A stretch of 53,094 nucleotides of DNA, from positions 1 to 53,094 of the forward strand of contig MGKO01000004.1 of the NCBI GenBank assembly GCA_001795695.1. The letters are read 5' to 3'. The stretch is from Candidatus Yanofskybacteria bacterium RIFCSPLOWO2_01_FULL_49_17. Lineage in GTDB: Bacteria > Patescibacteriota > Minisyncoccia > 2-02-FULL-40-12 > GWA2-44-9. Made by a program: the position numbers and the translations under genes. Below, one piece after another: positions 1 to 53,094 of this stretch (position 1 is the first letter of the stretch; the number at the start of each line of letters is the position of its first letter). The notes under the pieces are model-generated. The model did no database searches. It was not told the origin of the DNA and worked only from the letters and a program-made list of their open reading frames with translations.

Positions 1-375
1 GCTTTCGTAAGAAAGAGGAAGGTGGGGATGACGTCAAGTCAGCGTGGCCCTCTGATGCCTTGGGCTACACACATGTTACAATGGGCGTTACAATGGGTTG
101 CCAACCCGCGAGGGGGAGCTAATCCCATCAAAGGCGCCCTCAGTTCGGATTGGAGGCTGCAACTTGCCTCCATGAAGCTGGAATCGCTAGTAATCGCTGA
201 TCAGAACGCAGCGGTGAATACGTTCTCGAATTTTGGACTCACTGCCCGTCAATCTAAGGGAGCCGGGAATACCCGAAGATCCATAATTTATGTGGGGACA
301 CGGTAAGCTCGGTAACAAGAGATAAGTCGTAACAAGGCAAGGCTAGCGGAAGCTGGTCTTGGATCACCTCCTTTC
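1..375 (+). rRNA. rrs: 16S rRNA, 3' terminal part (gene begins upstream of window)
   Basis: Conserved blocks GCTACACACATGTTACAATGG, GGAATCGCTAGTAATCG, GTGAATACGTT, AAGTCGTAACAAGG, ending in GGATCACCTCCTTTC (anti-SD CCTCC). The 1390-1410 region is unusually divergent (GGACTCACTGCCCGTCAATCT). Confidence 0.9.
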
Positions 376-403
376 TATTTTTCTTTTTAGAAAAATGCAT
401 GAA

Positions 404-475
404 AGGTTAGAAGTGGGAGGCGAAAGATGGGAAGAATGATTTATCATTTTTCACATCCAACCTCTACCCTTCAAC
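404..475. repeat. Imperfect G:U-rich hairpin in the 16S trailer (H7-like)
   Basis: The arms aggttagaagtgggagg..agatgggaagaatgat and atcatttttcacatcc..cctctacccttcaac are complementary with wobble pairs. Confidence 0.5.
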
Positions 476-490
476 AAAATGAAGTCGATA

Positions 491-518
491 CCCCCACCTT
501 TCAAACGAAAGATGGGGG
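491..518. repeat. Short CCCCCACCTTTC/GAAAGATGGGGG hairpin (copy 1 of 2)
   Basis: 12-nt arms with one C-A mismatch (a G:U pair on the other strand). The same motif recurs at 38671-38698 after tuf. Confidence 0.6.
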
Positions 519-737
519 TGGCAGGTCCGATGCCGAAATCGGATTCCATTAGAGCTCGCGGTCACCTTTGGTGGCCTACCTCTAACGGGACAGGGTTCTT
601 AGCGATAGGAGCCTTGGTTCTGACTAGAACTAAAATAGTCTAGTCCCGATTGCGAAAGCAATCGTGGATCCTCGATTTTGTAACATCTAACGATTAACAA
701 AATCGGGACCGGTTAACTACGTGAAATTGCCAATGAA

Positions 738-769
738 ACACAAAACTGCTCCTAGGAGCAGTTTTGTGT
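738..769 (+). terminator. Hairpin terminator closing the 16S transcription unit
   Basis: Perfect 15-bp stem acacaaaactgctcc/ggagcagttttgtgt with a 2-nt loop. A protein gene follows, not a 23S gene. Confidence 0.55.
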
Positions 770-837
770 TCGTGGACAGTCAAACTTGTAATATCCGTGG
801 GGGGGCTACAATTAAGATAATTAAATAACTAAGAAAT

Positions 838-1269
838 ATGGACGAAACACAATACGAAGGATCAAAAGAAATGTTGTCCCCGAAAGATGCGGCAATGTCC
901 AAAATAAGGGAAGAAGCTATTGAAAAAATTAAAACAGAATCAGGGCTTAGCGAAGAAGAATTTCAGGAGATATTGGACTCATTTCACTATGGCAGTACAT
1001 ATGTGGATAATGGACAGTTCCGCTTTAGATTTAGGGGGCATGAGATTGTTGGGTATGGAGGTGTGTCTTCTCACATGAATCCAGCCAGAAAAGATGGTGT
1101 CTCTGGTATGATTTATTCTATATCTATCGATGGCAAGAAAGTTCCTGAAACTCAATTAAGAGAATTTGAAGCAAAATTTGGGCCAGTCATTAAAGGGCTT
1201 TCAATGCTTTCAAATAAAGACACAGAAGAAGTAGCTAGTCGGGAAGAAGTTGATGATTTGTTAAGATAA
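838..1269 (+). CDS. Hypothetical protein (143 aa)
   Basis: ORF track entry. No recognisable motif. Followed by a bidirectional terminator. Confidence 0.5.
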   Translation: MDETQYEGSKEMLSPKDAAMSKIREEAIEKIKTESGLSEEEFQEILDSFHYGSTYVDNGQFRFRFRGHEIVGYGGVSSHMNPARKDGVSGMIYSISIDGKKVPETQLREFEAKFGPVIKGLSMLSNKDTEEVASREEVDDLLR

Positions 1270-1274
1270 CCAGA

Positions 1275-1307
1275 ATCATAAAACCGCCCGGTGGGCGGTT
1301 TTATGAT
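1275..1307. terminator. Bidirectional terminator between convergent genes
   Basis: Stem atcataaaaccgccc / gggcggttttatgat, flanked by an A-run and a T-run. Confidence 0.75.
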
Positions 1308-1323
1308 TTAAAAATTAGAAAAA

Positions 1324-2052
1324 CTATTTGATCTGGTAGGTGATAGTGACGCTGACTACTATCTCGTTCTGGCCGACGGATATTTCCGGTCCGCCGCCTC
1401 CGCCAATGCCCCGGTCAGTGGCATACATCATCGGTATCGGATATCCGCCGGTATTCTCGGAGAAGTTCACGATGCGGCCAAGCTTGATGCCGACTTGGTC
1501 CTTGAGCTCGTCGGCTTTCTTTTTTGCGTCCTCAATGGCTTTTTGTCTGGCCTCGGTCTTTAATTTTTCAGGATCTTCAACCTGGAGGCCGAGATTGTTG
1601 ACCTGATTGGCGCCGGCCGAGACCAAACCATCCAAAACGGCGCTCACTTTCTCTAGGTCCCGGACCTTTACTTGATAGGACTGGGTGACCTGGTAACCGG
1701 TAATGGTGGCCTGTCCGCCGTAAGAAGAATATTTATATTGCGGATAAATATTATAATCCGTTGTTTTGATATCCTTCTCGTCTATTCCTTGTTTTTTCAA
1801 AAAATCAGCGACAGCTTGGGACTTTTTAGAATTCTGGTCTTGGGCTGTTTTGGAGTTAACGGCTTGGGTGACGATACTGGCTGATATCATTGCGATATCG
1901 GGCACAGCCAAAACCTTGCCCTCTCCGTTGAATGAGACCGTGTTCGTTGTCGCGGCGGTATTCCAAAGACGGTCTATCTCAACCAGAAGAAAAACGCCGA
2001 AAAGCGCTATTGTCACCGTCGCTATAATAATAAGTGGTTTGAAGTTATTCAT
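1324..2052 (-). CDS. SIMPL/DUF541 family protein (YggE-like) with N-terminal TM anchor
   Basis: Pattern PDIAMISASIV..DIKTTDYNIYPQY..ITGYQVTQSYQVKVRDLEKVSAVLDGLVSAGANQV..ARQKAIEDAKKKADEL is typical of the family. Confidence 0.75.
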   Translation of the reverse strand: MNNFKPLIIIATVTIALFGVFLLVEIDRLWNTAATTNTVSFNGEGKVLAVPDIAMISASIVTQAVNSKTAQDQNSKKSQAVADFLKKQGIDEKDIKTTDYNIYPQYKYSSYGGQATITGYQVTQSYQVKVRDLEKVSAVLDGLVSAGANQVNNLGLQVEDPEKLKTEARQKAIEDAKKKADELKDQVGIKLGRIVNFSENTGGYPIPMMYATDRGIGGGGGPEISVGQNEIVVSVTITYQIK

Positions 2053-2097
2053 GGTGACTTCTTACGGGATTCATGCAATTAGTATATCATACGTAAA

Positions 2098-2820
2098 TTG
2101 GAACCTGAAATTACCATGAAACTGCCTCATAAGACATTAGAAAAAGGTTTATTTAATAAAGGATATGGTTACGTATGCGCGGTGGATGAGGTGGGCATTG
2201 GATGCCTGGCCGGGCCGGTAGTGGTCTGCGCCGTGGGTATGACCAGTACTTTCCATAAAAAGATTCACAAGAAACTTCACAACCTGCGCGAGTCAAAATT
2301 ATTATTACCCAAACAGCGGGAGAAATTCGCCAGGTGGCTTATCGAGGACCAGCAGCTTGTCTATACTTTAGCATCCTCGTCGCCGAAAGTGATAGACAAG
2401 ATAAATATCTACCAAGCTGCGCGCCGCGCCATGCGCAGAGCAGTCCAAAAAGTATCTAGTATTTCGTATCCAGTATCCAGTACAAAAAATCAAAAAATAC
2501 CAAACACTAAATACCAGATACAAGATACTGGTATCAAGACCATGGTTCTGATAGATGGTCCTCATAAAATTTCTAAATTAGACATAGAGCAAATACCAGT
2601 AGTGAAAGGGGACCGGAAAATATTTGCCATTGCCTGCGCTTCCATTATTGCCAAGGTCCATCGCGACCACCTTATGATCAAGATGGCCAAGCGCTATCCG
2701 GGTTATGGCCTTGAAAGGCACAAGGGCTACGGCACCAAATACCACCAATCCCAGCTGGCCGCTCTAGGCCCATCCGCAATCCACCGTCGGTCATTTGCCC
2801 CAGTCCGAAAAATGCTATAA
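2098..2820 (+). CDS. rnhB: Ribonuclease HII, carrying an in-frame repeat insertion
   Basis: Motifs DEVGIGCLAGPVV, ESKLL, LIDG, GDRK..ACASIIAKVHRD, HKGYGT..H, HRRSF. About 25 extra aa lie between RAVQK and LIDG (see 2451-2536). Confidence 0.9.
   Translation: MEPEITMKLPHKTLEKGLFNKGYGYVCAVDEVGIGCLAGPVVVCAVGMTSTFHKKIHKKLHNLRESKLLLPKQREKFARWLIEDQQLVYTLASSSPKVIDKINIYQAARRAMRRAVQKVSSISYPVSSTKNQKIPNTKYQIQDTGIKTMVLIDGPHKISKLDIEQIPVVKGDRKIFAIACASIIAKVHRDHLMIKMAKRYPGYGLERHKGYGTKYHQSQLAALGPSAIHRRSFAPVRKML
2451..2536. repeat. Heptamer-periodic hairpin element inside the rnhB coding sequence
   Basis: Arms (agtatct)(agtattt)(cgtatcc)(agtatcc) and (ataccaa)(acactaa)(ataccag)(atacaag)(atactgg) are complementary with wobble pairs. 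The segment encodes VSSISYPVSSTKNQKIPNTKYQIQDTGI. Confidence 0.6.
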
Positions 2821-2830
2821 TCAAACCATT

Positions 2831-3871
2831 ATGGCTAGCATTGCAATCAACGGTTTTGGGCGGATTGGACGGGCATTTTTTAAGCTTGTCCTGACGAAGG
2901 AAGGATTGAACATCGTGGCCATCAATGACTTGGGCAATGTGGACGCACTGGCCTACTTATTGAAATACGATTCGGTTTACGGAAGATACGGCAAAGACGT
3001 CTCTGTAAAGGACGGAAAATTGGTGGTGGATGGAAAAGAGTTCCTGTTCTTGAGCGAGAAGGGTGCCGCTAAGCTTCCCTGGGGGCAGCTTGGCGTGGAT
3101 ATTGTGGTGGAAGCCACCGGCGTATTTGAAAGTTTTGAGAAGGCGGCGGTCCATCTGCGGGCCGGCGCGAAAAGAGTCGTCTTGACCTCACCGGCCAAAG
3201 ACGAAGATGGTTCGGTAAACTCACCACAAGTTCCAGCTGATGGCCGTACTGTGCTGATGGGCGTGAATGAGGATGTTCTGAAAACCTGCACCATATCTTC
3301 AAACGGTTCCTGCACCACTAACTCCGCTTCGCCGGTGATGCAGATATTGGTGGAGAAGCTCGGAGTCAAAAAAGCATTTTTAAATACTGTCCACGGCTAT
3401 ACCGCGACCCAGGCCTTGATAGACGGAGGAGCCAAGGACCATGACATGAGGCGGATGCGTTCGGCTGGCGTGAATATCGTGCCGTCCACAACCGGAGCGG
3501 TCATCGCTGTGGCAAGGGCGATTGATTCATTGAAGGGAAAATTTGACGGTGTCGCCATGCGCGTACCGGTAGTGACTGGTTCTCTTTCAGCGATAACTTT
3601 TGTCGCCTCAAGGCCGACCACGGCGGAAGAGATAAACAAAATTCTCCGCGACGCGGAAAGTGAGGATCGCTGGCAGGGGATATTCAAGACCACGAGCGAC
3701 CAACTGGTCTCCACCGACATCATCGGCGAATCCCACGCGGCCGTGGTTGACCTCACGCTGACCAAAGTCGTGGATAGCGACCTCTGCTGTGTCTACTCCT
3801 GGTATGATAATGAGTTCGGATATACTAATTCCCTTGTTGACCATGTATTAAAAATAGCAGCCAATTTATGA
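2831..3871 (+). CDS. gap: Glyceraldehyde-3-phosphate dehydrogenase
   Basis: Motifs INGFGRIGR, SNGSCTTNS (catalytic Cys), WYDNEFGY. Start taken at MASIAING rather than the upstream in-frame extension in the track. Confidence 0.9.
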   Translation: MASIAINGFGRIGRAFFKLVLTKEGLNIVAINDLGNVDALAYLLKYDSVYGRYGKDVSVKDGKLVVDGKEFLFLSEKGAAKLPWGQLGVDIVVEATGVFESFEKAAVHLRAGAKRVVLTSPAKDEDGSVNSPQVPADGRTVLMGVNEDVLKTCTISSNGSCTTNSASPVMQILVEKLGVKKAFLNTVHGYTATQALIDGGAKDHDMRRMRSAGVNIVPSTTGAVIAVARAIDSLKGKFDGVAMRVPVVTGSLSAITFVASRPTTAEEINKILRDAESEDRWQGIFKTTSDQLVSTDIIGESHAAVVDLTLTKVVDSDLCCVYSWYDNEFGYTNSLVDHVLKIAANL

Positions 3872-4152
3872 AAAAAATTGTAGAAGCTGTTTCCTATTCA
3901 TTAGCGGCTATAGATTTTATTTTTTTGTTTATTTCGGCTGCATTTGCGCTTGGTACCGGATTACAAATGAATGGCTTACTGTTCTTTATTTTATCTATTT
4001 GTTCATTAATCTTTTGGTCTCTCGGCCTGGTCTATGCAATTACAAGTAAAGCTAAAGGGGAAATATTTGTATTCTGCTTCCTATTGTTTATTTGGTTCGC
4101 GTTTTTCATGGGGTATTCAATTGCATATTTACAGAGCGTATACATTATTTAA
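3868..4152 (+). CDS. Small integral membrane protein (3 predicted TM helices)
   Basis: Hydrophobic 94-aa ORF. ATGA overlap with the gap stop codon. Confidence 0.5.
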   Translation: MKKIVEAVSYSLAAIDFIFLFISAAFALGTGLQMNGLLFFILSICSLIFWSLGLVYAITSKAKGEIFVFCFLLFIWFAFFMGYSIAYLQSVYII

Positions 4153-4175
4153 TTTTTTAGTAGAGACAATAATTT

Positions 4176-4484
4176 ATGTCTGAAAGTTATAACAAATTAG
4201 TCAGGGATAAGATTCTACAGATCTTAGATTCAAAAGGTGTTAAATATGAACGACGTGAAGCGTCGCCTGAAGAATACAAGGCAGAACTTATTAAAAAATT
4301 AAAGGAAGAGATAAAAAAATTTGTGGAAGCCGGCAGCGCCGAAGAGCTTGCTGATGTGATGGAGGTCGTTGAGGCGCTAAAAGTATTGCCGGAATACCAG
4401 AACGCAGAAGATATCCGTAAAAAGAAGTTCGATGAACGGGGCGGTTTCCAGGACCGTATCATCCTGAAAGGTGAAAAAGTATAA
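4176..4484 (+). CDS. MazG-like / PRA-PH-like nucleoside triphosphate pyrophosphohydrolase
   Basis: N-terminal YNKLVRDKI signature and an acidic helix EELADVMEVVEAL. Confidence 0.65.
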   Translation: MSESYNKLVRDKILQILDSKGVKYERREASPEEYKAELIKKLKEEIKKFVEAGSAEELADVMEVVEALKVLPEYQNAEDIRKKKFDERGGFQDRIILKGEKV

Positions 4485-4583
4485 TGTCCCAATACATTGA
4501 TAACCCGCTTTCGCCTATGAGTTACGCCTGCCTGCCTGCCGGCAGGCAGGGACGGACAGGCAAAAAGTGGAGGAGCTGGAGAT
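4484..4583 (+). pseudogene. Duplicated 5' fragment of the transketolase-N gene, disrupted by a palindrome-containing insert
   Basis: ATAATGTCCCAATACATTGATAAC..CAAAAAGTGGAGGAGCTGGAGA matches 5332-5380 (ATAATGTCCCAATATATCGACGATAAAAAAGTGGAAGAGTTGGAAA). It contains a ~55-nt insert and is out of frame afterwards. Confidence 0.7.
4531..4550. repeat. Palindrome CCTGCCTGCCGGCAGGCAGG (P1), intergenic copy
   Basis: Perfect 20-nt palindrome. Confidence 0.95.
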
Positions 4584-4635
4584 TCATTGTATTTAGCAGT
4601 AAACATAGGTATAGTTGAATCGTCTTTTACGGAAT

Positions 4636-4950
4636 ATGGCATCAAATATACAAAAAATAGTAGATACAATTGTGAGGGAGTTTAAGCCTGAAAAGGTTGT
4701 ACTTTTTGGCTCACACGCATGGGGTATTCCGAAGGAGAACAGCGATATAGATTTGCTGGTTCTTAAGAAGGACAAAAATAAAAACACTCGTGAGATGTCT
4801 ATTGATTTAGAGCGTTTATTGGCAAACCGAAACGTACCCCTTGATATATTAGTATATAAACCCGATCAAGTGGAAAAAAGGTTGCGGATAAACGATCCCT
4901 TTTTAACAAAGATTTATAAGGAAGGGAAGTTATTGTATGAACAAAAATAA
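4636..4950 (+). CDS. Nucleotidyltransferase-domain protein (MNT-type antitoxin)
   Basis: NTase motif LFGSHAWG..SDIDLLV. The track ORF starts at TTG 4615; the ATG at 4636 is preferred. Confidence 0.75.
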   Translation: MASNIQKIVDTIVREFKPEKVVLFGSHAWGIPKENSDIDLLVLKKDKNKNTREMSIDLERLLANRNVPLDILVYKPDQVEKRLRINDPFLTKIYKEGKLLYEQK

Positions 4951-5335
4951 GGACATATGTCTTGAATGGGTTGCGAAGGCAGATGAAGACCTACGTTCAT
5001 TAGAGTCGCTTCTTAAACACAAAGAAGGTTCTCCTTCTACTGGTTGCTTTCTCGCTCAACAGGCGGTAGAAAAATTATTCAAGTCATTGCTGGTACTGCA
5101 CGGAGCTGAACTTGAAAAAGTCCATGATTTAATCGTGCTTCTTAATAAAATAAAAATTTATCAGCCGGAAATAGAAAGATTTCTCGATAAGATTTTAGTT
5201 CTTACTCGTTATTATATTGAAACAAGATATCCGGGAGATTATCCAGAGTTTACCTGGGAAGAATGCAAACGGGCATTTAATACCGCAGCAGAAATAGTGG
5301 AGTTCGTTAAGGAATCTGTATTTAAGTTTGCATAA
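4937..5335 (+). CDS. HEPN-domain protein (toxin partner of MNT)
   Basis: Overlaps the MNT gene by 14 nt. Helical protein with the ETRYPGDY motif typical of HEPN. Confidence 0.7.
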   Translation: MNKNKDICLEWVAKADEDLRSLESLLKHKEGSPSTGCFLAQQAVEKLFKSLLVLHGAELEKVHDLIVLLNKIKIYQPEIERFLDKILVLTRYYIETRYPGDYPEFTWEECKRAFNTAAEIVEFVKESVFKFA

Positions 5336-6228
5336 TGTCCCAATATATCGACGATAAAAAAGTGGAAGAGTTGGAAACGAAGGCTAATGAAGCGCGGGAG
5401 CTTTTGATTGAGATGCTGACGGAGGCGGGGTCGGGGCACACGGCCGGTCCTTTGGGTATGGCCGATATTTTTACGGCATTGTATTTCCATGTCTTGAATC
5501 ACGATCCGAAAAATCCGGAGATGCCGGAGCGGGACAGATTAATTTTGTCCAACGGACACATCACGCCGATACGATATGTTGTGATGGCGATGTCGGGATA
5601 TTTCCCGATTGAAGAATTAAAGACATTGAGAAAATTTGGCACGCGCCTGCAGGGACATCCAGAGCGTGAACGATTACCCGGCGTGGAGACGACCTCCGGA
5701 CCGCTTGGTTCGGGTCTTGGTCAAGCTTGTGGTATCGCCTACGCGGCAAGAATTGACGCTAAGAAATTTAGAACTTATTGTCTGATGTCTGACGGGGAGC
5801 ATGACTCGGGGGCGCTCTGGGAATCAGTCATGTTCGCCGGCAAAAATAAATTATCAAATCTGACGGGTATTATAGACCGCAACAATATCCAGATAGACGG
5901 CATGACCGAGGACGTGATGCCATTGGAAAACCTGCGCGCAAAATACGAGGCATTTAACTGGCACGTTTTAGAAATAGATGGAAATAATATAGAAGCGTTT
6001 GTGGACGCGACACATGAAGCGGCGGCCATCTTTGAGAAACCGACGGTTATCATCGCCCATACTATCCCAGGCAAGGGCATCAAAGAAATTGAGTTTGATT
6101 ACCGCTGGCACGGCATTGTTCCGGGGATGCAGGACGTTCCCGGGGCGCCTTCTAAGGCAGAACAATCTAAAAAATTCTTGGATGAATTACGAACGTTAGG
6201 TGGTAGAATAAAAAGTGAACACCAATAA
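5335..6228 (+). CDS. Transketolase, N-terminal (TPP-binding) subunit
   Basis: Motifs GSGHTAGPLGMADI, LSNGH, SDGEHDSG, IIDRNNIQIDG. Confidence 0.9.
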   Translation: MSQYIDDKKVEELETKANEARELLIEMLTEAGSGHTAGPLGMADIFTALYFHVLNHDPKNPEMPERDRLILSNGHITPIRYVVMAMSGYFPIEELKTLRKFGTRLQGHPERERLPGVETTSGPLGSGLGQACGIAYAARIDAKKFRTYCLMSDGEHDSGALWESVMFAGKNKLSNLTGIIDRNNIQIDGMTEDVMPLENLRAKYEAFNWHVLEIDGNNIEAFVDATHEAAAIFEKPTVIIAHTIPGKGIKEIEFDYRWHGIVPGMQDVPGAPSKAEQSKKFLDELRTLGGRIKSEHQ

Positions 6229-6311
6229 TTAAAAATTTTAAATTTTGAATTATTAATTTTTAAAAATTTGAAAATAATAATTAATAATTTTTGCAAAGGG
6301 GGTGTTGTTAT

Positions 6312-6560
6312 ATGATGCAAAGCGATAATTGCAAATGTCCGCATCATAGTGTAGCAAAGCTCATAGGTCTGTTAGTGTGGGTCTCGGGCGTGCTGTTCTT
6401 CTGGTCCGCTTTCGCGGGACGGACTTTCTGGGACCTGGACGCGTTATTCTGGGCCTGGTCGGTAGTTGTTCTGTTCCTGTTGGCCAAGTCCATGCGTGGC
6501 GCTTGCCGGTGCTGCTGCGGAGAGAAGCACTGCCAAACTTGCCAGGTCAAACCGATGTAA
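6312..6560 (+). CDS. Small Cys/His-rich membrane protein (2 TM) between the two transketolase halves
   Basis: SD-like AAGGGGGTG lies 8 nt upstream of ATGATG. The ends CKCPHH and CRCCCGEKHCQTC flank two hydrophobic helices. Confidence 0.45.
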   Translation: MMQSDNCKCPHHSVAKLIGLLVWVSGVLFFWSAFAGRTFWDLDALFWAWSVVVLFLLAKSMRGACRCCCGEKHCQTCQVKPM

Positions 6561-6673
6561 ATTAGGAAAGCTCTAAACTCTAATATCTAAATCCTAAATA
6601 AATTTAAAATCCAATTTTCAGGTTTTGAACTTTGGTTATTATTTAGGGTTTAGGATTTAGTGCTTAGAATCTT
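6561..6673. repeat. H7 heptamer-periodic hairpin filling the spacer up to the tkt-C start codon
   Basis: Arms ctctaaactctaatatctaaatcctaaataa / ttatttagggtttaggatttagtgcttagaatc. Confidence 0.65.
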
Positions 6674-7672
6674 ATGTTAAATAGCGAAGCTAAACTAATA
6701 CCAGATATTACTAAACCCGAATATATACCCACCAGAGATGGTTATGGCAAGGGCGTGGTTAAAGCGGGGGATAAAGATGAGCGGGTGGTCGTGCTCTGCG
6801 CCGACCTGACCGAGTCCACCCGGTCTTTGTGGTTCAAAGAGAAATTTCCGTCTCGTTTCATTGAAATGGGGGTGGCCGAGCAGAACCTGGCTTTGGTCGC
6901 CTCGGGTATGGCCAACTACGGCAAGATTCCCTTCATCTCTTCATACGCCACTTTCAGTCCCGGCCGCAACAATGAGCAGATACGGACCAATATCACCATC
7001 AATAATGTGCCGGTGAAGATTGTCGGCGCCCATGCCGGAATTTCCGTCGGTCCCGACGGGGCCACCCACCAAGCGCTAGAAGATATCGCCTTAATGCGGG
7101 TCCAGCCGAGAATGGTTGTGGTAGTGCCATGCGACGCTGTTGAGGCGGAGAAGGCGACTTTCGCCGCGGCATTCAACAATCAACCAACATATATCCGCGT
7201 TGGCCGTGAGAAGTCGCCCGTTTTCACGACTGCCGACACGCCGTTTGAAATAGGAAAGGCAATTGTTTTGAGAGACCTGCCTGCCGGCAGGCAGGCGGCA
7301 AACACCTGTGCGATAATTGGCTGCGGGATGCTTTTGCATAACGCCCTTTTGGCGGCTGAAGAACTAATGAGCGAGGGGATTGAGTGCATGGTCATCAATT
7401 CACATACCGTCAAACCTTTGGATGAAAAAACAATAGTTGAAGCGGCGCAAAAAACCGGAGCGGTGGTAAGCGTGGAGGAGCATCAGATCGCCGGCGGACT
7501 TGGTTCGGTCGTGGCCGAATGCCTGTCCAAAAACTATCCGGTGCCGCAGGAATTCATAGGCATTCAGGACCGTTTTGGAGAATCAGGCAAGTCAGAAGAG
7601 CTTATTGAGGTCTTTGGACTGGGTAAAGAATCAATAAAATCGGCCACCAAGAAAGCTATATCCAGGAAATAA
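6674..7672 (+). CDS. Transketolase, C-terminal subunit, with an in-frame LPAGRQ palindrome
   Basis: Motifs FIEMGVAEQN, GPDGATHQALEDIA, plus the C-terminal domain. Confidence 0.9.
   Translation: MLNSEAKLIPDITKPEYIPTRDGYGKGVVKAGDKDERVVVLCADLTESTRSLWFKEKFPSRFIEMGVAEQNLALVASGMANYGKIPFISSYATFSPGRNNEQIRTNITINNVPVKIVGAHAGISVGPDGATHQALEDIALMRVQPRMVVVVPCDAVEAEKATFAAAFNNQPTYIRVGREKSPVFTTADTPFEIGKAIVLRDLPAGRQAANTCAIIGCGMLLHNALLAAEELMSEGIECMVINSHTVKPLDEKTIVEAAQKTGAVVSVEEHQIAGGLGSVVAECLSKNYPVPQEFIGIQDRFGESGKSEELIEVFGLGKESIKSATKKAISRK
7276..7295. repeat. Palindrome P1 inside tkt-C (encodes LPAGRQ)
   Basis: CCTGCCTGCCGGCAGGCAGG, read in frame as gac CTG CCT GCC GGC AGG CAG gcg. Confidence 0.95.
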
Positions 7673-7706
7673 TTTATTTTTTTATTATTTGGTTCAAGTT
7701 ATTTTT

Positions 7707-8327
7707 TTAAGATTTTTTCAGGATCTCTTTCAATCGGGCCAGGTCTTTTTCTATCTTGTCTTTTACGGTCGGGTCTTTGGTTGCATAACTCGGATGAAAA
7801 GTAGGGACCAGCTCGTAACTGCCGAAGTTGAATGTCCGGCCGTGGACGTTATCAAGCGGCTGGCGGAGGCCTACCCCATTTAAGGCAAGATTACCCAAAG
7901 TAACGACCAGTGACGGGTTCAAGCTTTTCAGCTCTTCCTTCAAAAACGCGGCATGGGCCTTGAGCTCCTTAGGCGTCGGCACCTTGCCGTTAGGGTAGTA
8001 TTTGACGAGATTGGTTACGTAGATCTTTTTTTTATCCAAGCCCACGGTTTTGAGGACCTGATGGAATAATTTCTCGGATTGGCCGGCCAGCGGCTTGGCT
8101 TCTTTTTCGCCGTCGGAGTTAAGCATTTCGCCGACAAAAACCACTTTTGCCCCGACTAAACCGCTTCCGAATATCAATTTCTTATCATTGAACTTCTTTT
8201 TCAGGGCTCTGTGGACCCTTTCAAGTTCCTCGGGGGTTGTGGTGCGGGGCGTCTTCATTGGTTCGTTCATCCCAGGGCACCGGCCTTGCGATGGCTGGAG
8301 TGTATCATTAAATCTTATTTTTTGCAA
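7707..8327 (-). CDS. Uracil-DNA glycosylase superfamily protein (family 4/5-like); start uncertain
   Basis: Motifs VVFVGEM..PLAGQSEKLF, IYVTNLVKYYP, TFHPSY. The track start is TTG and overlaps the tRNA promoter; the internal ATG (MNEPMK) is more likely. Confidence 0.6.
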   Translation of the reverse strand: MQKIRFNDTLQPSQGRCPGMNEPMKTPRTTTPEELERVHRALKKKFNDKKLIFGSGLVGAKVVFVGEMLNSDGEKEAKPLAGQSEKLFHQVLKTVGLDKKKIYVTNLVKYYPNGKVPTPKELKAHAAFLKEELKSLNPSLVVTLGNLALNGVGLRQPLDNVHGRTFNFGSYELVPTFHPSYATKDPTVKDKIEKDLARLKEILKKS

Positions 8328-8350
8328 GTTAGCCCTGTTTTTGCTATAAT
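8322..8350 (+). promoter_or_regulatory. Sigma70-like promoter for tRNA-Ile
   Basis: TTGCAA, 17-nt spacer, TATAAT, ending 14 nt before the tRNA. Confidence 0.65.
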
Positions 8351-8352
8351 TT

Positions 8353-9903
8353 TTAGGATAAAATGCGCGAGTAGTTCAGTGGTAGAACGCCTAACTGATA
8401 ATTAGGAGGTCCCAGGTTCAATCCCTGGCTCGCGCACCACGTTGGAAAAGTCAATGCCTCGCCCCGCCTTCGGCGGGTCTCGGCGACCAAATCGTACGGA
8501 TTTTTCGGGGCAAAAAGAAATTCCCGATTCCGTAAAATATGGTTCGAGCCGATGTTTTTCAGAAATGTTGTCATTTCGGAAAGATTTTCTGATTCAAGCA
8601 GATTAGCGGCTTGATTTAAGGACTTTACGAACTCACGAGCCGGTTCGAGCCAAGACAACCCTTTTGTCTCAAAGTCGGTAATTTTTTCGGTTAACTCGAT
8701 CTTTTGTGAAATGAGAATGTCTTTTTTAGCGGCGTATTCTCGTTGAGTAAGAGCGTCATCGAGATATACGTCAAGCAACTTTTGAAGTTTTGCTTCCATC
8801 TGTGATAATTGCTCTTTGAGATTTATAACTTCACTTTTGGCTTGTTCCTTTGCTTCGGTTTCTTCCGTATCCAACGCCGCCAAAACTTTCTTGGTGTCTT
8901 GGCTCGACAAAGAAACTTTTTGAAGGAAGTTTTTGATTTGAACGATAAGCTGATTTTCACCGAGATACTTTTCTTGGCACGTGCCTCGCTTCTTGGTACA
9001 GCGGTAGTAAGTGTATATACCTCCGTTGCCTTTCGCATATTGCGCAGTTATCGAGCAACCGCACGAGGCGCATTTCATAAGGCCAAGAAAAGGAAAGTTG
9101 TGTTTTCTGTCTGGGCGAATCTTGCCACGCTTAGTCATAACCTCTTGGCACAAATCAAAAAGTTTCTTTGAAATTAACGGCTCGTGTGTTCCCTCAAAAA
9201 CTTCCCCTTTGTATCTCATCAAACCAATGTAAAAGGGATTTTGGAGAATATGCTGAACATTGCTCAATGAGATTTTGTTTCCGGCATTTGTGAGCAGTTT
9301 CTTTTTCTCACACCAATTTGCGAGAGAGTTGAGTGGATATGCTCCGGTGGCGTACATCTCGAAGATTTTTCTCACTAAAGGAGATTTATCTTTATCAACA
9401 TCAATCCCTCTAGTTTTGGGATTATTGGAATATCCTACCGGAGCCCAGCTTGGCCACACTCCATTTCGTATCTTTTGGCGTAGTCCTCTTTTCACATTCT
9501 CTCGCAAATTGTCTACAAAATACTTCGATTGTCCAAAAGCAATGTTCAGCATAAATAATCCTTGCGGCGTTGGCTCAAACCAGAAGCAGGGAAATTTGAG
9601 GGAACGAATCAAGCCGCGATCCACGAAGTGAATAATCTTTCCACCGTCCACAGAATTACGCGCTAACCTGTCGGGGTGCCAAGAGATTATCCCGTCCGCT
9701 TTCCCTTGTTCCAACAATGACAACATTTCTGCGAATTTAATTCGCCCGGGTTCTTTTGCGGTTTTGGCCTCTTGGAAAGAGGCAACAATTTCAAGTTTTT
9801 CTTTGGCGGCAAATTCTTTGAGCTCAACAAGTTGAGCTTCAATGGAGAGAACTTGTCGGTCGTCTTCCTCGGTACTTTTTCTTGCGTAGATAATGTATTT
9901 CAT
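8353..9903 (-). CDS. Large serine recombinase (resolvase catalytic domain + recombinase domain + zinc ribbon + coiled coil)
   Basis: Motifs YARKSTEEDDRQVLSIEAQ (catalytic Ser), DRLARN, CASCGC..YYRC zinc ribbon, and a long coiled coil. The last ~60 codons run through repeat X and the antisense of tRNA-Ile. Confidence 0.85.
   Translation of the reverse strand: MKYIIYARKSTEEDDRQVLSIEAQLVELKEFAAKEKLEIVASFQEAKTAKEPGRIKFAEMLSLLEQGKADGIISWHPDRLARNSVDGGKIIHFVDRGLIRSLKFPCFWFEPTPQGLFMLNIAFGQSKYFVDNLRENVKRGLRQKIRNGVWPSWAPVGYSNNPKTRGIDVDKDKSPLVRKIFEMYATGAYPLNSLANWCEKKKLLTNAGNKISLSNVQHILQNPFYIGLMRYKGEVFEGTHEPLISKKLFDLCQEVMTKRGKIRPDRKHNFPFLGLMKCASCGCSITAQYAKGNGGIYTYYRCTKKRGTCQEKYLGENQLIVQIKNFLQKVSLSSQDTKKVLAALDTEETEAKEQAKSEVINLKEQLSQMEAKLQKLLDVYLDDALTQREYAAKKDILISQKIELTEKITDFETKGLSWLEPAREFVKSLNQAANLLESENLSEMTTFLKNIGSNHILRNREFLFAPKNPYDLVAETRRRRGEALTFPTWCASQGLNLGPPNYQLGVLPLNYSRILS
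8365..8439 (+). tRNA. tRNA-Ile (anticodon GAU), CCA encoded
   Basis: Cloverleaf GCGCGAG/CTCGCGC, anticodon stem CCTAA/TTAGG, loop CTGATAA, T arm CCAGG-TTCAATC-CCTGG, ACCA end. Confidence 0.9.
8440..8533. repeat. Arm X (attL side), inverted copy at 9949-10042
   Basis: 94 nt with 1 mismatch between copies. Contains the hairpin CCCGCC-TTCG-GCGGG. Confidence 0.9.
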
Positions 9904-9925
9904 AGTTTTTTGTTAATTAATGATT

Positions 9926-10214
9926 AAAATTTTTCTTTTCTGCTTCTAACGGAATCGGGAATTTCTTTTTGCCCCGAAAAATCCGTACGATTTGATCGCC
10001 GAGACCCGCCGAAGGCGGGGCGAGGCATTGACTTTTCCAACGTGGTGCAGAATACTTGAATTAGTCCGAACCGCTTTCGCCGCCTGCGGCGGCGAGGAAG
10101 TCCCCCCGCGAAAATCCGGAAAGGCGGCGGAGCCGCACGAATCAAAACCGCAAAAGAACCCGTTAAAAACATCGGCTCGAACCATATTTTGTAGAAGCAG
10201 AAAAGAAAAATTTT
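9926..10214. repeat. Internal attP-like segment bounded by perfect 23-bp inverted repeats
   Basis: The sequence aaaatttttcttttctgcttcta (9926-9948) is the reverse complement of 10192-10214. The interior is X' + TGGTGC + Y + a 26-nt block (10165-10190), and that block is the reverse complement of 8534-8559. Confidence 0.85.
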
Positions 10215-10362
10215 CATAAGGATTCTTAATGCAAGAACTCATCGAGTTTCTTTTTTATTTTGGCTTGATTTTTATTAACATTTCAGCTAATGTAACTTTG
10301 GTATTAAGCTCGATTGTCGGGCTTAAATCGTACATTCCCAACTAAAGAGAGGAGAAATACGC

Positions 10363-11265
10363 ATGGAATTACAAACTGAAGTCGCAGGCATTCGATTGGA
10401 ACATCCACTGATGAACGCAGCGGGAACATGCAAGATGTTGGAGGACGTGAAAGAGCTTTCGCGTTCAGCCACAGCGGCGGTCATGGTCGGCTCAATCACT
10501 GTGGAGCCGAGGACTGGCAACGCTGGCGATGTCTACTGGGCAGGACCGATGTTCTCGCTCAACTCGCTCGGTCTTCCGAATCGCGGTGCGCCGTATTACA
10601 GAGAGGTACTTCCCGAGATGGTCGCGGTGGCTCACGGCGAAGGCAAGCCACTTTTCGTGAGTGTGGCTGGCTTCTCACCAGAGGAGTACACAGACCTCAC
10701 GGAGTTGGCGTTCCGTGGCGGGGCAGACCTCGTGGAGCTGAACCTCGGCTGTCCCAACGTGTGGCAAGGCAGCGCGCAGAAGCGCATCGCGTGTTTCGAT
10801 CCGGCACTGGTCGCAGAAGTGCTACGCCGTGTCGAGGAGAGAGTCGGAGCCGACATGAAAGTTTCGGTCAAGATTTCTCCTTTCTCAGACCCTTTCGCAC
10901 TTGCCGAAGTGGCGCAGGTCATCGGCGCATCGAAAGTGGCGAAGGCCGTCACAACGGTGAACACCTTCCCTAACGCGTTCAGCTACAACGGCGCGAAGCC
11001 GAGAATCACGCCGGGTGGTGGCCTTGCTGGATTCGCCGGACCAGCGATGAAGCCGATCGGTCTCGGACAAGTCAGGCAACTTCGCGGACTTCTCCCGGAG
11101 CACATTCAGATCATCGGTGTCGGTGGCATCACGCACGGTCAGGACATTCAGGAGTATCGCGAGAGCGGTGCAGTAGCAACGCAAGTAGCCACCGCCTATC
11201 TCGAGCGACACGAGCAGGTGTTCAGTTCGTTCCTCGGCGAGCTCCTCGAAGTCGCGAGCGAATGA
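10363..11265 (+). CDS. pyrD: Dihydroorotate dehydrogenase, class 1A-like
   Basis: Motifs NAAGTCK, SLNSLGLPNRG, NLGCPNV (catalytic Cys), KISPF, IIGVGGITHGQD, plus SD GAGAGGAG. The gene is visibly GC-richer than its flanks; the ORF track shows 181-aa and 170-aa shadow ORFs in other frames. Confidence 0.8.
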   Translation: MELQTEVAGIRLEHPLMNAAGTCKMLEDVKELSRSATAAVMVGSITVEPRTGNAGDVYWAGPMFSLNSLGLPNRGAPYYREVLPEMVAVAHGEGKPLFVSVAGFSPEEYTDLTELAFRGGADLVELNLGCPNVWQGSAQKRIACFDPALVAEVLRRVEERVGADMKVSVKISPFSDPFALAEVAQVIGASKVAKAVTTVNTFPNAFSYNGAKPRITPGGGLAGFAGPAMKPIGLGQVRQLRGLLPEHIQIIGVGGITHGQDIQEYRESGAVATQVATAYLERHEQVFSSFLGELLEVASE

Positions 11266-11420
11266 ATCGCTCGCAGAAAATCGTCCCAACGGGACGCACA
11301 TTGGAAACAGTGTACGTCCCCTTTCTTTTTCAAAGAACAAAGAATTTGCCGCCAAGACCGAAATTCGGTAGAATTTCAGTAATCCGAATTCCGCCAAAGA
11401 AAAACTTGAAATTGTCAGCG

Positions 11421-11522
11421 GTGCGGCTCCGCCGCCTTTCCGTCCGCCAGCTGGCGGATTCGCGGGGGGAGTTCCTCGCCGCCACAGGCGGCGAAAGCGG
11501 TTCGGACTAATTCAAGTATTCT
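11421..11522. repeat. Arm Y' (attR side), inverted copy of 10049-10138, carrying a palindrome insertion
   Basis: Reverse complement of Y except for 2-3 substitutions and the 14-nt insert tccgccagctggcg at 11443-11456. Confidence 0.85.
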
Positions 11523-11541
11523 GCACCAGTAGTAAAATTTC

Positions 11542-11614
11542 GGGCCCGTAGCTCAGTTGGTAGAGCACCTCATTTGCAATGAGGGGGTCAGCGGTCCGAA
11601 TCCGCTCGGGTCCA
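11542..11614 (+). tRNA. tRNA-Ala (anticodon UGC), no encoded CCA
   Basis: Acceptor GGGCCCG/CGGGTCC with the G3:U70 identity pair, anticodon loop TTTGCAA, T arm GCGGT-CCGAATC-CGCTC. Confidence 0.9.
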
Positions 11615-11627
11615 CAAAGAATAAAAC

Positions 11628-12680
11628 ATGGCAAATCCGATAAATGTATTGATGGTCATAGTCGGCTTGGCGGTTCTGGTGATGCTCGGCATCAATCTTT
11701 ATTTGATGATTCAGACCCGGCGGAAACAGCAGCAACCCGATGATAAATATCTGGCCATTCACCAGCGCTTTGACGCGCTTTCCCAGGCCGTGAGCGAGCA
11801 ATTGGAGAAAGGCCGGCAGGCATCCGAGCGGGCCACTCTGACCGTCCATCAGCAGGTCCAGAGCTTCACCCAGAATATGACCCAGCTTCAGGAGAACTTG
11901 AAGCAGGTCCACGCCAGCGTCAAAGACGTTTCCTCGTTCCAAGAGATGTTCAAATCGCCAAAACTTAGAGGCATCTGGGGCGAACAGTCGCTAGAGGCCT
12001 CTCTCCAGCAATATTTCTCGCGCGACCTCTATGAGATGCAGCATCACTTCCGCTCCGGTGAGGCGGTTGATGCCGTTCTGAAATTGCCCAACGGCACGCT
12101 ATTGCCTATTGATTCTAAGTTCAATTGGGAGAATTTTGAAAAGATGGTCAATTCAGAAACGGACATGAACCGGGAACTATACCGCAAGGCCTTCTATGGC
12201 GATGTCAAGAAAAAGATAGACGAAATAGCCGCCAAATACATTTTGCCGTCAGAAAGCACGACTGACTTGGCTTTGATGTATGTGCCGGCTGAGACCGTCT
12301 ACTACGAGATAATCAATAACATCAAAGATGCGGATATACCAAGCTATGCCCGGGCCAAGAAAGTATTTTTGGTGTCGCCCAACACATTTGCCTTGTCGGT
12401 CTCGGCCATCAGACATTGGTTCAAGGACATAGAGTTCAACAAACAGACCAAGGATATAATGAAGCGCCTTGAACGCATCGCCACGGACGGCAATAAACTG
12501 GCCGAGGGCTTCCGCAAACTGGGCAGCCATATTTCCAACGCCAAATCGGCCTTTGACGACAGCGAAAAGCGCGTCGGTCTCTTGGTGGACCGCGTGCAAA
12601 ACGTCATTGAGATAGGCGAGTCCGCTTCCAGCGAGGAAGTCAAAAAAATAGATCCGCCAACTGGCAGACCCGTCGCCTAA
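11628..12680 (+). CDS. rmuC: DNA recombination protein RmuC
   Basis: N-terminal TM and coiled coil. Motifs [12 protein letters not shown] and [19 protein letters not shown]. The C-terminal DPPTGR comes from a degenerate palindrome copy at 12653-12668. Confidence 0.8.
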
Positions 12681-12718
12681 CATTGAATTATATAGGATAT
12701 TTTAGTACCCTATTACCT

Positions 12719-14695
12719 ATGACAATTATACAACTGGCGCTGATCGCGGCACTCGCTTCGCTTATCTACGGCGGAGTTTTAATTTGGTCGGTCCTGAAAA
12801 AATCAGCGGGGGATGAAAAGATGCAGGCCATTCAGAAGGCCATCCAGGAGGGTTCGGTGGCCTATCTTAAGCGCCAGAATCTGACCGTTCTCTGGGTCGG
12901 TCTTCCGGTGGCGGCGGTCCTTTGGAAATGGCTCGGTATGCCCATCGCTCTGGGCTTTATCATCGGCGCGGCGGCTTCGGCCGCGGCCGGTTTCATCGGC
13001 ATGATGATAGCGGTCCGTTCCAATGTTCGCGTGGCCCAGGAAGCCAAACACGGTCTGGCCCGCGCTTTCACTACCGCTTTCCGAGGCGGGGCGGTGACCG
13101 GTTTTTTTGTGGTCGGTCTGGGCCTGCTTTCAGTAACACTTTTTTATTGGTGGTCGGGCGATGTCAAAGCGCTCATCGGCCTCGGTTTCGGTTCTTCTCT
13201 TATTTCTGTCTTTGCCCGTTTGGGCGGCGGTATTTTTACCAAAGGCGCTGATGTCGGCGCGGACCTGGTCGGCAAGGTTGAACATGACATCCCGGAGGAC
13301 GACCCGCGCAACCCTTCAACCATCGCCGACCTGACGGGCGATAGTGTATCCGATTGCGCCGGAATGGCCGCCGACGTTTTTGAGACCTATGTCGTCTCAA
13401 TGCTGTCTGTCATGTTGCTGGGCACATTGCTTTTCCCTTCTCATCCAGAAGTGACGACCTTTCCTCTACTAGTCGGAGCTCTTGGCGTCTTTGCCTCTAT
13501 CGTCGGTTCGCTTTTCGTTAAATTGACTGGAGGCATCATGGCGGCCTTATACAAGGGACTGGCCGCAACCGGCATATTGGTCTTAGGAGCGTTTTACTGG
13601 ACGACCAGCACCGGCCAGTTCAATTCTTTGCGGGGAATGCCGGTGTTCTGGGCTTTGGCCATCGGCATTGCCGTGGCCGGCCTGATGGTTCTTATCACTG
13701 ATTACTACACGTCCAAGAAATTCAGCCCGGTTCAACGCATCGCTCACGCCTCCACCACCGGCCACGGCACCAACATCATCACTGGTCTGGCTGTCTCAAT
13801 GCAATCCACCGCTTTGCCGGTCCTGCTCATCGCGGCGGCTATGCTCGGCGCGTTTCTGATGGCCGGCCTTTATGGCATCGCGCTAGCCACTATCAGCATG
13901 CTCTCTTTATCTGGCCTTATTTTGGCGATTGATTCCTTCGGCCCCATTACCGACAATGCCGGCGGCATTGCCGAGATGGCCGGTCTGTCCAAAGATGTCC
14001 GTGAGGTGACCGACCCGCTTGACGCGGTCGGCAACACGACCAAAGCCGTAACCAAGGGCTACGCTATCGCCTCGGCCGGATTGGCGGCCATGGTTCTTTT
14101 CGCCGCGTATACGCAGGAGCTGGCCTCTTTCGGCAAAACCGTTTTCTTTGAACTGTCTGATATCAGAGTCCTCATCGGCTTGTTCATCGGCGGTATGATG
14201 CCTTATCTTTTTGGTTCGTTGGCGATGCAGGCCGTTGGAAAAGCGGCTTCAGCTGTCGTGGACGAGGTGCGCCGCCAGTTTCGCGAGATACCGGGCATCA
14301 TGACCGGCCACGCTAAGCCGGATTATTCAACGGCGGTGGACATCGTTACCCGGACTGCTCTTAAAGAAATGGTCCTACCGGCTTTGATACCGGTTGTCAT
14401 TCCCATCCTCGTCGGCTACTTGCTCGGGCCCGAGGCCTTAGGCGGCCTTCTGGTCGGCGTGATAGTTACCGGACTTTTTGTGGCTATCTCCATGACCTCG
14501 GGCGGAGCGGCCTGGGACAACGCCAAGAAGTTCATTGAGGAAGGAAACTACGGCGGCAAGGGCTCCGAGGCCCACAAAGCGGCCGTTACCGGCGATACCG
14601 TCGGCGACCCGTACAAAGACACGGCCGGCCCAGCGATAAACCCCATGATAAAAGTCGCCAACATCGTCGCTCTGCTCATTGCCAGATTCTTGTAA
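12719..14695 (+). CDS. hppA: Membrane-bound proton/sodium-translocating pyrophosphatase
   Basis: Motifs [68 protein letters not shown]. Start taken at the ATG (MTIIQL) rather than TTG 12683. Confidence 0.9.
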
Positions 14696-14702
14696 CCTCG
14701 CT

Positions 14703-14907
14703 CCGGCCCAGCCATTCTTCGCTGCGCTCCGCCAATTACCATCCGGCCTCCTCATCCGCCAGCTGGCGGACGCAACAAGGGCAACTCGGTCCGACCTAAG
14801 CGTCGGACCTCAAATACTCTCTCGTTTTGCTATTCGTTGGCTCATCCCTTCGGGACTGCGGATGGTGCCAATTGTCTCCACTACGCTTCAGAATGGCTGG
14901 GCCTTCG
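14703..14907. repeat. Nested palindromic MITE-like element (E3)
   Basis: Terminal repeats are ggcccagccattct (14705-14718) and its reverse complement (14890-14903). Inner pairs are caattaccatccg/cggatggtgccaattg and ggtccgac/gtcggacc. It carries palindrome TCCGCCAGCTGGCGGA at 14755-14770. Confidence 0.6.
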
Positions 14908-14932
14908 CTATTTTTTCAAAAACGTAGCGCAG

Positions 14933-15157
14933 CTAATAGCCCCTCTCACAAACTCTCGGAGGCGGTTTCAGCTCATCAAATAACAGCGTGAGCTGGCCGG
15001 ATGCCATTGAGTCCGTTCGGTTTTGTGAAACAAAACCTCAGGACGAAATAGCCATCGGCATAGACGGCTCCCGCCTTGGGCGGGATGAAACTGCCGAGAG
15101 TGAAGCGTGGAGCTTCGCTGGAAAGCTCCGACGCCGTTTTGTGAGAGGGGCTATTGG
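14933..15157. repeat. MITE-like element E1 with ~21-bp terminal inverted repeats
   Basis: Left TIR ctaatagcccctctcacaaa, right TIR ttttgtgagaggggctattgg. The interior is made of several hairpins. Related to E2 at 23166-23340. Confidence 0.65.
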
Positions 15158-15280
15158 CCGAGCGTTGTCCACATTTTGCTATGTTTTTCCTGTAGGGGTG
15201 TTAAAATTGAGGCAGATATTGGATAAAAGACCCCGCTGGCGCCCTAGAGGTTGCCGGCGTGGCAAAGAAGGGAGGTGCCT

Positions 15281-15967
15281 ATGTTGTTAGAAGTAGTACA
15301 AGCACAAGACATAGTTCGCACATCCTTGACCACTCTGTGGTCCGGGGTTGCCGGCTTCGTGCCGCGCTTGGTCGCGGCCTTGGTCGTTTTCCTCGTTGGC
15401 TGGCTCATCGCGGTGTTGCTGGGCAAACTGGCCTACCAGATCGTTAAGGTCTTGCATCTGGATGCCGGCCTCACCAGGGTTGGTTTCCGCCAGGCCTGGG
15501 AACGTTCAGGTTTCCGCCTGGACACGCCCAAGCTCTTTTATGAGCTGGTCAAATGGTTCTTCATCGTCGTCTTTTTGATGGCGGCGACGAACATCCTCGG
15601 GCTCGTTGAGGTGACTAACTTTCTGCAGACCGTAGTTCTGTACCTGCCCAATGTCATCATTGCGGCCGTGATATTGCTCATCGGTATCCTGGTGGCCAAG
15701 TTCACGGAAGGAGTGGTCCGCGCCTCGGTCAGAGCGGCCGGGTTGGCCTCGGCCAATTTCCTCGGCGCGCTGGGTAAGTGGGCCATCACCATCTTCAGCT
15801 TGCTCATCGCCTTGAACCAGTTGCAGGTAGCGGGAGACATCATCAAGATACTCATCACCGGACTCATCGCGGCGGTATCGCTCGCGGTCGGTCTGTCATT
15901 CGGTCTTGGCGGCGTCCGTCATGCCGATGAAGCGCTTGGTCGTCTGAAAAAGAGAGTCAACGATTAG
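15281..15967 (+). CDS. Membrane protein with conserved TM-helix repeats (mechanosensitive-channel-like)
   Basis: SD GAAGGGAGGTG precedes ATG 15281. Four to five TM helices with repeated ...LLIG.LVAKF... type segments. Confidence 0.5.
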   Translation: MLLEVVQAQDIVRTSLTTLWSGVAGFVPRLVAALVVFLVGWLIAVLLGKLAYQIVKVLHLDAGLTRVGFRQAWERSGFRLDTPKLFYELVKWFFIVVFLMAATNILGLVEVTNFLQTVVLYLPNVIIAAVILLIGILVAKFTEGVVRASVRAAGLASANFLGALGKWAITIFSLLIALNQLQVAGDIIKILITGLIAAVSLAVGLSFGLGGVRHADEALGRLKKRVND

Positions 15968-16099
15968 CTTATAGGTGATAGGAAATAGTTTATAGTAAAA
16001 TCATAATCGCGCTGTAAGCGCGATTATGATTTTATCTGGCTATCATCCTATAACCTATAACCTATAACCTATAACCTATAACCTATAACCTATAACCTA
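15968..16099. repeat. H7 hairpin with 7 tandem CCTATAA units and an inner terminator
   Basis: Arm 1 is cttataggtgataggaaatagtttatagt. The inner perfect 16-bp hairpin is at 15997-16033. Arm 2 ends in (CCTATAA)x7 at 16047-16095, running into the pth stop codon. Confidence 0.8.
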
Positions 16100-16690
16100 C
16101 TGTTTGAGCAGTTGTTCCAGTCGTGTCCAGCAATCCTTGAAAACCTTTTTCAGAGTTTCTCTTTCGGAGGGTTTGAACTTTGACAGAACCAGGCCGGTCA
16201 CGAACCGGTCCCTTCGGCTATCGCTCAGGGCTCTCGCTTTCGCTAACGCCCGCACGGCTAGGCCTATTCTTATGCGATAGAATTTTTTGGTTTTCAGGGC
16301 CTTGATGACGGATTCAATGCCCTTATGGCCCCCCGAATTTTTGTCAAAAGAGCTCTTGCAATGACCGAATGGAATATCTAAATCGTCGTGAACAATAATA
16401 ATATCCGCCGGCTTCACTTTATAGAAACGAGCCAGTTTGCCGACCACTTCGCCGGACTTGTTTACGTATGACAAGGGTTTGACCAGGACCACCGGCGTCT
16501 TATCAAATTTGGTCTTGCTGACTAGCGCGTTCAGCTTCTTATCCTCGGCAAAATCATTCGCGCCTAATTTCTTGGCGACCAGATCCAAAAACATAAATCC
16601 GACATTATGCCGGGTCTCGGCGTACTTTCTCCCCTGCCTGCCTGCCGGCAGGTCCGGATTACCGATGCCGATGATAAGTTTAGTAGCCAT
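16097..16690 (-). CDS. pth: Peptidyl-tRNA hydrolase with an in-frame LPAGRQ insertion
   Basis: GIGNPD[LPAGRQ]GRKYAETRHNVGF compared with the canonical GLGNPG.xY..TRHN.GF. Also HDDLD and SGGHKG. Confidence 0.9.
   Translation of the reverse strand: MATKLIIGIGNPDLPAGRQGRKYAETRHNVGFMFLDLVAKKLGANDFAEDKKLNALVSKTKFDKTPVVLVKPLSYVNKSGEVVGKLARFYKVKPADIIIVHDDLDIPFGHCKSSFDKNSGGHKGIESVIKALKTKKFYRIRIGLAVRALAKARALSDSRRDRFVTGLVLSKFKPSERETLKKVFKDCWTRLEQLLKQ
16633..16652. repeat. Palindrome P1 variant inside pth
   Basis: cctgcctgcctgccggcagg, i.e. (CTGC)3-CG-GCAGG with asymmetric arm unit numbers. It still reads LPAGRQ on the coding strand. Confidence 0.9.
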
Positions 16691-16751
16691 TAGAACTTAG
16701 CTATTAGGCCAAGCTCAAAAATCATAACAAAAAGGCCAAAATACTGCACTA

Positions 16752-16780
16752 TTGACATTGGAGCCATGCTTTGCTATAAT
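16752..16780 (+). promoter_or_regulatory. Consensus sigma70-type promoter of the DGR target gene
   Basis: TTGACA, 17-nt spacer, TATAAT, all exact. Confidence 0.7.
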
Positions 16781-16847
16781 TTACGGGCAAGTCGTAAGCT
16801 CTTTACGAATTACTGTTTCGGACAGTCATCCGGTAAAAAGAAAGGAG

Positions 16848-17756
16848 ATGGCTCCGATGTCAAAATCAAAAAAGACATTGGCTCCGTCCAGCATCGTGAC
16901 CAGCCGCGACCCGAAGGGTTTGAAGTTCACTTCCATTCCGGCGATGTCTTACGACAAAGCCCGGCTCTCCGAGGAGGAGGCCCAGCGCCTCAACGACACG
17001 CCAGGTCTGGCCGACCTGATTGACGGTTTCATCGCCAAGAACCGGCGGTTGAACCAGTACGCCAATGAGGAAGTTGGTTCTGGATACGGCTATCCCAAGG
17101 GCTTCAAGCCCAAGGATCCCATGTCACAGTCCAACGATCTGCGTCAGCTCATCGGTGGCATCGGCTTCTTTGATCAGGACTACCTGACGCTCGTGCAGAA
17201 CGGCACGGTCGCCCTGCCGGACGGAGCCGAAGGATGGTTCGCCATCCCGCGGTGGCAGAAGATCGCACCGACGTACAACGAAGCGGTGGAGAAGGTTCTG
17301 GCTCTGATTGCTTCCAAGCGCACGTTCAAGAACTGGCGTGAAGGGCAACTCGGTCCGGATCGGTTCCGACAGCATCCGCGGACGGCGCACGCGCTGGACG
17401 TCATCGCCGAACAGCAGAAGGGCGCGGACATTCTCATCATTCCGGCCCAGTTCGGCCAGCGTCACGCCGGCCGCAGCGTCCGTCGGGCTCGTGAGGTCTT
17501 CACTTCACCCGAGTTCGGTCTCGACGCGTTTAGCAACGCCGTGATGTTGCTGACACACCCGGAGCGCCTCATTGCTTGTGAGGATCTCTGGATCGATTGC
17601 GCTGGTGACGAGTACGCGCCTGCTGCCGATGGCCGGTTCAACGAGGCACCGTACTTCGACTTCTACGTCGGCTGTCTGGGGCTGGACGCGCACGTTGTGG
17701 GCAGTGCGCTCGACTTCTGTGGCTCCGCGTCTGGGTTCGTCCCGCAGGCAGTCTGA
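16848..17756 (+). CDS. DGR variable (target) protein; VR forms the C-terminal 42 codons
   Basis: AAAGGAG precedes ATG 16848, with a second ATG at 16857; the track start at 16752 lies inside the promoter. The C-terminus PAADGRFNEAPYFDFYVGCLGLDAHVVGSALDFCGSASGFVP is encoded by the VR. No N-terminal signal peptide or TM is visible. Confidence 0.8.
   Translation: MAPMSKSKKTLAPSSIVTSRDPKGLKFTSIPAMSYDKARLSEEEAQRLNDTPGLADLIDGFIAKNRRLNQYANEEVGSGYGYPKGFKPKDPMSQSNDLRQLIGGIGFFDQDYLTLVQNGTVALPDGAEGWFAIPRWQKIAPTYNEAVEKVLALIASKRTFKNWREGQLGPDRFRQHPRTAHALDVIAEQQKGADILIIPAQFGQRHAGRSVRRAREVFTSPEFGLDAFSNAVMLLTHPERLIACEDLWIDCAGDEYAPAADGRFNEAPYFDFYVGCLGLDAHVVGSALDFCGSASGFVPQAV
17619..17744 (+). other. DGR variable region (VR)
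   Basis: 126 nt aligned without gaps to TR 18135-18260. There are 18 differences, all at TR adenines. The last 24 nt (ggctccgcgtctgggttcgtcccg) are identical, an IMH-like block. Confidence 0.9.
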
Positions 17757-17821
17757 AACTTGACTGTTGGGTCATTGAATCTTTTGCAATATTGATTCTT
17801 GATCCGGCAGTGGTTCCAAAA

Positions 17822-17851
17822 GGGCTATTCACAGAATATCATGGATAGCCC
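17822..17851 (+). terminator. Hairpin after the target gene
   Basis: GGGCTAT..ATAGCCC followed by a T-rich run. Confidence 0.45.
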
Positions 17852-17870
17852 TTATTAATTTTTATATAAT
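17842..17870 (+). promoter_or_regulatory. Candidate promoter for the TR-containing RNA
   Basis: TGGATA, 17-nt spacer, TATAAT. This is the same TGGAYA-17-TATAAT form as the T1 loop promoters. Confidence 0.4.
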
Positions 17871-18134
17871 AAAATTGTTCGGCTTGCGTACAGCGGTCTA
17901 TGGATTTCTGTCGCCGAATTATCTTTCAAGAGGCCAGCCGGAATTCTTGGGGCTACGGTTTCAAGGAGCGTGCTGAATTGAGGAGATACTGCTTGTCTCT
18001 GTCTCGCGCAGATGCTCAGAAGTATACGATGGGCTCCTGCCACATAAAATTCAGGACGAGAGGACATAAGTTGCTTGAGAGCAACAGTAAACTTTGTTAT
18101 CCGGTGATGATAGATGGGCAGAGACAATAAATAA

Positions 18135-18260
18135 CCTGCTGCCGATGGCCAGTTCAACAAGGCACCGTACTTCAACTTCAACGACGACTGTCTGAAGCTG
18201 GACACGAACGATGTGAGCAATGCGAACGACAACTATGGCTCCGCGTCTGGGTTCGTCCCG
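18135..18260 (+). other. DGR template region (TR)
   Basis: Non-coding copy of the VR, rich in AAC/AAG/GAC codons in the VR frame. Contains 30 adenines, 18 of which are substituted in the VR. Confidence 0.9.
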
Positions 18261-18275
18261 AAGTCACTCCTCAAA

Positions 18276-18305
18276 AACAGTGCCTGCTTTCAAGCAGGCA
18301 CTGTT
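18276..18305. terminator. Perfect 12-bp hairpin just 3' of the TR, overlapping the avd stop codon
   Basis: AACAGTGCCTGC-tttcaa-GCAGGCACTGTT. A T-run follows on the minus strand, so it fits an avd terminator. Confidence 0.6.
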
Positions 18306-18654
18306 AAGCCTCTTTAGTAGACCTCAGCCAGCCACCGATTTGCCTTCCCAGTTCATCTATATGAGACTGCAAGATAATATATTTTTTAATGTCCAGAGCT
18401 TTTGTGTCTTTCATAAGTCTGATAAATCCTCTGAGCATACTCACTACTACACTTGTCTCCTCAATGATAGATATCCGTAGTTCTTTTTTGGTTTGTATAG
18501 CTCGGGCGATAAGACGAATAAGCTCCAAGGTGTGTAGCTCTGTCTGTTTCCAAATAGTATATTGGTCTTTGCGCGACATCGTCTCCCGATATTCGCAGAG
18601 GAGTTTATATAGGTCATACGCTTTTCGATAGATAGGGATATCAAATTCATTCAT
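18304..18654 (-). CDS. avd: Avd-like accessory protein (four-helix-bundle / 23S-rRNA-IVS protein family)
   Basis: 116 aa, basic and helical. N-terminal IPIYRKAYDLYKLL and C-terminal ..LQSHIDELGRQIGGWLRS fit the family pattern. Adjacent to TR and RT. Confidence 0.7.
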   Translation of the reverse strand: MNEFDIPIYRKAYDLYKLLCEYRETMSRKDQYTIWKQTELHTLELIRLIARAIQTKKELRISIIEETSVVVSMLRGFIRLMKDTKALDIKKYIILQSHIDELGRQIGGWLRSTKEA

Positions 18655-18758
18655 CCCGTAGGAAATTTAACTGTCCAAGATTTAACCGATACACGGTACC
18701 AGTCAAGACAAGTCACATATAAACTGTTAATAATTAATTTGTAAAAATTTCTGACGGG
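18655..18758. repeat. T2-like TIR element filling the avd/RT divergent spacer
   Basis: Termini CCCGTAGGAAATTT / AAATTTCTGACGGG. Its 104 nt matches the size class of the 105-nt T2 copies. The avd ATG abuts one end; the RT ATG lies 4 nt from the other. Confidence 0.6.
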
Positions 18759-18762
18759 ATTC

Positions 18763-19811
18763 ATGAAGATATATTATGATGTTTTTTCTAAAATAGTTTC
18801 CCTAGAGAGCTTATTTTTAGCATGGCAGGAGTTTCGGAAAGGTAAATCGGCAAAGGAAGATGTTCAACAATTTGAGTTCAATCTGGAGGAAAATATTTTC
18901 CAACTTCACGATGAGTTGGCTAACGGCTTGTATCGTCACGGACCATATGAAGGATTTTTCGTTCACGATCCCAAGCGTAGGCATATTCACAAGGCTTTGG
19001 TCCGAGATCGGGTCGTCCATCACGCTATATTTTCGGTTATCAATCCGATATTTGAGGAAACGTTCATTCCAACATCCTTTTCCTGTCGGGTGGGATTTGG
19101 CGCTCATCGAGGAGTGGCAAGATTGCATCAGATGCTTCGTTCGGTGTCCTGTAACGGAACCAGGTCTTGTTTTGCTTTGAAATGCGATATTAAAAAATTC
19201 TTTGACTCGATAGATCATAATGTCCTGCTGGACCTTATTGGCAACCGAATGAAAGATCCCTCGGCGGGAATTTTGGTGAGCGAAGTTATTAATAGTTACG
19301 CCACGAGAGAGAGAGAGAGAGCAGAAACAGCCACCGAAAAACCGGTTTGCCCATCGGTAACCTGACCAGCCAGCTCTTTGGCAATATCTACATGAACGAG
19401 TTTGATCAGTTCGTAAAGCATAAATTGCGAGTTAAGAATTATTGCCGCTACACAGACGATTTTATCATTGTTTCATCAGAAAAAGAATACTTAGAAGAAC
19501 TGATTCCGAGAATAGAAGCGTTTTTAGGAGAACGGTTGCATTTGAAGTTGCACCCTGCCAAAGTAAGTATCCGTAAGATGGGTCAAGGAGTTGATTTCCT
19601 TGGTTATGTACAATTTCTTAATCATAGATTGTTACGTGTTAAAACCAGACGTCGGATATTTAGGAAATTTAACAATCAAATATTAAAGTATCAGCAGGGC
19701 ATTATTTCTCGCGAAAAATTGAATAGTTCCTTGCAATCTTACCTTGGTGTCTTTGGCCATGCCGATACATTCAGCATTGAACAGGAATTGCTCAATTTAT
19801 TGCCCATTTGA
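18763..19811 (+). CDS. DGR reverse transcriptase, split into two frames at a (GA)8 tract
   Basis: ORF 18763-19365 carries the N-terminal RT motifs (..HIHKALVRDRVVHHAI.., FDSIDH). The frame open from 19296 to 19811 carries GLPIGNLTSQLFGNIYMNEFD (the DGR-type [IL]GxxxSQ motif) and YTDDF. Removing one GA unit fuses both into about 348 aa. Confidence 0.85.
19305..19320. repeat. (GA)8 dinucleotide tract at the RT frame junction
   Basis: gagagagagagagaga followed by g. Confidence 0.95.
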
Positions 19812-19841
19812 ATTAAGTTTTTTTTCTGTTAAAATACCCGA

Positions 19842-20444
19842 ATGCTAGAGCAAAATCCTATCGTTCCCATGCCGTCCGAGCCATCACTGCGTCAAGAACT
19901 TGGTGCGTTTGTATGGGAGACCATCAAGATAGTCGTCATCTCCCTTGTCATTATTTTTCCGATACGCTACTATCTGCTCCAGCCGTTCTTTGTGAAAGGC
20001 GCGTCAATGGAATCAACCCTTGAGGACGGCGACTACATCTTCATTGACGAGCTGTCGTATCAGTTCAACGACCCGCGGCGGGGGGATGTGGTCGTCTTCC
20101 GCTATCCCTTGGACCAGTCGCAATTTTTCATAAAAAGGGTCATCGGCCTGCCCGGCGAGACCTTGGAGATAAAGAACAATCAGGTCATCATTTACAACAA
20201 AATACACCCCAAAGGGCAAGTATTGCCGGAGCCGTATCTTGAGCCGGGCCAGCAGACCCTCGGCCAGATGCGCATCAAACTTGATGACAACGAATATTTC
20301 GTGTTGGGCGACAACCGGGCCAAAAGCTCCGACTCGCGCCGCTGGGGCGCGGTCAACCGCTCGCTCATCACCGGTCGGGCCTTTATCCGGCTCTGGCCGC
20401 TCAATGACGGCATCCGAGTTCCGCATATCAGCTATCCAATCTAG
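19842..20444 (+). CDS. lepB: Signal peptidase I
   Basis: Motifs GASMESTL (catalytic Ser), RGDVVVF, KRVIGLPGE, GDNRAKSSDSR. Confidence 0.9.
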   Translation: MLEQNPIVPMPSEPSLRQELGAFVWETIKIVVISLVIIFPIRYYLLQPFFVKGASMESTLEDGDYIFIDELSYQFNDPRRGDVVVFRYPLDQSQFFIKRVIGLPGETLEIKNNQVIIYNKIHPKGQVLPEPYLEPGQQTLGQMRIKLDDNEYFVLGDNRAKSSDSRRWGAVNRSLITGRAFIRLWPLNDGIRVPHISYPI

Positions 20445-20518
20445 GTTCTAACCATAAAATATGGACTATGGAATAAAAAATTTCCAGCTCATAATCCATA
20501 ATACGTAATCCATAATCC
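20445..20518. repeat. H7 hairpin (TATGGAN / ATAATCC units) ending at the hisS ATG
   Basis: atatggactatggaat .. ataatccataatacgtaatccataatcc ATG. Confidence 0.6.
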
Positions 20519-21811
20519 ATGAAAGCGAAGCAGATTCAATCGGTCAAGGGAATGCACGATATTTTGCCCGAGGACCAGAAGTACTGGCGCTATGTCCAAA
20601 AGAAAGCCGAGCAGCTGCTTGAATACTACGGCTTTGAGAGGATGTCCACACCGGTGCTGGAACAGGCCGAGCTTTTCATTCGCTCGGCCGGCGAGGGTTC
20701 CGATATCGTGGACAAAGAGATCTACACTCTGAAAACGAAGGGCGGGGACACTCTGGCCTTGCGGCCGGAGGCGACCGCTCCAGTTGTGCGCGCTTACCTG
20801 GAGAACGGGATGAACGTCCGTCCTCATCCGGTCAAACTTTACTTGATTGAGCCGATGTTCCGCCATGACGAGCCCCAGGCCGGACGCTACCGCCAATTCC
20901 ATCAGGTCAATGTTGAGACCATCGGTGACGCTTCGGAAGCGGTTGATGCGGAACTTATATTTTTGGGCTACAAACTGCTTGAGTCATTGGGACTTGAAAA
21001 TTTCAATGTCCAGATAAATTCTATCGGCGACCAGAACTGCCGGCCGGCCTATCTCAAGGCCTTGAAAGATTATTTCAAGAACCGCTCCAAGAAACTTTGC
21101 GCTGATTGCAAAGTACGCATGAAAGAAAACGTTCTTCGTATTTTGGACTGCAAAGAGGAGGGATGCAAAGAAGCGGCTAAAGAAGCGCCCCAAATGGTTG
21201 ATTTTCTAGATGAATCTTGCCGACTGCATTTCAAGCACGTCTTGGAATTCTTGGACGAGGCCAAAGTTCCGTACATCTTGAATCCATATTTGGTCCGCGG
21301 TCTGGATTACTACACTCGCACCATATTTGAGTTCGTGCCGGATGAACCGCCAGCTGGCGGAGCGGCCTCGCAGTCAACTCTGCTTGCCGGCGGGAGATAT
21401 GACCGGCTGATTGAACAGCTCGGCGGGGCCAAAACGCCGGCGGCCGGCTGGGCGATTGGCATTGAGCGCATCATTCTGGCCATGAAGGAAAAAGACGTTC
21501 ATGTGCCGGAATCCGGACCTAAGCCGAAAGTGTTTCTAGTCCAGCTTGGCGAGGCACCCAAGCGCAAGGCCCTGCCATTGTTTGAAAGCTTCCGCAAAGC
21601 GGGCATTGAGGCCAAGTCCTCCCTCGGCCGCGACAGCATCAAGTCGCAATTACGCATTGCCCACCGCTTAGACGTAAGATTCGCGCTGATATTCGGCCAG
21701 AAAGAAGCGTTGGAAGGAACCATCATTCTTCGCGACATGGACTCGAGTATCCAGGAAACCATTCCGTTGGAAAAGATCGTGGACGAAGTCAAAAAAAGAT
21801 TAAAGGCATAG
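20519..21811 (+). CDS. hisS: Histidyl-tRNA synthetase with an in-frame PPAGG palindrome
   Basis: Motifs GMHDILP, LRPEATAPVVRAY, FRHDEPQAGRYRQFHQ, RGLDYYT, AGGRYD. Confidence 0.9.
   Translation: MKAKQIQSVKGMHDILPEDQKYWRYVQKKAEQLLEYYGFERMSTPVLEQAELFIRSAGEGSDIVDKEIYTLKTKGGDTLALRPEATAPVVRAYLENGMNVRPHPVKLYLIEPMFRHDEPQAGRYRQFHQVNVETIGDASEAVDAELIFLGYKLLESLGLENFNVQINSIGDQNCRPAYLKALKDYFKNRSKKLCADCKVRMKENVLRILDCKEEGCKEAAKEAPQMVDFLDESCRLHFKHVLEFLDEAKVPYILNPYLVRGLDYYTRTIFEFVPDEPPAGGAASQSTLLAGGRYDRLIEQLGGAKTPAAGWAIGIERIILAMKEKDVHVPESGPKPKVFLVQLGEAPKRKALPLFESFRKAGIEAKSSLGRDSIKSQLRIAHRLDVRFALIFGQKEALEGTIILRDMDSSIQETIPLEKIVDEVKKRLKA
21347..21360. repeat. Palindrome CCGCCAGCTGGCGG (P2) inside hisS
   Basis: Reads CCG CCA GCT GGC GGA = PPAGG, located between the conserved FEF and GGRYD blocks. 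Confidence 0.9.
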
Positions 21812-21981
21812 CTTATCAGCTGACTAGCTTCCTAGCTTATTAGAATGACAGCCATTCACGGATATAAAGAGCTCATTGTATGGCAAAGATCAATGGAACT
21901 TGTGGTAGAGGTGATGAAAATGTTAAATAGTATGATTGGCAAACTAATAAGCTAATAAGCTAATATCTAATAAGCTAAACA
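21812..21981. repeat. H7 hairpin (AGCTAAT family) whose loop holds a gene remnant
   Basis: Arm gcttatcagctgactagcttcctagcttattag and arm ctaataagctaataagctaatatctaataagctaa. Confidence 0.6.
21845..21955 (+). pseudogene. Internally deleted remnant of a four-helix-bundle (23S-IVS/Avd family) gene
   Basis: The 36-aa ORF is MTAIHGYKELIVWQRSMELVVEVMKMLNSMIGKLIS. It combines the family's N-terminal (DLIVWQK..L) and C-terminal (KMLN.LI..L) signatures with the middle missing. Confidence 0.5.
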
Positions 21982-22320
21982 ATGATAGACGATGTCTTCT
22001 GTAAAATAATAAAAGGCGAGCTTAAGTCGGAAATCGTTTTAGAGAACGAAGAGTTTATCGTCATCAAAGACATCAAGCCGAACGCGCCGGTCCATCTTTT
22101 GATAATCCCGAAACAGCATTACTTCGGTCTTCACGACGCGCCGCCGGAGCTGGTCGGCCGGGCCTTTGAATTTACCAAAAAAACGGCCGAGCACGTCGGT
22201 GTAGCCGATAACGGCTACCGTTTGGTCCTTAACGAAGGCAAACATGCCGGCAAATTAGTGCCACACCTACATATTCATTTATTGGCTGGCAAAGACCTCG
22301 GCGCGAAGCTTATAAAATAA
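21982..22320 (+). CDS. HIT family (histidine triad) protein
   Basis: Motifs FCKIIKGE, DIKPNAPVHLLIIPK, HLHIHLL. Confidence 0.85.
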   Translation: MIDDVFCKIIKGELKSEIVLENEEFIVIKDIKPNAPVHLLIIPKQHYFGLHDAPPELVGRAFEFTKKTAEHVGVADNGYRLVLNEGKHAGKLVPHLHIHLLAGKDLGAKLIK

Positions 22321-22385
22321 ATTTTGAAATTGAACTCATTTTAGTATATACTCCTGGGTAAAGGAGGTATTTATGAGGTATTTAT

Positions 22386-22652
22386 ATGGTAGAAGTCAAA
22401 CGAAAACCAAATGAATCCATCGGCGGTTTATTGCGCCGATTCAACCGCTTCGTCCAACAGAGCGGCGTTTTGCTCAAAGCCAAGCGCTCCAAGTTCCGCG
22501 AAAAGACGATGACCGAGCGCAAGGAGAAGAACGCGGCTATCATGGGTCTGCATCTTTCGGAACTTCGCAAGCGTCTTGAAAAACTCGGCAAATATGATGA
22601 GGAGACATTTGATGAGGAGAAGCGCAAGATGAAACAAGAACTTGGACTATAA
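22386..22652 (+). CDS. rpsU: Ribosomal protein S21
   Basis: VEVKRKPNESIGGLLRRFNRFVQQSGVLLKAKRSKFREK. SD AAAGGAGG lies upstream. Confidence 0.75.
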   Translation: MVEVKRKPNESIGGLLRRFNRFVQQSGVLLKAKRSKFREKTMTERKEKNAAIMGLHLSELRKRLEKLGKYDEETFDEEKRKMKQELGL

Positions 22653-22722
22653 TCCTAATCTACGAATGTATCCGAATGATACGAATTCGGAGCATTCGAA
22701 TATAATTTGTAACATTCGTATT
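22653..22722. repeat. H7 hairpin (CGAATG / CATTCG units)
   Basis: acgaatgtatccgaatgatacgaattcgg / agcattcgaatataatttgtaacattcgt, ending 3 nt before the ATG. Confidence 0.55.
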
Positions 22723-23172
22723 ATGTTAAAACAACGATTGCAGGATGAACAAAAGCAGGCACTAAAAGAGGGGAATGGCTCAAAACGTACTCTGATCGGC
22801 ATGGTTCTGTCGGCCGTCAAAAATAAGGAGATAGATAAACATGGCGAACTGACCGATGGTGAAGTCATTGCCGTTATCGCTTCGGAAGTAAAAAAGAGAA
22901 AGGACTCCGCCGCCCAGTTTGAGGGCGGGGGGCGGCCCGAGCTGGCCGAGGGAGAGAGGAAGGAAATTGAGATGCTTATGCCCTATATGCCGGCCCAGCT
23001 TTCCGATGACGCCGTCCGTGAAGAGGTCAAAAAAGCCATTGCCGAGATCGGCGCGGCAGGACCCAAAGACATGGGCAAAGTTATCGCCGCGGTCATGGCC
23101 AAGGTCAAAGGCCAAGCCGAAGGCGGCAAGGTCAGCGCTATGGTCAAAGAAGAACTCACGCTCCGCCAATAG
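22723..23172 (+). CDS. GatB/YqeY domain protein
   Basis: LKQRLQDEQKQALKEG...VKKRKDSAAQFEGGGRPELAEGERKEIEML..YMP..L. The stop codon TAG lies inside the E2 terminal repeat. Confidence 0.8.
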   Translation: MLKQRLQDEQKQALKEGNGSKRTLIGMVLSAVKNKEIDKHGELTDGEVIAVIASEVKKRKDSAAQFEGGGRPELAEGERKEIEMLMPYMPAQLSDDAVREEVKKAIAEIGAAGPKDMGKVIAAVMAKVKGQAEGGKVSAMVKEELTLRQ

Positions 23173-23340
23173 TCCCTCTCGCAAAACGGCGTCAAATCTT
23201 TCCGGCGAAGATTTGCGCCTCACTCTCGCCGGTTCACCAAGCTCCAGCTATGAAATAGCCAATGATTTAATAATATCATTGGCTATTTCAATTATTGAGG
23301 AGCCGAACCGGCTCCGAGAGTTTGCTCTAAGGGCTATTGG
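23166..23340. repeat. MITE-like element E2 (same family as E1)
   Basis: TIRs ccaatagtccctctcgcaaaac / gtttgctctaagggctattgg. 23175-23215 is about 85% identical to the reverse complement of 15112-15150. Contains a perfect 15-bp hairpin at 23252-23289. Confidence 0.65.
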
Positions 23341-23550
23341 CTCCGCTTAAACTTTAGCGAAGCCAGATGGCTTTGAACTAACTTGTGAGTCCAGATTGCA
23401 CGGTTTGTCAATGACCGAGCCCCGCTTTGCGGGACGAGTGTCTTTACAAAATCTGGATGAACAGCGTAGGGAGCGAACCGCGCTGGGACGAGCGACCGAT
23501 AGTGAAAAGCCGTCTGGCGAAGCGATAATTTTATTGATAATATTTAGAAC

Positions 23551-24027
23551 ATGGTCGACCTTGTTTTTGAGAACAATTCAGAGCATCATGAGTGGCCGGA
23601 GAAATTTTTTAGTTTTGTGGTCACCAAGACGCTGGAACATCTAGGTTTAATTAGAAAAACAGGCCTGCCTGCCGGCAGGCAGGTGGAGCTGGGCGTCCAA
23701 TTAGTGACGCCACAACGGAGTCAGGAGCTCAATCTAAAACATCGGCAAAAAAATAAGCCGACGGATGTTTTATCCTTTCCGCTTGATGATGTGACCCTTG
23801 CCAAATATGATATACTGCCATTGGGCGATATTTTCATCTGCCCGGATATTGCCCTGGCCCAGGCAAAGGAACATCATGTTCCGGAAAAGGAAGAAATGGC
23901 CCGTCTCGTCATTCACGGCATTTTGCATCTTTTGGGCTATGACCATGAAAAATCACCGGAGGATGGGAAAAAAATGCTGAACCTTCAAGAAGAAATCTTA
24001 AATCAATTGTCTTTCAGAAATGGCTAA
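23551..24027 (+). CDS. ybeY: rRNA maturation endoribonuclease YbeY with an in-frame LPAGRQ palindrome
   Basis: HGILHLLGYDHE zinc motif. The palindrome at 23664-23683 encodes LPAGRQ. Confidence 0.85.
   Translation: MVDLVFENNSEHHEWPEKFFSFVVTKTLEHLGLIRKTGLPAGRQVELGVQLVTPQRSQELNLKHRQKNKPTDVLSFPLDDVTLAKYDILPLGDIFICPDIALAQAKEHHVPEKEEMARLVIHGILHLLGYDHEKSPEDGKKMLNLQEEILNQLSFRNG
23664..23683. repeat. Palindrome P1 inside ybeY
   Basis: CCTGCCTGCCGGCAGGCAGG. Confidence 0.95.
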
Positions 24028-25285
24028 GCCGCGATTAATTTCAGGCATTGATATCGGCAATTCCCAGATAAAGGTGGCTATTGCCAAAATGGAACCGGCC
24101 CGCGCAAGGCCGGACCTTTTAGGCATCGGCTCCGCTCCTTCTAATGGCTTGCGCCGAGGAATGGTCGTGGACATGGAAGAGACCATCGGCAATATCAGGT
24201 CCGCGCTTCAAAGAGCTGAAGCCATATCAGGAATCAAAGTTAAAAGAGCGTATATAGCAGTCAGCGGTCTTCACATTAAGAACCAGACCTCGCGAGGAGT
24301 TATAGCCGTATCCAGGGCCGACAATGAGATATCCCAGAGCGACATTGACCGCGTCATTCAAGCGGCTTCAGTGGTCAGCTTGCCGGCCAACCGCGAGATA
24401 GTCCATGTCATACCCAGGAATTTCATCGTTGACGGGACAGAAAACGTCAAAAATCCGCTGGGCATGAAAGGCGTTCGCCTTGAGGCCGAGGTTTGCATCA
24501 TAGATGGCCTCTCTCCCTACCTTCGCAATATCGTGAAGTGCGTCAATGAGAACGGGATTGAAGTGGCCGGTCTGGTCTTCGCGCCTCTGGCCGCTTCTTT
24601 GTCCGTATTAGACAAGAATCAGCGCGAGTACGGCGTGATACACCTTGATTTCGGTGGAGGCACGTCCTCGCTGACTGTATTTGAAGAGGCCGACCTTCTG
24701 CATGCGGCGATTCTGCCGGTCGGCTCCAAGCATATCACCAGCGATTTAGCTGTCGCTCTGCGCACTTCAATGGACGTGGCCGAGAGAGTAAAGCTGGAGC
24801 ACGGTTCGACATCAGTCAATGAGGACTCACCTCGCTTTGGCTCCGGCGGAGCGGGCGGCCGCCGGCGCGATATGATAGACCTGTCTTCGCTTATCGGCGA
24901 AGAAAAATTTGTTCTTCCCAAAAAACAACTTGTCCGCGTTGTGGATGCAAGAACGCAGGAACTTCTGGACCTTGTTTCCGCCGAGCTTAAAAAAGTTTCG
25001 CGCAACGGGATGCTGCCGGCCGGCGTAGTTGTTTCCGGCGGTGGAGCCAACCTGCCTGGCCTTCTGCCGTACATAAAAGATTCTCTGCGCTTGCCCGTCC
25101 GTTTGGCCAGGCCGATGCATCTTGAAGGTATGGTTGACGCGGCCGCCGATCCGTCATTCGCTGTGGTCACCGGCCTGATATTGTGGGGGGTTGAGCAGGA
25201 GATGGGAAGTGACCGTAAAGAATCTATCGGTTCTGTGTCCGGGGCCGGAAAATTTATGGGCTGGCTTAAGAATTTCATGCCCTAA
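24020..25285 (+). CDS. ftsA: Cell division protein FtsA
   Basis: Actin-like ATPase motifs DIGNSQIKV and DFGGGTSS, followed by ftsZ. Confidence 0.9.
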   Translation: MAKPRLISGIDIGNSQIKVAIAKMEPARARPDLLGIGSAPSNGLRRGMVVDMEETIGNIRSALQRAEAISGIKVKRAYIAVSGLHIKNQTSRGVIAVSRADNEISQSDIDRVIQAASVVSLPANREIVHVIPRNFIVDGTENVKNPLGMKGVRLEAEVCIIDGLSPYLRNIVKCVNENGIEVAGLVFAPLAASLSVLDKNQREYGVIHLDFGGGTSSLTVFEEADLLHAAILPVGSKHITSDLAVALRTSMDVAERVKLEHGSTSVNEDSPRFGSGGAGGRRRDMIDLSSLIGEEKFVLPKKQLVRVVDARTQELLDLVSAELKKVSRNGMLPAGVVVSGGGANLPGLLPYIKDSLRLPVRLARPMHLEGMVDAAADPSFAVVTGLILWGVEQEMGSDRKESIGSVSGAGKFMGWLKNFMP

Positions 25286-25447
25286 AATAACCGACAACTG
25301 ATGACATACAACTTACAACTTCAGAATAGTATCCACAGGTTTATCAACAGTCAGAATTAGCTGGCTTGCAGGCCTTTTTTATTTATGATAAGCATATGCC
25401 CAAGAGGACGAGCAGATTTGCGAGGTCCGATTGGCTGCACATGCTTA

Positions 25448-25604
25448 CCCCCTCCTTTCATCCGTTAGATGAATTAACACTGGGTTTGTGGGCATAAAAT
25501 TTAAAATACGTAAACTTAAATAATTTATCTATAGAAAGAAAGGAGGGGGTGACGATTTTGTAGCAGCTCGTCTGCTCTCGCACTTCCTCGCTGACAAAAT
25601 CGTC
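25448..25604 (+). promoter_or_regulatory. T1 element: anti-SD/SD hairpin with loop promoter and conserved leader (upstream of ftsZ)
   Basis: 5' arm CCCCCTCCTTTC (25448-25459), loop promoter TGGGCA-16/17-TAAACT (25489-25517), 3' arm GAAAGGAGGGGG (25538-25549). An 11-bp helix GACGATTTTGT/ACAAAATCGTC (25551-25561 / 25594-25604) ends at the ATG. Confidence 0.55.
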
Positions 25605-26774
25605 ATGGCTTTAACGAAACCACCATTTGAGACATTTGCCCGCATCAAGGTCATTGGCGTGGGCGGCGGAGGGACGAACGCCCTTCAGAGGATGATAGAA
25701 GCCCGCATCCACGGCGTTGAGTTCATTGCCATCAACACCGATGCCCAGGCACTGCATAATTCCAACGCTCCGGTCCGTATTCATATCGGCAAGAGCTTGA
25801 CCCGGGGCCTGGGCGCGGGCATGAACCCGGAAATAGGCCGCCAAGCGACGATTGACACTAAGGAAGAAATAAGCGCCGCGGTCAAGGGGGCAGACATGGT
25901 CTTCATCACCACCGGACTGGGCGGTGGCACCGGCACCGGCGGCGCGCCGATAGTGGCCGAGATAGCCCGCGAAGCCGGCGCGCTGGTCCTGGGCGTGGTC
26001 ACCAAACCATTCACTTTTGAGGGCGTCCAAAGGATGAAGATCGCCGAGGCCGGATGGAACGCTTTGCGCGAGCGGGTGGATTCGCTCATCACCATCCCCA
26101 ACGACCGACTTCTCTCCATCATTGACCGTAAAACGCCATTGCTTGATTCATTTGCCATCGTTGACGATGTCCTGCGTCAGGGTGTCCAGGGTATTTCAGA
26201 CCTGATAACTGTCCCCGGCATAATCAATCTGGATTTTGCCGATGTTAAAGCGGTCATGGCCAATTCCGGCTCGGCTCTGATGGGCATCGGCCACGCCAGC
26301 GGCGACGACAGAGCAGTTGAGGCGGCCAAGATGGCCATCAATTCGCCCTTGCTGGAAGTTTCCATTGACGGCGCCACCGGCGTCCTGTTCAATGTCTGCG
26401 GCGGAGCCGACATGGCCATGGCCGAGATAAATGAAGCGGCCCGCATCATCACCGAACACATCTCTGCCGAAGCCAAAGTCATCTTCGGCGCGGTGCTGGA
26501 CGACAAGTTAAAGAAAGGGGAGCTGAAGATAACGGTCGTGGCCACCGGCTTCAATAACGGCCAGCCGTCCACCTTGCGGCCGGCTTCGGTCTCCGGTTTC
26601 GGGGACATTCCCCAAAATCTTTTTGAATCAGTGAAAAAGAGCACGATATCTTCCACTAAATCTGATTCAACCAACGGAAAGACATCCAAACCGGTCAAAG
26701 AGTTTGTGGATGACTCTCTGGACGATAATCAATTTGATATACCGGCTTTTATCAGACGAAAAATAAGTAAATAA
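25605..26774 (+). CDS. ftsZ: Cell division protein FtsZ
   Basis: Motifs [28 protein letters not shown]. Confidence 0.95.
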
Positions 26775-26807
26775 CTTAAAACTCCCGCTTTCGCGGGAGT
26801 TTTAAGT
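26774..26807 (+). terminator. ftsZ terminator
   Basis: 15-bp stem acttaaaactcccgc/gcgggagttttaagt. Confidence 0.7.
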
Positions 26808-26853
26808 TATCAACACTTTCCAACTTATATACGTTCGCTACAATTGATTACCT

Positions 26854-29640
26854 ATGGAGATACTTTCTCAATCCCACATCCAAGTCGAGCTCAATATCGG
26901 CGGTTCGGACAAGGCCTCGTTCCACTGGAAACCTCTTTTTGGCGAAGTCCATCCTTACGAAAGCATCACTTGGGACCGGCGAACCGCCAAGATCACGCGC
27001 GGGGACGGGACAGTGACCTTTGAGCAGAAAGATGTGGAAGTGCCGAACTTCTGGACCCAGACCGCGACCGATATCGTGGCCTCAAAATATTTCCGCGGGC
27101 GTCTGGACGCGCCGGACAGAGAATACAGCGCCAAGCAGATGGTTGACCGGGTGGCCAAGACCATCGGCCGCTGGGGGCTGAAGGACGGCTATTTCGCTTC
27201 GGCCATAGACGCCGATCATTTCGCCCGGGACCTGACCTGGCTTTTGATAAATCAGTACGCCGCTTTCAACTCACCGGTCTGGTTCAACGTCGGTACGACC
27301 GAACACCCTCAATGCTCTGCCTGTTTCATCCTTTCCGTGGACGATAGCATGGATGCCATTCTGAAGTGGGGCCATGATGAGGGAAAAATTTTCCAAAGAG
27401 GTTCCGGCGCGGGGGCTAACTTATCCAAACTTCGCGGTTCCATGGAGCCGCTGTCTGATGGCGGATATGCTTCGGGTCCAGTTTCTTTCATGAAATTTGC
27501 TGATGGCGTTGCTAATTCAATTCGCTCTGGCGGAACGACTCGCCGAGCCGCAAAAATGGTCGTTCTGGATGTTGACCATCCTGATATAAAGGATTTTATA
27601 AACTGCAAACAGATAGTGGAAGATATGGTAAAGACGCTTACCTTGGCAGGAGTAAAAAATTCTCTGACCGGGGACATCTTTGACCCATACACGCTGCTTC
27701 CATATCAGAACGCTAATAATTCCGTTCGTGTTACCGACGATTTCATGCGTGCGGTTGAGAACGATGAGGACTGGCATCTGACAGCCCGCGTTACCGGTAA
27801 AGTGCTGGAAACGGTCAAAGCCCGTGAAATAATGAACTGGATCGCCCAGGCCGCCTGGGCCTCGGCCGACCCGGGCATGCAGTATGATACGACCATCAAT
27901 GACTGGAACACTGCGGCCAACACCGGCCGCATCAACGCCTCCAATCCTTGCAGTGAATATATGCATTTGGATAATAGCGCCTGCAATCTGGCCTCATTGA
28001 ATTTGATGAAGTTTTTGAAAGAGGGCGGCAGATTTGATACGGAGCTTTTCAGGAGAGCGGTGGATGTGATGATAATGGCCCAAGACATCCTGGTTGATAA
28101 TTCTTCATATCCGACAGTGGAGATCACCAAAAATGCGAAAGATTACCGGGAACTTGGGCTGGGCTATGCCAATCTCGGGTCCCTGCTTATGGTCATGGGT
28201 TTGCCGTACGATTCTGACCAGGGCAGGCATTTGGCCGGTCACATCACTTCGCTTTTGTGCGGCGAGGCCTATCGGATGTCGGCCATCATCGCCGACGCCA
28301 AAGGTTCATTTGCCGGCTTTCAGAAGAACCGTGAGCCGATGCTACGAGTCATCAATAAGCATCTGGACGAAGCTGAAAAATTATTCTCCACCACTCATCA
28401 GGAAAACTTCTTTGACCCGGCTCTGGAATCGGCCTCGCGGCAGGTTTGGCACGAAGCGGCCGAGATGGGAGCCAAGTTCGGTGTCCGCAATTCCCAAGTT
28501 ACGGTCTTGGCACCGACCGGCACCATCGCTTTTCTGATGGATTGCGACACGACCGGCATCGAGCCGGATATCGCTTTAATCAAATACAAAAAACTGGTCG
28601 GCGGCGGGGTGCTCAAACTTTCAAACAGTCAGGTGCCGATAGCTTTGCGCCGTTTGGGCTACACTAACGAACAGATTGCGGAGATGACCGATTATCTGGC
28701 CGAGCATGACACCGTTGAAGGCGCGCCGCATTTAAAAGAGAATGACCTGCCGGTGTTTGACTGCGCCTTCAAGGCGGCCAAAGGCACGCGGAGCATTAGT
28801 TATACGGGCCACCTGAAAATGATGGCCGCCGCCCAACCGTTCATATCTGGTGCCATTTCCAAGACCATAAACCTTCCGACCGACGCAACAATAGAAGATG
28901 TTAAAAATGTATTTATGCAAGGTTGGAAGCTGGGCCTGAAAGCTATCGCTCTGTATCGTGATGGCTGTAAGTCAGTTCAGCCGCTTAATGTCAAAAATAA
29001 CGAGGAAACAACCGCCGCCGGAGCGGTTGAAAAGACCAACGGTTATACCCGCCGCAAACTGCCGGCCGAGCGTCCGTCTATGAATCACCGGTTTGAGATA
29101 GGCGGCTTTGAGGGCTATCTCAATGTTGGTTTTTATCCCGATACAATGCAGCCGGGCGAGATGTTCATCACCATTGCCAAGGAGGGGAGCACCATTTCGG
29201 GCTTATTGGACACAATAGCGACCATGGTCTCCATTTCTCTCCAATCGGGGACGCCGCTAAAATCATTGGTCAGGAAATTCAAAGACATGCGTTTTGACCC
29301 GTCCGGTTTCACCGACAATCCGGACATTCCCACCGCCAAGTCCATCGTTGATTATATTTTCCGATATTTGGGCATGAAATATTTATTGTCGGAAGACCGC
29401 GAGGAGATATTCGGTCCGGGCACAGTTGCCATGTCCACCGATTCGTTGTTGGCCGGGTTAGCGGCCTCGGCTCCGGTATCAAAGGCAGAACTTGTTCAAA
29501 CCGGCGATAAACATATGCCTGGAGCCGTATTTAAGGCCAATGCCGATGCGCCTGTCTGCCAGTGCGGCACGCTGATGGTCAAGACCGGCGCCTGCTATAC
29601 CTGTCCGAATTGTTTTGCTTCCTCCGGTGTCTGCAGCTAA
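26854..29640 (+). CDS. nrdJ: Class II (adenosylcobalamin-dependent) ribonucleotide reductase
   Basis: N-terminal TWDRR.A.I..GDG...FEQ..VEVP..W and NPCSEY active site. 928 aa with a C-terminal CQCG..CYTCPNC zinc ribbon. Confidence 0.85.
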   Translation: MEILSQSHIQVELNIGGSDKASFHWKPLFGEVHPYESITWDRRTAKITRGDGTVTFEQKDVEVPNFWTQTATDIVASKYFRGRLDAPDREYSAKQMVDRVAKTIGRWGLKDGYFASAIDADHFARDLTWLLINQYAAFNSPVWFNVGTTEHPQCSACFILSVDDSMDAILKWGHDEGKIFQRGSGAGANLSKLRGSMEPLSDGGYASGPVSFMKFADGVANSIRSGGTTRRAAKMVVLDVDHPDIKDFINCKQIVEDMVKTLTLAGVKNSLTGDIFDPYTLLPYQNANNSVRVTDDFMRAVENDEDWHLTARVTGKVLETVKAREIMNWIAQAAWASADPGMQYDTTINDWNTAANTGRINASNPCSEYMHLDNSACNLASLNLMKFLKEGGRFDTELFRRAVDVMIMAQDILVDNSSYPTVEITKNAKDYRELGLGYANLGSLLMVMGLPYDSDQGRHLAGHITSLLCGEAYRMSAIIADAKGSFAGFQKNREPMLRVINKHLDEAEKLFSTTHQENFFDPALESASRQVWHEAAEMGAKFGVRNSQVTVLAPTGTIAFLMDCDTTGIEPDIALIKYKKLVGGGVLKLSNSQVPIALRRLGYTNEQIAEMTDYLAEHDTVEGAPHLKENDLPVFDCAFKAAKGTRSISYTGHLKMMAAAQPFISGAISKTINLPTDATIEDVKNVFMQGWKLGLKAIALYRDGCKSVQPLNVKNNEETTAAGAVEKTNGYTRRKLPAERPSMNHRFEIGGFEGYLNVGFYPDTMQPGEMFITIAKEGSTISGLLDTIATMVSISLQSGTPLKSLVRKFKDMRFDPSGFTDNPDIPTAKSIVDYIFRYLGMKYLLSEDREEIFGPGTVAMSTDSLLAGLAASAPVSKAELVQTGDKHMPGAVFKANADAPVCQCGTLMVKTGACYTCPNCFASSGVCS

Positions 29641-29647
29641 AACTAAT

Positions 29648-29676
29648 AAAAAAGGTCCCAAGATGGGACCTTTTTT
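29648..29676. terminator. nrdJ terminator (A-run / T-run flanked)
   Basis: aaaaaaGGTCCCAagaTGGGACCtttttt. Confidence 0.8.
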
Positions 29677-29702
29677 ATTAGTTTTAATCCTGCTAAAATT
29701 TA

Positions 29703-31238
29703 TTGATGCATAAGGCACAGGTGTTTGGCTATTTTCTTATCTCGTTCCTGGCGGGAGTTTTTGTCGGAAGTTTTGTGGCCAATCCGACGCGGTTCATGCT
29801 GGTGCTGATGGTTGTCGGAGCTTTTAATTTTGTGACATTCGGCAGGCGGGACCGGATGAAGGGCCTGGCCATCGGAGGATGCTTCCTCGCGGCAGCTTTG
29901 GGAGTGTTTCGCTATGGTTCCGCCAATTTCAGCCACAGCGTTCTGTCTTCATTTGCCGGCGTAGAGGCCGGCGGCAAAGGCGTGCCGGTCCAGTTGGTTG
30001 GATACATTGACGAGGAGCCATCTTTGACCTCAAGCGGCAACGCCAGCATCGTTTTTCGGGCGAAACAACTGATCGTCCCGGGCCATATCCTGAAAACAAA
30101 CGAACGCATGCTCATCATCGCTAAGGCGTTTCCGGAATATAAATTTGGGGAAACATTGACAGTCGCCGGCTCTCTGGGGCTTCCCGACAACTTCACTCCG
30201 GATTTTGATTACGTCGCGTATCTGAAGAACAGGTCCATCCGAACTACGATGTTGTTTCCAAATATTTCTCACTCGGCCTCGCCTCTTTCATTTGGAGAGC
30301 GGCTCAAGCTTAATGTTTACAGTAAATTATTCGCTGTCAAAGATAAATTTGAAAGTTCCATAAGGAATGTGATGGCGGAGCCGAATGCCTCCTACGTCAA
30401 CGGGATACTTTTGGGGAGCAGACAGGACATACCGGCCGAGCTCAAGGAAGCGTTCAACAGGACCGGGACCACTCATATCTTGGCCATCTCCGGCTATAAC
30501 ATCACCATAATCGCCCAGGCGCTCTTGGCCGCCCTGGTCTTCTTCGTCCGGCGCAGAACGGCATTCTGGCTTTCGGTCGTTTTCATTTTACTTTTCACGA
30601 TAATGACCGGAGCCGGCGCTTCTGTGGTCCGCGCGGCTATCATGGGACTTTTGCTCTTGGCCGCCAACGGCTATGGCAGGATGTATGATCCGAAGAACTC
30701 CATACTTCTGGCGGCCGGGGCGATGGTCTGGCTGAATCCGCTTTCTCTCCGTTTTGATATCGGTTTTCAATTGTCCTTTATGGCCGTCATCGGCTTGATG
30801 TATGTCCATCCGCTTCTGGAACATTTTTTCCGGCGGATGCGTTTTTCAAAGGAGGTTTACAGAAACCTGAAAGAGACGCTGCTGATGACCGTTTCGGCCC
30901 AACTGATGGTCGCGCCGCTGCTGATATATTATTTCAGACAGTTCTCCGCCGTTTCTTTACCGGCCAATATTCTGGTCTTGCCTTTGATGCCGCTTACGAT
31001 GCTGTTCGGGTTTCTGTCCGGCGCGGTCGGTTTGATACTGATGCCCTTGGGCAAGGCCCTCTCGCTGATTGCCTGGCTTCTGACCGGCTATCAACTTGGA
31101 ATCATCAAATGGCTGGGAGGGCTTTCCTGGGCGTCCCTTAAGATTTCCATGAATTGGGCGACTTTAAGCGTTATTTACATTTTGTTCGCTGTCGTTGTTT
31201 GGAACCTGCGCTCTAAAATAAATCGATATGAGATTTGA
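29703..31238 (+). CDS. comEC: ComEC/Rec2 family DNA internalization channel protein
   Basis: Polytopic membrane protein with TGTTHILAISGYNITII (family pattern G..H.LAISG.). Confidence 0.8.
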   Translation: MMHKAQVFGYFLISFLAGVFVGSFVANPTRFMLVLMVVGAFNFVTFGRRDRMKGLAIGGCFLAAALGVFRYGSANFSHSVLSSFAGVEAGGKGVPVQLVGYIDEEPSLTSSGNASIVFRAKQLIVPGHILKTNERMLIIAKAFPEYKFGETLTVAGSLGLPDNFTPDFDYVAYLKNRSIRTTMLFPNISHSASPLSFGERLKLNVYSKLFAVKDKFESSIRNVMAEPNASYVNGILLGSRQDIPAELKEAFNRTGTTHILAISGYNITIIAQALLAALVFFVRRRTAFWLSVVFILLFTIMTGAGASVVRAAIMGLLLLAANGYGRMYDPKNSILLAAGAMVWLNPLSLRFDIGFQLSFMAVIGLMYVHPLLEHFFRRMRFSKEVYRNLKETLLMTVSAQLMVAPLLIYYFRQFSAVSLPANILVLPLMPLTMLFGFLSGAVGLILMPLGKALSLIAWLLTGYQLGIIKWLGGLSWASLKISMNWATLSVIYILFAVVVWNLRSKINRYEI

Positions 31239-31839
31239 TGTCCGCATCGCCGCCGTATTTATCGTCGTCGCCCTGACCGGCTTCTATTGGGGACAAGGAT
31301 CTGTTCCGTCCGGCCAGCCGGCTCTTATCGGGCTGTTTCAGGATAATGAGCCCTTCGTAACTGATTACAGGGTCAAGGACGCGGATTGCAGGGCGGATGG
31401 TCCGTATCCAGACCATGAGTGCACACCCGGGGCCGTTTTTCCGGATGTGACAGCGGGCCAAGTTTGCGTTTCAGGTTATTCTAAGACCGTCCGCAAAGTT
31501 TCGGAATCCTTGAAAAAGCGGGTCTATCGCTCGTACGACATCGCGTATCCGCCGCCGTTCGGTTCCTATGAGCTGGACCATTTCATCCCTTTGTCCTTGG
31601 GCGGCAATAATGATATCGCCAATCTCTGGCCTTTCGCCGCCGAACCGCGGCCCGGGTTCATAGAAAAGGACCTGGTCGTCAATTATTTGCGTCAAAATGT
31701 CTGCGGCGGGGGGATGACTCTCCAAGCGGCACAGCGGGCGATCGCGACCTATTGGGTCCAGGTCTATGAGAGCATCGACGCTTCAGAAAAAGCGGAACTA
31801 AAAAAGTTGTACCCAAGCTGGGCCGAGATCCGCCGATAG
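31228..31839 (+). CDS. HNH-motif nuclease-like protein with N-terminal membrane anchor
   Basis: YELDHFIPLSLGGNNDIANLWP. Overlaps the comEC 3' end by 11 nt. Confidence 0.5.
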   Translation: MRFDVRIAAVFIVVALTGFYWGQGSVPSGQPALIGLFQDNEPFVTDYRVKDADCRADGPYPDHECTPGAVFPDVTAGQVCVSGYSKTVRKVSESLKKRVYRSYDIAYPPPFGSYELDHFIPLSLGGNNDIANLWPFAAEPRPGFIEKDLVVNYLRQNVCGGGMTLQAAQRAIATYWVQVYESIDASEKAELKKLYPSWAEIRR

Positions 31840-31879
31840 TTTATTGCAGTCCGCTGAATAAATAAGTATAATCGTAGTC

Positions 31880-32470
31880 ATGATAAAAGAACGCACCTTA
31901 GTTTTGCTGAAACCAGATTCGCTCCAGAGGTCCCAAGTCGGGGAGATAATCCGCCGGATTGAAAGGACAGGCCTTAAGCTTGTTGCTTTAAAAATGCTTC
32001 GGGCCACCGAGGAGCAGCTTTTTGAGCATTATAATAAAAACGACGGCTGGTACATGAAAAAAGGAGCTCAAAGGACCGAGCAGATGAATGCCAAGGGCCA
32101 GCCGATGACCAAAGACGTGATCGAATATGGGAAGGATGTTGTCAGGGGCAATGTTAAGTTCATGACCGCTTCGCCGCTTATCGCCATGATTTGGCAGGGC
32201 AATAAAGCTATCGGCATTGTCAAAAAAATAGTCGGCGGGACAGAGCCGCTTACTTCTGATGTCGGCACCATCCGCGGCGACCTCACCCTGGATTCATTTG
32301 AGCTTTCTGATTCAGAAGCTCGGGCTGTCCGCAATCTTATCCATTGCTCGGACGCTGAAAATGCCGAACGGGAGATGAAGCTCTGGTTCAAACCGGAGGA
32401 ACTATTTGATTACCGACACATCGCCGAGGAGATACTCTATGACATAAATCTTGACGGTTTAAGGGAATAA
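31880..32470 (+). CDS. ndk: Nucleoside diphosphate kinase (long form)
   Basis: Motifs ERTLVLLKPD, TIRGD, NLIHCSD. Confidence 0.75.
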   Translation: MIKERTLVLLKPDSLQRSQVGEIIRRIERTGLKLVALKMLRATEEQLFEHYNKNDGWYMKKGAQRTEQMNAKGQPMTKDVIEYGKDVVRGNVKFMTASPLIAMIWQGNKAIGIVKKIVGGTEPLTSDVGTIRGDLTLDSFELSDSEARAVRNLIHCSDAENAEREMKLWFKPEELFDYRHIAEEILYDINLDGLRE

Positions 32471-32599
32471 TAAAAGAATTCTCTTGTTGCTCCAAAAAAA
32501 TCATTAAAGTCAAGAGCGGTTTTTGGGTTTTTTCCCACGACTTATCAACTCTTTATCCACTTTTGTAATGACTTTGCAATTTATACGTTGTATGCTTGT

Positions 32600-32806
32600 G
32601 GCAGGCCTGAGGCATTCGTAAAAACTGTAGCTAAACTTAACATCAAGGGATCCCTATCATTGAATGTTCCTGGCGAGCGCGGTTGATTCATCAGTCAGCG
32701 TTCCGATGGGACATCCTGCGGGAACCCACTAGTTGTACCGACTTCAGCAAAGTTACGAATGCTTCGGACCGCCAACTAAAAACACCTCCCGTAGGGAGGT
32801 GTTTTT
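32600..32806 (+). ncRNA. Candidate ~200-nt rod-like ncRNA (6S-like architecture; identity unknown)
   Basis: Promoter-like ATGACT-17-TATGCT (32568-32596). The 5' end ggcaggcctgaggcattcgtaa pairs with ttacgaatgcttcggaccgcc (32753-32773). Strong terminator aaaaacacctccc-gta-gggaggtgttttt (32778-32806). Confidence 0.4.
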
Positions 32807-32815
32807 AGTTTATTG

Positions 32816-32886
32816 TCCGGCTGCCGGGAGTTGAACCCGGGTTACATGACCCCCAGCCATGCGTAATACCGTTATACCACAGCCGG
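32816..32886 (-). tRNA. tRNA-Pro (anticodon GGG), no encoded CCA
   Basis: Reverse complement: CCGGCTG acceptor, anticodon stem CATGG/TCATG with loop CTGGGGG, T arm CCGGG-TTCAACT-CCCGG, CAGCCGG-A. Confidence 0.75.
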
Positions 32887-32887
32887 A

Positions 32888-33082
32888 TTAGGCCGAGACC
32901 ATCAATCGTTTGGCTTGGGTCTTGATGCAGTCGGTACAGATACGAATGCGCTTGCCGTCCATTCGGGCCCACTGGAGGTTTACCATCGCTCGCTTGCGTG
33001 AAGTCGGATTATAATGGCCGCGCAAAAGCACGCGGGTGGTCTTCATTATCGGTTTTTTACCGCAAATAGGGCATCTAGTCAT
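32888..33082 (-). CDS. rpmB: Ribosomal protein L28
   Basis: MTRCPICGKKP......NPTSRKRAMVNLQ....DGKRIRICTDCIKT. Confidence 0.7.
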   Translation of the reverse strand: MTRCPICGKKPIMKTTRVLLRGHYNPTSRKRAMVNLQWARMDGKRIRICTDCIKTQAKRLMVSA

Positions 33083-33201
33083 TGTTCTAGGTCGTTAGGT
33101 TATAGGAATTAGGTTATAGTTAAAACTAATTTACTATCTCCTATAAACTATAAGCTGATTGCCAGAATAGCACGTTATTGCTATTCTGGCAATACAAATA
33201 C
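33083..33201. repeat. H7 hairpin (TAGGTTA / CCTATAA units) plus a 14-bp perfect hairpin
   Basis: ctaggtcgttaggttataggaattaggttatag .. ctatctcctataaactataagc, then ttgccagaatagca/tgctattctggcaa. Confidence 0.55.
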
Positions 33202-33813
33202 ATGTCCATCTACACGATCTTTGTTCTCGTCGTTTTCATCTATTCAGTTGTTATCCATGAGGTCAGCCACGGTCTGGCCGCCCAAGCGATGGGGGACGAT
33301 ACCGCTAAAAATCTCGGCCGCCTGTCGCTCAATCCTTTCAAGCATCTTGACCTCTTTGGCTCCGTTATCTTGCCGATAACCCTGCTCATTATTTCAGCCG
33401 GCGGATTCGCTTTCGGCTACGCCAAGCCGGTGCCGTATAATCCCAACAATCTGCGCGACCAGAAGTATGGCCCGATAAAAGTGGCTTTGGCTGGCCCGGC
33501 TTCCAACGTCCTTGTCGCTCTTGTTTTCGGCCTTATTCTCCGGTCTTTCCCTGATTTTGTCAGTCCCGGGGTATACGATCTTTTTGCCGGTATAGTGTTC
33601 ATCAATCTTATTCTCGCCGTTTTCAATCTGTTTCCGATACCGCCGTTGGACGGCCATTGGGTCCTGGTAACGCTTCTTCCGGCCCGTTTTTATGCCTTCC
33701 GTATTTTCCTGTATCGTTACGCAATATTCCTGTTCATTTTCTTCATTATGTTCATTTACCCCATTATTTTCCCCATAATTCCTTGGCTGGAGCGTCTGAT
33801 AATAGGTTCGTAG
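33202..33813 (+). CDS. Site-2 protease family (M50) zinc metalloprotease
   Basis: HEVSHGLAA (HExxH) and [11 protein letters not shown]. Confidence 0.8.
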
Positions 33814-33895
33814 CGGCTATTGCGTTGCTTACTTTTATCTGTTAACATACCTCTACCCATTGAATACAATTCAGGCGGGAGTCAGGTGTTTTTTT

Positions 33896-34306
33896 ATGCC
33901 AACCTTTAGACAACTTATTAAGAATCCGAGAAAAATGGCCCGAGCGAAAACCAAGTCGCCGGCTTTGACTTTTGGCATCAATACCATTCATAACCGGCCG
34001 GTCTCGTATCCGGCTCCCTTCAAGCGCGGCGTTTGCATCCAGGTCCGGACCATGACTCCGAAAAAGCCGAACTCCGCTTTGCGCAAGATCGCCCGCGTCC
34101 GCCTGACCAACGGCATGGAGGTTACGGCCTATATCCCGGGCATCGGCCACAATCTGCAGGAACACTCGGTAGTCATGCTACGCGGCGGCCGCGTAAAGGA
34201 TTTGCCGGGCGTCCGTTATCATATCGTCCGCGGCGTTCTGGATGCCGGCGGAGTAGAAGGAAGGAAACAGGAGCGTTCCAAATACGGAGCGAAAAAGGGC
34301 AAATGA
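33896..34306 (+). CDS. rpsL: Ribosomal protein S12
   Basis: [33 protein letters not shown]. Confidence 0.95.
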
Positions 34307-34377
34307 TTAGCTTTTTAGCTGATTAGCTTATTAGGGTAACCTAAAAAGCTAGTAAGCTGATAAGCTAGTAAGCTAAA
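34307..34377. repeat. H7 hairpin, AGCTAAT family
   Basis: ttagctttttagctgattagcttattaggg-taa-cctaaaaagctagtaagctgataagctagtaagctaaa, followed directly by the TTG start. Confidence 0.75.
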
Positions 34378-34845
34378 TTGAGACGTCCAGTCAAAAACAG
34401 AATTGAGATAGAGCCCGACCTGAAATATCAGAGCGTTTTGGTTTCCAAGCTCATCAATAAGATAATGAGCCGCGGCAAAAAGGCCTTAGCGACGCATATT
34501 GTTTATCGCGCCTTGGAGATATTAGAGCAGAAGACCAAAAAGCCGGCCTTGGAAGCTCTAGACATCGCCATCAATAACGCCGGACCGAACATGGAATTGA
34601 AATCGCGACGCGTCGGCGGCGCCAATTATCAGATTCCGATAGAGGTCAAACCGGAGCGCAAGACCGCCCTAGCCATCCGCTGGATGATAGAGGCCGCCCG
34701 TTCGGCCAAAGGCAAGCCAATGGAGGAGAAGTTCTCCGAGGAGATGCTGAACGCTTTCAATAACACTGGCGGCGCGGTCAAGAAGAAATTAGACACTCAT
34801 CGCATGGCGGAAGCCAACAAGGCCTTCGCCCATTTCGCCTGGTAA
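34378..34845 (+). CDS. rpsG: Ribosomal protein S7 (TTG start)
   Basis: S7 pattern: KLINKIMSRGKK..A..IVY.AL, and ANYQIPIEV. Confidence 0.9.
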   Translation: MRRPVKNRIEIEPDLKYQSVLVSKLINKIMSRGKKALATHIVYRALEILEQKTKKPALEALDIAINNAGPNMELKSRRVGGANYQIPIEVKPERKTALAIRWMIEAARSAKGKPMEEKFSEEMLNAFNNTGGAVKKKLDTHRMAEANKAFAHFAW

Positions 34846-34920
34846 GTAATCAGCTTCTTAGCTGATTAGCTGACTAGGGCAACCTAAGAAGCTAGTAAGC
34901 TGATAAGCTAGTAAGCTAAG
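34846..34920. repeat. H7 hairpin, AGCTAAT family
   Basis: Close relative of 34307-34377. Ends ..gctagtaagctaag followed by TTG. Confidence 0.75.
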
Positions 34921-37025
<2,105 letters not shown>

Positions 37026-37026
<1 letters not shown>

Positions 37027-37292
37027 TGGCTATTGAGATAAACGAATTAAAGCAGATGCTTAAGCACTCCACCGCGGTGCTTATATTGGATAACGGTGAC
37101 CCGTCTTTTGTAGTTCTGGATTACGCGACTTATAAAAGGATGCTTGAGGCCGAAACCGGCAATGGTTCGGTCACTACGGCGTCAAAAGGGCAATCATCCG
37201 AATCCGAACTCTTGGAAAGGATAAATAAAGATATTCTCGCTCTCAAGGAGCAGATAGAGGAGGAAGAAAAGAATCTCGGCCTCCAGGAGTAG
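37026..37292 (+). CDS. Small Phd/YefM-antitoxin-like protein with acidic coiled-coil tail
   Basis: N-terminal ..STAVLILDNGDPSFVVLDYATYKRM.. resembles the Phd/YefM fold signature. 1-nt overlap with the fusA stop. No toxin gene follows. Confidence 0.4.
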
Positions 37293-37397
37293 GAACAAAC
37301 TCCTTATTGTTGATAGTCCTTAAGGATGGGGTTGACGCTTCTTAGGTTTTCGTCTAAAATGGATATTGCGCATTTTAATTAAACAGGTGATAGTTTT

Positions 37398-37457
37398 TAG
37401 GAGTATAGGTTCTAGGTTACTATAAGCTATATCCTATAAGCTATAACCTCAAATCGG
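37398..37457. repeat. H7 hairpin (ATAGG / CCTAT family) ending 8 nt before the tuf ATG
   Basis: aggagtataggttctaggttactataagctatatcctataagctataacctc. Confidence 0.55.
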
Positions 37458-38660
<1,203 letters not shown>

Positions 38661-38670
38661 GTGTAACGAA

Positions 38671-38698
38671 CCCCCACCTTTCGATCTAAAGATGGGGG
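38671..38698. repeat. Short CCCCCACCTTT/AAAGATGGGGG hairpin (copy 2)
   Basis: Same arms as 491-518. Confidence 0.6.
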
Positions 38699-38716
38699 TA
38701 GTTCCTTCGTAACTAA

Positions 38717-39040
38717 ATGGCTAAGAAAACAGAAAACCACCAGCGCATCCGAATCAAACTGAAGGCCTACGACAATAAGATAATAGACAAGTCGGCGGCC
38801 CAGATCGTGGATACCATCGAGCGCAACGGCGGCCAGCCCATCGGGCCGGTGCCATTGCCGACCGAGATACACAAGTACACGGTCAACCGCTCAAGCTTTA
38901 TTGACAAGAACTCGCGCGAGCAGTTTGAGATGCGGACCCACAAGCGCCTGATAGACATTGAGAACCCGACCCCCAAGATAATCGATTCGCTGATGAACCT
39001 AAACCTCCCTGCGGGCGTCGATATAGAAGTAAAGATGTAG
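38717..39040 (+). CDS. rpsJ: Ribosomal protein S10
   Basis: [10 protein letters not shown]...[12 protein letters not shown]. Confidence 0.95.
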
Positions 39041-39307
39041 TTGTTATTTCACCTCGGTTCTGATATAATCGGAGCCGAGAATAAGGTAGCAAATACGCGG
39101 TAGTATTTATCCGGCAATGGTTCGACAGGCTCACCACAAGCGGTGGCCGAAGTTCACGAAAGTGAGAACATCGAACAAATCCGGTTTATAAAAATACATC
39201 GAGTAACAGTTATCTTAATTATTCAGAGTGGTTTCAAACCAATCTAAGTAAACCAAACAAAAACAAAGAGACCAGCTGGGCGGATGCCGGCTAGTCCGGC
39301 GTTTTTT
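39041..39307 (+). ncRNA. Candidate independent ~230-nt ncRNA unit between rpsJ and rplC (identity unknown)
   Basis: Promoter TTGTTA-17-TATAAT (39041-39069) starts right after the rpsJ stop. Internal GNRA hairpins include gttcac-gaaa-gtgagaac. Terminator GCCGG-ctagt-CCGGC plus T6 (39286-39307) ends 6 nt before the rplC ATG. Confidence 0.4.
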
Positions 39308-39313
39308 GTGAAA

Positions 39314-39937
39314 ATGAACAAGTTTATTCTAGGTATAAAAGTGGGCATGAGCCAGATATTCAAGGAAGACGGAACGGTCGTTCCGGTTACGCTTGTTCAA
39401 ATTAAGCCCAATACTGTTGTTCAGATTAAAACTACCGAAAAAGATGGCTATCAGTCCGTCCAGCTTGGCATTGGCACCAAAAAGAAATTGACCAAGCCAC
39501 AGAAGGGCCACATGAAGAATCTCGGTAATTTTGCGGTATTGAAAGAATTTAAAACTACCGCCGCCATGCCTGCCGGCAGGCAGGAGTATAAGCAAGGCGA
39601 CATTTTGGAAGCAAGTGTCTTTGCAGAGGGTGAAAAGGTCAAAGTCACCGGCACAACCAAAGGTAAGGGCTTCCAAGGTGTGGTCAAACGTCATGGGTTC
39701 CGCGGTATGCCGGCCTCTCACGGCCATCATTCGGTGATGCGCCATGGCGGTTCCATCGGTCAGCGTTTTCCCCAGCACACCCTGCCGGGCATGCGCATGC
39801 CGGGCCGGATGGGCGACAATCGCTTGACCGTCCGCGGTCTGACCGTGGTCAAAGTGGATGCCGAGAAAGGCATTATCGCCATCAAAGGCGCGGTTCCCGG
39901 TAATAATGGTTCAATTGTGCAAATTATGACTCAGTAA
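39314..39937 (+). CDS. rplC: Ribosomal protein L3 with an in-frame (M)PAGRQ palindrome
   Basis: ILGIKVGMSQIF and TKGKGFQGVVKRHGF. Palindrome at 39569-39584. Confidence 0.9.
   Translation: MNKFILGIKVGMSQIFKEDGTVVPVTLVQIKPNTVVQIKTTEKDGYQSVQLGIGTKKKLTKPQKGHMKNLGNFAVLKEFKTTAAMPAGRQEYKQGDILEASVFAEGEKVKVTGTTKGKGFQGVVKRHGFRGMPASHGHHSVMRHGGSIGQRFPQHTLPGMRMPGRMGDNRLTVRGLTVVKVDAEKGIIAIKGAVPGNNGSIVQIMTQ
39569..39584. repeat. Palindrome P1 (left arm mutated) inside rplC
   Basis: atGCCTGCCGGCAGGCAGG, read as ATG CCT GCC GGC AGG CAG. Confidence 0.85.
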
Positions 39938-39995
39938 TCTACTAATGCAACCCGTTCAGATATTCGTACATTCGTACTAGATTAGTAATTCGTAG
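39938..39995. repeat. H7-type repeat spacer (ATTCGTA units)
   Basis: ctactaatg..attcgtacattcgtactagattagtaattcgtag followed by ATG. Confidence 0.5.
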
Positions 39996-40640
39996 ATGAT
40001 GGAATATCCTTTATACAACCAAGCCGCCGAGCAAATAGGAAATGTGGAATTGGCACAGAGCGTGTTCGGTTTGCCCATGAACAAAGACCTTTTATATCAG
40101 GTCGTTACTTCCATGATTGCCAATAAGCGCCAGGTCATTGCTCACGCCAAGGGTCGCGGAGAGGTCAGGGGCGGAGGCAAGAAACCTTGGCAGCAGAAAG
40201 GCACCGGCCGGGCCCGGCACGGCTCCATCCGTTCTCCGATCTGGAAGGGCGGCGGCGTTACTCATGGTCCGACCAAAGAGCGCAATTTCAAAAAAGCGGT
40301 GAACAAAAAAATGGTCCAGCAGGCCCTGCGGGTGGCGTTGTCGGATAAAGCCCGCGGCCGGCATATTGTGGTCGTGGACAATTTCAATATCTCCAAACCG
40401 AAAACCAAAGAGCTGGCCGGCATGCTGAAAAACTTTTCAAAAGTGGTCCAGAGATTGAACAGTATTTTGTTCGTCGTCCCGGACGGCAACAATGACCTGT
40501 ACAAAGCCGCCCGCAACATCCCTTACTTGACGACCATTGAAGCCAAAAATGTCAATCCCTTGGCCGTCTCGTCTTCGAAGCATGTTTTTATGCCGAAATC
40601 AGCTTTGCAAACGATTGAAAAAAGATTAATTAGAAATTAG
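39996..40640 (+). CDS. rplD: Ribosomal protein L4
   Basis: GGGKKPWQQKGTGRARHGSIRSPIWKGGGVTHGP. Confidence 0.95.
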   Translation: MMEYPLYNQAAEQIGNVELAQSVFGLPMNKDLLYQVVTSMIANKRQVIAHAKGRGEVRGGGKKPWQQKGTGRARHGSIRSPIWKGGGVTHGPTKERNFKKAVNKKMVQQALRVALSDKARGRHIVVVDNFNISKPKTKELAGMLKNFSKVVQRLNSILFVVPDGNNDLYKAARNIPYLTTIEAKNVNPLAVSSSKHVFMPKSALQTIEKRLIRN

Positions 40641-40653
40641 CAATTTTATAGCC

Positions 40654-41034
40654 ATGACCGCTTTATTCAGAAAAAGTAAAAAAGCAGAAGAAAAGAAAGA
40701 GGTTGAAAAGCCGGCTGTTGTTGAGTCGCCAAAGACCGAGCCGTCTGGAGGTCTGACCCGGACCAATCTAACCGTTCATATCAAACGGATATATGTCAGT
40801 GAAAAAGCGACCCGTGGCAAAGGACTGAATCAATATGTATTTGAGGCCACTTCCGATGCTAATCGGCCAGAAATTAAAAAAGAAGTTGAAAAGAAATACG
40901 GCGTCCATGTTCTAAGGGTCAATATATTGAACCGCAAATCAAAGAAAGTCACCGTCGGGCGACACGAAGGGCGTCGGCCTGCTTTGCGCAAGGCCATCGT
41001 CACCTTGAAAGAAGGAGAATCAATTCCAGAATAA
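40654..41034 (+). CDS. rplW: Ribosomal protein L23 (with N-terminal extension)
   Basis: YVSEKATRG...NQYVFEATSDANRPEIKKEVEKKYGV.V..VN. Confidence 0.9.
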   Translation: MTALFRKSKKAEEKKEVEKPAVVESPKTEPSGGLTRTNLTVHIKRIYVSEKATRGKGLNQYVFEATSDANRPEIKKEVEKKYGVHVLRVNILNRKSKKVTVGRHEGRRPALRKAIVTLKEGESIPE

Positions 41035-41867
41035 TGGCTAAGAACTACAAACCAACAACTTCATCGCGCCGCCACATGCAGGGATATGATTTCTCGGGTC
41101 TTTCGGATTTGAGTCCTTTGAAATCTCGTGTCCATGGCTACAAGAAATCATACGGCCGGAATAATCAGGGCCGCATCACCGGCGGCCGCCAGGGCCGAGG
41201 CGGAGGAGCCAAACAGCTCTACCGCGAGGTTGACTTCAAGCAGGACAAGTTTAATGTGCCGGGCACGGTTGTAGCTTTGGAATACGATCCGAATCGGACT
41301 ACCCGCGTCGCTCGCGTTCACTATAAAGACGGCGACAAGCGCTACATCTTGGCTCCCCAGGAGCTCAAAGTCGGGGACACGGTCATCACTTCCGAGCAGG
41401 GCTTATTGAGGCCTGGTAACCGCATGAAGTTAAAGAACATCCCGCAGGGCTCGCTTGTTCATAATATTGAGATACATCCTTCAAGCGGCGGCAAAATGGT
41501 CCGCTCGGCCGGTTCGGCCGCTTCGGTATTGGCCAGCGAGGGCGGTTACGTCCAACTGGTGATGCCGTCATCGGAGACCCGTTTGGTCTCTGGCGAGTGC
41601 TACGCTTCCATCGGCCAGTTATCCAATCAGGAGCACAGCTCCATCTCGCTGGGTAAAGCCGGCCGCACCCGTTGGCTCGGCCGCCGGCCGAAGGTCCGCG
41701 GCACGGTCATGAACCCGGTTGACCATCCGTACGGCGGAGGAGAGGGCCGCCAGGGCCGCGGCACGCGCCGGCCGAAGACCGCGCAGGGAAAGGTCACCGG
41801 CGGCCGCAAGACCCGCAACAAGAAAAAGAAATCAAATAAGTTCATTGTCCGCCGACGCCAGAAATAG
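41034..41867 (+). CDS. rplB: Ribosomal protein L2
   Basis: GRNNQGRIT, VHNIE..PS.GGKMVRSAG, MNPVDHPYGGGEG. Confidence 0.95.
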   Translation: MAKNYKPTTSSRRHMQGYDFSGLSDLSPLKSRVHGYKKSYGRNNQGRITGGRQGRGGGAKQLYREVDFKQDKFNVPGTVVALEYDPNRTTRVARVHYKDGDKRYILAPQELKVGDTVITSEQGLLRPGNRMKLKNIPQGSLVHNIEIHPSSGGKMVRSAGSAASVLASEGGYVQLVMPSSETRLVSGECYASIGQLSNQEHSSISLGKAGRTRWLGRRPKVRGTVMNPVDHPYGGGEGRQGRGTRRPKTAQGKVTGGRKTRNKKKKSNKFIVRRRQK

Positions 41868-41932
41868 AAACTAGGAAATAGGTTATAGGAAATAGCTGTA
41901 ACCTAAAATCCTATAACCTATAAGCTAATAAT
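41868..41932. repeat. H7 hairpin (ATAGG / CCTAT family)
   Basis: A 13-nt core ataggttatagga pairs with tcctataacctat, flanked by heptamer-periodic sequence. Ends 9 nt before the ATG. Confidence 0.7.
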
Positions 41933-42286
41933 ATGTCACGAAGTTTAAAAAAGGGACCATTCGTAGATCAGAGGTTATTGAAGAAGATAGCCAATTTGAA
42001 GGCGGGCGATAAGACCGTCATCAAGACCTGGTCCCGCGCCTGTACCATTGTGCCCGAGATGATTGGATTTACTTTCGGCGTCCACAACGGCCGCATCCAT
42101 CTTCCCGTGTTCATAAGCGAGGACATGGTCGGACACAAACTGGGGGAGTTTGCCCATACTCGCAAGTTCAGCCGTCACGGCGGCAAGATGCAGCGCGAGA
42201 TGGAAGCGGCAGCCAAGCAGAAGGAGATTGATGCCGCCCAGGCCGCCAAAGCGCCGCCAGCCGAGGCAAAAGCAGAAGGAAATTGA
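41933..42286 (+). CDS. rpsS: Ribosomal protein S19 (C-terminal extension)
   Basis: [33 protein letters not shown]. Confidence 0.95.
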
Positions 42287-42352
42287 TTAGCTTATAGGAA
42301 ATAGGTGATAGAAAAACTATAACCTAAAATCCTAAAACCTAAAACCTAGAAG
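42287..42352. repeat. H7 hairpin (ATAGG / CCTAA family)
   Basis: cttataggaaataggtgatag .. ctataacctaaaatcctaaaacctaaaacctag. Confidence 0.65.
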
Positions 42353-42859
42353 ATGGCAACCGTAAAAGCACAATTGATGAACGCCCGATTGGCTCCGCGC
42401 AAGGTGCGGCTGATAGTCAATTTGGTCAAAGGCAAAAACGCCCAGGCAGCCTTAGAGCAGCTGGCTTTTGTCATACGCCGTCCGGCCGAGCCCATAGCTA
42501 AACTCATAAAATCGGCCATTGCCAACGCGACCAATAATTTCAATATGGTGGCGAGCAACTTGTACATCAAAGATTTCTATGTGGATGAGGGAGTGAAATT
42601 GAAGCGCTACCGACCGGCCGGTTTTGGCCGGACCCGCGAGGTCCACAAGAAGACCAGCAATATTCATCTGATATTGGCCGAAAAAGTGCCCGGCCTGAAA
42701 AGTGAAGCAGTTAAGAAGAAGGAAGAAAAGCACGAACATAAGATTGACGTCCAAATAAAGTCAAAGACAGATAAACCAGAAATAAAGACCGAACTGGGGA
42801 AGAAAGATAAAACCAGAGGTGGGTTCATGAGAAAAATGTTTCAACGCAAATCAATTTAA
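42353..42859 (+). CDS. rplV: Ribosomal protein L22 (C-terminal extension)
   Basis: ARLAPRKVRLIVNLVKGKNAQAALEQL and YVDEG..LKR..P...GR. Confidence 0.9.
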   Translation: MATVKAQLMNARLAPRKVRLIVNLVKGKNAQAALEQLAFVIRRPAEPIAKLIKSAIANATNNFNMVASNLYIKDFYVDEGVKLKRYRPAGFGRTREVHKKTSNIHLILAEKVPGLKSEAVKKKEEKHEHKIDVQIKSKTDKPEIKTELGKKDKTRGGFMRKMFQRKSI

Positions 42860-42900
42860 GTAATTATCCGAGAGCGAGAGCGATTGGAAATAATTGCTTA

Positions 42901-43059
42901 CCCCCTCTTTCTATCATGTATTCACAATATAGACAAAATGGTAAAAATTAATTATAATCAAACATCTTTGTCTTCTTATTAAGACAAGAAAGAGGGGGTC
43001 GCAAGTTTGTGGCAGCTCGTCTGCTCGCTGACTCGCACTTCCTCGCCGACAAACATCCG
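42901..43059 (+). promoter_or_regulatory. T1 element upstream of rpsC
   Basis: 5' arm CCCCCTCTTTC (42901-42911), loop promoter TAGACA-17-TATAAT (42930-42958), 3' arm GAAAGAGGGGG (42988-42998), and conserved leader GTTTGTGGCAGCTCGTCTGCT..CTTCCTCGCCGACAAAC ending at the ATG. Confidence 0.6.
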
Positions 43060-43719
43060 ATGGGACAAAAAATATCACCAATTTCGCTCCGCACCGGTAT
43101 TCAAAAGGATTGGCTCTCCCGCTGGTTTGGCGGCCGCAAATATATTCCTTATCTGAAAGATGACCTGAAGGTCCGTTCATTTCTTGAGAAGAAATTAAGG
43201 GGCATGAGCGTGGCCGACATTCAAATAGAGAGAGGGACCGACACCCTTAACATTATCATTACTACCGCTCGGCCGGGGCTTATCATCGGCCGCGGGGGAA
43301 CCGGCATCGAAGACCTTAAGAAATCCGTCCAGCGCCTGCTCAAAAAGAAGATAGCTGTCCGTCTTGAAGTTCAGGAAATAAAATATCCAGAATTGTCAGC
43401 CGCGGTCATGGCCGAATCAATGGTTGAGCAAATAGAGAAGCGTATTCCGTTCAGGCGGATAATGAAAATGACCTTACAGAAAATGATGTCCAACAAGCAG
43501 GTCAAAGGCGCTAAGCTCCAGATGGGCGGCCGTTTGGATGGCGCCGAGATTGCCCGCTCCGAGCACTTGGAAGAGGGTAACCTGCCGCTTCAGACCTTGC
43601 GCGCCGATATTGATTTTGCTAAGGCCACTGCTCATACAACCTACGGCACCATCGGAATCAAAGTTTGGATATACAAAGGCGAAAAATTTGAAGATGCCCG
43701 CAACGGCGGCGAGCGGTAA
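43060..43719 (+). CDS. rpsC: Ribosomal protein S3
   Basis: MGQKISPISLR, KH domain GRGG.GIE.L. The track start GTG 43009 lies inside the T1 leader. Confidence 0.9.
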   Translation: MGQKISPISLRTGIQKDWLSRWFGGRKYIPYLKDDLKVRSFLEKKLRGMSVADIQIERGTDTLNIIITTARPGLIIGRGGTGIEDLKKSVQRLLKKKIAVRLEVQEIKYPELSAAVMAESMVEQIEKRIPFRRIMKMTLQKMMSNKQVKGAKLQMGGRLDGAEIARSEHLEEGNLPLQTLRADIDFAKATAHTTYGTIGIKVWIYKGEKFEDARNGGER

Positions 43720-43730
43720 CATCTTCAAAA

Positions 43731-43886
43731 CCCCTCTTTTCAAATAAATAAAGAGGTGGACAAAATATTAAAAATAGATTAAAATATAACAGCTTAATCA
43801 CAGTAATACGATAGAAAAGAGGGAGTCGCAAGTTTGTAACAGCTCGGCTGTTCGCAAACTCACAACTCCTCGCTGACAAACATCCC
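43731..43886 (+). promoter_or_regulatory. T1 element upstream of rplP
   Basis: 5' arm CCCCTCTTTTC, loop promoter TGGACA-17-TAAAAT (43757-43785), 3' arm GAAAAGAGGGA, and the conserved leader ending at the ATG. Confidence 0.6.
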
Positions 43887-44297
43887 ATGCAACCAGCCAG
43901 AGTAAAACACACCAAGACCCATAAAGGCCGCAACCAGGCCCGCAAACAGTTCGCTACCCGCGGGACCCATTTGAGCTTCGGCAGCTTCGGCCTGAAAGCA
44001 GAAGAAGCCGCCTGGCTTAAAGCTAATCAACTTGAGTCGGCCCGAAAGGTCATGGCCCGTTTCATTCAGCGCGGAGGCAAGATCTGGACCAGGGTTTTTC
44101 CGGATAAACCGCGGACGGCCCGCAGTCCCGAATTGGGCATGGGCGGCGGCGCCGGAGGGTTGTCCCATTTCGTGGCCCCGGTCCAGATCGGCCGCGTTAT
44201 TTTTGAGATAGACGGTCTGCCGGAGGCGTCGGCCCGCGAGGCCTTGCGTCTGGGCGCCCACAAATTGCCGATAAAGACGAGGATTATTGCCCGTTAA
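43887..44297 (+). CDS. rplP: Ribosomal protein L16
   Basis: [15 protein letters not shown] and FGSFGLKA. Confidence 0.95.
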
Positions 44298-44298
44298 T

Positions 44299-44547
44299 AT
44301 GACTACCAATCAATCACAACCGAGAAAATTGCAGGGTCTGGTCACTTCCGATAAAATGACCAAAACGGTGGTGGTTTCGGTTACCCGCATGAAGAAGCAT
44401 CCCAAGTATAAGAAATTCTTCAAAGTGACCGCCAAGTTCAAAGCCCACAATCCAGATAACGCCTATCACACCGGCGATAAGGTCATCATTCAGGAAACCA
44501 GGCCTATGTCAAAAGAAAAACGCTGGCTAGTCATCAGTAAACTTTAA
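44299..44547 (+). CDS. rpsQ: Ribosomal protein S17 (follows L16 directly; no L29 gene in between)
   Basis: [26 protein letters not shown] and GD.V.I.E.RP.SK.K.W. Confidence 0.9.
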
Positions 44548-44628
44548 AGCTTATTAGCTTCTTAGCTTATCAGCTGATTAGGGCAACCTAATAAGCTAGT
44601 CAGCTAGGAAGCTAATCACCTAAAAAAT
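44548..44628. repeat. H7 hairpin, AGCTAAT family
   Basis: gcttattagcttcttagcttatcagctgattaggg-caa-cctaataagctagtcagctaggaagctaatc. About 30 bp, imperfect, with G:U pairs. Confidence 0.75.
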
Positions 44629-44994
44629 ATGTTGCAACTACGTTCAATAGTAGAAGTGGCGGACAATTCAGGCGCAAAACGCGTCGGCATTTTCAAAGTG
44701 CTTGGCGGCTCGCGCCGGCGCTACGCCCAGATCGGAGACATTGTCGTCGCTTCGGTCAAAGTGGCCGAGCCGCGCAAAAGCGTCAAGAAAAAAGATGTGG
44801 TGAGGTGCGTCGTTGTCCGCCAGAGAAATCCCTACCGCCGCAAGGACGGCACTTATGTCCGTTTTGACGCCAACGCGGTGGTTCTGTTGGACGGCATGGA
44901 GCCCAAAGGCGGACGCATCTTCGGACCGATACCGAGGGAAATTAAAGAAAAAGGGTTTAACACGATTGCTTCGCTCGCTAGCGAACTTGTATAA
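44629..44994 (+). CDS. rplN: Ribosomal protein L14
   Basis: ADNSGAK....KVLGGS.RRYA.IGD. Confidence 0.95.
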   Translation: MLQLRSIVEVADNSGAKRVGIFKVLGGSRRRYAQIGDIVVASVKVAEPRKSVKKKDVVRCVVVRQRNPYRRKDGTYVRFDANAVVLLDGMEPKGGRIFGPIPREIKEKGFNTIASLASELV

Positions 44995-44995
44995 C

Positions 44996-45100
44996 CCCGT
45001 TAGAAATCACGAACAACCATGAAAAAAATGATAAATAACCAAATAAACCAGACCAGCCACCGTTTCAAAACGGTGGACGGATTGTTTGATTTCTAACGGG
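44996..45100. repeat. T2 element copy a (105 nt, TIR CCCGTTAGAAATCA / TGATTTCTAACGGG)
   Basis: Identical to 46029-46133 and 46321-46425. Starts 1 nt after the rplN stop and ends at the rplX ATG. The inner hairpin CCACCGTTT-caaa-ACGGTGG is present. A 25-codon mini-ORF spans 45019-45096. Confidence 0.9.
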
Positions 45101-45406
45101 ATGAAGATTAAGAAGGGCGACAACGTGAAAATGCTGGGCGGGAAAGACCGGAACAAGACCGGCAAGGTTTTGGCCGTGATGCCTGCCGAAAATCTGCTGG
45201 TCATTGAGGGTTTAAATCTTGTTAAAAAACATACCCGGGCCAGAAAGCAGGGCCAAAAGGGACAGATCATCCATAAAGAACGGGCTGTCAGCGCGGCCAG
45301 TGTTGCTCTTGTCTGCAGGTCTTGCGGTAAGGCGACCCGCGTCGGCTATAAACTGACCGGTGACGCGAAAATCCGTGTTTGTAAAAAGTGTCAATCCGAG
45401 ATATAA
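45101..45406 (+). CDS. rplX: Ribosomal protein L24
   Basis: MKIKKGDNV.....KD..KTGKV. The MISNG prefix in the track is translated T2 repeat. Confidence 0.9.
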   Translation: MKIKKGDNVKMLGGKDRNKTGKVLAVMPAENLLVIEGLNLVKKHTRARKQGQKGQIIHKERAVSAASVALVCRSCGKATRVGYKLTGDAKIRVCKKCQSEI

Positions 45407-45490
45407 TCCTAATCCGCGAATGACATCCGAATGCCGCAAATACCAACCAAAAACATTCGTATCATTCGCATGAATTTGTAAATCAGCATC
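45407..45490. repeat. H7 hairpin (CGAATG / CATTCG units)
   Basis: ccgcgaatgacatccgaatgccgc .. aacattcgtatcattcgcatg. Confidence 0.6.
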
Positions 45491-46036
45491 ATGACTAGCT
45501 TACTGCAAAATTACCGAAAGAACGTCATTCCTGCCCTACAGAAAGAGTTTCATATTGGCAACGCTATGGCTGCGCCCAAGATCGTCAAAGTTACGATCAA
45601 TACCGGTGTCGGGAGATTTGCCAAAGACGACAAAACCCTGGAGCGTATTGCTAAGGACATAGCCATACTTTCAGGCCAAAAGCCGGTCTTCCGGGCGGCC
45701 AAAAAGTCCATCGCCAGTTTTAAGGTCCGGCAGGGCGTGCCAGTCGGTATTTCGGTCACTCTCCGCGGCCAGCGCATGTATGACTTCATCAGCCGTCTGA
45801 TAAATATCGCATTGCCCCGCTCCAGGGACTTTCGCGGGATTGAAACGAAGAACATAGACCGGAACGGCAATCTGAATCTCGGTCTGCGCGAGTCCAGCAT
45901 TTTCCCGGAGCTCAATTATGAGAATATGAAAGACATTTTCAGCTTGGAGGTTTCAGTCACCACCACGGCCAAGACCCATGAGCAGGGCGTGGCATTATTA
46001 AAGCACTTAGGTTTTCCAATCAAAAAATCCCGTTAG
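45491..46036 (+). CDS. rplE: Ribosomal protein L5
   Basis: PKIVKVTINTGVG and FRGI....D..GN.N.G. The stop codon TAG is supplied by the T2 terminal repeat. Confidence 0.95.
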   Translation: MTSLLQNYRKNVIPALQKEFHIGNAMAAPKIVKVTINTGVGRFAKDDKTLERIAKDIAILSGQKPVFRAAKKSIASFKVRQGVPVGISVTLRGQRMYDFISRLINIALPRSRDFRGIETKNIDRNGNLNLGLRESSIFPELNYENMKDIFSLEVSVTTTAKTHEQGVALLKHLGFPIKKSR

Positions 46037-46133
46037 AAATCACGAACAACCATGAAAAAAATGATAAATAACCAAATAAACCAGACCAGCCACCGTTTCA
46101 AAACGGTGGACGGATTGTTTGATTTCTAACGGG
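46029..46133. repeat. T2 element copy b
   Basis: 100% identical to copy a. Ends at the rpsN ATG. Confidence 0.9.
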
Positions 46134-46319
46134 ATGGCCAAAAAATCCACAATTGCCCGTTCCAATAAGAAGCCCAAGTTTTCTACCCGAACAGTCAGGC
46201 GCTGTTTCCTGTGCGGCCGCAAGGGCGGCTACATCGGCAGATTTGGTCTCTGCAGAATCCATTTTCGTGAATTGGCCAGTGCCGGACTTTTACCCGGAGT
46301 TAAAAAATCAAGCTGGTAA
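46134..46319 (+). CDS. rpsN: Ribosomal protein S14, zinc-binding short (type Z) form
   Basis: C.LCGR..G....[19 protein letters not shown]. Confidence 0.9.
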
Positions 46320-46320
46320 T

Positions 46321-46425
46321 CCCGTTAGAAATCACGAACAACCATGAAAAAAATGATAAATAACCAAATAAACCAGACCAGCCACCGTTTCAAAACGGTG
46401 GACGGATTGTTTGATTTCTAACGGG
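46321..46425. repeat. T2 element copy c
   Basis: 100% identical to copies a and b. Ends at the rpsH ATG. Confidence 0.9.
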
Positions 46426-46824
46426 ATGGACCCAATATCAGACATGCTCAACCGAATAAAGACCGCTTCAATGGCCCGTCAAGACCAGGTGATGATGCCG
46501 TTCTCAAAGATGAAATTAGCGATAGCCGATGTTCTTTTGAGTGCAGGATACATTTCCGGCGCAGAGAGAAAGAGCAAGAAACATAAAAAATCAGAGCATG
46601 AATACCTACTTATAGGATTGAAATACAACGACGGGACATCAGCCATCTCCGGTATTAGGATGATCAGCCGGCAGTCCCGACGGATGTACCTGACGGCTGA
46701 TGAGATAAAACCGGTCCGTTCCGGTCACGGTCTGGCCATCCTCTCCACCTCCAAAGGAGTGATGAGCTCCCGTGATGCCCGCAAACAGCATGTCGGCGGA
46801 GAGATAATTTGTGAAATCTGGTAA
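46426..46824 (+). CDS. rpsH: Ribosomal protein S8
   Basis: DPISDMLNRIK and GGEIICEIW. Confidence 0.95.
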   Translation: MDPISDMLNRIKTASMARQDQVMMPFSKMKLAIADVLLSAGYISGAERKSKKHKKSEHEYLLIGLKYNDGTSAISGIRMISRQSRRMYLTADEIKPVRSGHGLAILSTSKGVMSSRDARKQHVGGEIICEIW

Positions 46825-46865
46825 GCGAATGTCCAAGAGCGTAAGCGATTGGCGACAGTCGCTTA

Positions 46866-47018
46866 CCCCCTCCTTTTATCATGAATATACGAATGGACAA
46901 TAATACAAAAATAGATTATAATAACACAGTTTTTCATTTAATATAAAGATAAAAAGGAGGGGGTGACGAGTTTTATAACTGCTCGTCTGCTTCGCAACTC
47001 CTCGCAGATAAAATCGTT
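46866..47018 (+). promoter_or_regulatory. T1 element upstream of rplF
   Basis: 5' arm CCCCCTCCTTTT, loop promoter TGGACA-17-TATAAT (46894-46922), 3' arm AAAAGGAGGGGG (46952-46963). The helix GACGAgTTTTAT/ATAAAATCGTT ends at the ATG. Confidence 0.6.
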
Positions 47019-47561
47019 ATGAGTAAGATCGGAAAAAAACCAATTATTATCCCGGATAAAGTTGAGATAAACGTTAGCTCGGGTTCGGTTACGGTAAAGG
47101 GTCCAAAGGGAACATTGACCAAGAAGCTGCCGGCTAAAGTTTCGGTGGCTGTGAGCGATAAGGTGCTGAACATCAGGCCAGAAACGGTGGACCGCCAAGG
47201 CAAAATGGCCTGGGGCCTGGCCCGCGCTTTGGTCCAGAACATGATTCTCGGCGTTTCTGAAGGTTTTGAAAAAGTGCTGGAGTTCCAAGGTGTCGGTTAC
47301 AAAGCGACAGTCAAAGGAAACGACCTGGAGCTCGGGCTGGGCTATTCCCACCCGGTCACCGTTCACGGGCCGGAAGGGGTCACTTTCAAGACCGAGAAGA
47401 ACTCCATCTGCATCCAGGGCGCCGATAAAGAGCTTGTCGGAAAAGTAGCCGCCGAAATTCGCTCCCATCGCAAGCCGGAGCCATATAAAGGCAGCGGCAT
47501 TCGCTATGTGGGTGAGCATGTCCGACGTAAAGCTGGGAAGAAAGCGGCAACAGCGGCGTAA
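47019..47561 (+). CDS. rplF: Ribosomal protein L6
   Basis: SKIGKKPI.IP..V and V.VKGPKG.L. Confidence 0.95.
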   Translation: MSKIGKKPIIIPDKVEINVSSGSVTVKGPKGTLTKKLPAKVSVAVSDKVLNIRPETVDRQGKMAWGLARALVQNMILGVSEGFEKVLEFQGVGYKATVKGNDLELGLGYSHPVTVHGPEGVTFKTEKNSICIQGADKELVGKVAAEIRSHRKPEPYKGSGIRYVGEHVRRKAGKKAATAA

Positions 47562-47674
47562 TAATTAAAAATACAAAAATCAAAATGAAAAATGACAATT
47601 CAAAATTAAAAATGTTCAGCAATCCCATAATTTTGCATTTTGATATTTAAATTTTTAAATTTAAATTTATAATC
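47562..47674. repeat. AT-rich H7 hairpin ((AAAANNN)n arms)
   Basis: ..aaatcaaaatgaaaaatgacaattcaaaatt.. pairs with ..aattttgcattttgatatttaaattt... Ends at the ATG. Confidence 0.5.
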
Positions 47675-48037
47675 ATGGAAACAGGCAATAAACAACTGAA
47701 TAAAAAACGGCGCCACACTCGCATAAGAGCTAGAATATCTGGCACGGCCGAACGGCCCCGTGTCGCCGTCTTTCGAAGCAATCGTTTCATTTATGCCCAG
47801 GTGATCGATGACGCCGCAAAAAAGACCATTATCAGTTCTTCGGATATAAAATCCAAAAGGTCCAGAACGGCAAAGATCAAAAAGACCGAGAGCGCGACTT
47901 CGATAGGGAGGCAACTGGCGGCCTTAATGAAAGAAAAGGGAATAAGCGAAGCGGTCTTTGACCGCGGGGGATTCAAATACCACGGCCGGGTCAGATCATT
48001 GGCCGATGGTTTGCGCGAGGGCGGAATTAAAATCTAG
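47675..48037 (+). CDS. rplR: Ribosomal protein L18
   Basis: RRHTRIRARISGTAERPRVAVFRSNR.IYAQVIDD and DRGG..YHGRV. Confidence 0.95.
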   Translation: METGNKQLNKKRRHTRIRARISGTAERPRVAVFRSNRFIYAQVIDDAAKKTIISSSDIKSKRSRTAKIKKTESATSIGRQLAALMKEKGISEAVFDRGGFKYHGRVRSLADGLREGGIKI

Positions 48038-48073
48038 CCGCTAGTAATTAGCCATTAGCAACTAGAAAAAAAC

Positions 48074-48685
48074 ATGGAACCAGAAAAAATACAATCAGTT
48101 GAAGAGATAAAAACAGAAACGCCGGCGGCTGTTGTTCCGGCGTCTGAACAGCCGGCCAAGCAAGCTGATCAGCGCTTCGGCGGCCGGGGGCGCGGACGCG
48201 GCGGAGCGGGCGGACGCGGCGGACCCCGCCGTCGCATGCAGGGGGATCGGCCGAAATCTGAATTTGACCAACGGACGCTTGAGATCGGCCGCGTATCTCG
48301 CGTGACCAAAGGCGGCAAGCGTTTCAGCTTCCGCACCACTATCGTCATCGGCGACGGCAAAGGCAGGGTCGGCGTCGGTATGGCCAAGGGAAAAGATGTC
48401 CAGCAGTCAATTCAGAAAGCGACCAATCAGGCCAAGAAGCGCCTCATCACTGTCCCGATGATAAACGGCACCATTCCTCATCAGGTTGACGCAAAATACT
48501 CCAGCGCGGTAGTAGTGTTAAAGCCGGCCCGAGGCGGCGTTAAAGCTGGCGGTCCGGTCCGAGTGGTGGCCAAACTGGCCGGCATCCATGCTTTGACCGG
48601 CAAACTTATCAGGCGGACAAACAATAAAATAAACATTGCGATGGCCACAATTGAAGCGCTTAAAAAACTCAAAACAAGGAACTAG
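48074..48685 (+). CDS. rpsE: Ribosomal protein S5 (RGG-rich N-terminal extension)
   Basis: RVSRVTKGGKRFSFR..IVIGDGKGRVGVG.AK. Confidence 0.95.
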   Translation: MEPEKIQSVEEIKTETPAAVVPASEQPAKQADQRFGGRGRGRGGAGGRGGPRRRMQGDRPKSEFDQRTLEIGRVSRVTKGGKRFSFRTTIVIGDGKGRVGVGMAKGKDVQQSIQKATNQAKKRLITVPMINGTIPHQVDAKYSSAVVVLKPARGGVKAGGPVRVVAKLAGIHALTGKLIRRTNNKINIAMATIEALKKLKTRN

Positions 48686-48742
48686 GTGATAGGAAATAGG
48701 ATGATAGTCAGAAACTAGATTCCTATAACCTATAATCTAATT
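48686..48742. repeat. H7 hairpin (ATAGG / CCTAT family) where an L30 gene would normally sit
   Basis: ggtgataggaaataggatgatag .. ctagattcctataacctataatc. Confidence 0.6.
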
Positions 48743-49219
48743 ATGGAATTACATAATCTACAACCGAATACGCCCCGCAAGTACGGCAAGCGCGTCGGGC
48801 GCGGCGGCAAGCGCGGCACCACTTCCGGTAAAGGCACCAAGGGCCAGAAGTCGCGGGCCGGCGCCGGCGTCAAACCCGGTTTCCGCGGTGGCGACAACCG
48901 CTTGTGGCAGCTTTTCCCCAAGCAGAGGGGAGCTTCAAAGAAGCCCGGCTCTAACCGGCCGCACCGCAAACATCGCTTCTATCAGCTTCGCCACGACAAA
49001 TCCGCCGTTATAAATCTTGATGTCCTTAATCAGTTTGCCGAGGGCACCCTGGTCACCCCGGAACTATTGCTTGAAAAAGGCGTTATCATTAATACCGATA
49101 AAGGCGTGAAGATCTTGAGCGATGGAAACCTGAACCGCAAGCTGGAGTTCAAGGGCTTTGATTTCTCGGCTTCGGCCAAAGAGAAAATAATTGCTGCCGG
49201 AGGCAGCATCAGCAGCTAG
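48743..49219 (+). CDS. rplO: Ribosomal protein L15
   Basis: RVGRGGKRGTTSGKGTKGQKSR and GF.GG. Confidence 0.95.
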   Translation: MELHNLQPNTPRKYGKRVGRGGKRGTTSGKGTKGQKSRAGAGVKPGFRGGDNRLWQLFPKQRGASKKPGSNRPHRKHRFYQLRHDKSAVINLDVLNQFAEGTLVTPELLLEKGVIINTDKGVKILSDGNLNRKLEFKGFDFSASAKEKIIAAGGSISS

Positions 49220-49286
49220 CTTTTTAGCTGATTAGCTTATTAGGGTAACCTAAAAAGCTAGTAAGCTAGTAAGCTAATAAGCTAGA
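49220..49286. repeat. H7 hairpin, AGCTAAT family
   Basis: The 5' arm and loop are identical to 34311-34358. Ends ..taagctaga followed by TTG. Confidence 0.75.
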
Positions 49287-50549
49287 TTGAATAAATTCTT
49301 ACAAATATTCAAAAAGCCGGACCTGCGCAACAAGATATTATTCATCTTGGGCGTGCTCATCATCTATCGGTTGGCGGCTAACGTGCCTATTCCGTTCGTG
49401 GATGCCGCCCAGCTCCAGGCCTTCTTTGAAAATAACCGCTTCTATGGCTTGCTTTCGGCTTTGACCGGCGGCTCCATCTCCCAGTTGTCCATCGTCATGC
49501 TGGCGCTCGGGCCTTACATCTCGGCCTCTATCATCATGCAGCTTTTGACGATGATATTTCCGTCCTTGGAACAGATGTACAAATACGAGGGCGAAGCCGG
49601 CCGGGCGAAGTTCAACCAATACTCCCGTCTCCTGACCGTGCCCTTGGCCGCCCTGCAGGGATTCGGCTTCCTTGTCTCCCTCCAGCGGCAGAATGTCATC
49701 GGCTATCTGGACCCGTTCCAGTGGCTGACCGTTCTGGCCGTGGTGGTGGCCGGAAGCTTGTTCTTGATGTGGCTGGGCGAGCTTATTTCCGAAAAGAATG
49801 TCGGCAACGGCGTTTCAATCCTGATCTTGGCCGGTATCGTGGCCGGATTTCCGGTCCAGCTTCAGCAGGCCCTTTTCAAATATACGCCAGCCCTTTTCTT
49901 CAGCTACATGGCCTTCATCATCTTGGCCGTCGTGGTCATTGCCGGCGTGGTGTACATCTCCGAGGCCCAGCGCAATATTCCGGTCAATTACGCCCGGCGC
50001 ATCCGGGGCTCCAAGGTCTACGGCGGCGTGTCCACCTACTTGCCGATGCGCATCAACAACGCTGGCGTGATCCCCATCATCTTCGCTCTCTCATTATTGC
50101 TGTTCCCCAGCTTGATAGCCAATTTCTTTGCCGGCACCAAGATAGCCATCGTATCCAATGTCGCCACGTCCATCAGCAACTTCCTCCAGCCGACCGGCAT
50201 CTGGTACGCGGTGTTCTATTTCCTGCTGGTGTTCCTCTTCACCTACTTCTACACGGCCATCACTTTTGACCCCAAGTCCATTTCCGAGAACGTCCAAAAG
50301 AACGGGGGATACGTTCCCGGCATCCGGCCCGGCCCTTCCACCGCCCAGTTCCTGCATCATCTTTTGACCCGCATCACTCTGGTCGGGGCGGTATTTCTTG
50401 GTCTCATCGCTGTCCTGCCGAACATCGTCCAGGGCTTCACCTCCATCACCGACTTCGCCGTCGGCGGCACCAGCATCCTCATCGTTGTGTCGGTGGCATT
50501 GGAGGTCATGAAACAGCTGGATGCCCAGCTGTCCATGTACGAATATTAA
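49287..50549 (+). CDS. secY: Preprotein translocase subunit SecY (TTG start)
   Basis: 10-TM protein with LRNKILFILGVLIIYRL, LGPYISASII and GG.VPGIRPG. Confidence 0.95.
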   Translation: MNKFLQIFKKPDLRNKILFILGVLIIYRLAANVPIPFVDAAQLQAFFENNRFYGLLSALTGGSISQLSIVMLALGPYISASIIMQLLTMIFPSLEQMYKYEGEAGRAKFNQYSRLLTVPLAALQGFGFLVSLQRQNVIGYLDPFQWLTVLAVVVAGSLFLMWLGELISEKNVGNGVSILILAGIVAGFPVQLQQALFKYTPALFFSYMAFIILAVVVIAGVVYISEAQRNIPVNYARRIRGSKVYGGVSTYLPMRINNAGVIPIIFALSLLLFPSLIANFFAGTKIAIVSNVATSISNFLQPTGIWYAVFYFLLVFLFTYFYTAITFDPKSISENVQKNGGYVPGIRPGPSTAQFLHHLLTRITLVGAVFLGLIAVLPNIVQGFTSITDFAVGGTSILIVVSVALEVMKQLDAQLSMYEY

Positions 50550-50554
50550 TAAAA

Positions 50555-50578
50555 AGCGGGCCTCTGGCCCGCTTTTTT
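50555..50578 (+). terminator. Rho-independent terminator after secY
   Basis: AGCGGGCC-tct-GGCCCGCT followed by T5. Confidence 0.8.
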
Positions 50579-50607
50579 GTTTTCATTAAAAACGGTATTA
50601 TTCAAAT

Positions 50608-51264
50608 ATGGATACAGGTCGGAAGCAGGCAATCATACTGATGGGGCCGCCGGGGAGCGGCAAGGACACGCAAGCCGAGCTTTTGGCCCGCGAGTTAAAA
50701 TTGGAGGAAATAAAAACTTCTCATATCATAGAACAAAAATTCGCGGCCGCCGAACCGAATGATGCCGTTATGAACGAAGAGAAAAGAAAGTATAAGAGTG
50801 GGGAACTGTTGGACCAAAAATTAGTAGAGGAGTGGACATTGGAAGCCATTGCTTCAGCCGCGGCTGGCCGGGGCCTCATCGCCAATGGTTGGCCGCGCAG
50901 AGTTGAGGAGGCCCAGACCGAAGTGGAAGTGTTGGAAAAGTATTACGGCAAAAATATAAAAGTCGTTACCATCGCATTAAGCGAGGAAGAATCCGTCAAG
51001 CGCAATTCCAAGCGGCGGGTCTGTCGGGCCAACGGCCATCCTATTTTAGACCCAGATATTACCGTTTGTCCGGAGGACGGCAGCCCCCTGATTACCCGGG
51101 CTGACGATATCCCTGAAACCATCAGAAAACGTTATCAGGTCTATCTTTCCGAAACCGCGCTAATTATTGACTTTTTGACCCAAAAAGGGTATAATGTAAT
51201 TACCATAGATGGCGAGCAGTCCATAGAGGATGTGCATCGCGAGATACTGAATAAACTATGGTGA
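50608..51264 (+). CDS. adk: Adenylate kinase
   Basis: P-loop GPPGSGKDTQ. LID region with C..NGH...........CP.DG. Confidence 0.85.
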   Translation: MDTGRKQAIILMGPPGSGKDTQAELLARELKLEEIKTSHIIEQKFAAAEPNDAVMNEEKRKYKSGELLDQKLVEEWTLEAIASAAAGRGLIANGWPRRVEEAQTEVEVLEKYYGKNIKVVTIALSEEESVKRNSKRRVCRANGHPILDPDITVCPEDGSPLITRADDIPETIRKRYQVYLSETALIIDFLTQKGYNVITIDGEQSIEDVHREILNKLW

Positions 51265-51273
51265 TGCATTTAT

Positions 51274-51339
51274 CCCGTTAGAAATCCCGCCTGCGCCATG
51301 CGCAGTCCGCAGGACCTCGGGCGGGATATTTCTAATGGG
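51274..51339. repeat. T2-related short element (same termini, different core)
   Basis: CCCGTTAGAAATCCCGCC .. GGCGGGATATTTCTAATGGG followed by ATG. Confidence 0.7.
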
Positions 51340-52086
51340 ATGAAATTAAAGACACCCGAAGAAATTGAAATAATGGCCGAAGGGGGCCATATTCTTTCCG
51401 ATATCCTTGATCGGCTGGTTGTCGCGGCTAAGCCCGGAACGACCACCAAAGAACTTGACGATATTGCCCGCAAGCTTCTAAAAGAAGCCGGCGCGAAGTC
51501 CTGGTTCGTTGACCATGAAGGATTCCCAGCTTCTATTTGCACTTCAATCAACGAAGAGGTGGTCCACGGTGTTCCGTCCGATAGGATTTTAAGATCAGGT
51601 GATGTGCTTAAGATAGACTTCGGCGTCCGCTATAAAGGTTTTAACACGGATAGCGCCAGAACCGTCCTTGTCGGAGAGGCCAAAGACGCTAAGAAGTTGA
51701 AATTGATATCGGTCACTAAGCGCGCTCTTGATATCGGTATTGAACAGGCTCAAGTCGGTAATGCCCTTAAGGATATCGGACGAGAGATACAAAAATACGT
51801 AGAGTCGCAAGATTTTAACGTCGTTCGGGAATTAGTCGGACATGGGATCGGCAAAGACGTTCATGAACCGCCTCAAGTCCTGAACTATGTTTCTCCGGGT
51901 GAGGGAAAGGAAAAGTTGGAACCGGGATTGGTCATCGCCATAGAGCCGATGGTGGTCGCCGGTCATTGGAAGATAGAGGACGGAAAGGACGGCTTTTCAT
52001 TCGTGACTAAAGACGGGGGCCTGGCCGCTCAATTTGAACATACGGTTGCCATAACCAAAGACGGTCCGTTAATTCTGACAAAGTAA
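51340..52086 (+). CDS. map: Methionine aminopeptidase, type I
   Basis: Motifs VVHG.P, D.G....G...D...T, HGIG...HE, EPM. Confidence 0.9.
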   Translation: MKLKTPEEIEIMAEGGHILSDILDRLVVAAKPGTTTKELDDIARKLLKEAGAKSWFVDHEGFPASICTSINEEVVHGVPSDRILRSGDVLKIDFGVRYKGFNTDSARTVLVGEAKDAKKLKLISVTKRALDIGIEQAQVGNALKDIGREIQKYVESQDFNVVRELVGHGIGKDVHEPPQVLNYVSPGEGKEKLEPGLVIAIEPMVVAGHWKIEDGKDGFSFVTKDGGLAAQFEHTVAITKDGPLILTK

Positions 52087-53024
52087 TGACTGATTTAATA
52101 CACAAACTTATCGTTTTGCTCGTGCCCCACAAACACAATGGTTACCGGCCTCGCATCCTTGAGTCGGAATCATTCGCGGGCATGATTATCGTGCTTGTTT
52201 TTTTGAAGGTGCTTAGCATCATTTCTTACGATCAGAATCTGGGCGCGGATATTTTCAATCAGGTCACCCAGTCGGACCTTTACACTCTTACAAACAAGGC
52301 CCGTGCCGATAATGAGCTTCCGGCTCTGAAGATAAACCCGGAGTTGGAGAAGGCCGCTCAATTGAAACTTCAAGACATGGGCTCTTTCGGCTATTTCGGC
52401 CATGTCTCGCCCCAAGGCATCACGCCGTGGGCCTGGTTTGAAAAAGCGCGTTATGACTATCAGGCGGCCGGCGAGAATCTGGCCATGGATTTTAATTCCA
52501 GTTCCGATGTGATGCGGGCATGGCTTGCTTCGCCAGATCACCGACAAAATATCCTTTATCCGAACTTCACCGAGATCGGTATTGTCACCGGGACAGCCAT
52601 TATTGACGGCCGCTCTAGAACAGTTGTTGTTCAGGAATTCGGTCAACCGGTTGTAAAACCGACATCTTTACCAACTGTCAGCCCAACCCCAGTAGCCGCC
52701 GCCTTGCGAACCTTGCCGAGCCAAGCGATACATTTTGCAGGTGAGCCGGCCGGGCCAAAGCCGGCCGGGAAGACGGTCGTGGCCGGCGTCAGTCAGACCT
52801 CGCCCACCAACGAGATGACCTATCTGTCATGGTCAATGTTCCAACTTTTGATGACCCTGGCCGGTCTGGCGGCGCTGGCCCTGTTGGCCATCAACTTGTT
52901 CGCCAGGATGCATTTGCGGGCCCCGACCTTGTTGACCCGAGCTGTGATCTTGGCGCTCGTGGCTTTACTGGTGTTTGCGATGAAGGACCATCAATTTTTG
53001 ACGAGCAATATAATATTGCCATGA
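52086..53024 (+). CDS. CAP/SCP (PR-1-like) domain protein with N- and C-terminal TM segments
   Basis: Motifs L..A...A.DM....YF.H.SP.G, AGENLA, W..SP.H..N.L...F..IG. Confidence 0.65.
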   Translation: MTDLIHKLIVLLVPHKHNGYRPRILESESFAGMIIVLVFLKVLSIISYDQNLGADIFNQVTQSDLYTLTNKARADNELPALKINPELEKAAQLKLQDMGSFGYFGHVSPQGITPWAWFEKARYDYQAAGENLAMDFNSSSDVMRAWLASPDHRQNILYPNFTEIGIVTGTAIIDGRSRTVVVQEFGQPVVKPTSLPTVSPTPVAAALRTLPSQAIHFAGEPAGPKPAGKTVVAGVSQTSPTNEMTYLSWSMFQLLMTLAGLAALALLAINLFARMHLRAPTLLTRAVILALVALLVFAMKDHQFLTSNIILP

Positions 53025-53094
53025 ATCCCATAATGAACGAATCTCCGCTGATAATCCCAAGACCGCCCAGAAAATATCGTTCCATGATTATGGC

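Follow-up and report, generated by a model that had tools for sequence, protein, structure and literature searches.

Occurrence and organization of the T1 repeats

The window, that is, the whole 53,094-nt (53-kb) stretch of DNA analysed, contains four copies of a repeat termed T1, three at internal junctions of the S10-spc operon (rplV-rpsC, rpsC-rplP and rpsH-rplF) and one between ftsA and ftsZ (Table 1). The initial annotation had described them as cassettes at 25448-25604, 42901-43059, 43731-43886 and 46866-47018, and all four are indeed present, homologous (mean column identity 73%) and end at a start codon. The element is larger than that cassette, as a 5' hairpin (P1) with the upstream stop codon is also part of it. 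With the four window copies as bait, about 17 further copies were collected from Yanofskybacteria-like CPR genomes and metagenomes, bringing the family to about 21 copies across about 14 genomes or contigs, with a common P1-P2-P3 plan. The inserts are non-coding, 170-270 nt long and present in several copies per genome (four in the window plus an identical one in L058, and two each in L017 and L019).

Each unit consists of three hairpins, P1, P2 and P3, which abut with linkers of 0-1 nt. The foot of P1 contains the stop codon of the upstream gene. P2 is a long hairpin with a very stable stem and an interior that varies between copies. P3 follows directly, and its last base pair uses the A of the downstream start codon; both the conserved leader between the 3' arm and the start and the helix closing at the start codon, as first described, are confirmed. 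The 3' strand of T1 is rich in A, C and U and poor in G, as are the other leaders of this genome that lack a Shine-Dalgarno (SD) sequence. Some copies are reduced: P2 is only 35 nt long in L003 and L014 and absent in L019b, and others lack P1, or P2 together with half of P3.

Table 1. Positions of the parts of the four T1 copies in the window and of the 16S rRNA tail
Feature	Position	Strand	Remarks
16S rRNA 3' tail GGATCACCTCCTTTCTA (anti-SD)	361-377	+	reference for SD comparisons
ftsZ copy, P1 hairpin, long beta type	25389-25447	+	no stop codon here (ftsA ends at 25285)
ftsZ copy, P1, reverse-strand match of P3 model	25384-25464		E 0.005
ftsZ copy, P2, arms CCCCCTCCTTTC / GAAAGGAGGGGG	25448-25549	+	perfect 9-nt match/complement of 16S tail
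ftsZ copy, P3 hairpin	25550-25605	+	ends in ftsZ start (ATG 25605-25607)
rpsC copy, P1 hairpin (TAAGTAATTAT CCGA GAG..CGA TTGG AAATAATTGCTTA)	42857-42900	+	begins with the rplV stop codon
rpsC copy, P2 5' arm CCCCCTCTTTCT	42901-42912	+	
rpsC copy, promoter-like TAGACA-17-TATAAT in AT-rich P2 loop	42930-42958	+	11/12 matches
rpsC copy, P2 3' arm AGAAAGAGGGGG	42987-42998	+	SD-like, -15.5 kcal/mol against 16S tail; without GGAGG
rpsC copy, P3 hairpin	42999-43060	+	last pair is the A of the rpsC ATG (43060-43062)
rplP copy, P1-like hairpin GAAGATG...CATCTTC	43690-43726	+	overlaps last rpsC codons and stop (43717-43719)
rplP copy, P1-like hairpin, reverse-strand match of P3 model	43681-43747		weak, E 0.037
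rplP copy, P2, arms CCCCTCTTTTC / GAAAAGAGGGAG	43731-43825	+	
rplP copy, P2 loop TGGACA-17-TAAAAT	43757-43785	+	10/12 matches
rplP copy, P3 hairpin	43826-43887	+	ends in rplP start (ATG 43887-43889)
rplF copy, P1 hairpin	46822-46865	+	begins with the rpsH stop codon
rplF copy, P2, arms CCCCCTCCTTTT / AAAAGGAGGGGG	46866-46963	+	
rplF copy, P2 loop TGGACA-17-TATAAT	46894-46922	+	11/12 matches
rplF copy, P3 hairpin	46964-47019	+	ends in rplF start (ATG 47019-47021)

Chance matches of the pattern scan in GC-rich coding DNA (about seven of 11 genome matches and about two-thirds of 54 metagenome matches) were discarded by inspection, and the viral contigs scanned gave GC-rich chance matches only. 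One copy, L017:699-784 (L017a), was found by the covariance model alone. The bases of its P3 loop vary, and the apparent invariance of that loop is partly an artefact of the search pattern by which copies were collected. A scan of the whole window with Rfam 15 at the gathering threshold returned only the 16S rRNA and three tRNAs, permissive Rfam scans of one window copy and of L007 gave chance-level matches to miRNAs and snoRNAs, and a literature search found no description of a T1-like element in Parcubacteria or CPR. Judging from these comparisons, T1 is an undescribed three-hairpin repeat that spans stop-to-start gaps in a small CPR group. Several familiar classes were considered and rejected: a small ORF (nothing is conserved on either strand), an intrinsic terminator (a U-tract is missing after P1 and P2), a tRNA-like element (the fourth helix is missing), an integron attC-like site (the neighbours are housekeeping genes in conserved order) and a ribosomal protein autoregulatory leader (the downstream genes are too diverse). 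Gene callers are misled by T1, the recorded RpsC being 236 amino acids long with its start inside P3.

Covariation and palindromic structure

Compensatory changes are found in all three stems. In P3, 94% of the alignment cells are paired and 8 compensatory pairs occur, far above controls with slid partners, and the covariations are recovered also in a structure-blind MAFFT alignment. Among them is the change from TTTTGT/ACAAAA to TTTTAT/ATAAAA to which the initial annotation had drawn attention; it is a genuine compensatory change, with G-C in 10 sequences and A-U in 6, and the check proposed there on additional copies confirms that the start-proximal helix P3 covaries. In P1, 92% of the cells are paired, again with 8 compensatory pairs. 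The P2 stem is free to differ in sequence between copies while complementarity is kept; it is near-perfect, with a predicted pairing probability of about 1 in nearly all copies. P3 also holds conserved unpaired bases (an internal loop of UCGKCUG / AAYUCCUC) between its covarying helices, and its closing helix is of marginal stability when most of the sequences are folded singly. In the rpsC copy, the three helices account for all but 2 of 206 nt, whereas shuffled sequences leave 18.5 nt outside.

The covariance model of P3 matches the opposite strand exactly at P1, most clearly in L041 (35 bits, E 2e-6) and also in L010 and at the ftsZ copy of the window. P1 is, by this measure, a diverged inverted copy of P3, and the whole unit is therefore an imperfect palindrome, with inverted repeats in the arms of P2 and between P1 and P3. 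The outermost foot helices of P1 and P3 are no longer complementary to each other, each having diverged to pair with itself. A single long rod, with P1 paired to P3, is the minimum-energy fold in the ftsZ copy alone, and is rejected as the family fold because of this divergence. The loop bases GAG/CGA of P1 are complementary to CUC/UCG of P3, and alternative folds are possible. DNA palindromes can acquire compensatory changes by template switching, without any RNA function. In a test meant to separate selection at the RNA level from selection at the DNA level, the use of G.U against A.C showed no sense-strand bias that would point to RNA, and not a DNA palindrome, as the target of selection.

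Genomic placement and recent gain

All 21 copies, collected by strand-blind searches, are in sense orientation relative to the downstream gene, and every one of them lies at a gene start. The 3' end is flush with a verified ATG in 19 of the 21, including the copy before glmS, whose start is fixed by the Met-Cys N-terminus of GlmS, and 5'UTR copies behind promoters. In most operon-internal copies the upstream stop is a TAA in the P1 foot. The genes downstream are mostly housekeeping and highly expressed (ribosomal proteins, ftsZ, groES, nusA, nusG, ssb and glmS).

T1 is missing from the S10-spc operon of three relatives whose RpsC is 89%, 84% and 82% identical; the corresponding junctions hold unrelated spacers of 5-62 nt. 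The 200-nt rplF copy (46822-47021, from TAA to ATG) is 100% identical to the L058 copy between rpsK and rpsD, and copies resemble those of the same genome more closely than those at the same junction elsewhere. Since T1 is absent from close relatives and one identical copy occurs at a second junction, it is duplicative and a recent, lineage-specific gain. This mobile-repeat behaviour lies outside the model of the initial annotation. T1 is fixed in conspecific contigs from six samples; with identities of 99.75% or higher, these contigs are too alike to reveal polymorphism of T1. The exact 219-aa RpsC is absent from the records, and no conspecific empty site was found. Assemblies are broken by T1: two conspecific contigs stop within the rplF copy, as a repeat would cause them to.

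Comparison of filled with empty junctions reveals no target-site duplication. The whole TAA-to-ATG spacer has been replaced rather than interrupted, and simple transposition therefore does not explain T1. No matching transposase, autonomous partner or RAYT gene was found among the 10 window ORFs scanned. The window also holds a serine recombinase and a split reverse transcriptase, away from T1. Elsewhere in this operon, the expanded spacers are with few exceptions stable hairpins too, again reaching from stop to start (z -4 to -9). Their exterior-unpaired fraction is 0.14, against 0.23 in shuffles (p 0.0013), a modest signal of end juxtaposition outside T1 as the ends of random RNAs are also fairly close.

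Comparison with known mobile palindromes

Correia/NEMIS elements of Neisseria and ERIC elements of enterobacteria are transcribed, palindromic, MITE-like repeats; RNase III cleaves Correia elements, which can also bring in or generate promoters. T1 is like them in being small (100-270 nt for the group), non-coding, multi-copy and imperfectly palindromic, in occupying intergenic sites that would be transcribed, operon interiors included, in its predicted long hairpins, and in being present or absent between related genomes. It differs in that no target-site duplication is visible, orientation is always sense and the stop-to-start gap is filled exactly, and in its three abutting hairpins, each with its own covariation, in place of one rod. 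The wider likeness to MITEs (small size, lack of coding capacity, copy number, inverted repeats, presence/absence polymorphism) ends at the same points, and strict orientation is atypical of MITEs. REP doublets (REPINs/BIMEs), whose units of about 20-35 nt are mobilised by RAYT (Y1) transposases, resemble T1 in having two inverted hairpin-forming units (here P1 and P3) around a spacer and in being intergenic, multi-copy and conserved within a clade, but the units of T1 are 45-65 nt, 2-3 times longer, and are strictly tied to start codons.

T1 might be a selfish or neutral palindromic repeat of the plain MITE/REP kind without a role in expression, a self-closing hairpin being the least disruptive insert, with flush ends and orientation due to insertion specificity or purifying selection alone. 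Its sporadic occurrence, with close relatives doing well on short spacers, agrees with this, as do the identical copies and within-genome similarity, the palindromic build, the unbiased use of G.U and the unrelated palindromic fillers elsewhere in the operon. Against it are the uniform sense orientation of a near-symmetric element, the ends flush with ATG even in 5'UTRs, where space is free, the self-pairing divergence of the P1 and P3 feet, and fixation across the six samples. We regard pure selfishness as unlikely.

The AT-loop sub-type: SD-like arms and promoter-like loops

The P2 arms of the window copies had been described as a mimic of the 16S rRNA tail facing a perfect extended SD sequence. 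The full 9-mer CCTCCTTTC occurs only in the 5' arm of the ftsZ copy (25448-25459), and the rplF arm has CCTCCTTT; the rpsC (CCCCCTCTTTCT) and rplP (CCCCTCTTTTC) arms are without CCTCC. GGAGG is likewise present in two 3' arms (ftsZ and rplF). What holds throughout is the strength of pairing: all four 3' arms reach -15 to -19 kcal/mol against the anti-SD, are the strongest complements to it near any gene start in the window, and exceed composition-matched shuffles (p 0.007-0.04). SD use is rare in this genome, with 3 of 57 genes at -8 kcal/mol or stronger.

The promoter-like pair placed in the loop was recovered in three of the four copies (11/12, 11/12 and 10/12 matches, 17-nt spacers). These are the best three promoter-like sites on the + strand in 42000-48000 and lie 97-102 nt upstream of the ATG, comparable to the tuf promoter-like site; the ftsZ loop has no site passing the scan. 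The 30-nt promoter segment is conserved whole, and because its spacer is conserved too, this may reflect shared ancestry. Elsewhere in the family, a weak site (9/12) is found in L065 and none in L001 and L017. In most relatives the P2 arms are unrelated (CCCCGCACTATCTGG/..., CCATGCACT/...) and the interior is structured and not AT-rich. The anti-SD/SD arms and the promoter-like loop, first taken to define the element, are real but confined to the AT-loop sub-type of the window, and relatives keep the architecture without them.

These features gave rise to the proposal of a riboregulator, applicable to this sub-type only, in which P2 hides the SD of read-through RNA while the loop promoter makes a short RNA whose SD is free and is brought to the AUG by P3. 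Predicted folds of the read-through RNA agree with the first half, the SD-like arm having an unpaired probability of 0.00-0.03 in three copies and 0.27 in the rplP copy. The second half is not supported by folding of the loop-started isoform, in which the SD is predicted to be mostly paired (unpaired probability 0.12-0.30) with CUCCUC inside P3, so that P3, the supposed SD-AUG bridge, is itself remodelled. The model was likened to phage T4 gene 38, which has a split (discontinuous) ribosome binding site. In T1, too, a covarying hairpin separates the AUG from a purine-rich, SD-like stretch, and the distance between them would in effect shrink to about 4 nt plus the width of the helix; that much of the split site is retained. 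Unlike the T4 site, the SD-like stretch is locked in the far more stable P2, is not conserved in the family and, once released, would pair with P3, in a host that rarely uses SD sequences. The coincidence of the three best promoter-like sites with T1 loops, the strength of the 3' arms, their predicted sequestration and a real P3 ending at the AUG speak for the riboregulator. Rare SD use, the lack of family conservation, the remodelled short isoform, the ftsZ copy with the best SD/anti-SD arms and no passing promoter, GGAGG in half of the copies, and the possible shared ancestry of the promoter segment count against it. We consider it distinctly unlikely. The initial interpretation as a whole is partly supported.

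Interpretation

The explanation that we favour, tentatively and with somewhat less than even confidence, is that T1 is a duplicative, palindromic, MITE/REPIN-like element specific to one clade (Yanofskybacteria-like Paceibacteria), which has been tolerated or co-opted as a portable stop-to-start leader. T1 would be transcribed together with its flanking genes. With each stem closed on itself, the insert would have its two ends side by side in the folded RNA, and could therefore take the place of a short spacer while the start stays near the upstream stop or the 5' end of the mRNA. Kept and co-opted in this role, T1 may preserve re-initiation or another SD-independent mode of initiation. In the window sub-type, the structured interior of P2 would have been swapped for an AT-rich segment with a sigma-70-like -35/-10 pair, between arms that happen to read as anti-SD and SD, and these copies may add internal transcription starts.

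A bolder form, in which internal cistrons of this SD-poor bacterium are translated mainly by ribosomes passed on from the upstream stop and T1 serves as a mobile bridge, is in our estimate quite improbable. The abutting hairpins would hold stop and start together, and ribosomes would re-initiate by shunting over about 200 nt of folded RNA. The other palindromic fillers in the operon would act alike, and 5'UTR copies would bring the 5' end of the mRNA to the AUG. The window sub-type would also work as a portable cassette of promoter plus leader, rewiring the S10-spc operon into separate units.

T1 could instead be a site of RNA processing, cut by an endonuclease (for example RNase III on the perfect 12-16 bp stem of P2) or by self-cleavage, P1 then acting as a 3' stabiliser of the upstream message and the downstream mRNA gaining a defined, possibly near-leaderless 5' end. 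The layout recalls the intergenic RNase III sites of phage T7 early mRNA and mitochondrial tRNA punctuation, where structured RNA likewise lies exactly between cistrons and could define mRNA ends, and the long, near-perfect P2, the exact span from stop to start and the SD-poor genome fit such a role. T1 has, however, no tRNA-like fold and is related to these systems neither in sequence nor by Rfam, its cleavage is putative, the Rfam scans matched no known ribozyme family, and P2 is short or missing in the copies noted above, which leaves processing a slim chance. Very improbable is a shared cis-regulatory leader in which a protein, sRNA or small molecule, binding the P3 internal loop in trans, co-regulates growth genes: conserved unpaired bases between covarying helices, the housekeeping, highly expressed genes downstream and the complementarity of P1 and P3 loop bases are in its favour, but the search pattern exaggerates the conservation of the loop, whose bases vary in L017a, whole parts are missing in some copies, and close relatives lack T1 at the same genes, as would not be expected of a core regulon.

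The genomes of CPR bacteria are tiny and streamlined and their ribosomes unusual, and how these bacteria initiate translation without SD sites is little understood. In one such lineage, nearly every junction of the most conserved operon is filled with folded palindromes, where close relatives have spacers of 5-62 nt. If the T1 inserts are neutral, they would show which mobile DNA can invade essential operons, self-closure being the reason. If they are functional, as the portable-leader reading would have it, they would constitute a portable module for translation, coupling or promotion, and would give direct access to SD-independent initiation and to the rewiring of operons in uncultivated bacteria.

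Architecture of the T1 repeat

The four T1 copies of the window lie where the initial annotation had placed them. They are homologous, share a mean column identity of 73% in alignment, and each stops at the start codon of a recognisable gene (ftsZ, rpsC, rplP or rplF). The unit and the start-codon helix first described are both present; the unit had been drawn too small, as the hairpin P1 also belongs to it, and the whole element consists of three successive hairpins (P1, P2 and P3) separated by linkers of 0-1 nt.

P1 is 45-60 nt long and begins with TAAG, the TAA being the stop codon of the upstream gene in most operon-internal copies, including those at loci from other genomes and metagenome contigs (L014, L017a/b, L019a/b, L032, L036, L041, L058 and L065, where a and b are two copies in one locus); in L064 the P1 stop codon is TGA. 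Two types of P1 occur among the copies. In the window type, 92% of cells are paired in a structure-blind alignment, with 8 pairs showing compensatory changes, against 22-37% paired in slid-partner controls. P2 is a long stem with a predicted pairing probability of about 1 in almost all copies, and its arms vary freely between copies while complementarity is kept (CCCCGCACTATCTGG, CCCTCACACCTACTGG, CCATGCACT, CCGGGCACCTATCAAG, CCCCGCCTCCTA, CCCCCTCCTTTC). Its interior is very short in L003 and L014, AT-rich in the window, L058, L065 and L001, and in 7 copies a conserved, structured module some 80 nt long.

P3, the helix closing at the ATG, is 55-65 nt long with 20 modelled pairs, and 94% of its cells are paired (27-49% in slid controls). 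Eight compensatory pairs span 33 cells; the G-C/A-U exchange noted in the initial annotation is one of them, and one pair of the inner CNGC/GCNG helix takes A-U, U-A, C-G and G-C. Covariation extends to the additional copies, its main instances being already seen in the MAFFT alignment. The search pattern makes the P3 loop bases look more conserved than they are, L017a varying in this loop, and the foot helix is marginal in single-sequence folds. In 18/18 copies the A of the AUG is paired with a conserved U that follows P2, so that the start codon lies at the base of P3 and abuts P2.

The P3 covariance model matches the opposite strand exactly at P1, which identifies P1 as an inverted, since diverged, copy of P3. 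Even the internal-loop motifs correspond in inverted form, P1 having GAG/CGA where P3 has UCG/CUC. The two hairpins have diverged in their foot helices, each of which pairs with itself and not with the other; this favours three hairpins as the predicted fold rather than a single long rod, which has the lowest energy only in the ftsZ copy. In DNA palindromes, template switching can produce compensatory changes. G.U versus A.C usage is equal on both strands of T1, and stems kept as RNA are therefore not distinguishable from stems kept as a DNA palindrome.

Positions of T1, T2 and related features, with scores of the P3 model on the opposite strand
Feature	Locus	Positions	Score
T1 before ftsZ	window	25389-25605	
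T1 before rpsC	window	42857-43060	
T1 before rplP	window	43690-43887	
T1 before rplF	window	46822-47019	
rplV stop = P1 TAA	window	42857-42859	
rpsH stop = P1 TAA	window	46822-46824	
P3 model at P1	L041		35 bits, E 2e-6
P3 model at P1	L010		24 bits
P3 model at P1	window	25384-25464	22.5 bits
P3 model at P1	window	43681-43747	19 bits
T2 copy	window	44992-45103	
T2 copy	window	46026-46137	
T2 copy	window	46317-46429	
T2 diverged variant before map	window	about 51270-51342	
Third spacer type, further site	window	21912-21981	
Third spacer type before rpsG	window	34307-34377	
Third spacer type before fusA	window	34846-34920	
Third spacer type before rpsS	window	41868-41932	
Third spacer type before rplV	window	42287-42352	
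Third spacer type before rplN	window	44548-44628	
Third spacer type before rplO	window	48686-48742	
Third spacer type before secY	window	49220-49286	

Distribution, gain and placement of T1

A degenerate pattern was built from the T1 leader, which is conserved as first described, and searched in one genome per species and in metagenome contigs. Once GC-rich chance matches had been removed, about 17 copies were added to the four, in Yanofskybacteria-like genomes or in metagenome contigs related to them; the proposed covariance-model search gave one extra copy (L017:699-784). The window RpsC is 74-89% identical to Yanofskybacteria/Paceibacterota proteins. No Rfam family matched T1, either at gathering threshold in the window or in permissive scans of one window copy and one relative, and a literature search found no description of a T1-like element in Parcubacteria or CPR. 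Transcribed palindromic intergenic repeats are already known as a kind (ERIC, Correia and REPIN elements); relative to Rfam and searchable papers, what is undescribed is this family, with its build of three hairpins, its strict orientation and the exact way in which it fits between stop and start.

The sequences show signs of recent gain by duplicative copying. The S10-spc ribosomal protein operons of three close relatives, L066, L067 and L068 (RpsC 89%, 84% and 82% identical), contain no T1 copy anywhere, and their rplV-rpsC, rpsC-rplP and rpsH-rplF junctions hold unrelated spacers of 5-62 nt. At the window junctions the entire spacer is replaced by T1, and comparison of filled with empty junctions revealed no duplicated flanking bases. 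Between rpsK and rpsD, L058 carries a copy that matches the rplF copy at 100% identity over exactly 200 nt (TAA to ATG), in a locus that otherwise has no match to the window. Copies group by genome, not by junction; the window rpsC copy resembles the rplP copy, and L017a, L017b and L039 resemble one another. The same copies occur in conspecific contigs of six samples (identity at least 99.75%); two of these contigs break off at 46962, within the rplF copy, which a repeat would explain.

The placement of T1 is far from random. A predominance of copies away from gene starts, named initially as counter-evidence, was not seen: 19/21 are flush at the ATG, and all lie in the sense of the downstream gene in searches that were strand-blind. 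The flush position at glmS is fixed by the Met-Cys N-terminus, and copies are flush even in 5'UTRs that follow good TTGACA/TATAAT promoters, where room is no constraint. A purely neutral repeat, a reading to be weighed with the copying as well as with this placement, is unlikely. The L010 copy is not flush, a canonical AAGGAGG-7-ATG lying between the element and rpsU (L010 3346-3365, - strand). This is among the few true SD sites seen and recalls the SD-dependent autoregulation of bS21 reportedly found in other SD-poor bacteria. In L036 another structured RNA, about 230 nt long (2010-2245; e.g. CCTTTTAAATCTGTAGGCAA ... TTGCCTACAGGTTTAAGGGG), separates T1 from ruvB. The ssb/rpsR junction carries a complete copy in L064 and a truncated one, L019b (L019 9759-9840), without P2 and the 5' strand of P3, P1 being joined directly to GCTCGTCTG.

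In public protein collections the window RpsC has 236 aa from GTG 43009, inside P3 (gene span 43009-43719), and relatives have 210-219 aa from the position equal to ATG 43060; the longer form is probably a start-site mis-call caused by T1. Its C-terminus reads KFEDARNGGER, and the proteins of relatives end soon after KGEKF. The extra codons and the stop (43690-43719) fall within the rplP copy, in its P1-like hairpin, so that the end of rpsC seems to have come from this insert.

Anti-SD/SD arms and loop promoter

The initial annotation had proposed a riboregulator, in which a 16S-tail mimic in the 5' arm of P2 hides an extended SD in the 3' arm, a loop promoter yields RNA with a free SD, and P3 bridges SD and AUG. 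This five-part picture was generalised from the best copy. The 16S 3' tail, GGATCACCTCCTTTCTA, is located at 361-377, and its 9-mer CCTCCTTTC occurs in the 5' arm of the ftsZ copy and in full in no other window copy; GGAGG is present in the 3' arm of the ftsZ and rplF copies and absent from that of the rpsC and rplP copies. The rpsC, rplP and rplF loops hold strong -35/-10 pairs with spacer 17 (11/12, 10/12 and 11/12 matches), which are the top three + strand promoter-like sites in 42000-48000, lie about 100 nt upstream of the ATG and equal in quality the sites that precede tRNA, rpsL and tuf. The ftsZ copy, with the best mimic, has a loop that fails the scan.

The four window 3' arms reach -15 to -19 kcal/mol against the 16S tail and exceed composition-matched shuffles (p 0.007-0.04), as do those of L065, L001 and L017, whereas those of module-type copies do not (p 0.07-0.5). 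The SD-like arm is fully paired in the predicted read-through RNA, as proposed. In RNA begun 7 nt after the -10 box, however, the predicted fold leaves it unpaired at only 0.12-0.30; it pairs with the conserved CUCCUC of P3, so that the bridging helix is dissolved, and the accessibility of positions -12 to -1 is little altered. Although the 16S keeps CCUCC, upstream sites of <= -8 kcal/mol against its tail precede 3/57 window genes and are commoner in random windows (12%), which indicates that the organism hardly uses SD. Arms and promoter are missing in most of the T1 family, in which the three-hairpin plan is kept. On this mixed evidence they are treated as putative sub-type features, plausible but unproven, and not as the reason that T1 exists; a riboregulator, for the window sub-type, is quite unlikely.

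Other structured spacers and window features

T2, a second repeat family of the S10-spc operon, comprises three 112-nt repeats, 99-100% identical, before rplX, rpsN and rpsH. Each is a palindrome in which a terminal 14-bp helix (CCCGTTAGAAATCA...TGATTTCTAACGGG) begins immediately behind the stop codon, reaches the ATG and encloses the hairpin CCACCGTTT-CAAA-ACGGTGG. In a third spacer type, A/C/U-rich CTAxAAGCTA-like leaders form the 3' arms of hairpins with G/U-rich 5' arms (TAGCTTTTTAGCTGATTAGC...; folding z -4 to -9). From rpsL to map there are 22 spacers of at least 35 nt, most of which have much more stable predicted folds than their shuffles (z -4 to -9), usually with a single helix system that connects stop and start. 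The fraction of bases outside helices is 0.14 versus 0.23 in shuffles (Wilcoxon p 0.0013); in the rpsC copy of T1 it is 2/206 nt versus 18.5. Because random RNAs too bring their ends fairly close, the end-juxtaposition signal is moderate outside T1. In the 243-nt rpsJ-rplC spacer (39041-39283), stop and start are likewise joined by a single helix system in the predicted fold (-75 kcal/mol, z -4.7), and a promoter-like TTGTTA-17-TATAAT stands at the beginning; this spacer may be another palindromic element.

Directly after ftsZ, a 19-bp perfect palindrome (26770-26811; AATAACTTAAAACTCCCGC-TTTC-GCGGGAGTTTTAAGTTATC) looks like a bidirectional terminator. The best promoter-like site of the window, a perfect TTGACA-17-TATAAT (16752-16780, 12/12 matches), lies at the start of an ORF without Pfam match. 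Two adjoining ORFs (18763-19811) match the N- and C-terminal halves of the RVT_1 reverse transcriptase; either the gene is split or frameshifted here, or the two ORFs overlap in an unusual way. On the - strand, an ORF of 516 aa for a large serine recombinase (8353-9903; Resolvase, Recombinase and Zn-ribbon domains) overlaps at its 3' end an opposite-strand tRNA gene (8365-8436, +), which has a good promoter-like site at 8322-8350; the arrangement may mark an element integrated at a tRNA.

Proposed role of T1

Two further readings, T1 as a processing site and T1 as a factor-bound regulatory leader, are improbable and very improbable, respectively. We tentatively favour T1 as a palindromic element akin to MITEs and REPINs, duplicative and specific to the clade, that replaces spacers while keeping stop and start close; its transcription, in vivo folding, translation and spread are steps that we infer. 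T1 would be co-transcribed with the flanking genes and, because it closes on itself, could take the place of a short spacer where the operon is poor in SD. Its fold would keep the start close to the stop codon, or to the mRNA 5' end, and its G-poor 3' strand resembles the ordinary leaders of the organism.

Follow-up and report, generated by a model that had tools for sequence, protein, structure and literature searches.

The three 105-nt sequences that lie between ribosomal protein genes in the window (the whole stretch of DNA analysed, 53,094 nt in length) are members of a large mobile family and not signals specific to the operon. They are most probably MITE-like copies of a hairpin-ended family that seeks out start codons, with a GIY-YIG nuclease as candidate mobiliser and with translation downstream of each copy putatively sustained by reinitiation.

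The three copies, at 44996-45100, 46029-46133 and 46321-46425 of the plus strand, are 100% identical to one another, as the sequence-only reading of this DNA had stated, and they carry the termini that it described (CCCGTTAGAAATCA / TGATTTCTAACGGG). They occupy junctions in a series of plus-strand genes identified by their Pfam domains, namely rplN (L14, 44629-44994), rplX (L24, 45101-45406), rplE (L5, 45491-46036), rpsN (S14, 46134-46319) and rpsH (S8, 46426-46824). Their placement exactly between stop and start codons was supported, and each copy is flush with the next ATG, that of rplX, rpsN or rpsH. The first copy runs from the rplN stop (TAA at 44992-44994, followed by a C) to the rplX ATG at 45101, and the third from the rpsN stop (TAA at 46317-46319, followed by a T at 46320) to the rpsH ATG at 46426. 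At the rplE/rpsN junction, occupied by the second copy, the TAA and 5-nt spacer of same-genus genomes are gone and the left terminus of the element is the source of the rplE stop (TAG, 46034-46036); the rplE ORF does end within the element, as had been claimed. The 105-nt unit stands as a core, but the full element is more accurately given a length of 107 nt, since a further base flanks the core on either side and the two covary (T...A or, in some 10% of copies, C...G); thus the A of the downstream ATG belongs to the element. In the first copy, this covarying terminal base is the A of the rplX ATG, and in the third, taking out the 107 nt (T[core]A) leaves stop and start overlapping as TAATG, in frame with rpsH of the same-genus genome G027.

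The element is short (105-107 nt), non-coding and bounded by terminal inverted repeats that are perfect over 14 nt, as is usual for MITEs, and stem positions 11 and 13 covary among 14 relatives. Folded as RNA, the 105-nt element is predicted to form a long outer stem and a CCACCG...CGGTGG hairpin, with a dG of -37.9 kcal/mol (z = -6.65), and none of 200 shuffled sequences was equally stable. Membership in a known RNA family was rejected, since only rRNA and tRNA reached the gathering score with the Rfam 15 covariance models, and nothing credible was found at E <= 10 over 44400-47100. Neither strand has an open frame that spans any of the three window copies. Further copies are found outside the operon, one of the same sub-type with 99% identity (G000:C11:13191-13295) and one with 79% identity (G000 C6:34021-34124).

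Across the family the termini are invariant, (T/C)CCCGTNNGA...TCNNACGGG(A/G), and the interiors vary freely. The genome studied here, a patescibacterial genome of 614 kb, contains 17 strictly paired copies, or about 22 with relaxed matching. Copies were detected in 35 of the 62 genomes of the taxonomic family (0 with a reversed-pattern control) and in 50 of 401 genomes sampled from the phylum (control 5/401). As expected of MITEs, the copies are multiple and dispersed, patchy among relatives (the same-genus genomes G026 and G027 have none, and G042 has 46) and matched by empty orthologous sites. The ribosomal junctions of G026 and G027 are empty, reading TAA+TTACC+ATG, TAA+ATC(T/C)T+ATG and an ATGGTAA overlap. 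At the ssb start, these two genomes read TAA+9 nt+ATGAATCTC and the genome studied here reads TAA+9 nt+ATGAAT[105-nt core]ATGAATCTA, a comparison that proves target duplication for the family. Members are also nested in one another (79-nt and 48-nt members inside 114-nt members, at ATGAAA and ATGCGC words), one insertion lies at an ATGGAT word inside a 340-codon frame, and GC-rich members of 69-75 nt, which are open in frame, are found inside long ORFs; short members are read through in frame within proteins at C7:53150 and C11:39108.

The relatives that had been reported before map and in the avd/RT spacer are real and belong to the same family. The former, a short GC-rich member of 66 nt (51274-51339, plus strand), lies between adk (stop 51262-51264) and map (ATG 51340), has the right terminus TTCTAATGGG with one mismatch and is open in frame with map. 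The latter, a 104-nt member on the minus strand (18655-18758), is flanked by the 4-bp duplication TTCA (18650-18653 and 18760-18763), and on that strand an ORF that starts at the duplicated ATG spans the entire element and stops at a TGA that overlaps the rebuilt ATG (ATGA). The recent spread that had been read from the identity of the operon copies was supported, what spread being a mobile repeat. In regards to strain polymorphism, an exact-protein look-up gave no match and a metagenome scan gave no relative above 68% identity.

Random placement with target-site duplications had been considered beforehand as the mark of an ordinary MITE. Duplications are indeed common, with a perfect 4-bp duplication in 55 of the 98 gene-flush copies, but placement is far from random, given that of 157 copies 100 lie directly against the ATG of an ORF with 50 aa or more. 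The duplicated word is usually TGAA, and TGAA/TTCA, TGGA, TGCG and similar words are seen; ATGAA itself occurs 1,719 times in the genome, only 97 of them at predicted starts. In 85 of 157 pairs the flanking hexamers match directly at five or more of six positions, and their middle dinucleotides pair directly (TC/TC 29, GA/GA 28), the inverted pair being found only once. The possibility that the inverted repeat of the termini simply extends into the flanks was rejected, since the flank hexamers repeat directly and not inversely. The element inserts into words that contain ATG, most commonly ATGAA, entering after the A and before the TG, and usually duplicates 4 bp. The last base of the element and the duplicated TG re-create ATG, or GTG when the termini are C...G, and the surviving copies are therefore found directly at start codons or, within genes, in frame. 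Orientation relative to the gene is nearly invariant in five sub-families (28:0, 19:1, 13:0, 4:0 and 4:0), with 28:0 for the window sub-type, and could come from insertion chemistry rather than from selection. An ORF read off the duplicated ATG was rejected as the cause, since ORF fate is alike in the real and reversed orientations; a reverse-strand terminator was also rejected, since T-runs are commoner in reversed elements (24 vs 3) but the terminator scan found none at the window copies on either strand.

None of the four copies of the window sub-type, three in the operon and one on C11, has the 4-bp duplication, and a simple insertion does not account for the second copy, given the loss of the rplE stop. 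In eight stop-flush cases the whole spacer has been replaced, including rplF/rplR in G008 and G011 compared with the empty site of G009, and such spacer replacement is an outcome that a plain cut-and-paste model does not predict. The missing duplication could also be taken as a sign of local recombination, in which the operon and C11 copies would have been moved from junction to junction by gene conversion, as the sequence-only reading had suggested for the operon, or by template switching, using short stretches of homology, AAT/ATCC to the left and ATG(G) to the right. We regard this as possible but unlikely, and it concerns the arrival of the copies, not the nature of the element. It fits with the contrast between four of four sub-type copies lacking a duplication and the majority of gene-flush members having one, with the perfect identity of copies within 1.4 kb, and with the rplE/rpsN junction, where the ancestral TAA and spacer, AAAATAAATCCT in G026, read AAAAAATCCCG here, which is compatible with an AAATCC crossover. 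However, the C11 copy, which has no duplication either, is found in an unrelated context on a different contig; no extended flank identity surrounds the window copies; and the stop-flush, duplication-free layout recurs in other genomes and therefore looks like a regular outcome for the family. In the reading that we favour, the duplication-free window copies would either have taken the place of the short spacers or have been spread locally through recombination.

The genome studied here also contains a 278-nt element bounded by the family termini (G000:C7:61732-62009), whose only product is an 88-aa nuclease (G000:C7:61747-62010) with a single Pfam domain, GIY-YIG (E = 2e-17); inverted copies of the terminus lie on both sides of the gene. 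The best solved relatives of this protein are UPF0213 BH0048 (E = 1e-11) and SLX1. Of the 11 scanned loci with homologues in relatives, at least 62% identical, 10 are occupied by 275-278-nt elements that share these termini; the eleventh (G008) has one TAG inside the match and is outside the 10 counted. In 9 of these 10 elements the stop codon of the nuclease ORF is the TGA of an ATGA that overlaps the rebuilt start, and in 5 the ORF begins with MNPVR from the duplicated host ATG. Gene-less copies are present in all 13 genomes that have a close homologue (E <= 1e-28), as opposed to 22 of the 49 others. Between the 105-nt element and the nuclease element, likeness is limited to about 9-10 terminal bases. 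A classical transposase parent was rejected, given that the genome has no long element bounded by these termini besides the 278-nt one. The 278-nt element is the likely parent, and its nuclease the putative mobilising enzyme, which would act on its own element and on the gene-less copies, probably on single-stranded hairpin DNA.

Each operon copy has a 25-codon mini-ORF on the plus strand (45019-45096, 46052-46129 and 46344-46421) whose TAA lies within the right terminus and is followed, 4 nt later, by the host ATG, confirming in all three what had been described from the sequence. The statement that no Shine-Dalgarno (SD) motif separates element and ATG is true but ordinary here, since an SD-like 4-mer is found at only 17 of the 196 well-defined starts of this genome. 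Altered SD/anti-SD pairing with TAACGGG was rejected, the 3' tail of the 16S being normal (CACCUCCUUUCU). A TANNNT box lies exactly at -12 from the ATG in 38 of 196 genes, which is the geometry of leaderless transcripts. The frame leading to the TAA is stop-free in 18 of 26 distinct sub-type copies, compared with 1 of 26 for each other frame, but 8 of 29 relatives have no mini-ORF, and other sub-types do not have one either. An ORF of at least 10 codons ending no more than 10 nt from the host ATG is found in 45 of 98 copies, versus 13 of 98 if the element is reversed. The coupling by termination and reinitiation that the sequence-only reading had proposed is consistent with the ATGA ends and the stop-free TAA frame, and less so with the relatives and sub-types that lack the mini-ORF; translational coupling via the mini-ORF is plausible. 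The copies in the ribosomal operon would be co-transcribed, the stem of roughly -38 kcal/mol would juxtapose the upstream stop and the downstream AUG, and termination-reinitiation would maintain downstream translation; the 25-codon mini-ORF would open the stem and bring ribosomes to a point 4 nt from the AUG.

The inserts could also be purely selfish and translationally neutral, with no role in downstream expression, although this seems doubtful to us. The AUG just 3' of the hairpin would then simply be used, by SD-less A/U-rich or leaderless initiation, and the mini-ORF and fixed orientation would be by-products of descent and of a polar insertion mechanism. The rarity of SD-like motifs, the relatives without a mini-ORF and the similar fate of the frame-0 ORF in both orientations are in line with neutrality, as are the nested and intragenic copies on non-start ATG words (ATGAAA, ATGCGC, ATGGAT), which indicate that the target word is recognised as sequence. 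However, normal starts in this genome are preceded by 70-80% A+T, whereas the element genes follow a GC-rich stem of 14-20 bp ending at -1. Neutrality is also hard to reconcile with the retention of a stop-free frame onto the terminal TAA in diverged copies, with the excess of relay ORFs over the reversed control and with the full-length elements ending on ATGA. Finally, in duplications with one mismatch, it is mostly the G in the upstream ATG that has changed (ATTAAT, ATAAAT, ATCAAT), which indicates selection on translation signals around the insert.

The start-codon-seeking family could be given a more specific form, which we put forward tentatively and with less than even confidence. The autonomous element, of about 278 bp, would recognise ATG, express its nuclease from the host start (often leaderless) and return the ribosome via ATGA, and this relay would let gene-less derivatives survive. 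Copies between essential genes, the three of this ribosomal operon among them, would keep the relay through a mini-ORF whose stop lies 4 nt from the AUG and through a stem joining stop and start.

It is improbable that the stems are instead a host-selected RNA device, that is, conserved processing or regulatory signals and not parasites, for example if a nuclease cut at the stem base and freed mRNAs beginning with AUG, as would suit leaderless starts. The very stable fold ending exactly at the AUG, the conservation of the termini across the phylum and the TANNNT boxes at -12 would all be expected of such a device, but both same-genus genomes do without the elements, their junctions working with spacers of 0-5 nt, and the target duplications, nested copies, in-frame intragenic copies and nuclease-bearing parent, together with the absence of an Rfam match, argue against it. 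Moreover, the accessible text of Chenal et al. 2025 (PMC11893778) gives SsnA-type GIY-YIG nucleases as inactive on RNA. An assembly artefact is very improbable, for although perfect identity over 105 nt can in principle confuse short-read assembly, so that identical repeats are mis-placed or duplicated, the genes are in the canonical order L14-L24-L5-S14-S8, each flank is unique, and inserts of this kind are also present at junctions in related genomes that were assembled independently.

This 614-kb genome has almost no spare DNA and yet can tolerate dozens of insertions, even among essential ribosomal protein genes; the element lands on a start codon and gives one back. Its likely parent, with 278 bp and one 88-aa GIY-YIG domain, is among the smallest conceivable self-contained mobile genes. 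If the nuclease is the mobilising enzyme, it would represent a new enzyme class for prokaryotic transposition and point to a selfish origin for the Ssn-type hairpin nucleases; if the autonomous-element reading is true, prokaryotic transposons would gain a new enzymatic class whose design includes translational coupling. The annotation of Patescibacteria is affected at start sites, at gene ends (rplE ends inside an element) and in N-terminal extensions. The family could also serve as a natural model in which to examine SD-independent, coupled or leaderless translation in bacteria that are uncultivated.

Full-text literature searches returned no published description of this hairpin family, which nonetheless resembles several known systems. 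Co-transcribed hairpin MITEs of bacteria include Correia/NEMIS of Neisseria, ERIC, RUP and Nezha. In common with these, the family is short, non-coding and present in many copies with a patchy distribution, has terminal inverted repeats and a target duplication, occupies transcribed intergenic sites and may supply codons or signals to its neighbours. Unlike them, it has an ATG-word target cut between A and TG, a last base that rebuilds the start codon, a fixed orientation relative to the gene and, as candidate parent, a 278-nt GIY-YIG nuclease gene instead of an insertion sequence with a DDE transposase. Correia elements duplicate TA and have termini of about 26 bp, whereas the present family duplicates words such as TGAA/TTCA, TGGA and TGCG and has the termini CCCGTNNGA. 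Rickettsia palindromic elements (RPEs) are palindromic mobile repeats that persist by not breaking genes, which is also seen in the 69-75-nt GC-rich members, open in frame inside long ORFs; in contrast, the 105-nt window type is not read through, being intergenic and flush with both the stop and the start codon. The family further differs from RPEs in its defined ATG target and its candidate nuclease.

Translational coupling is known to occur via overlapping stop and start codons (ATGA, TAATG), and initiation is bridged by a hairpin in phage T4 genes 25 and 38. The full-length elements similarly end on ATGA, the mini-ORF stop lies 4 nt before the AUG and the stem joins stop and start, but coupling would here have to cross a 105-nt structured insert. 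The IS200/IS605 and REP/REPIN-RAYT systems have HUH/Y1 transposases, with no element-spanning terminal inverted repeats and no target duplication. The family shares with them hairpin ends, a very small enzyme, a short defined target, a strong orientation bias, many gene-less derivatives and, probably, mobilisation in trans, but differs in having terminal inverted repeats, 4-bp duplications and an associated GIY-YIG enzyme.

Both of these systems are discussed by Chenal et al. 2025 (PMC11893778), who describe Ssn nucleases with NTS/SRM hairpin repeats; SsnA has 94 aa, and the accessible text of that paper calls the NTS-ssnA-NTS layout IS-like. The SRM motif given there, HGTCWYN(0-2)YYVSBRHN(0-5)WNVSBRGN(0-2)RNCYNB, was rejected as a family signature, being not enriched in the genome (2 matches vs 1-7 in shuffles) and not found in the elements, and the same accessible text does not mention start-codon targeting, target duplication or a nuclease ORF in the host-start frame for the Ssn repeats. 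As far as that text describes the Ssn system, the likeness is nevertheless close: both have a single-domain GIY-YIG protein of about 90 aa with a hairpin repeat on its two sides and genome-wide, here an 88-aa protein with GIY-YIG only and inverted terminus copies on both sides. The stems of the Ssn repeat and of this family's repeat both begin with TCCCG, and the residues mutated in SsnA according to the same text (Y6, Y17 and E64) are present at the same numbers in the 88-aa protein.

The three 105-nt inverted-repeat elements that a sequence-only reading had picked out between ribosomal protein genes (44996-45100 at the rplN/rplX junction, 46029-46133 at rplE/rpsN and 46321-46425 at rpsN/rpsH; copies 1, 2 and 3) are indeed mutually identical, with the surrounding genes assigned by Pfam to L14, L24, L5, S14 and S8 and the last base of each copy directly preceding the ATG of the next gene. 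Its further observations were also confirmed: the rplE ORF terminates at a TAG within the left terminus of the element, and the copies contain a 25-codon mini-ORF. Both ends are perfect 14-nt inverted repeats, and the RNA fold of the unit consists of a long outer stem and a CCACCG/CGGTGG hairpin (-37.9 kcal/mol, z = -6.65); an Rfam search gave no family match. The equivalents of the three junctions are empty in the same-genus genomes G027 and G026, reading TAA-TTACC-ATG, TAA-ATC(T/C)T-ATG and an ATGGTAA overlap. Compared with window 46317-46440, the G027 rpsH (locus L049) has the N-terminus MVNYPIAD, its ATG overlapping the rpsN end; this position reads CTG in the window, where rpsH begins with MDPISD at the rebuilt ATG, so that the insertion was accompanied by a two-residue shorter N-terminus.

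Many junctions of the S10-spc operon (window 41860-49300) also carry a palindromic repeat of other families, for example the TAGCTTATTAGCTGATTAGGG-type (44537-44629, 49207-49299), the TATAACCTA-type (41865-41927, 42288-42351, 48703-48739) and the GGAGGGGGTGACGA 'T1'-type (42857-43062, 43759-43889, 46822-46973); at the compared junctions the congener G027 has spacers of 4-5 nt, or overlaps. A promoter-like TTGTAA-17-TATAAT at the end of rplX (45379-45407) lies ahead of the 84-nt rplX/rplE spacer, which has an inverted match to 22649-22686.

The window element is a member of a widespread, start-codon-seeking mobile family, whose candidate parent is a GIY-YIG element. The interpretation first proposed is thus partly right: the recent spread stands, and the coupling proposed with it stays at the level of the plausible. 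In the genome of the window (G000; 614 kb, 16 contigs, 99.4% complete), the search for termini recovered 17 strictly paired elements, or about 22 under relaxed matching, of 48 to 278 nt, with unrelated interiors and the common ends (T/C)CCCGTNNGA...TCNNACGGG(A/G). Of the 62 genomes in the taxonomic family, 35 contain the termini (none with a reversed-pattern control), as do 50 of 401 genomes sampled phylum-wide (5 of 401 in the control, as single matches). Copy number is patchy, from 0 in both same-genus genomes to 29 in G008 and 46 in G042, and our literature search found no published description of the family. The 16S-23S spacer (window about 546-589) contains a short, decayed copy, TCCATTAGAGC...CCTCTAACGGGA, and an orphan right end, GACTTCTTACGGG+ATTCATG, at 2055-2068 is similar to the right end at 18749-18780. 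Nine stretches on eight IMG/VR viral-collection contigs (L187-L195) carry CCCGTTAGAA-N45-75-TTCTAACGGG; these contigs may come from phages that carry the element, or may be CPR sequences misclassified as viral.

Flanks were gathered for 158 non-redundant copies and counted over 157. In most copies the six flanking bases are direct repeats, matching at five or more of the six positions in 85/157, and the middle dinucleotide pairs are TC/TC (29), GA/GA (28), CC/CC (9) and GC/GC (8); only one pair is inverted. In ~141 copies the core has a T at its left side and an A at its right, and in ~16 it has C...G; since the two bases change together, both are part of the element, and the simplest model is a unit T[core]A with a duplication of 4 bp, TGAA/TTCA being the commonest. 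The ATG is rebuilt from the last base of the element and the duplicated TG, giving GTG in the C...G variants. The duplication is proven at ssb, whose empty start in G026 and G027 reads TAA+9 nt+ATGAATCTC and whose filled start in G000 reads TAA+9 nt+ATGAAT[core]ATGAATCTA.

In 100 of the 157 copies, the adjoining ATG opens an ORF of 50 aa or more. G000 contains 1,719 ATGAA words and only 97 of them at predicted starts, so the word alone is insufficient to explain the start-flush placement. Insertions elsewhere likewise fall on ATG words: 79-nt and 48-nt members lie within 114-nt members of one type, at ATGAAA (cgaATGAAat) and ATGCGC (ttATGCGCag), and a 72-nt member lies at an ATGGAT word within a 340-codon frame. 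We read the placement as recognition of the ATG word as sequence, followed by loss of gene-breaking insertions. The short, GC-rich members (69-75 nt) keep the frame open and persist within ORFs, as do those without a stop at G000:C7:53150-53218, C11:39108-39179 and C1:56294-56362 (69-72 nt, in frames of 443, 340 and 291 codons), which are in-frame intragenic inserts of the same type as the Rickettsia palindromic elements. The composite elements (L059/L060 at G042:C7:4122-4588, L130, L132 and L141) are themselves multi-copy. Orientation relative to the adjoining gene is fixed, at 28:0 in the sub-family of the window copies and 19:1, 13:0, 4:0 and 4:0 in four others.

The window sub-type, including a near-identical fourth copy on contig C11, has no duplication in any of its four copies. 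At copy 3, 107 nt are cleanly inserted into TAA^TG; at copies 1 and 2 the element stands in place of the 5-nt spacers, and at copy 2 the rplE TAA is lost as well. At rplF/rplR, G008 and G011 read TAA[T...A]TG where G009 has a 30-nt spacer, and overall the upstream stop lies directly against the element in 8 copies, none of them with a duplication. This layout could reflect a second outcome of the insertion reaction at stop/start junctions, a later deletion of the spacers through selection that favours juxtaposition, or recombination among the copies.

The candidate parent (G000:C7:61732-62009, 278 nt, termini CCCGTTAGAGCC/GGCTCTAACGGG), the only such nuclease-encoding element in G000, carries an 88-aa ORF matching Pfam GIY-YIG (E = 2e-17), its nearest solved relatives being UPF0213 proteins and SLX1. 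At 10 of 11 scanned relatives' loci (homologues at least 62% identical) there is an element of 275-278 nt that shares these termini; the eleventh locus, in G008, has one TAG within the match. In five cases the nuclease ORF starts at the duplicated host ATG (MNPVR), and 9/10 end ...TG*, the TGA overlapping the rebuilt ATG (ATGA). Gene-less copies occur in 13/13 genomes with a close nuclease homologue versus 22/49 others, related genomes being non-independent samples, and within a genome the nuclease element and the gene-less copies agree in their terminus variant (GTAC in G007 and at one end in G003; TTAG in G000 and G042). Three more small GIY-YIG genes, differently flanked, lie at G000:C6:65841-66035(-), C3:9499-9699(+) and C11:38511-38687(+), the last followed by AAAAAGAGGGGGTGACGAACTTTGTGACAGCTCGG, similar to the T1-type repeats of the window; other repeat families may have their own nuclease.

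The organism barely uses Shine-Dalgarno (SD) sequences: an SD-like 4-mer precedes only 17 of 196 well-defined G000 starts, and upstream regions are 70-80% A+T. TANNNT peaks sharply at -12 from the ATG (38/196 versus about 5-10 at other offsets), a pattern suggestive of leaderless transcription for many genes. Of the 55 copies that carry a duplication, 20 show a -10-like box placed at -12 or -13 relative to the duplicated ATG. The full-length element thus seems built for translation from the host's own start, with ribosomes that would be handed on via ATGA. Coupling in gene-less copies is plausible, on indirect evidence. It is favoured by ORFs of at least 10 codons ending no more than 10 nt from the host ATG (45/98 copies versus 13/98 with the element reversed), by a terminal-TAA frame that has no stop in 18 of the window sub-family's 26 distinct copies (1/26 per other frame), and by one-mismatch duplications, in which the change falls mostly on the G of the upstream ATG; against it, the mini-ORF is missing from 8/29 relatives and the ORF from the duplicated ATG has an equal fate in either orientation.

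The Ssn nucleases are described (PMC11893778) as 94-aa, single-domain GIY-YIG proteins with hairpin repeats, which recur genome-wide, on either side; they cleave single-stranded DNA adjoining the hairpin, and the IS-like layout is remarked on there. Y6, Y17 and E64 of SsnA are also present in the G000 88-aa protein, but the SRM motif given there is neither enriched in G000 nor a fit to the family elements. We treat Ssn not as the family itself but as its closest working analogue.
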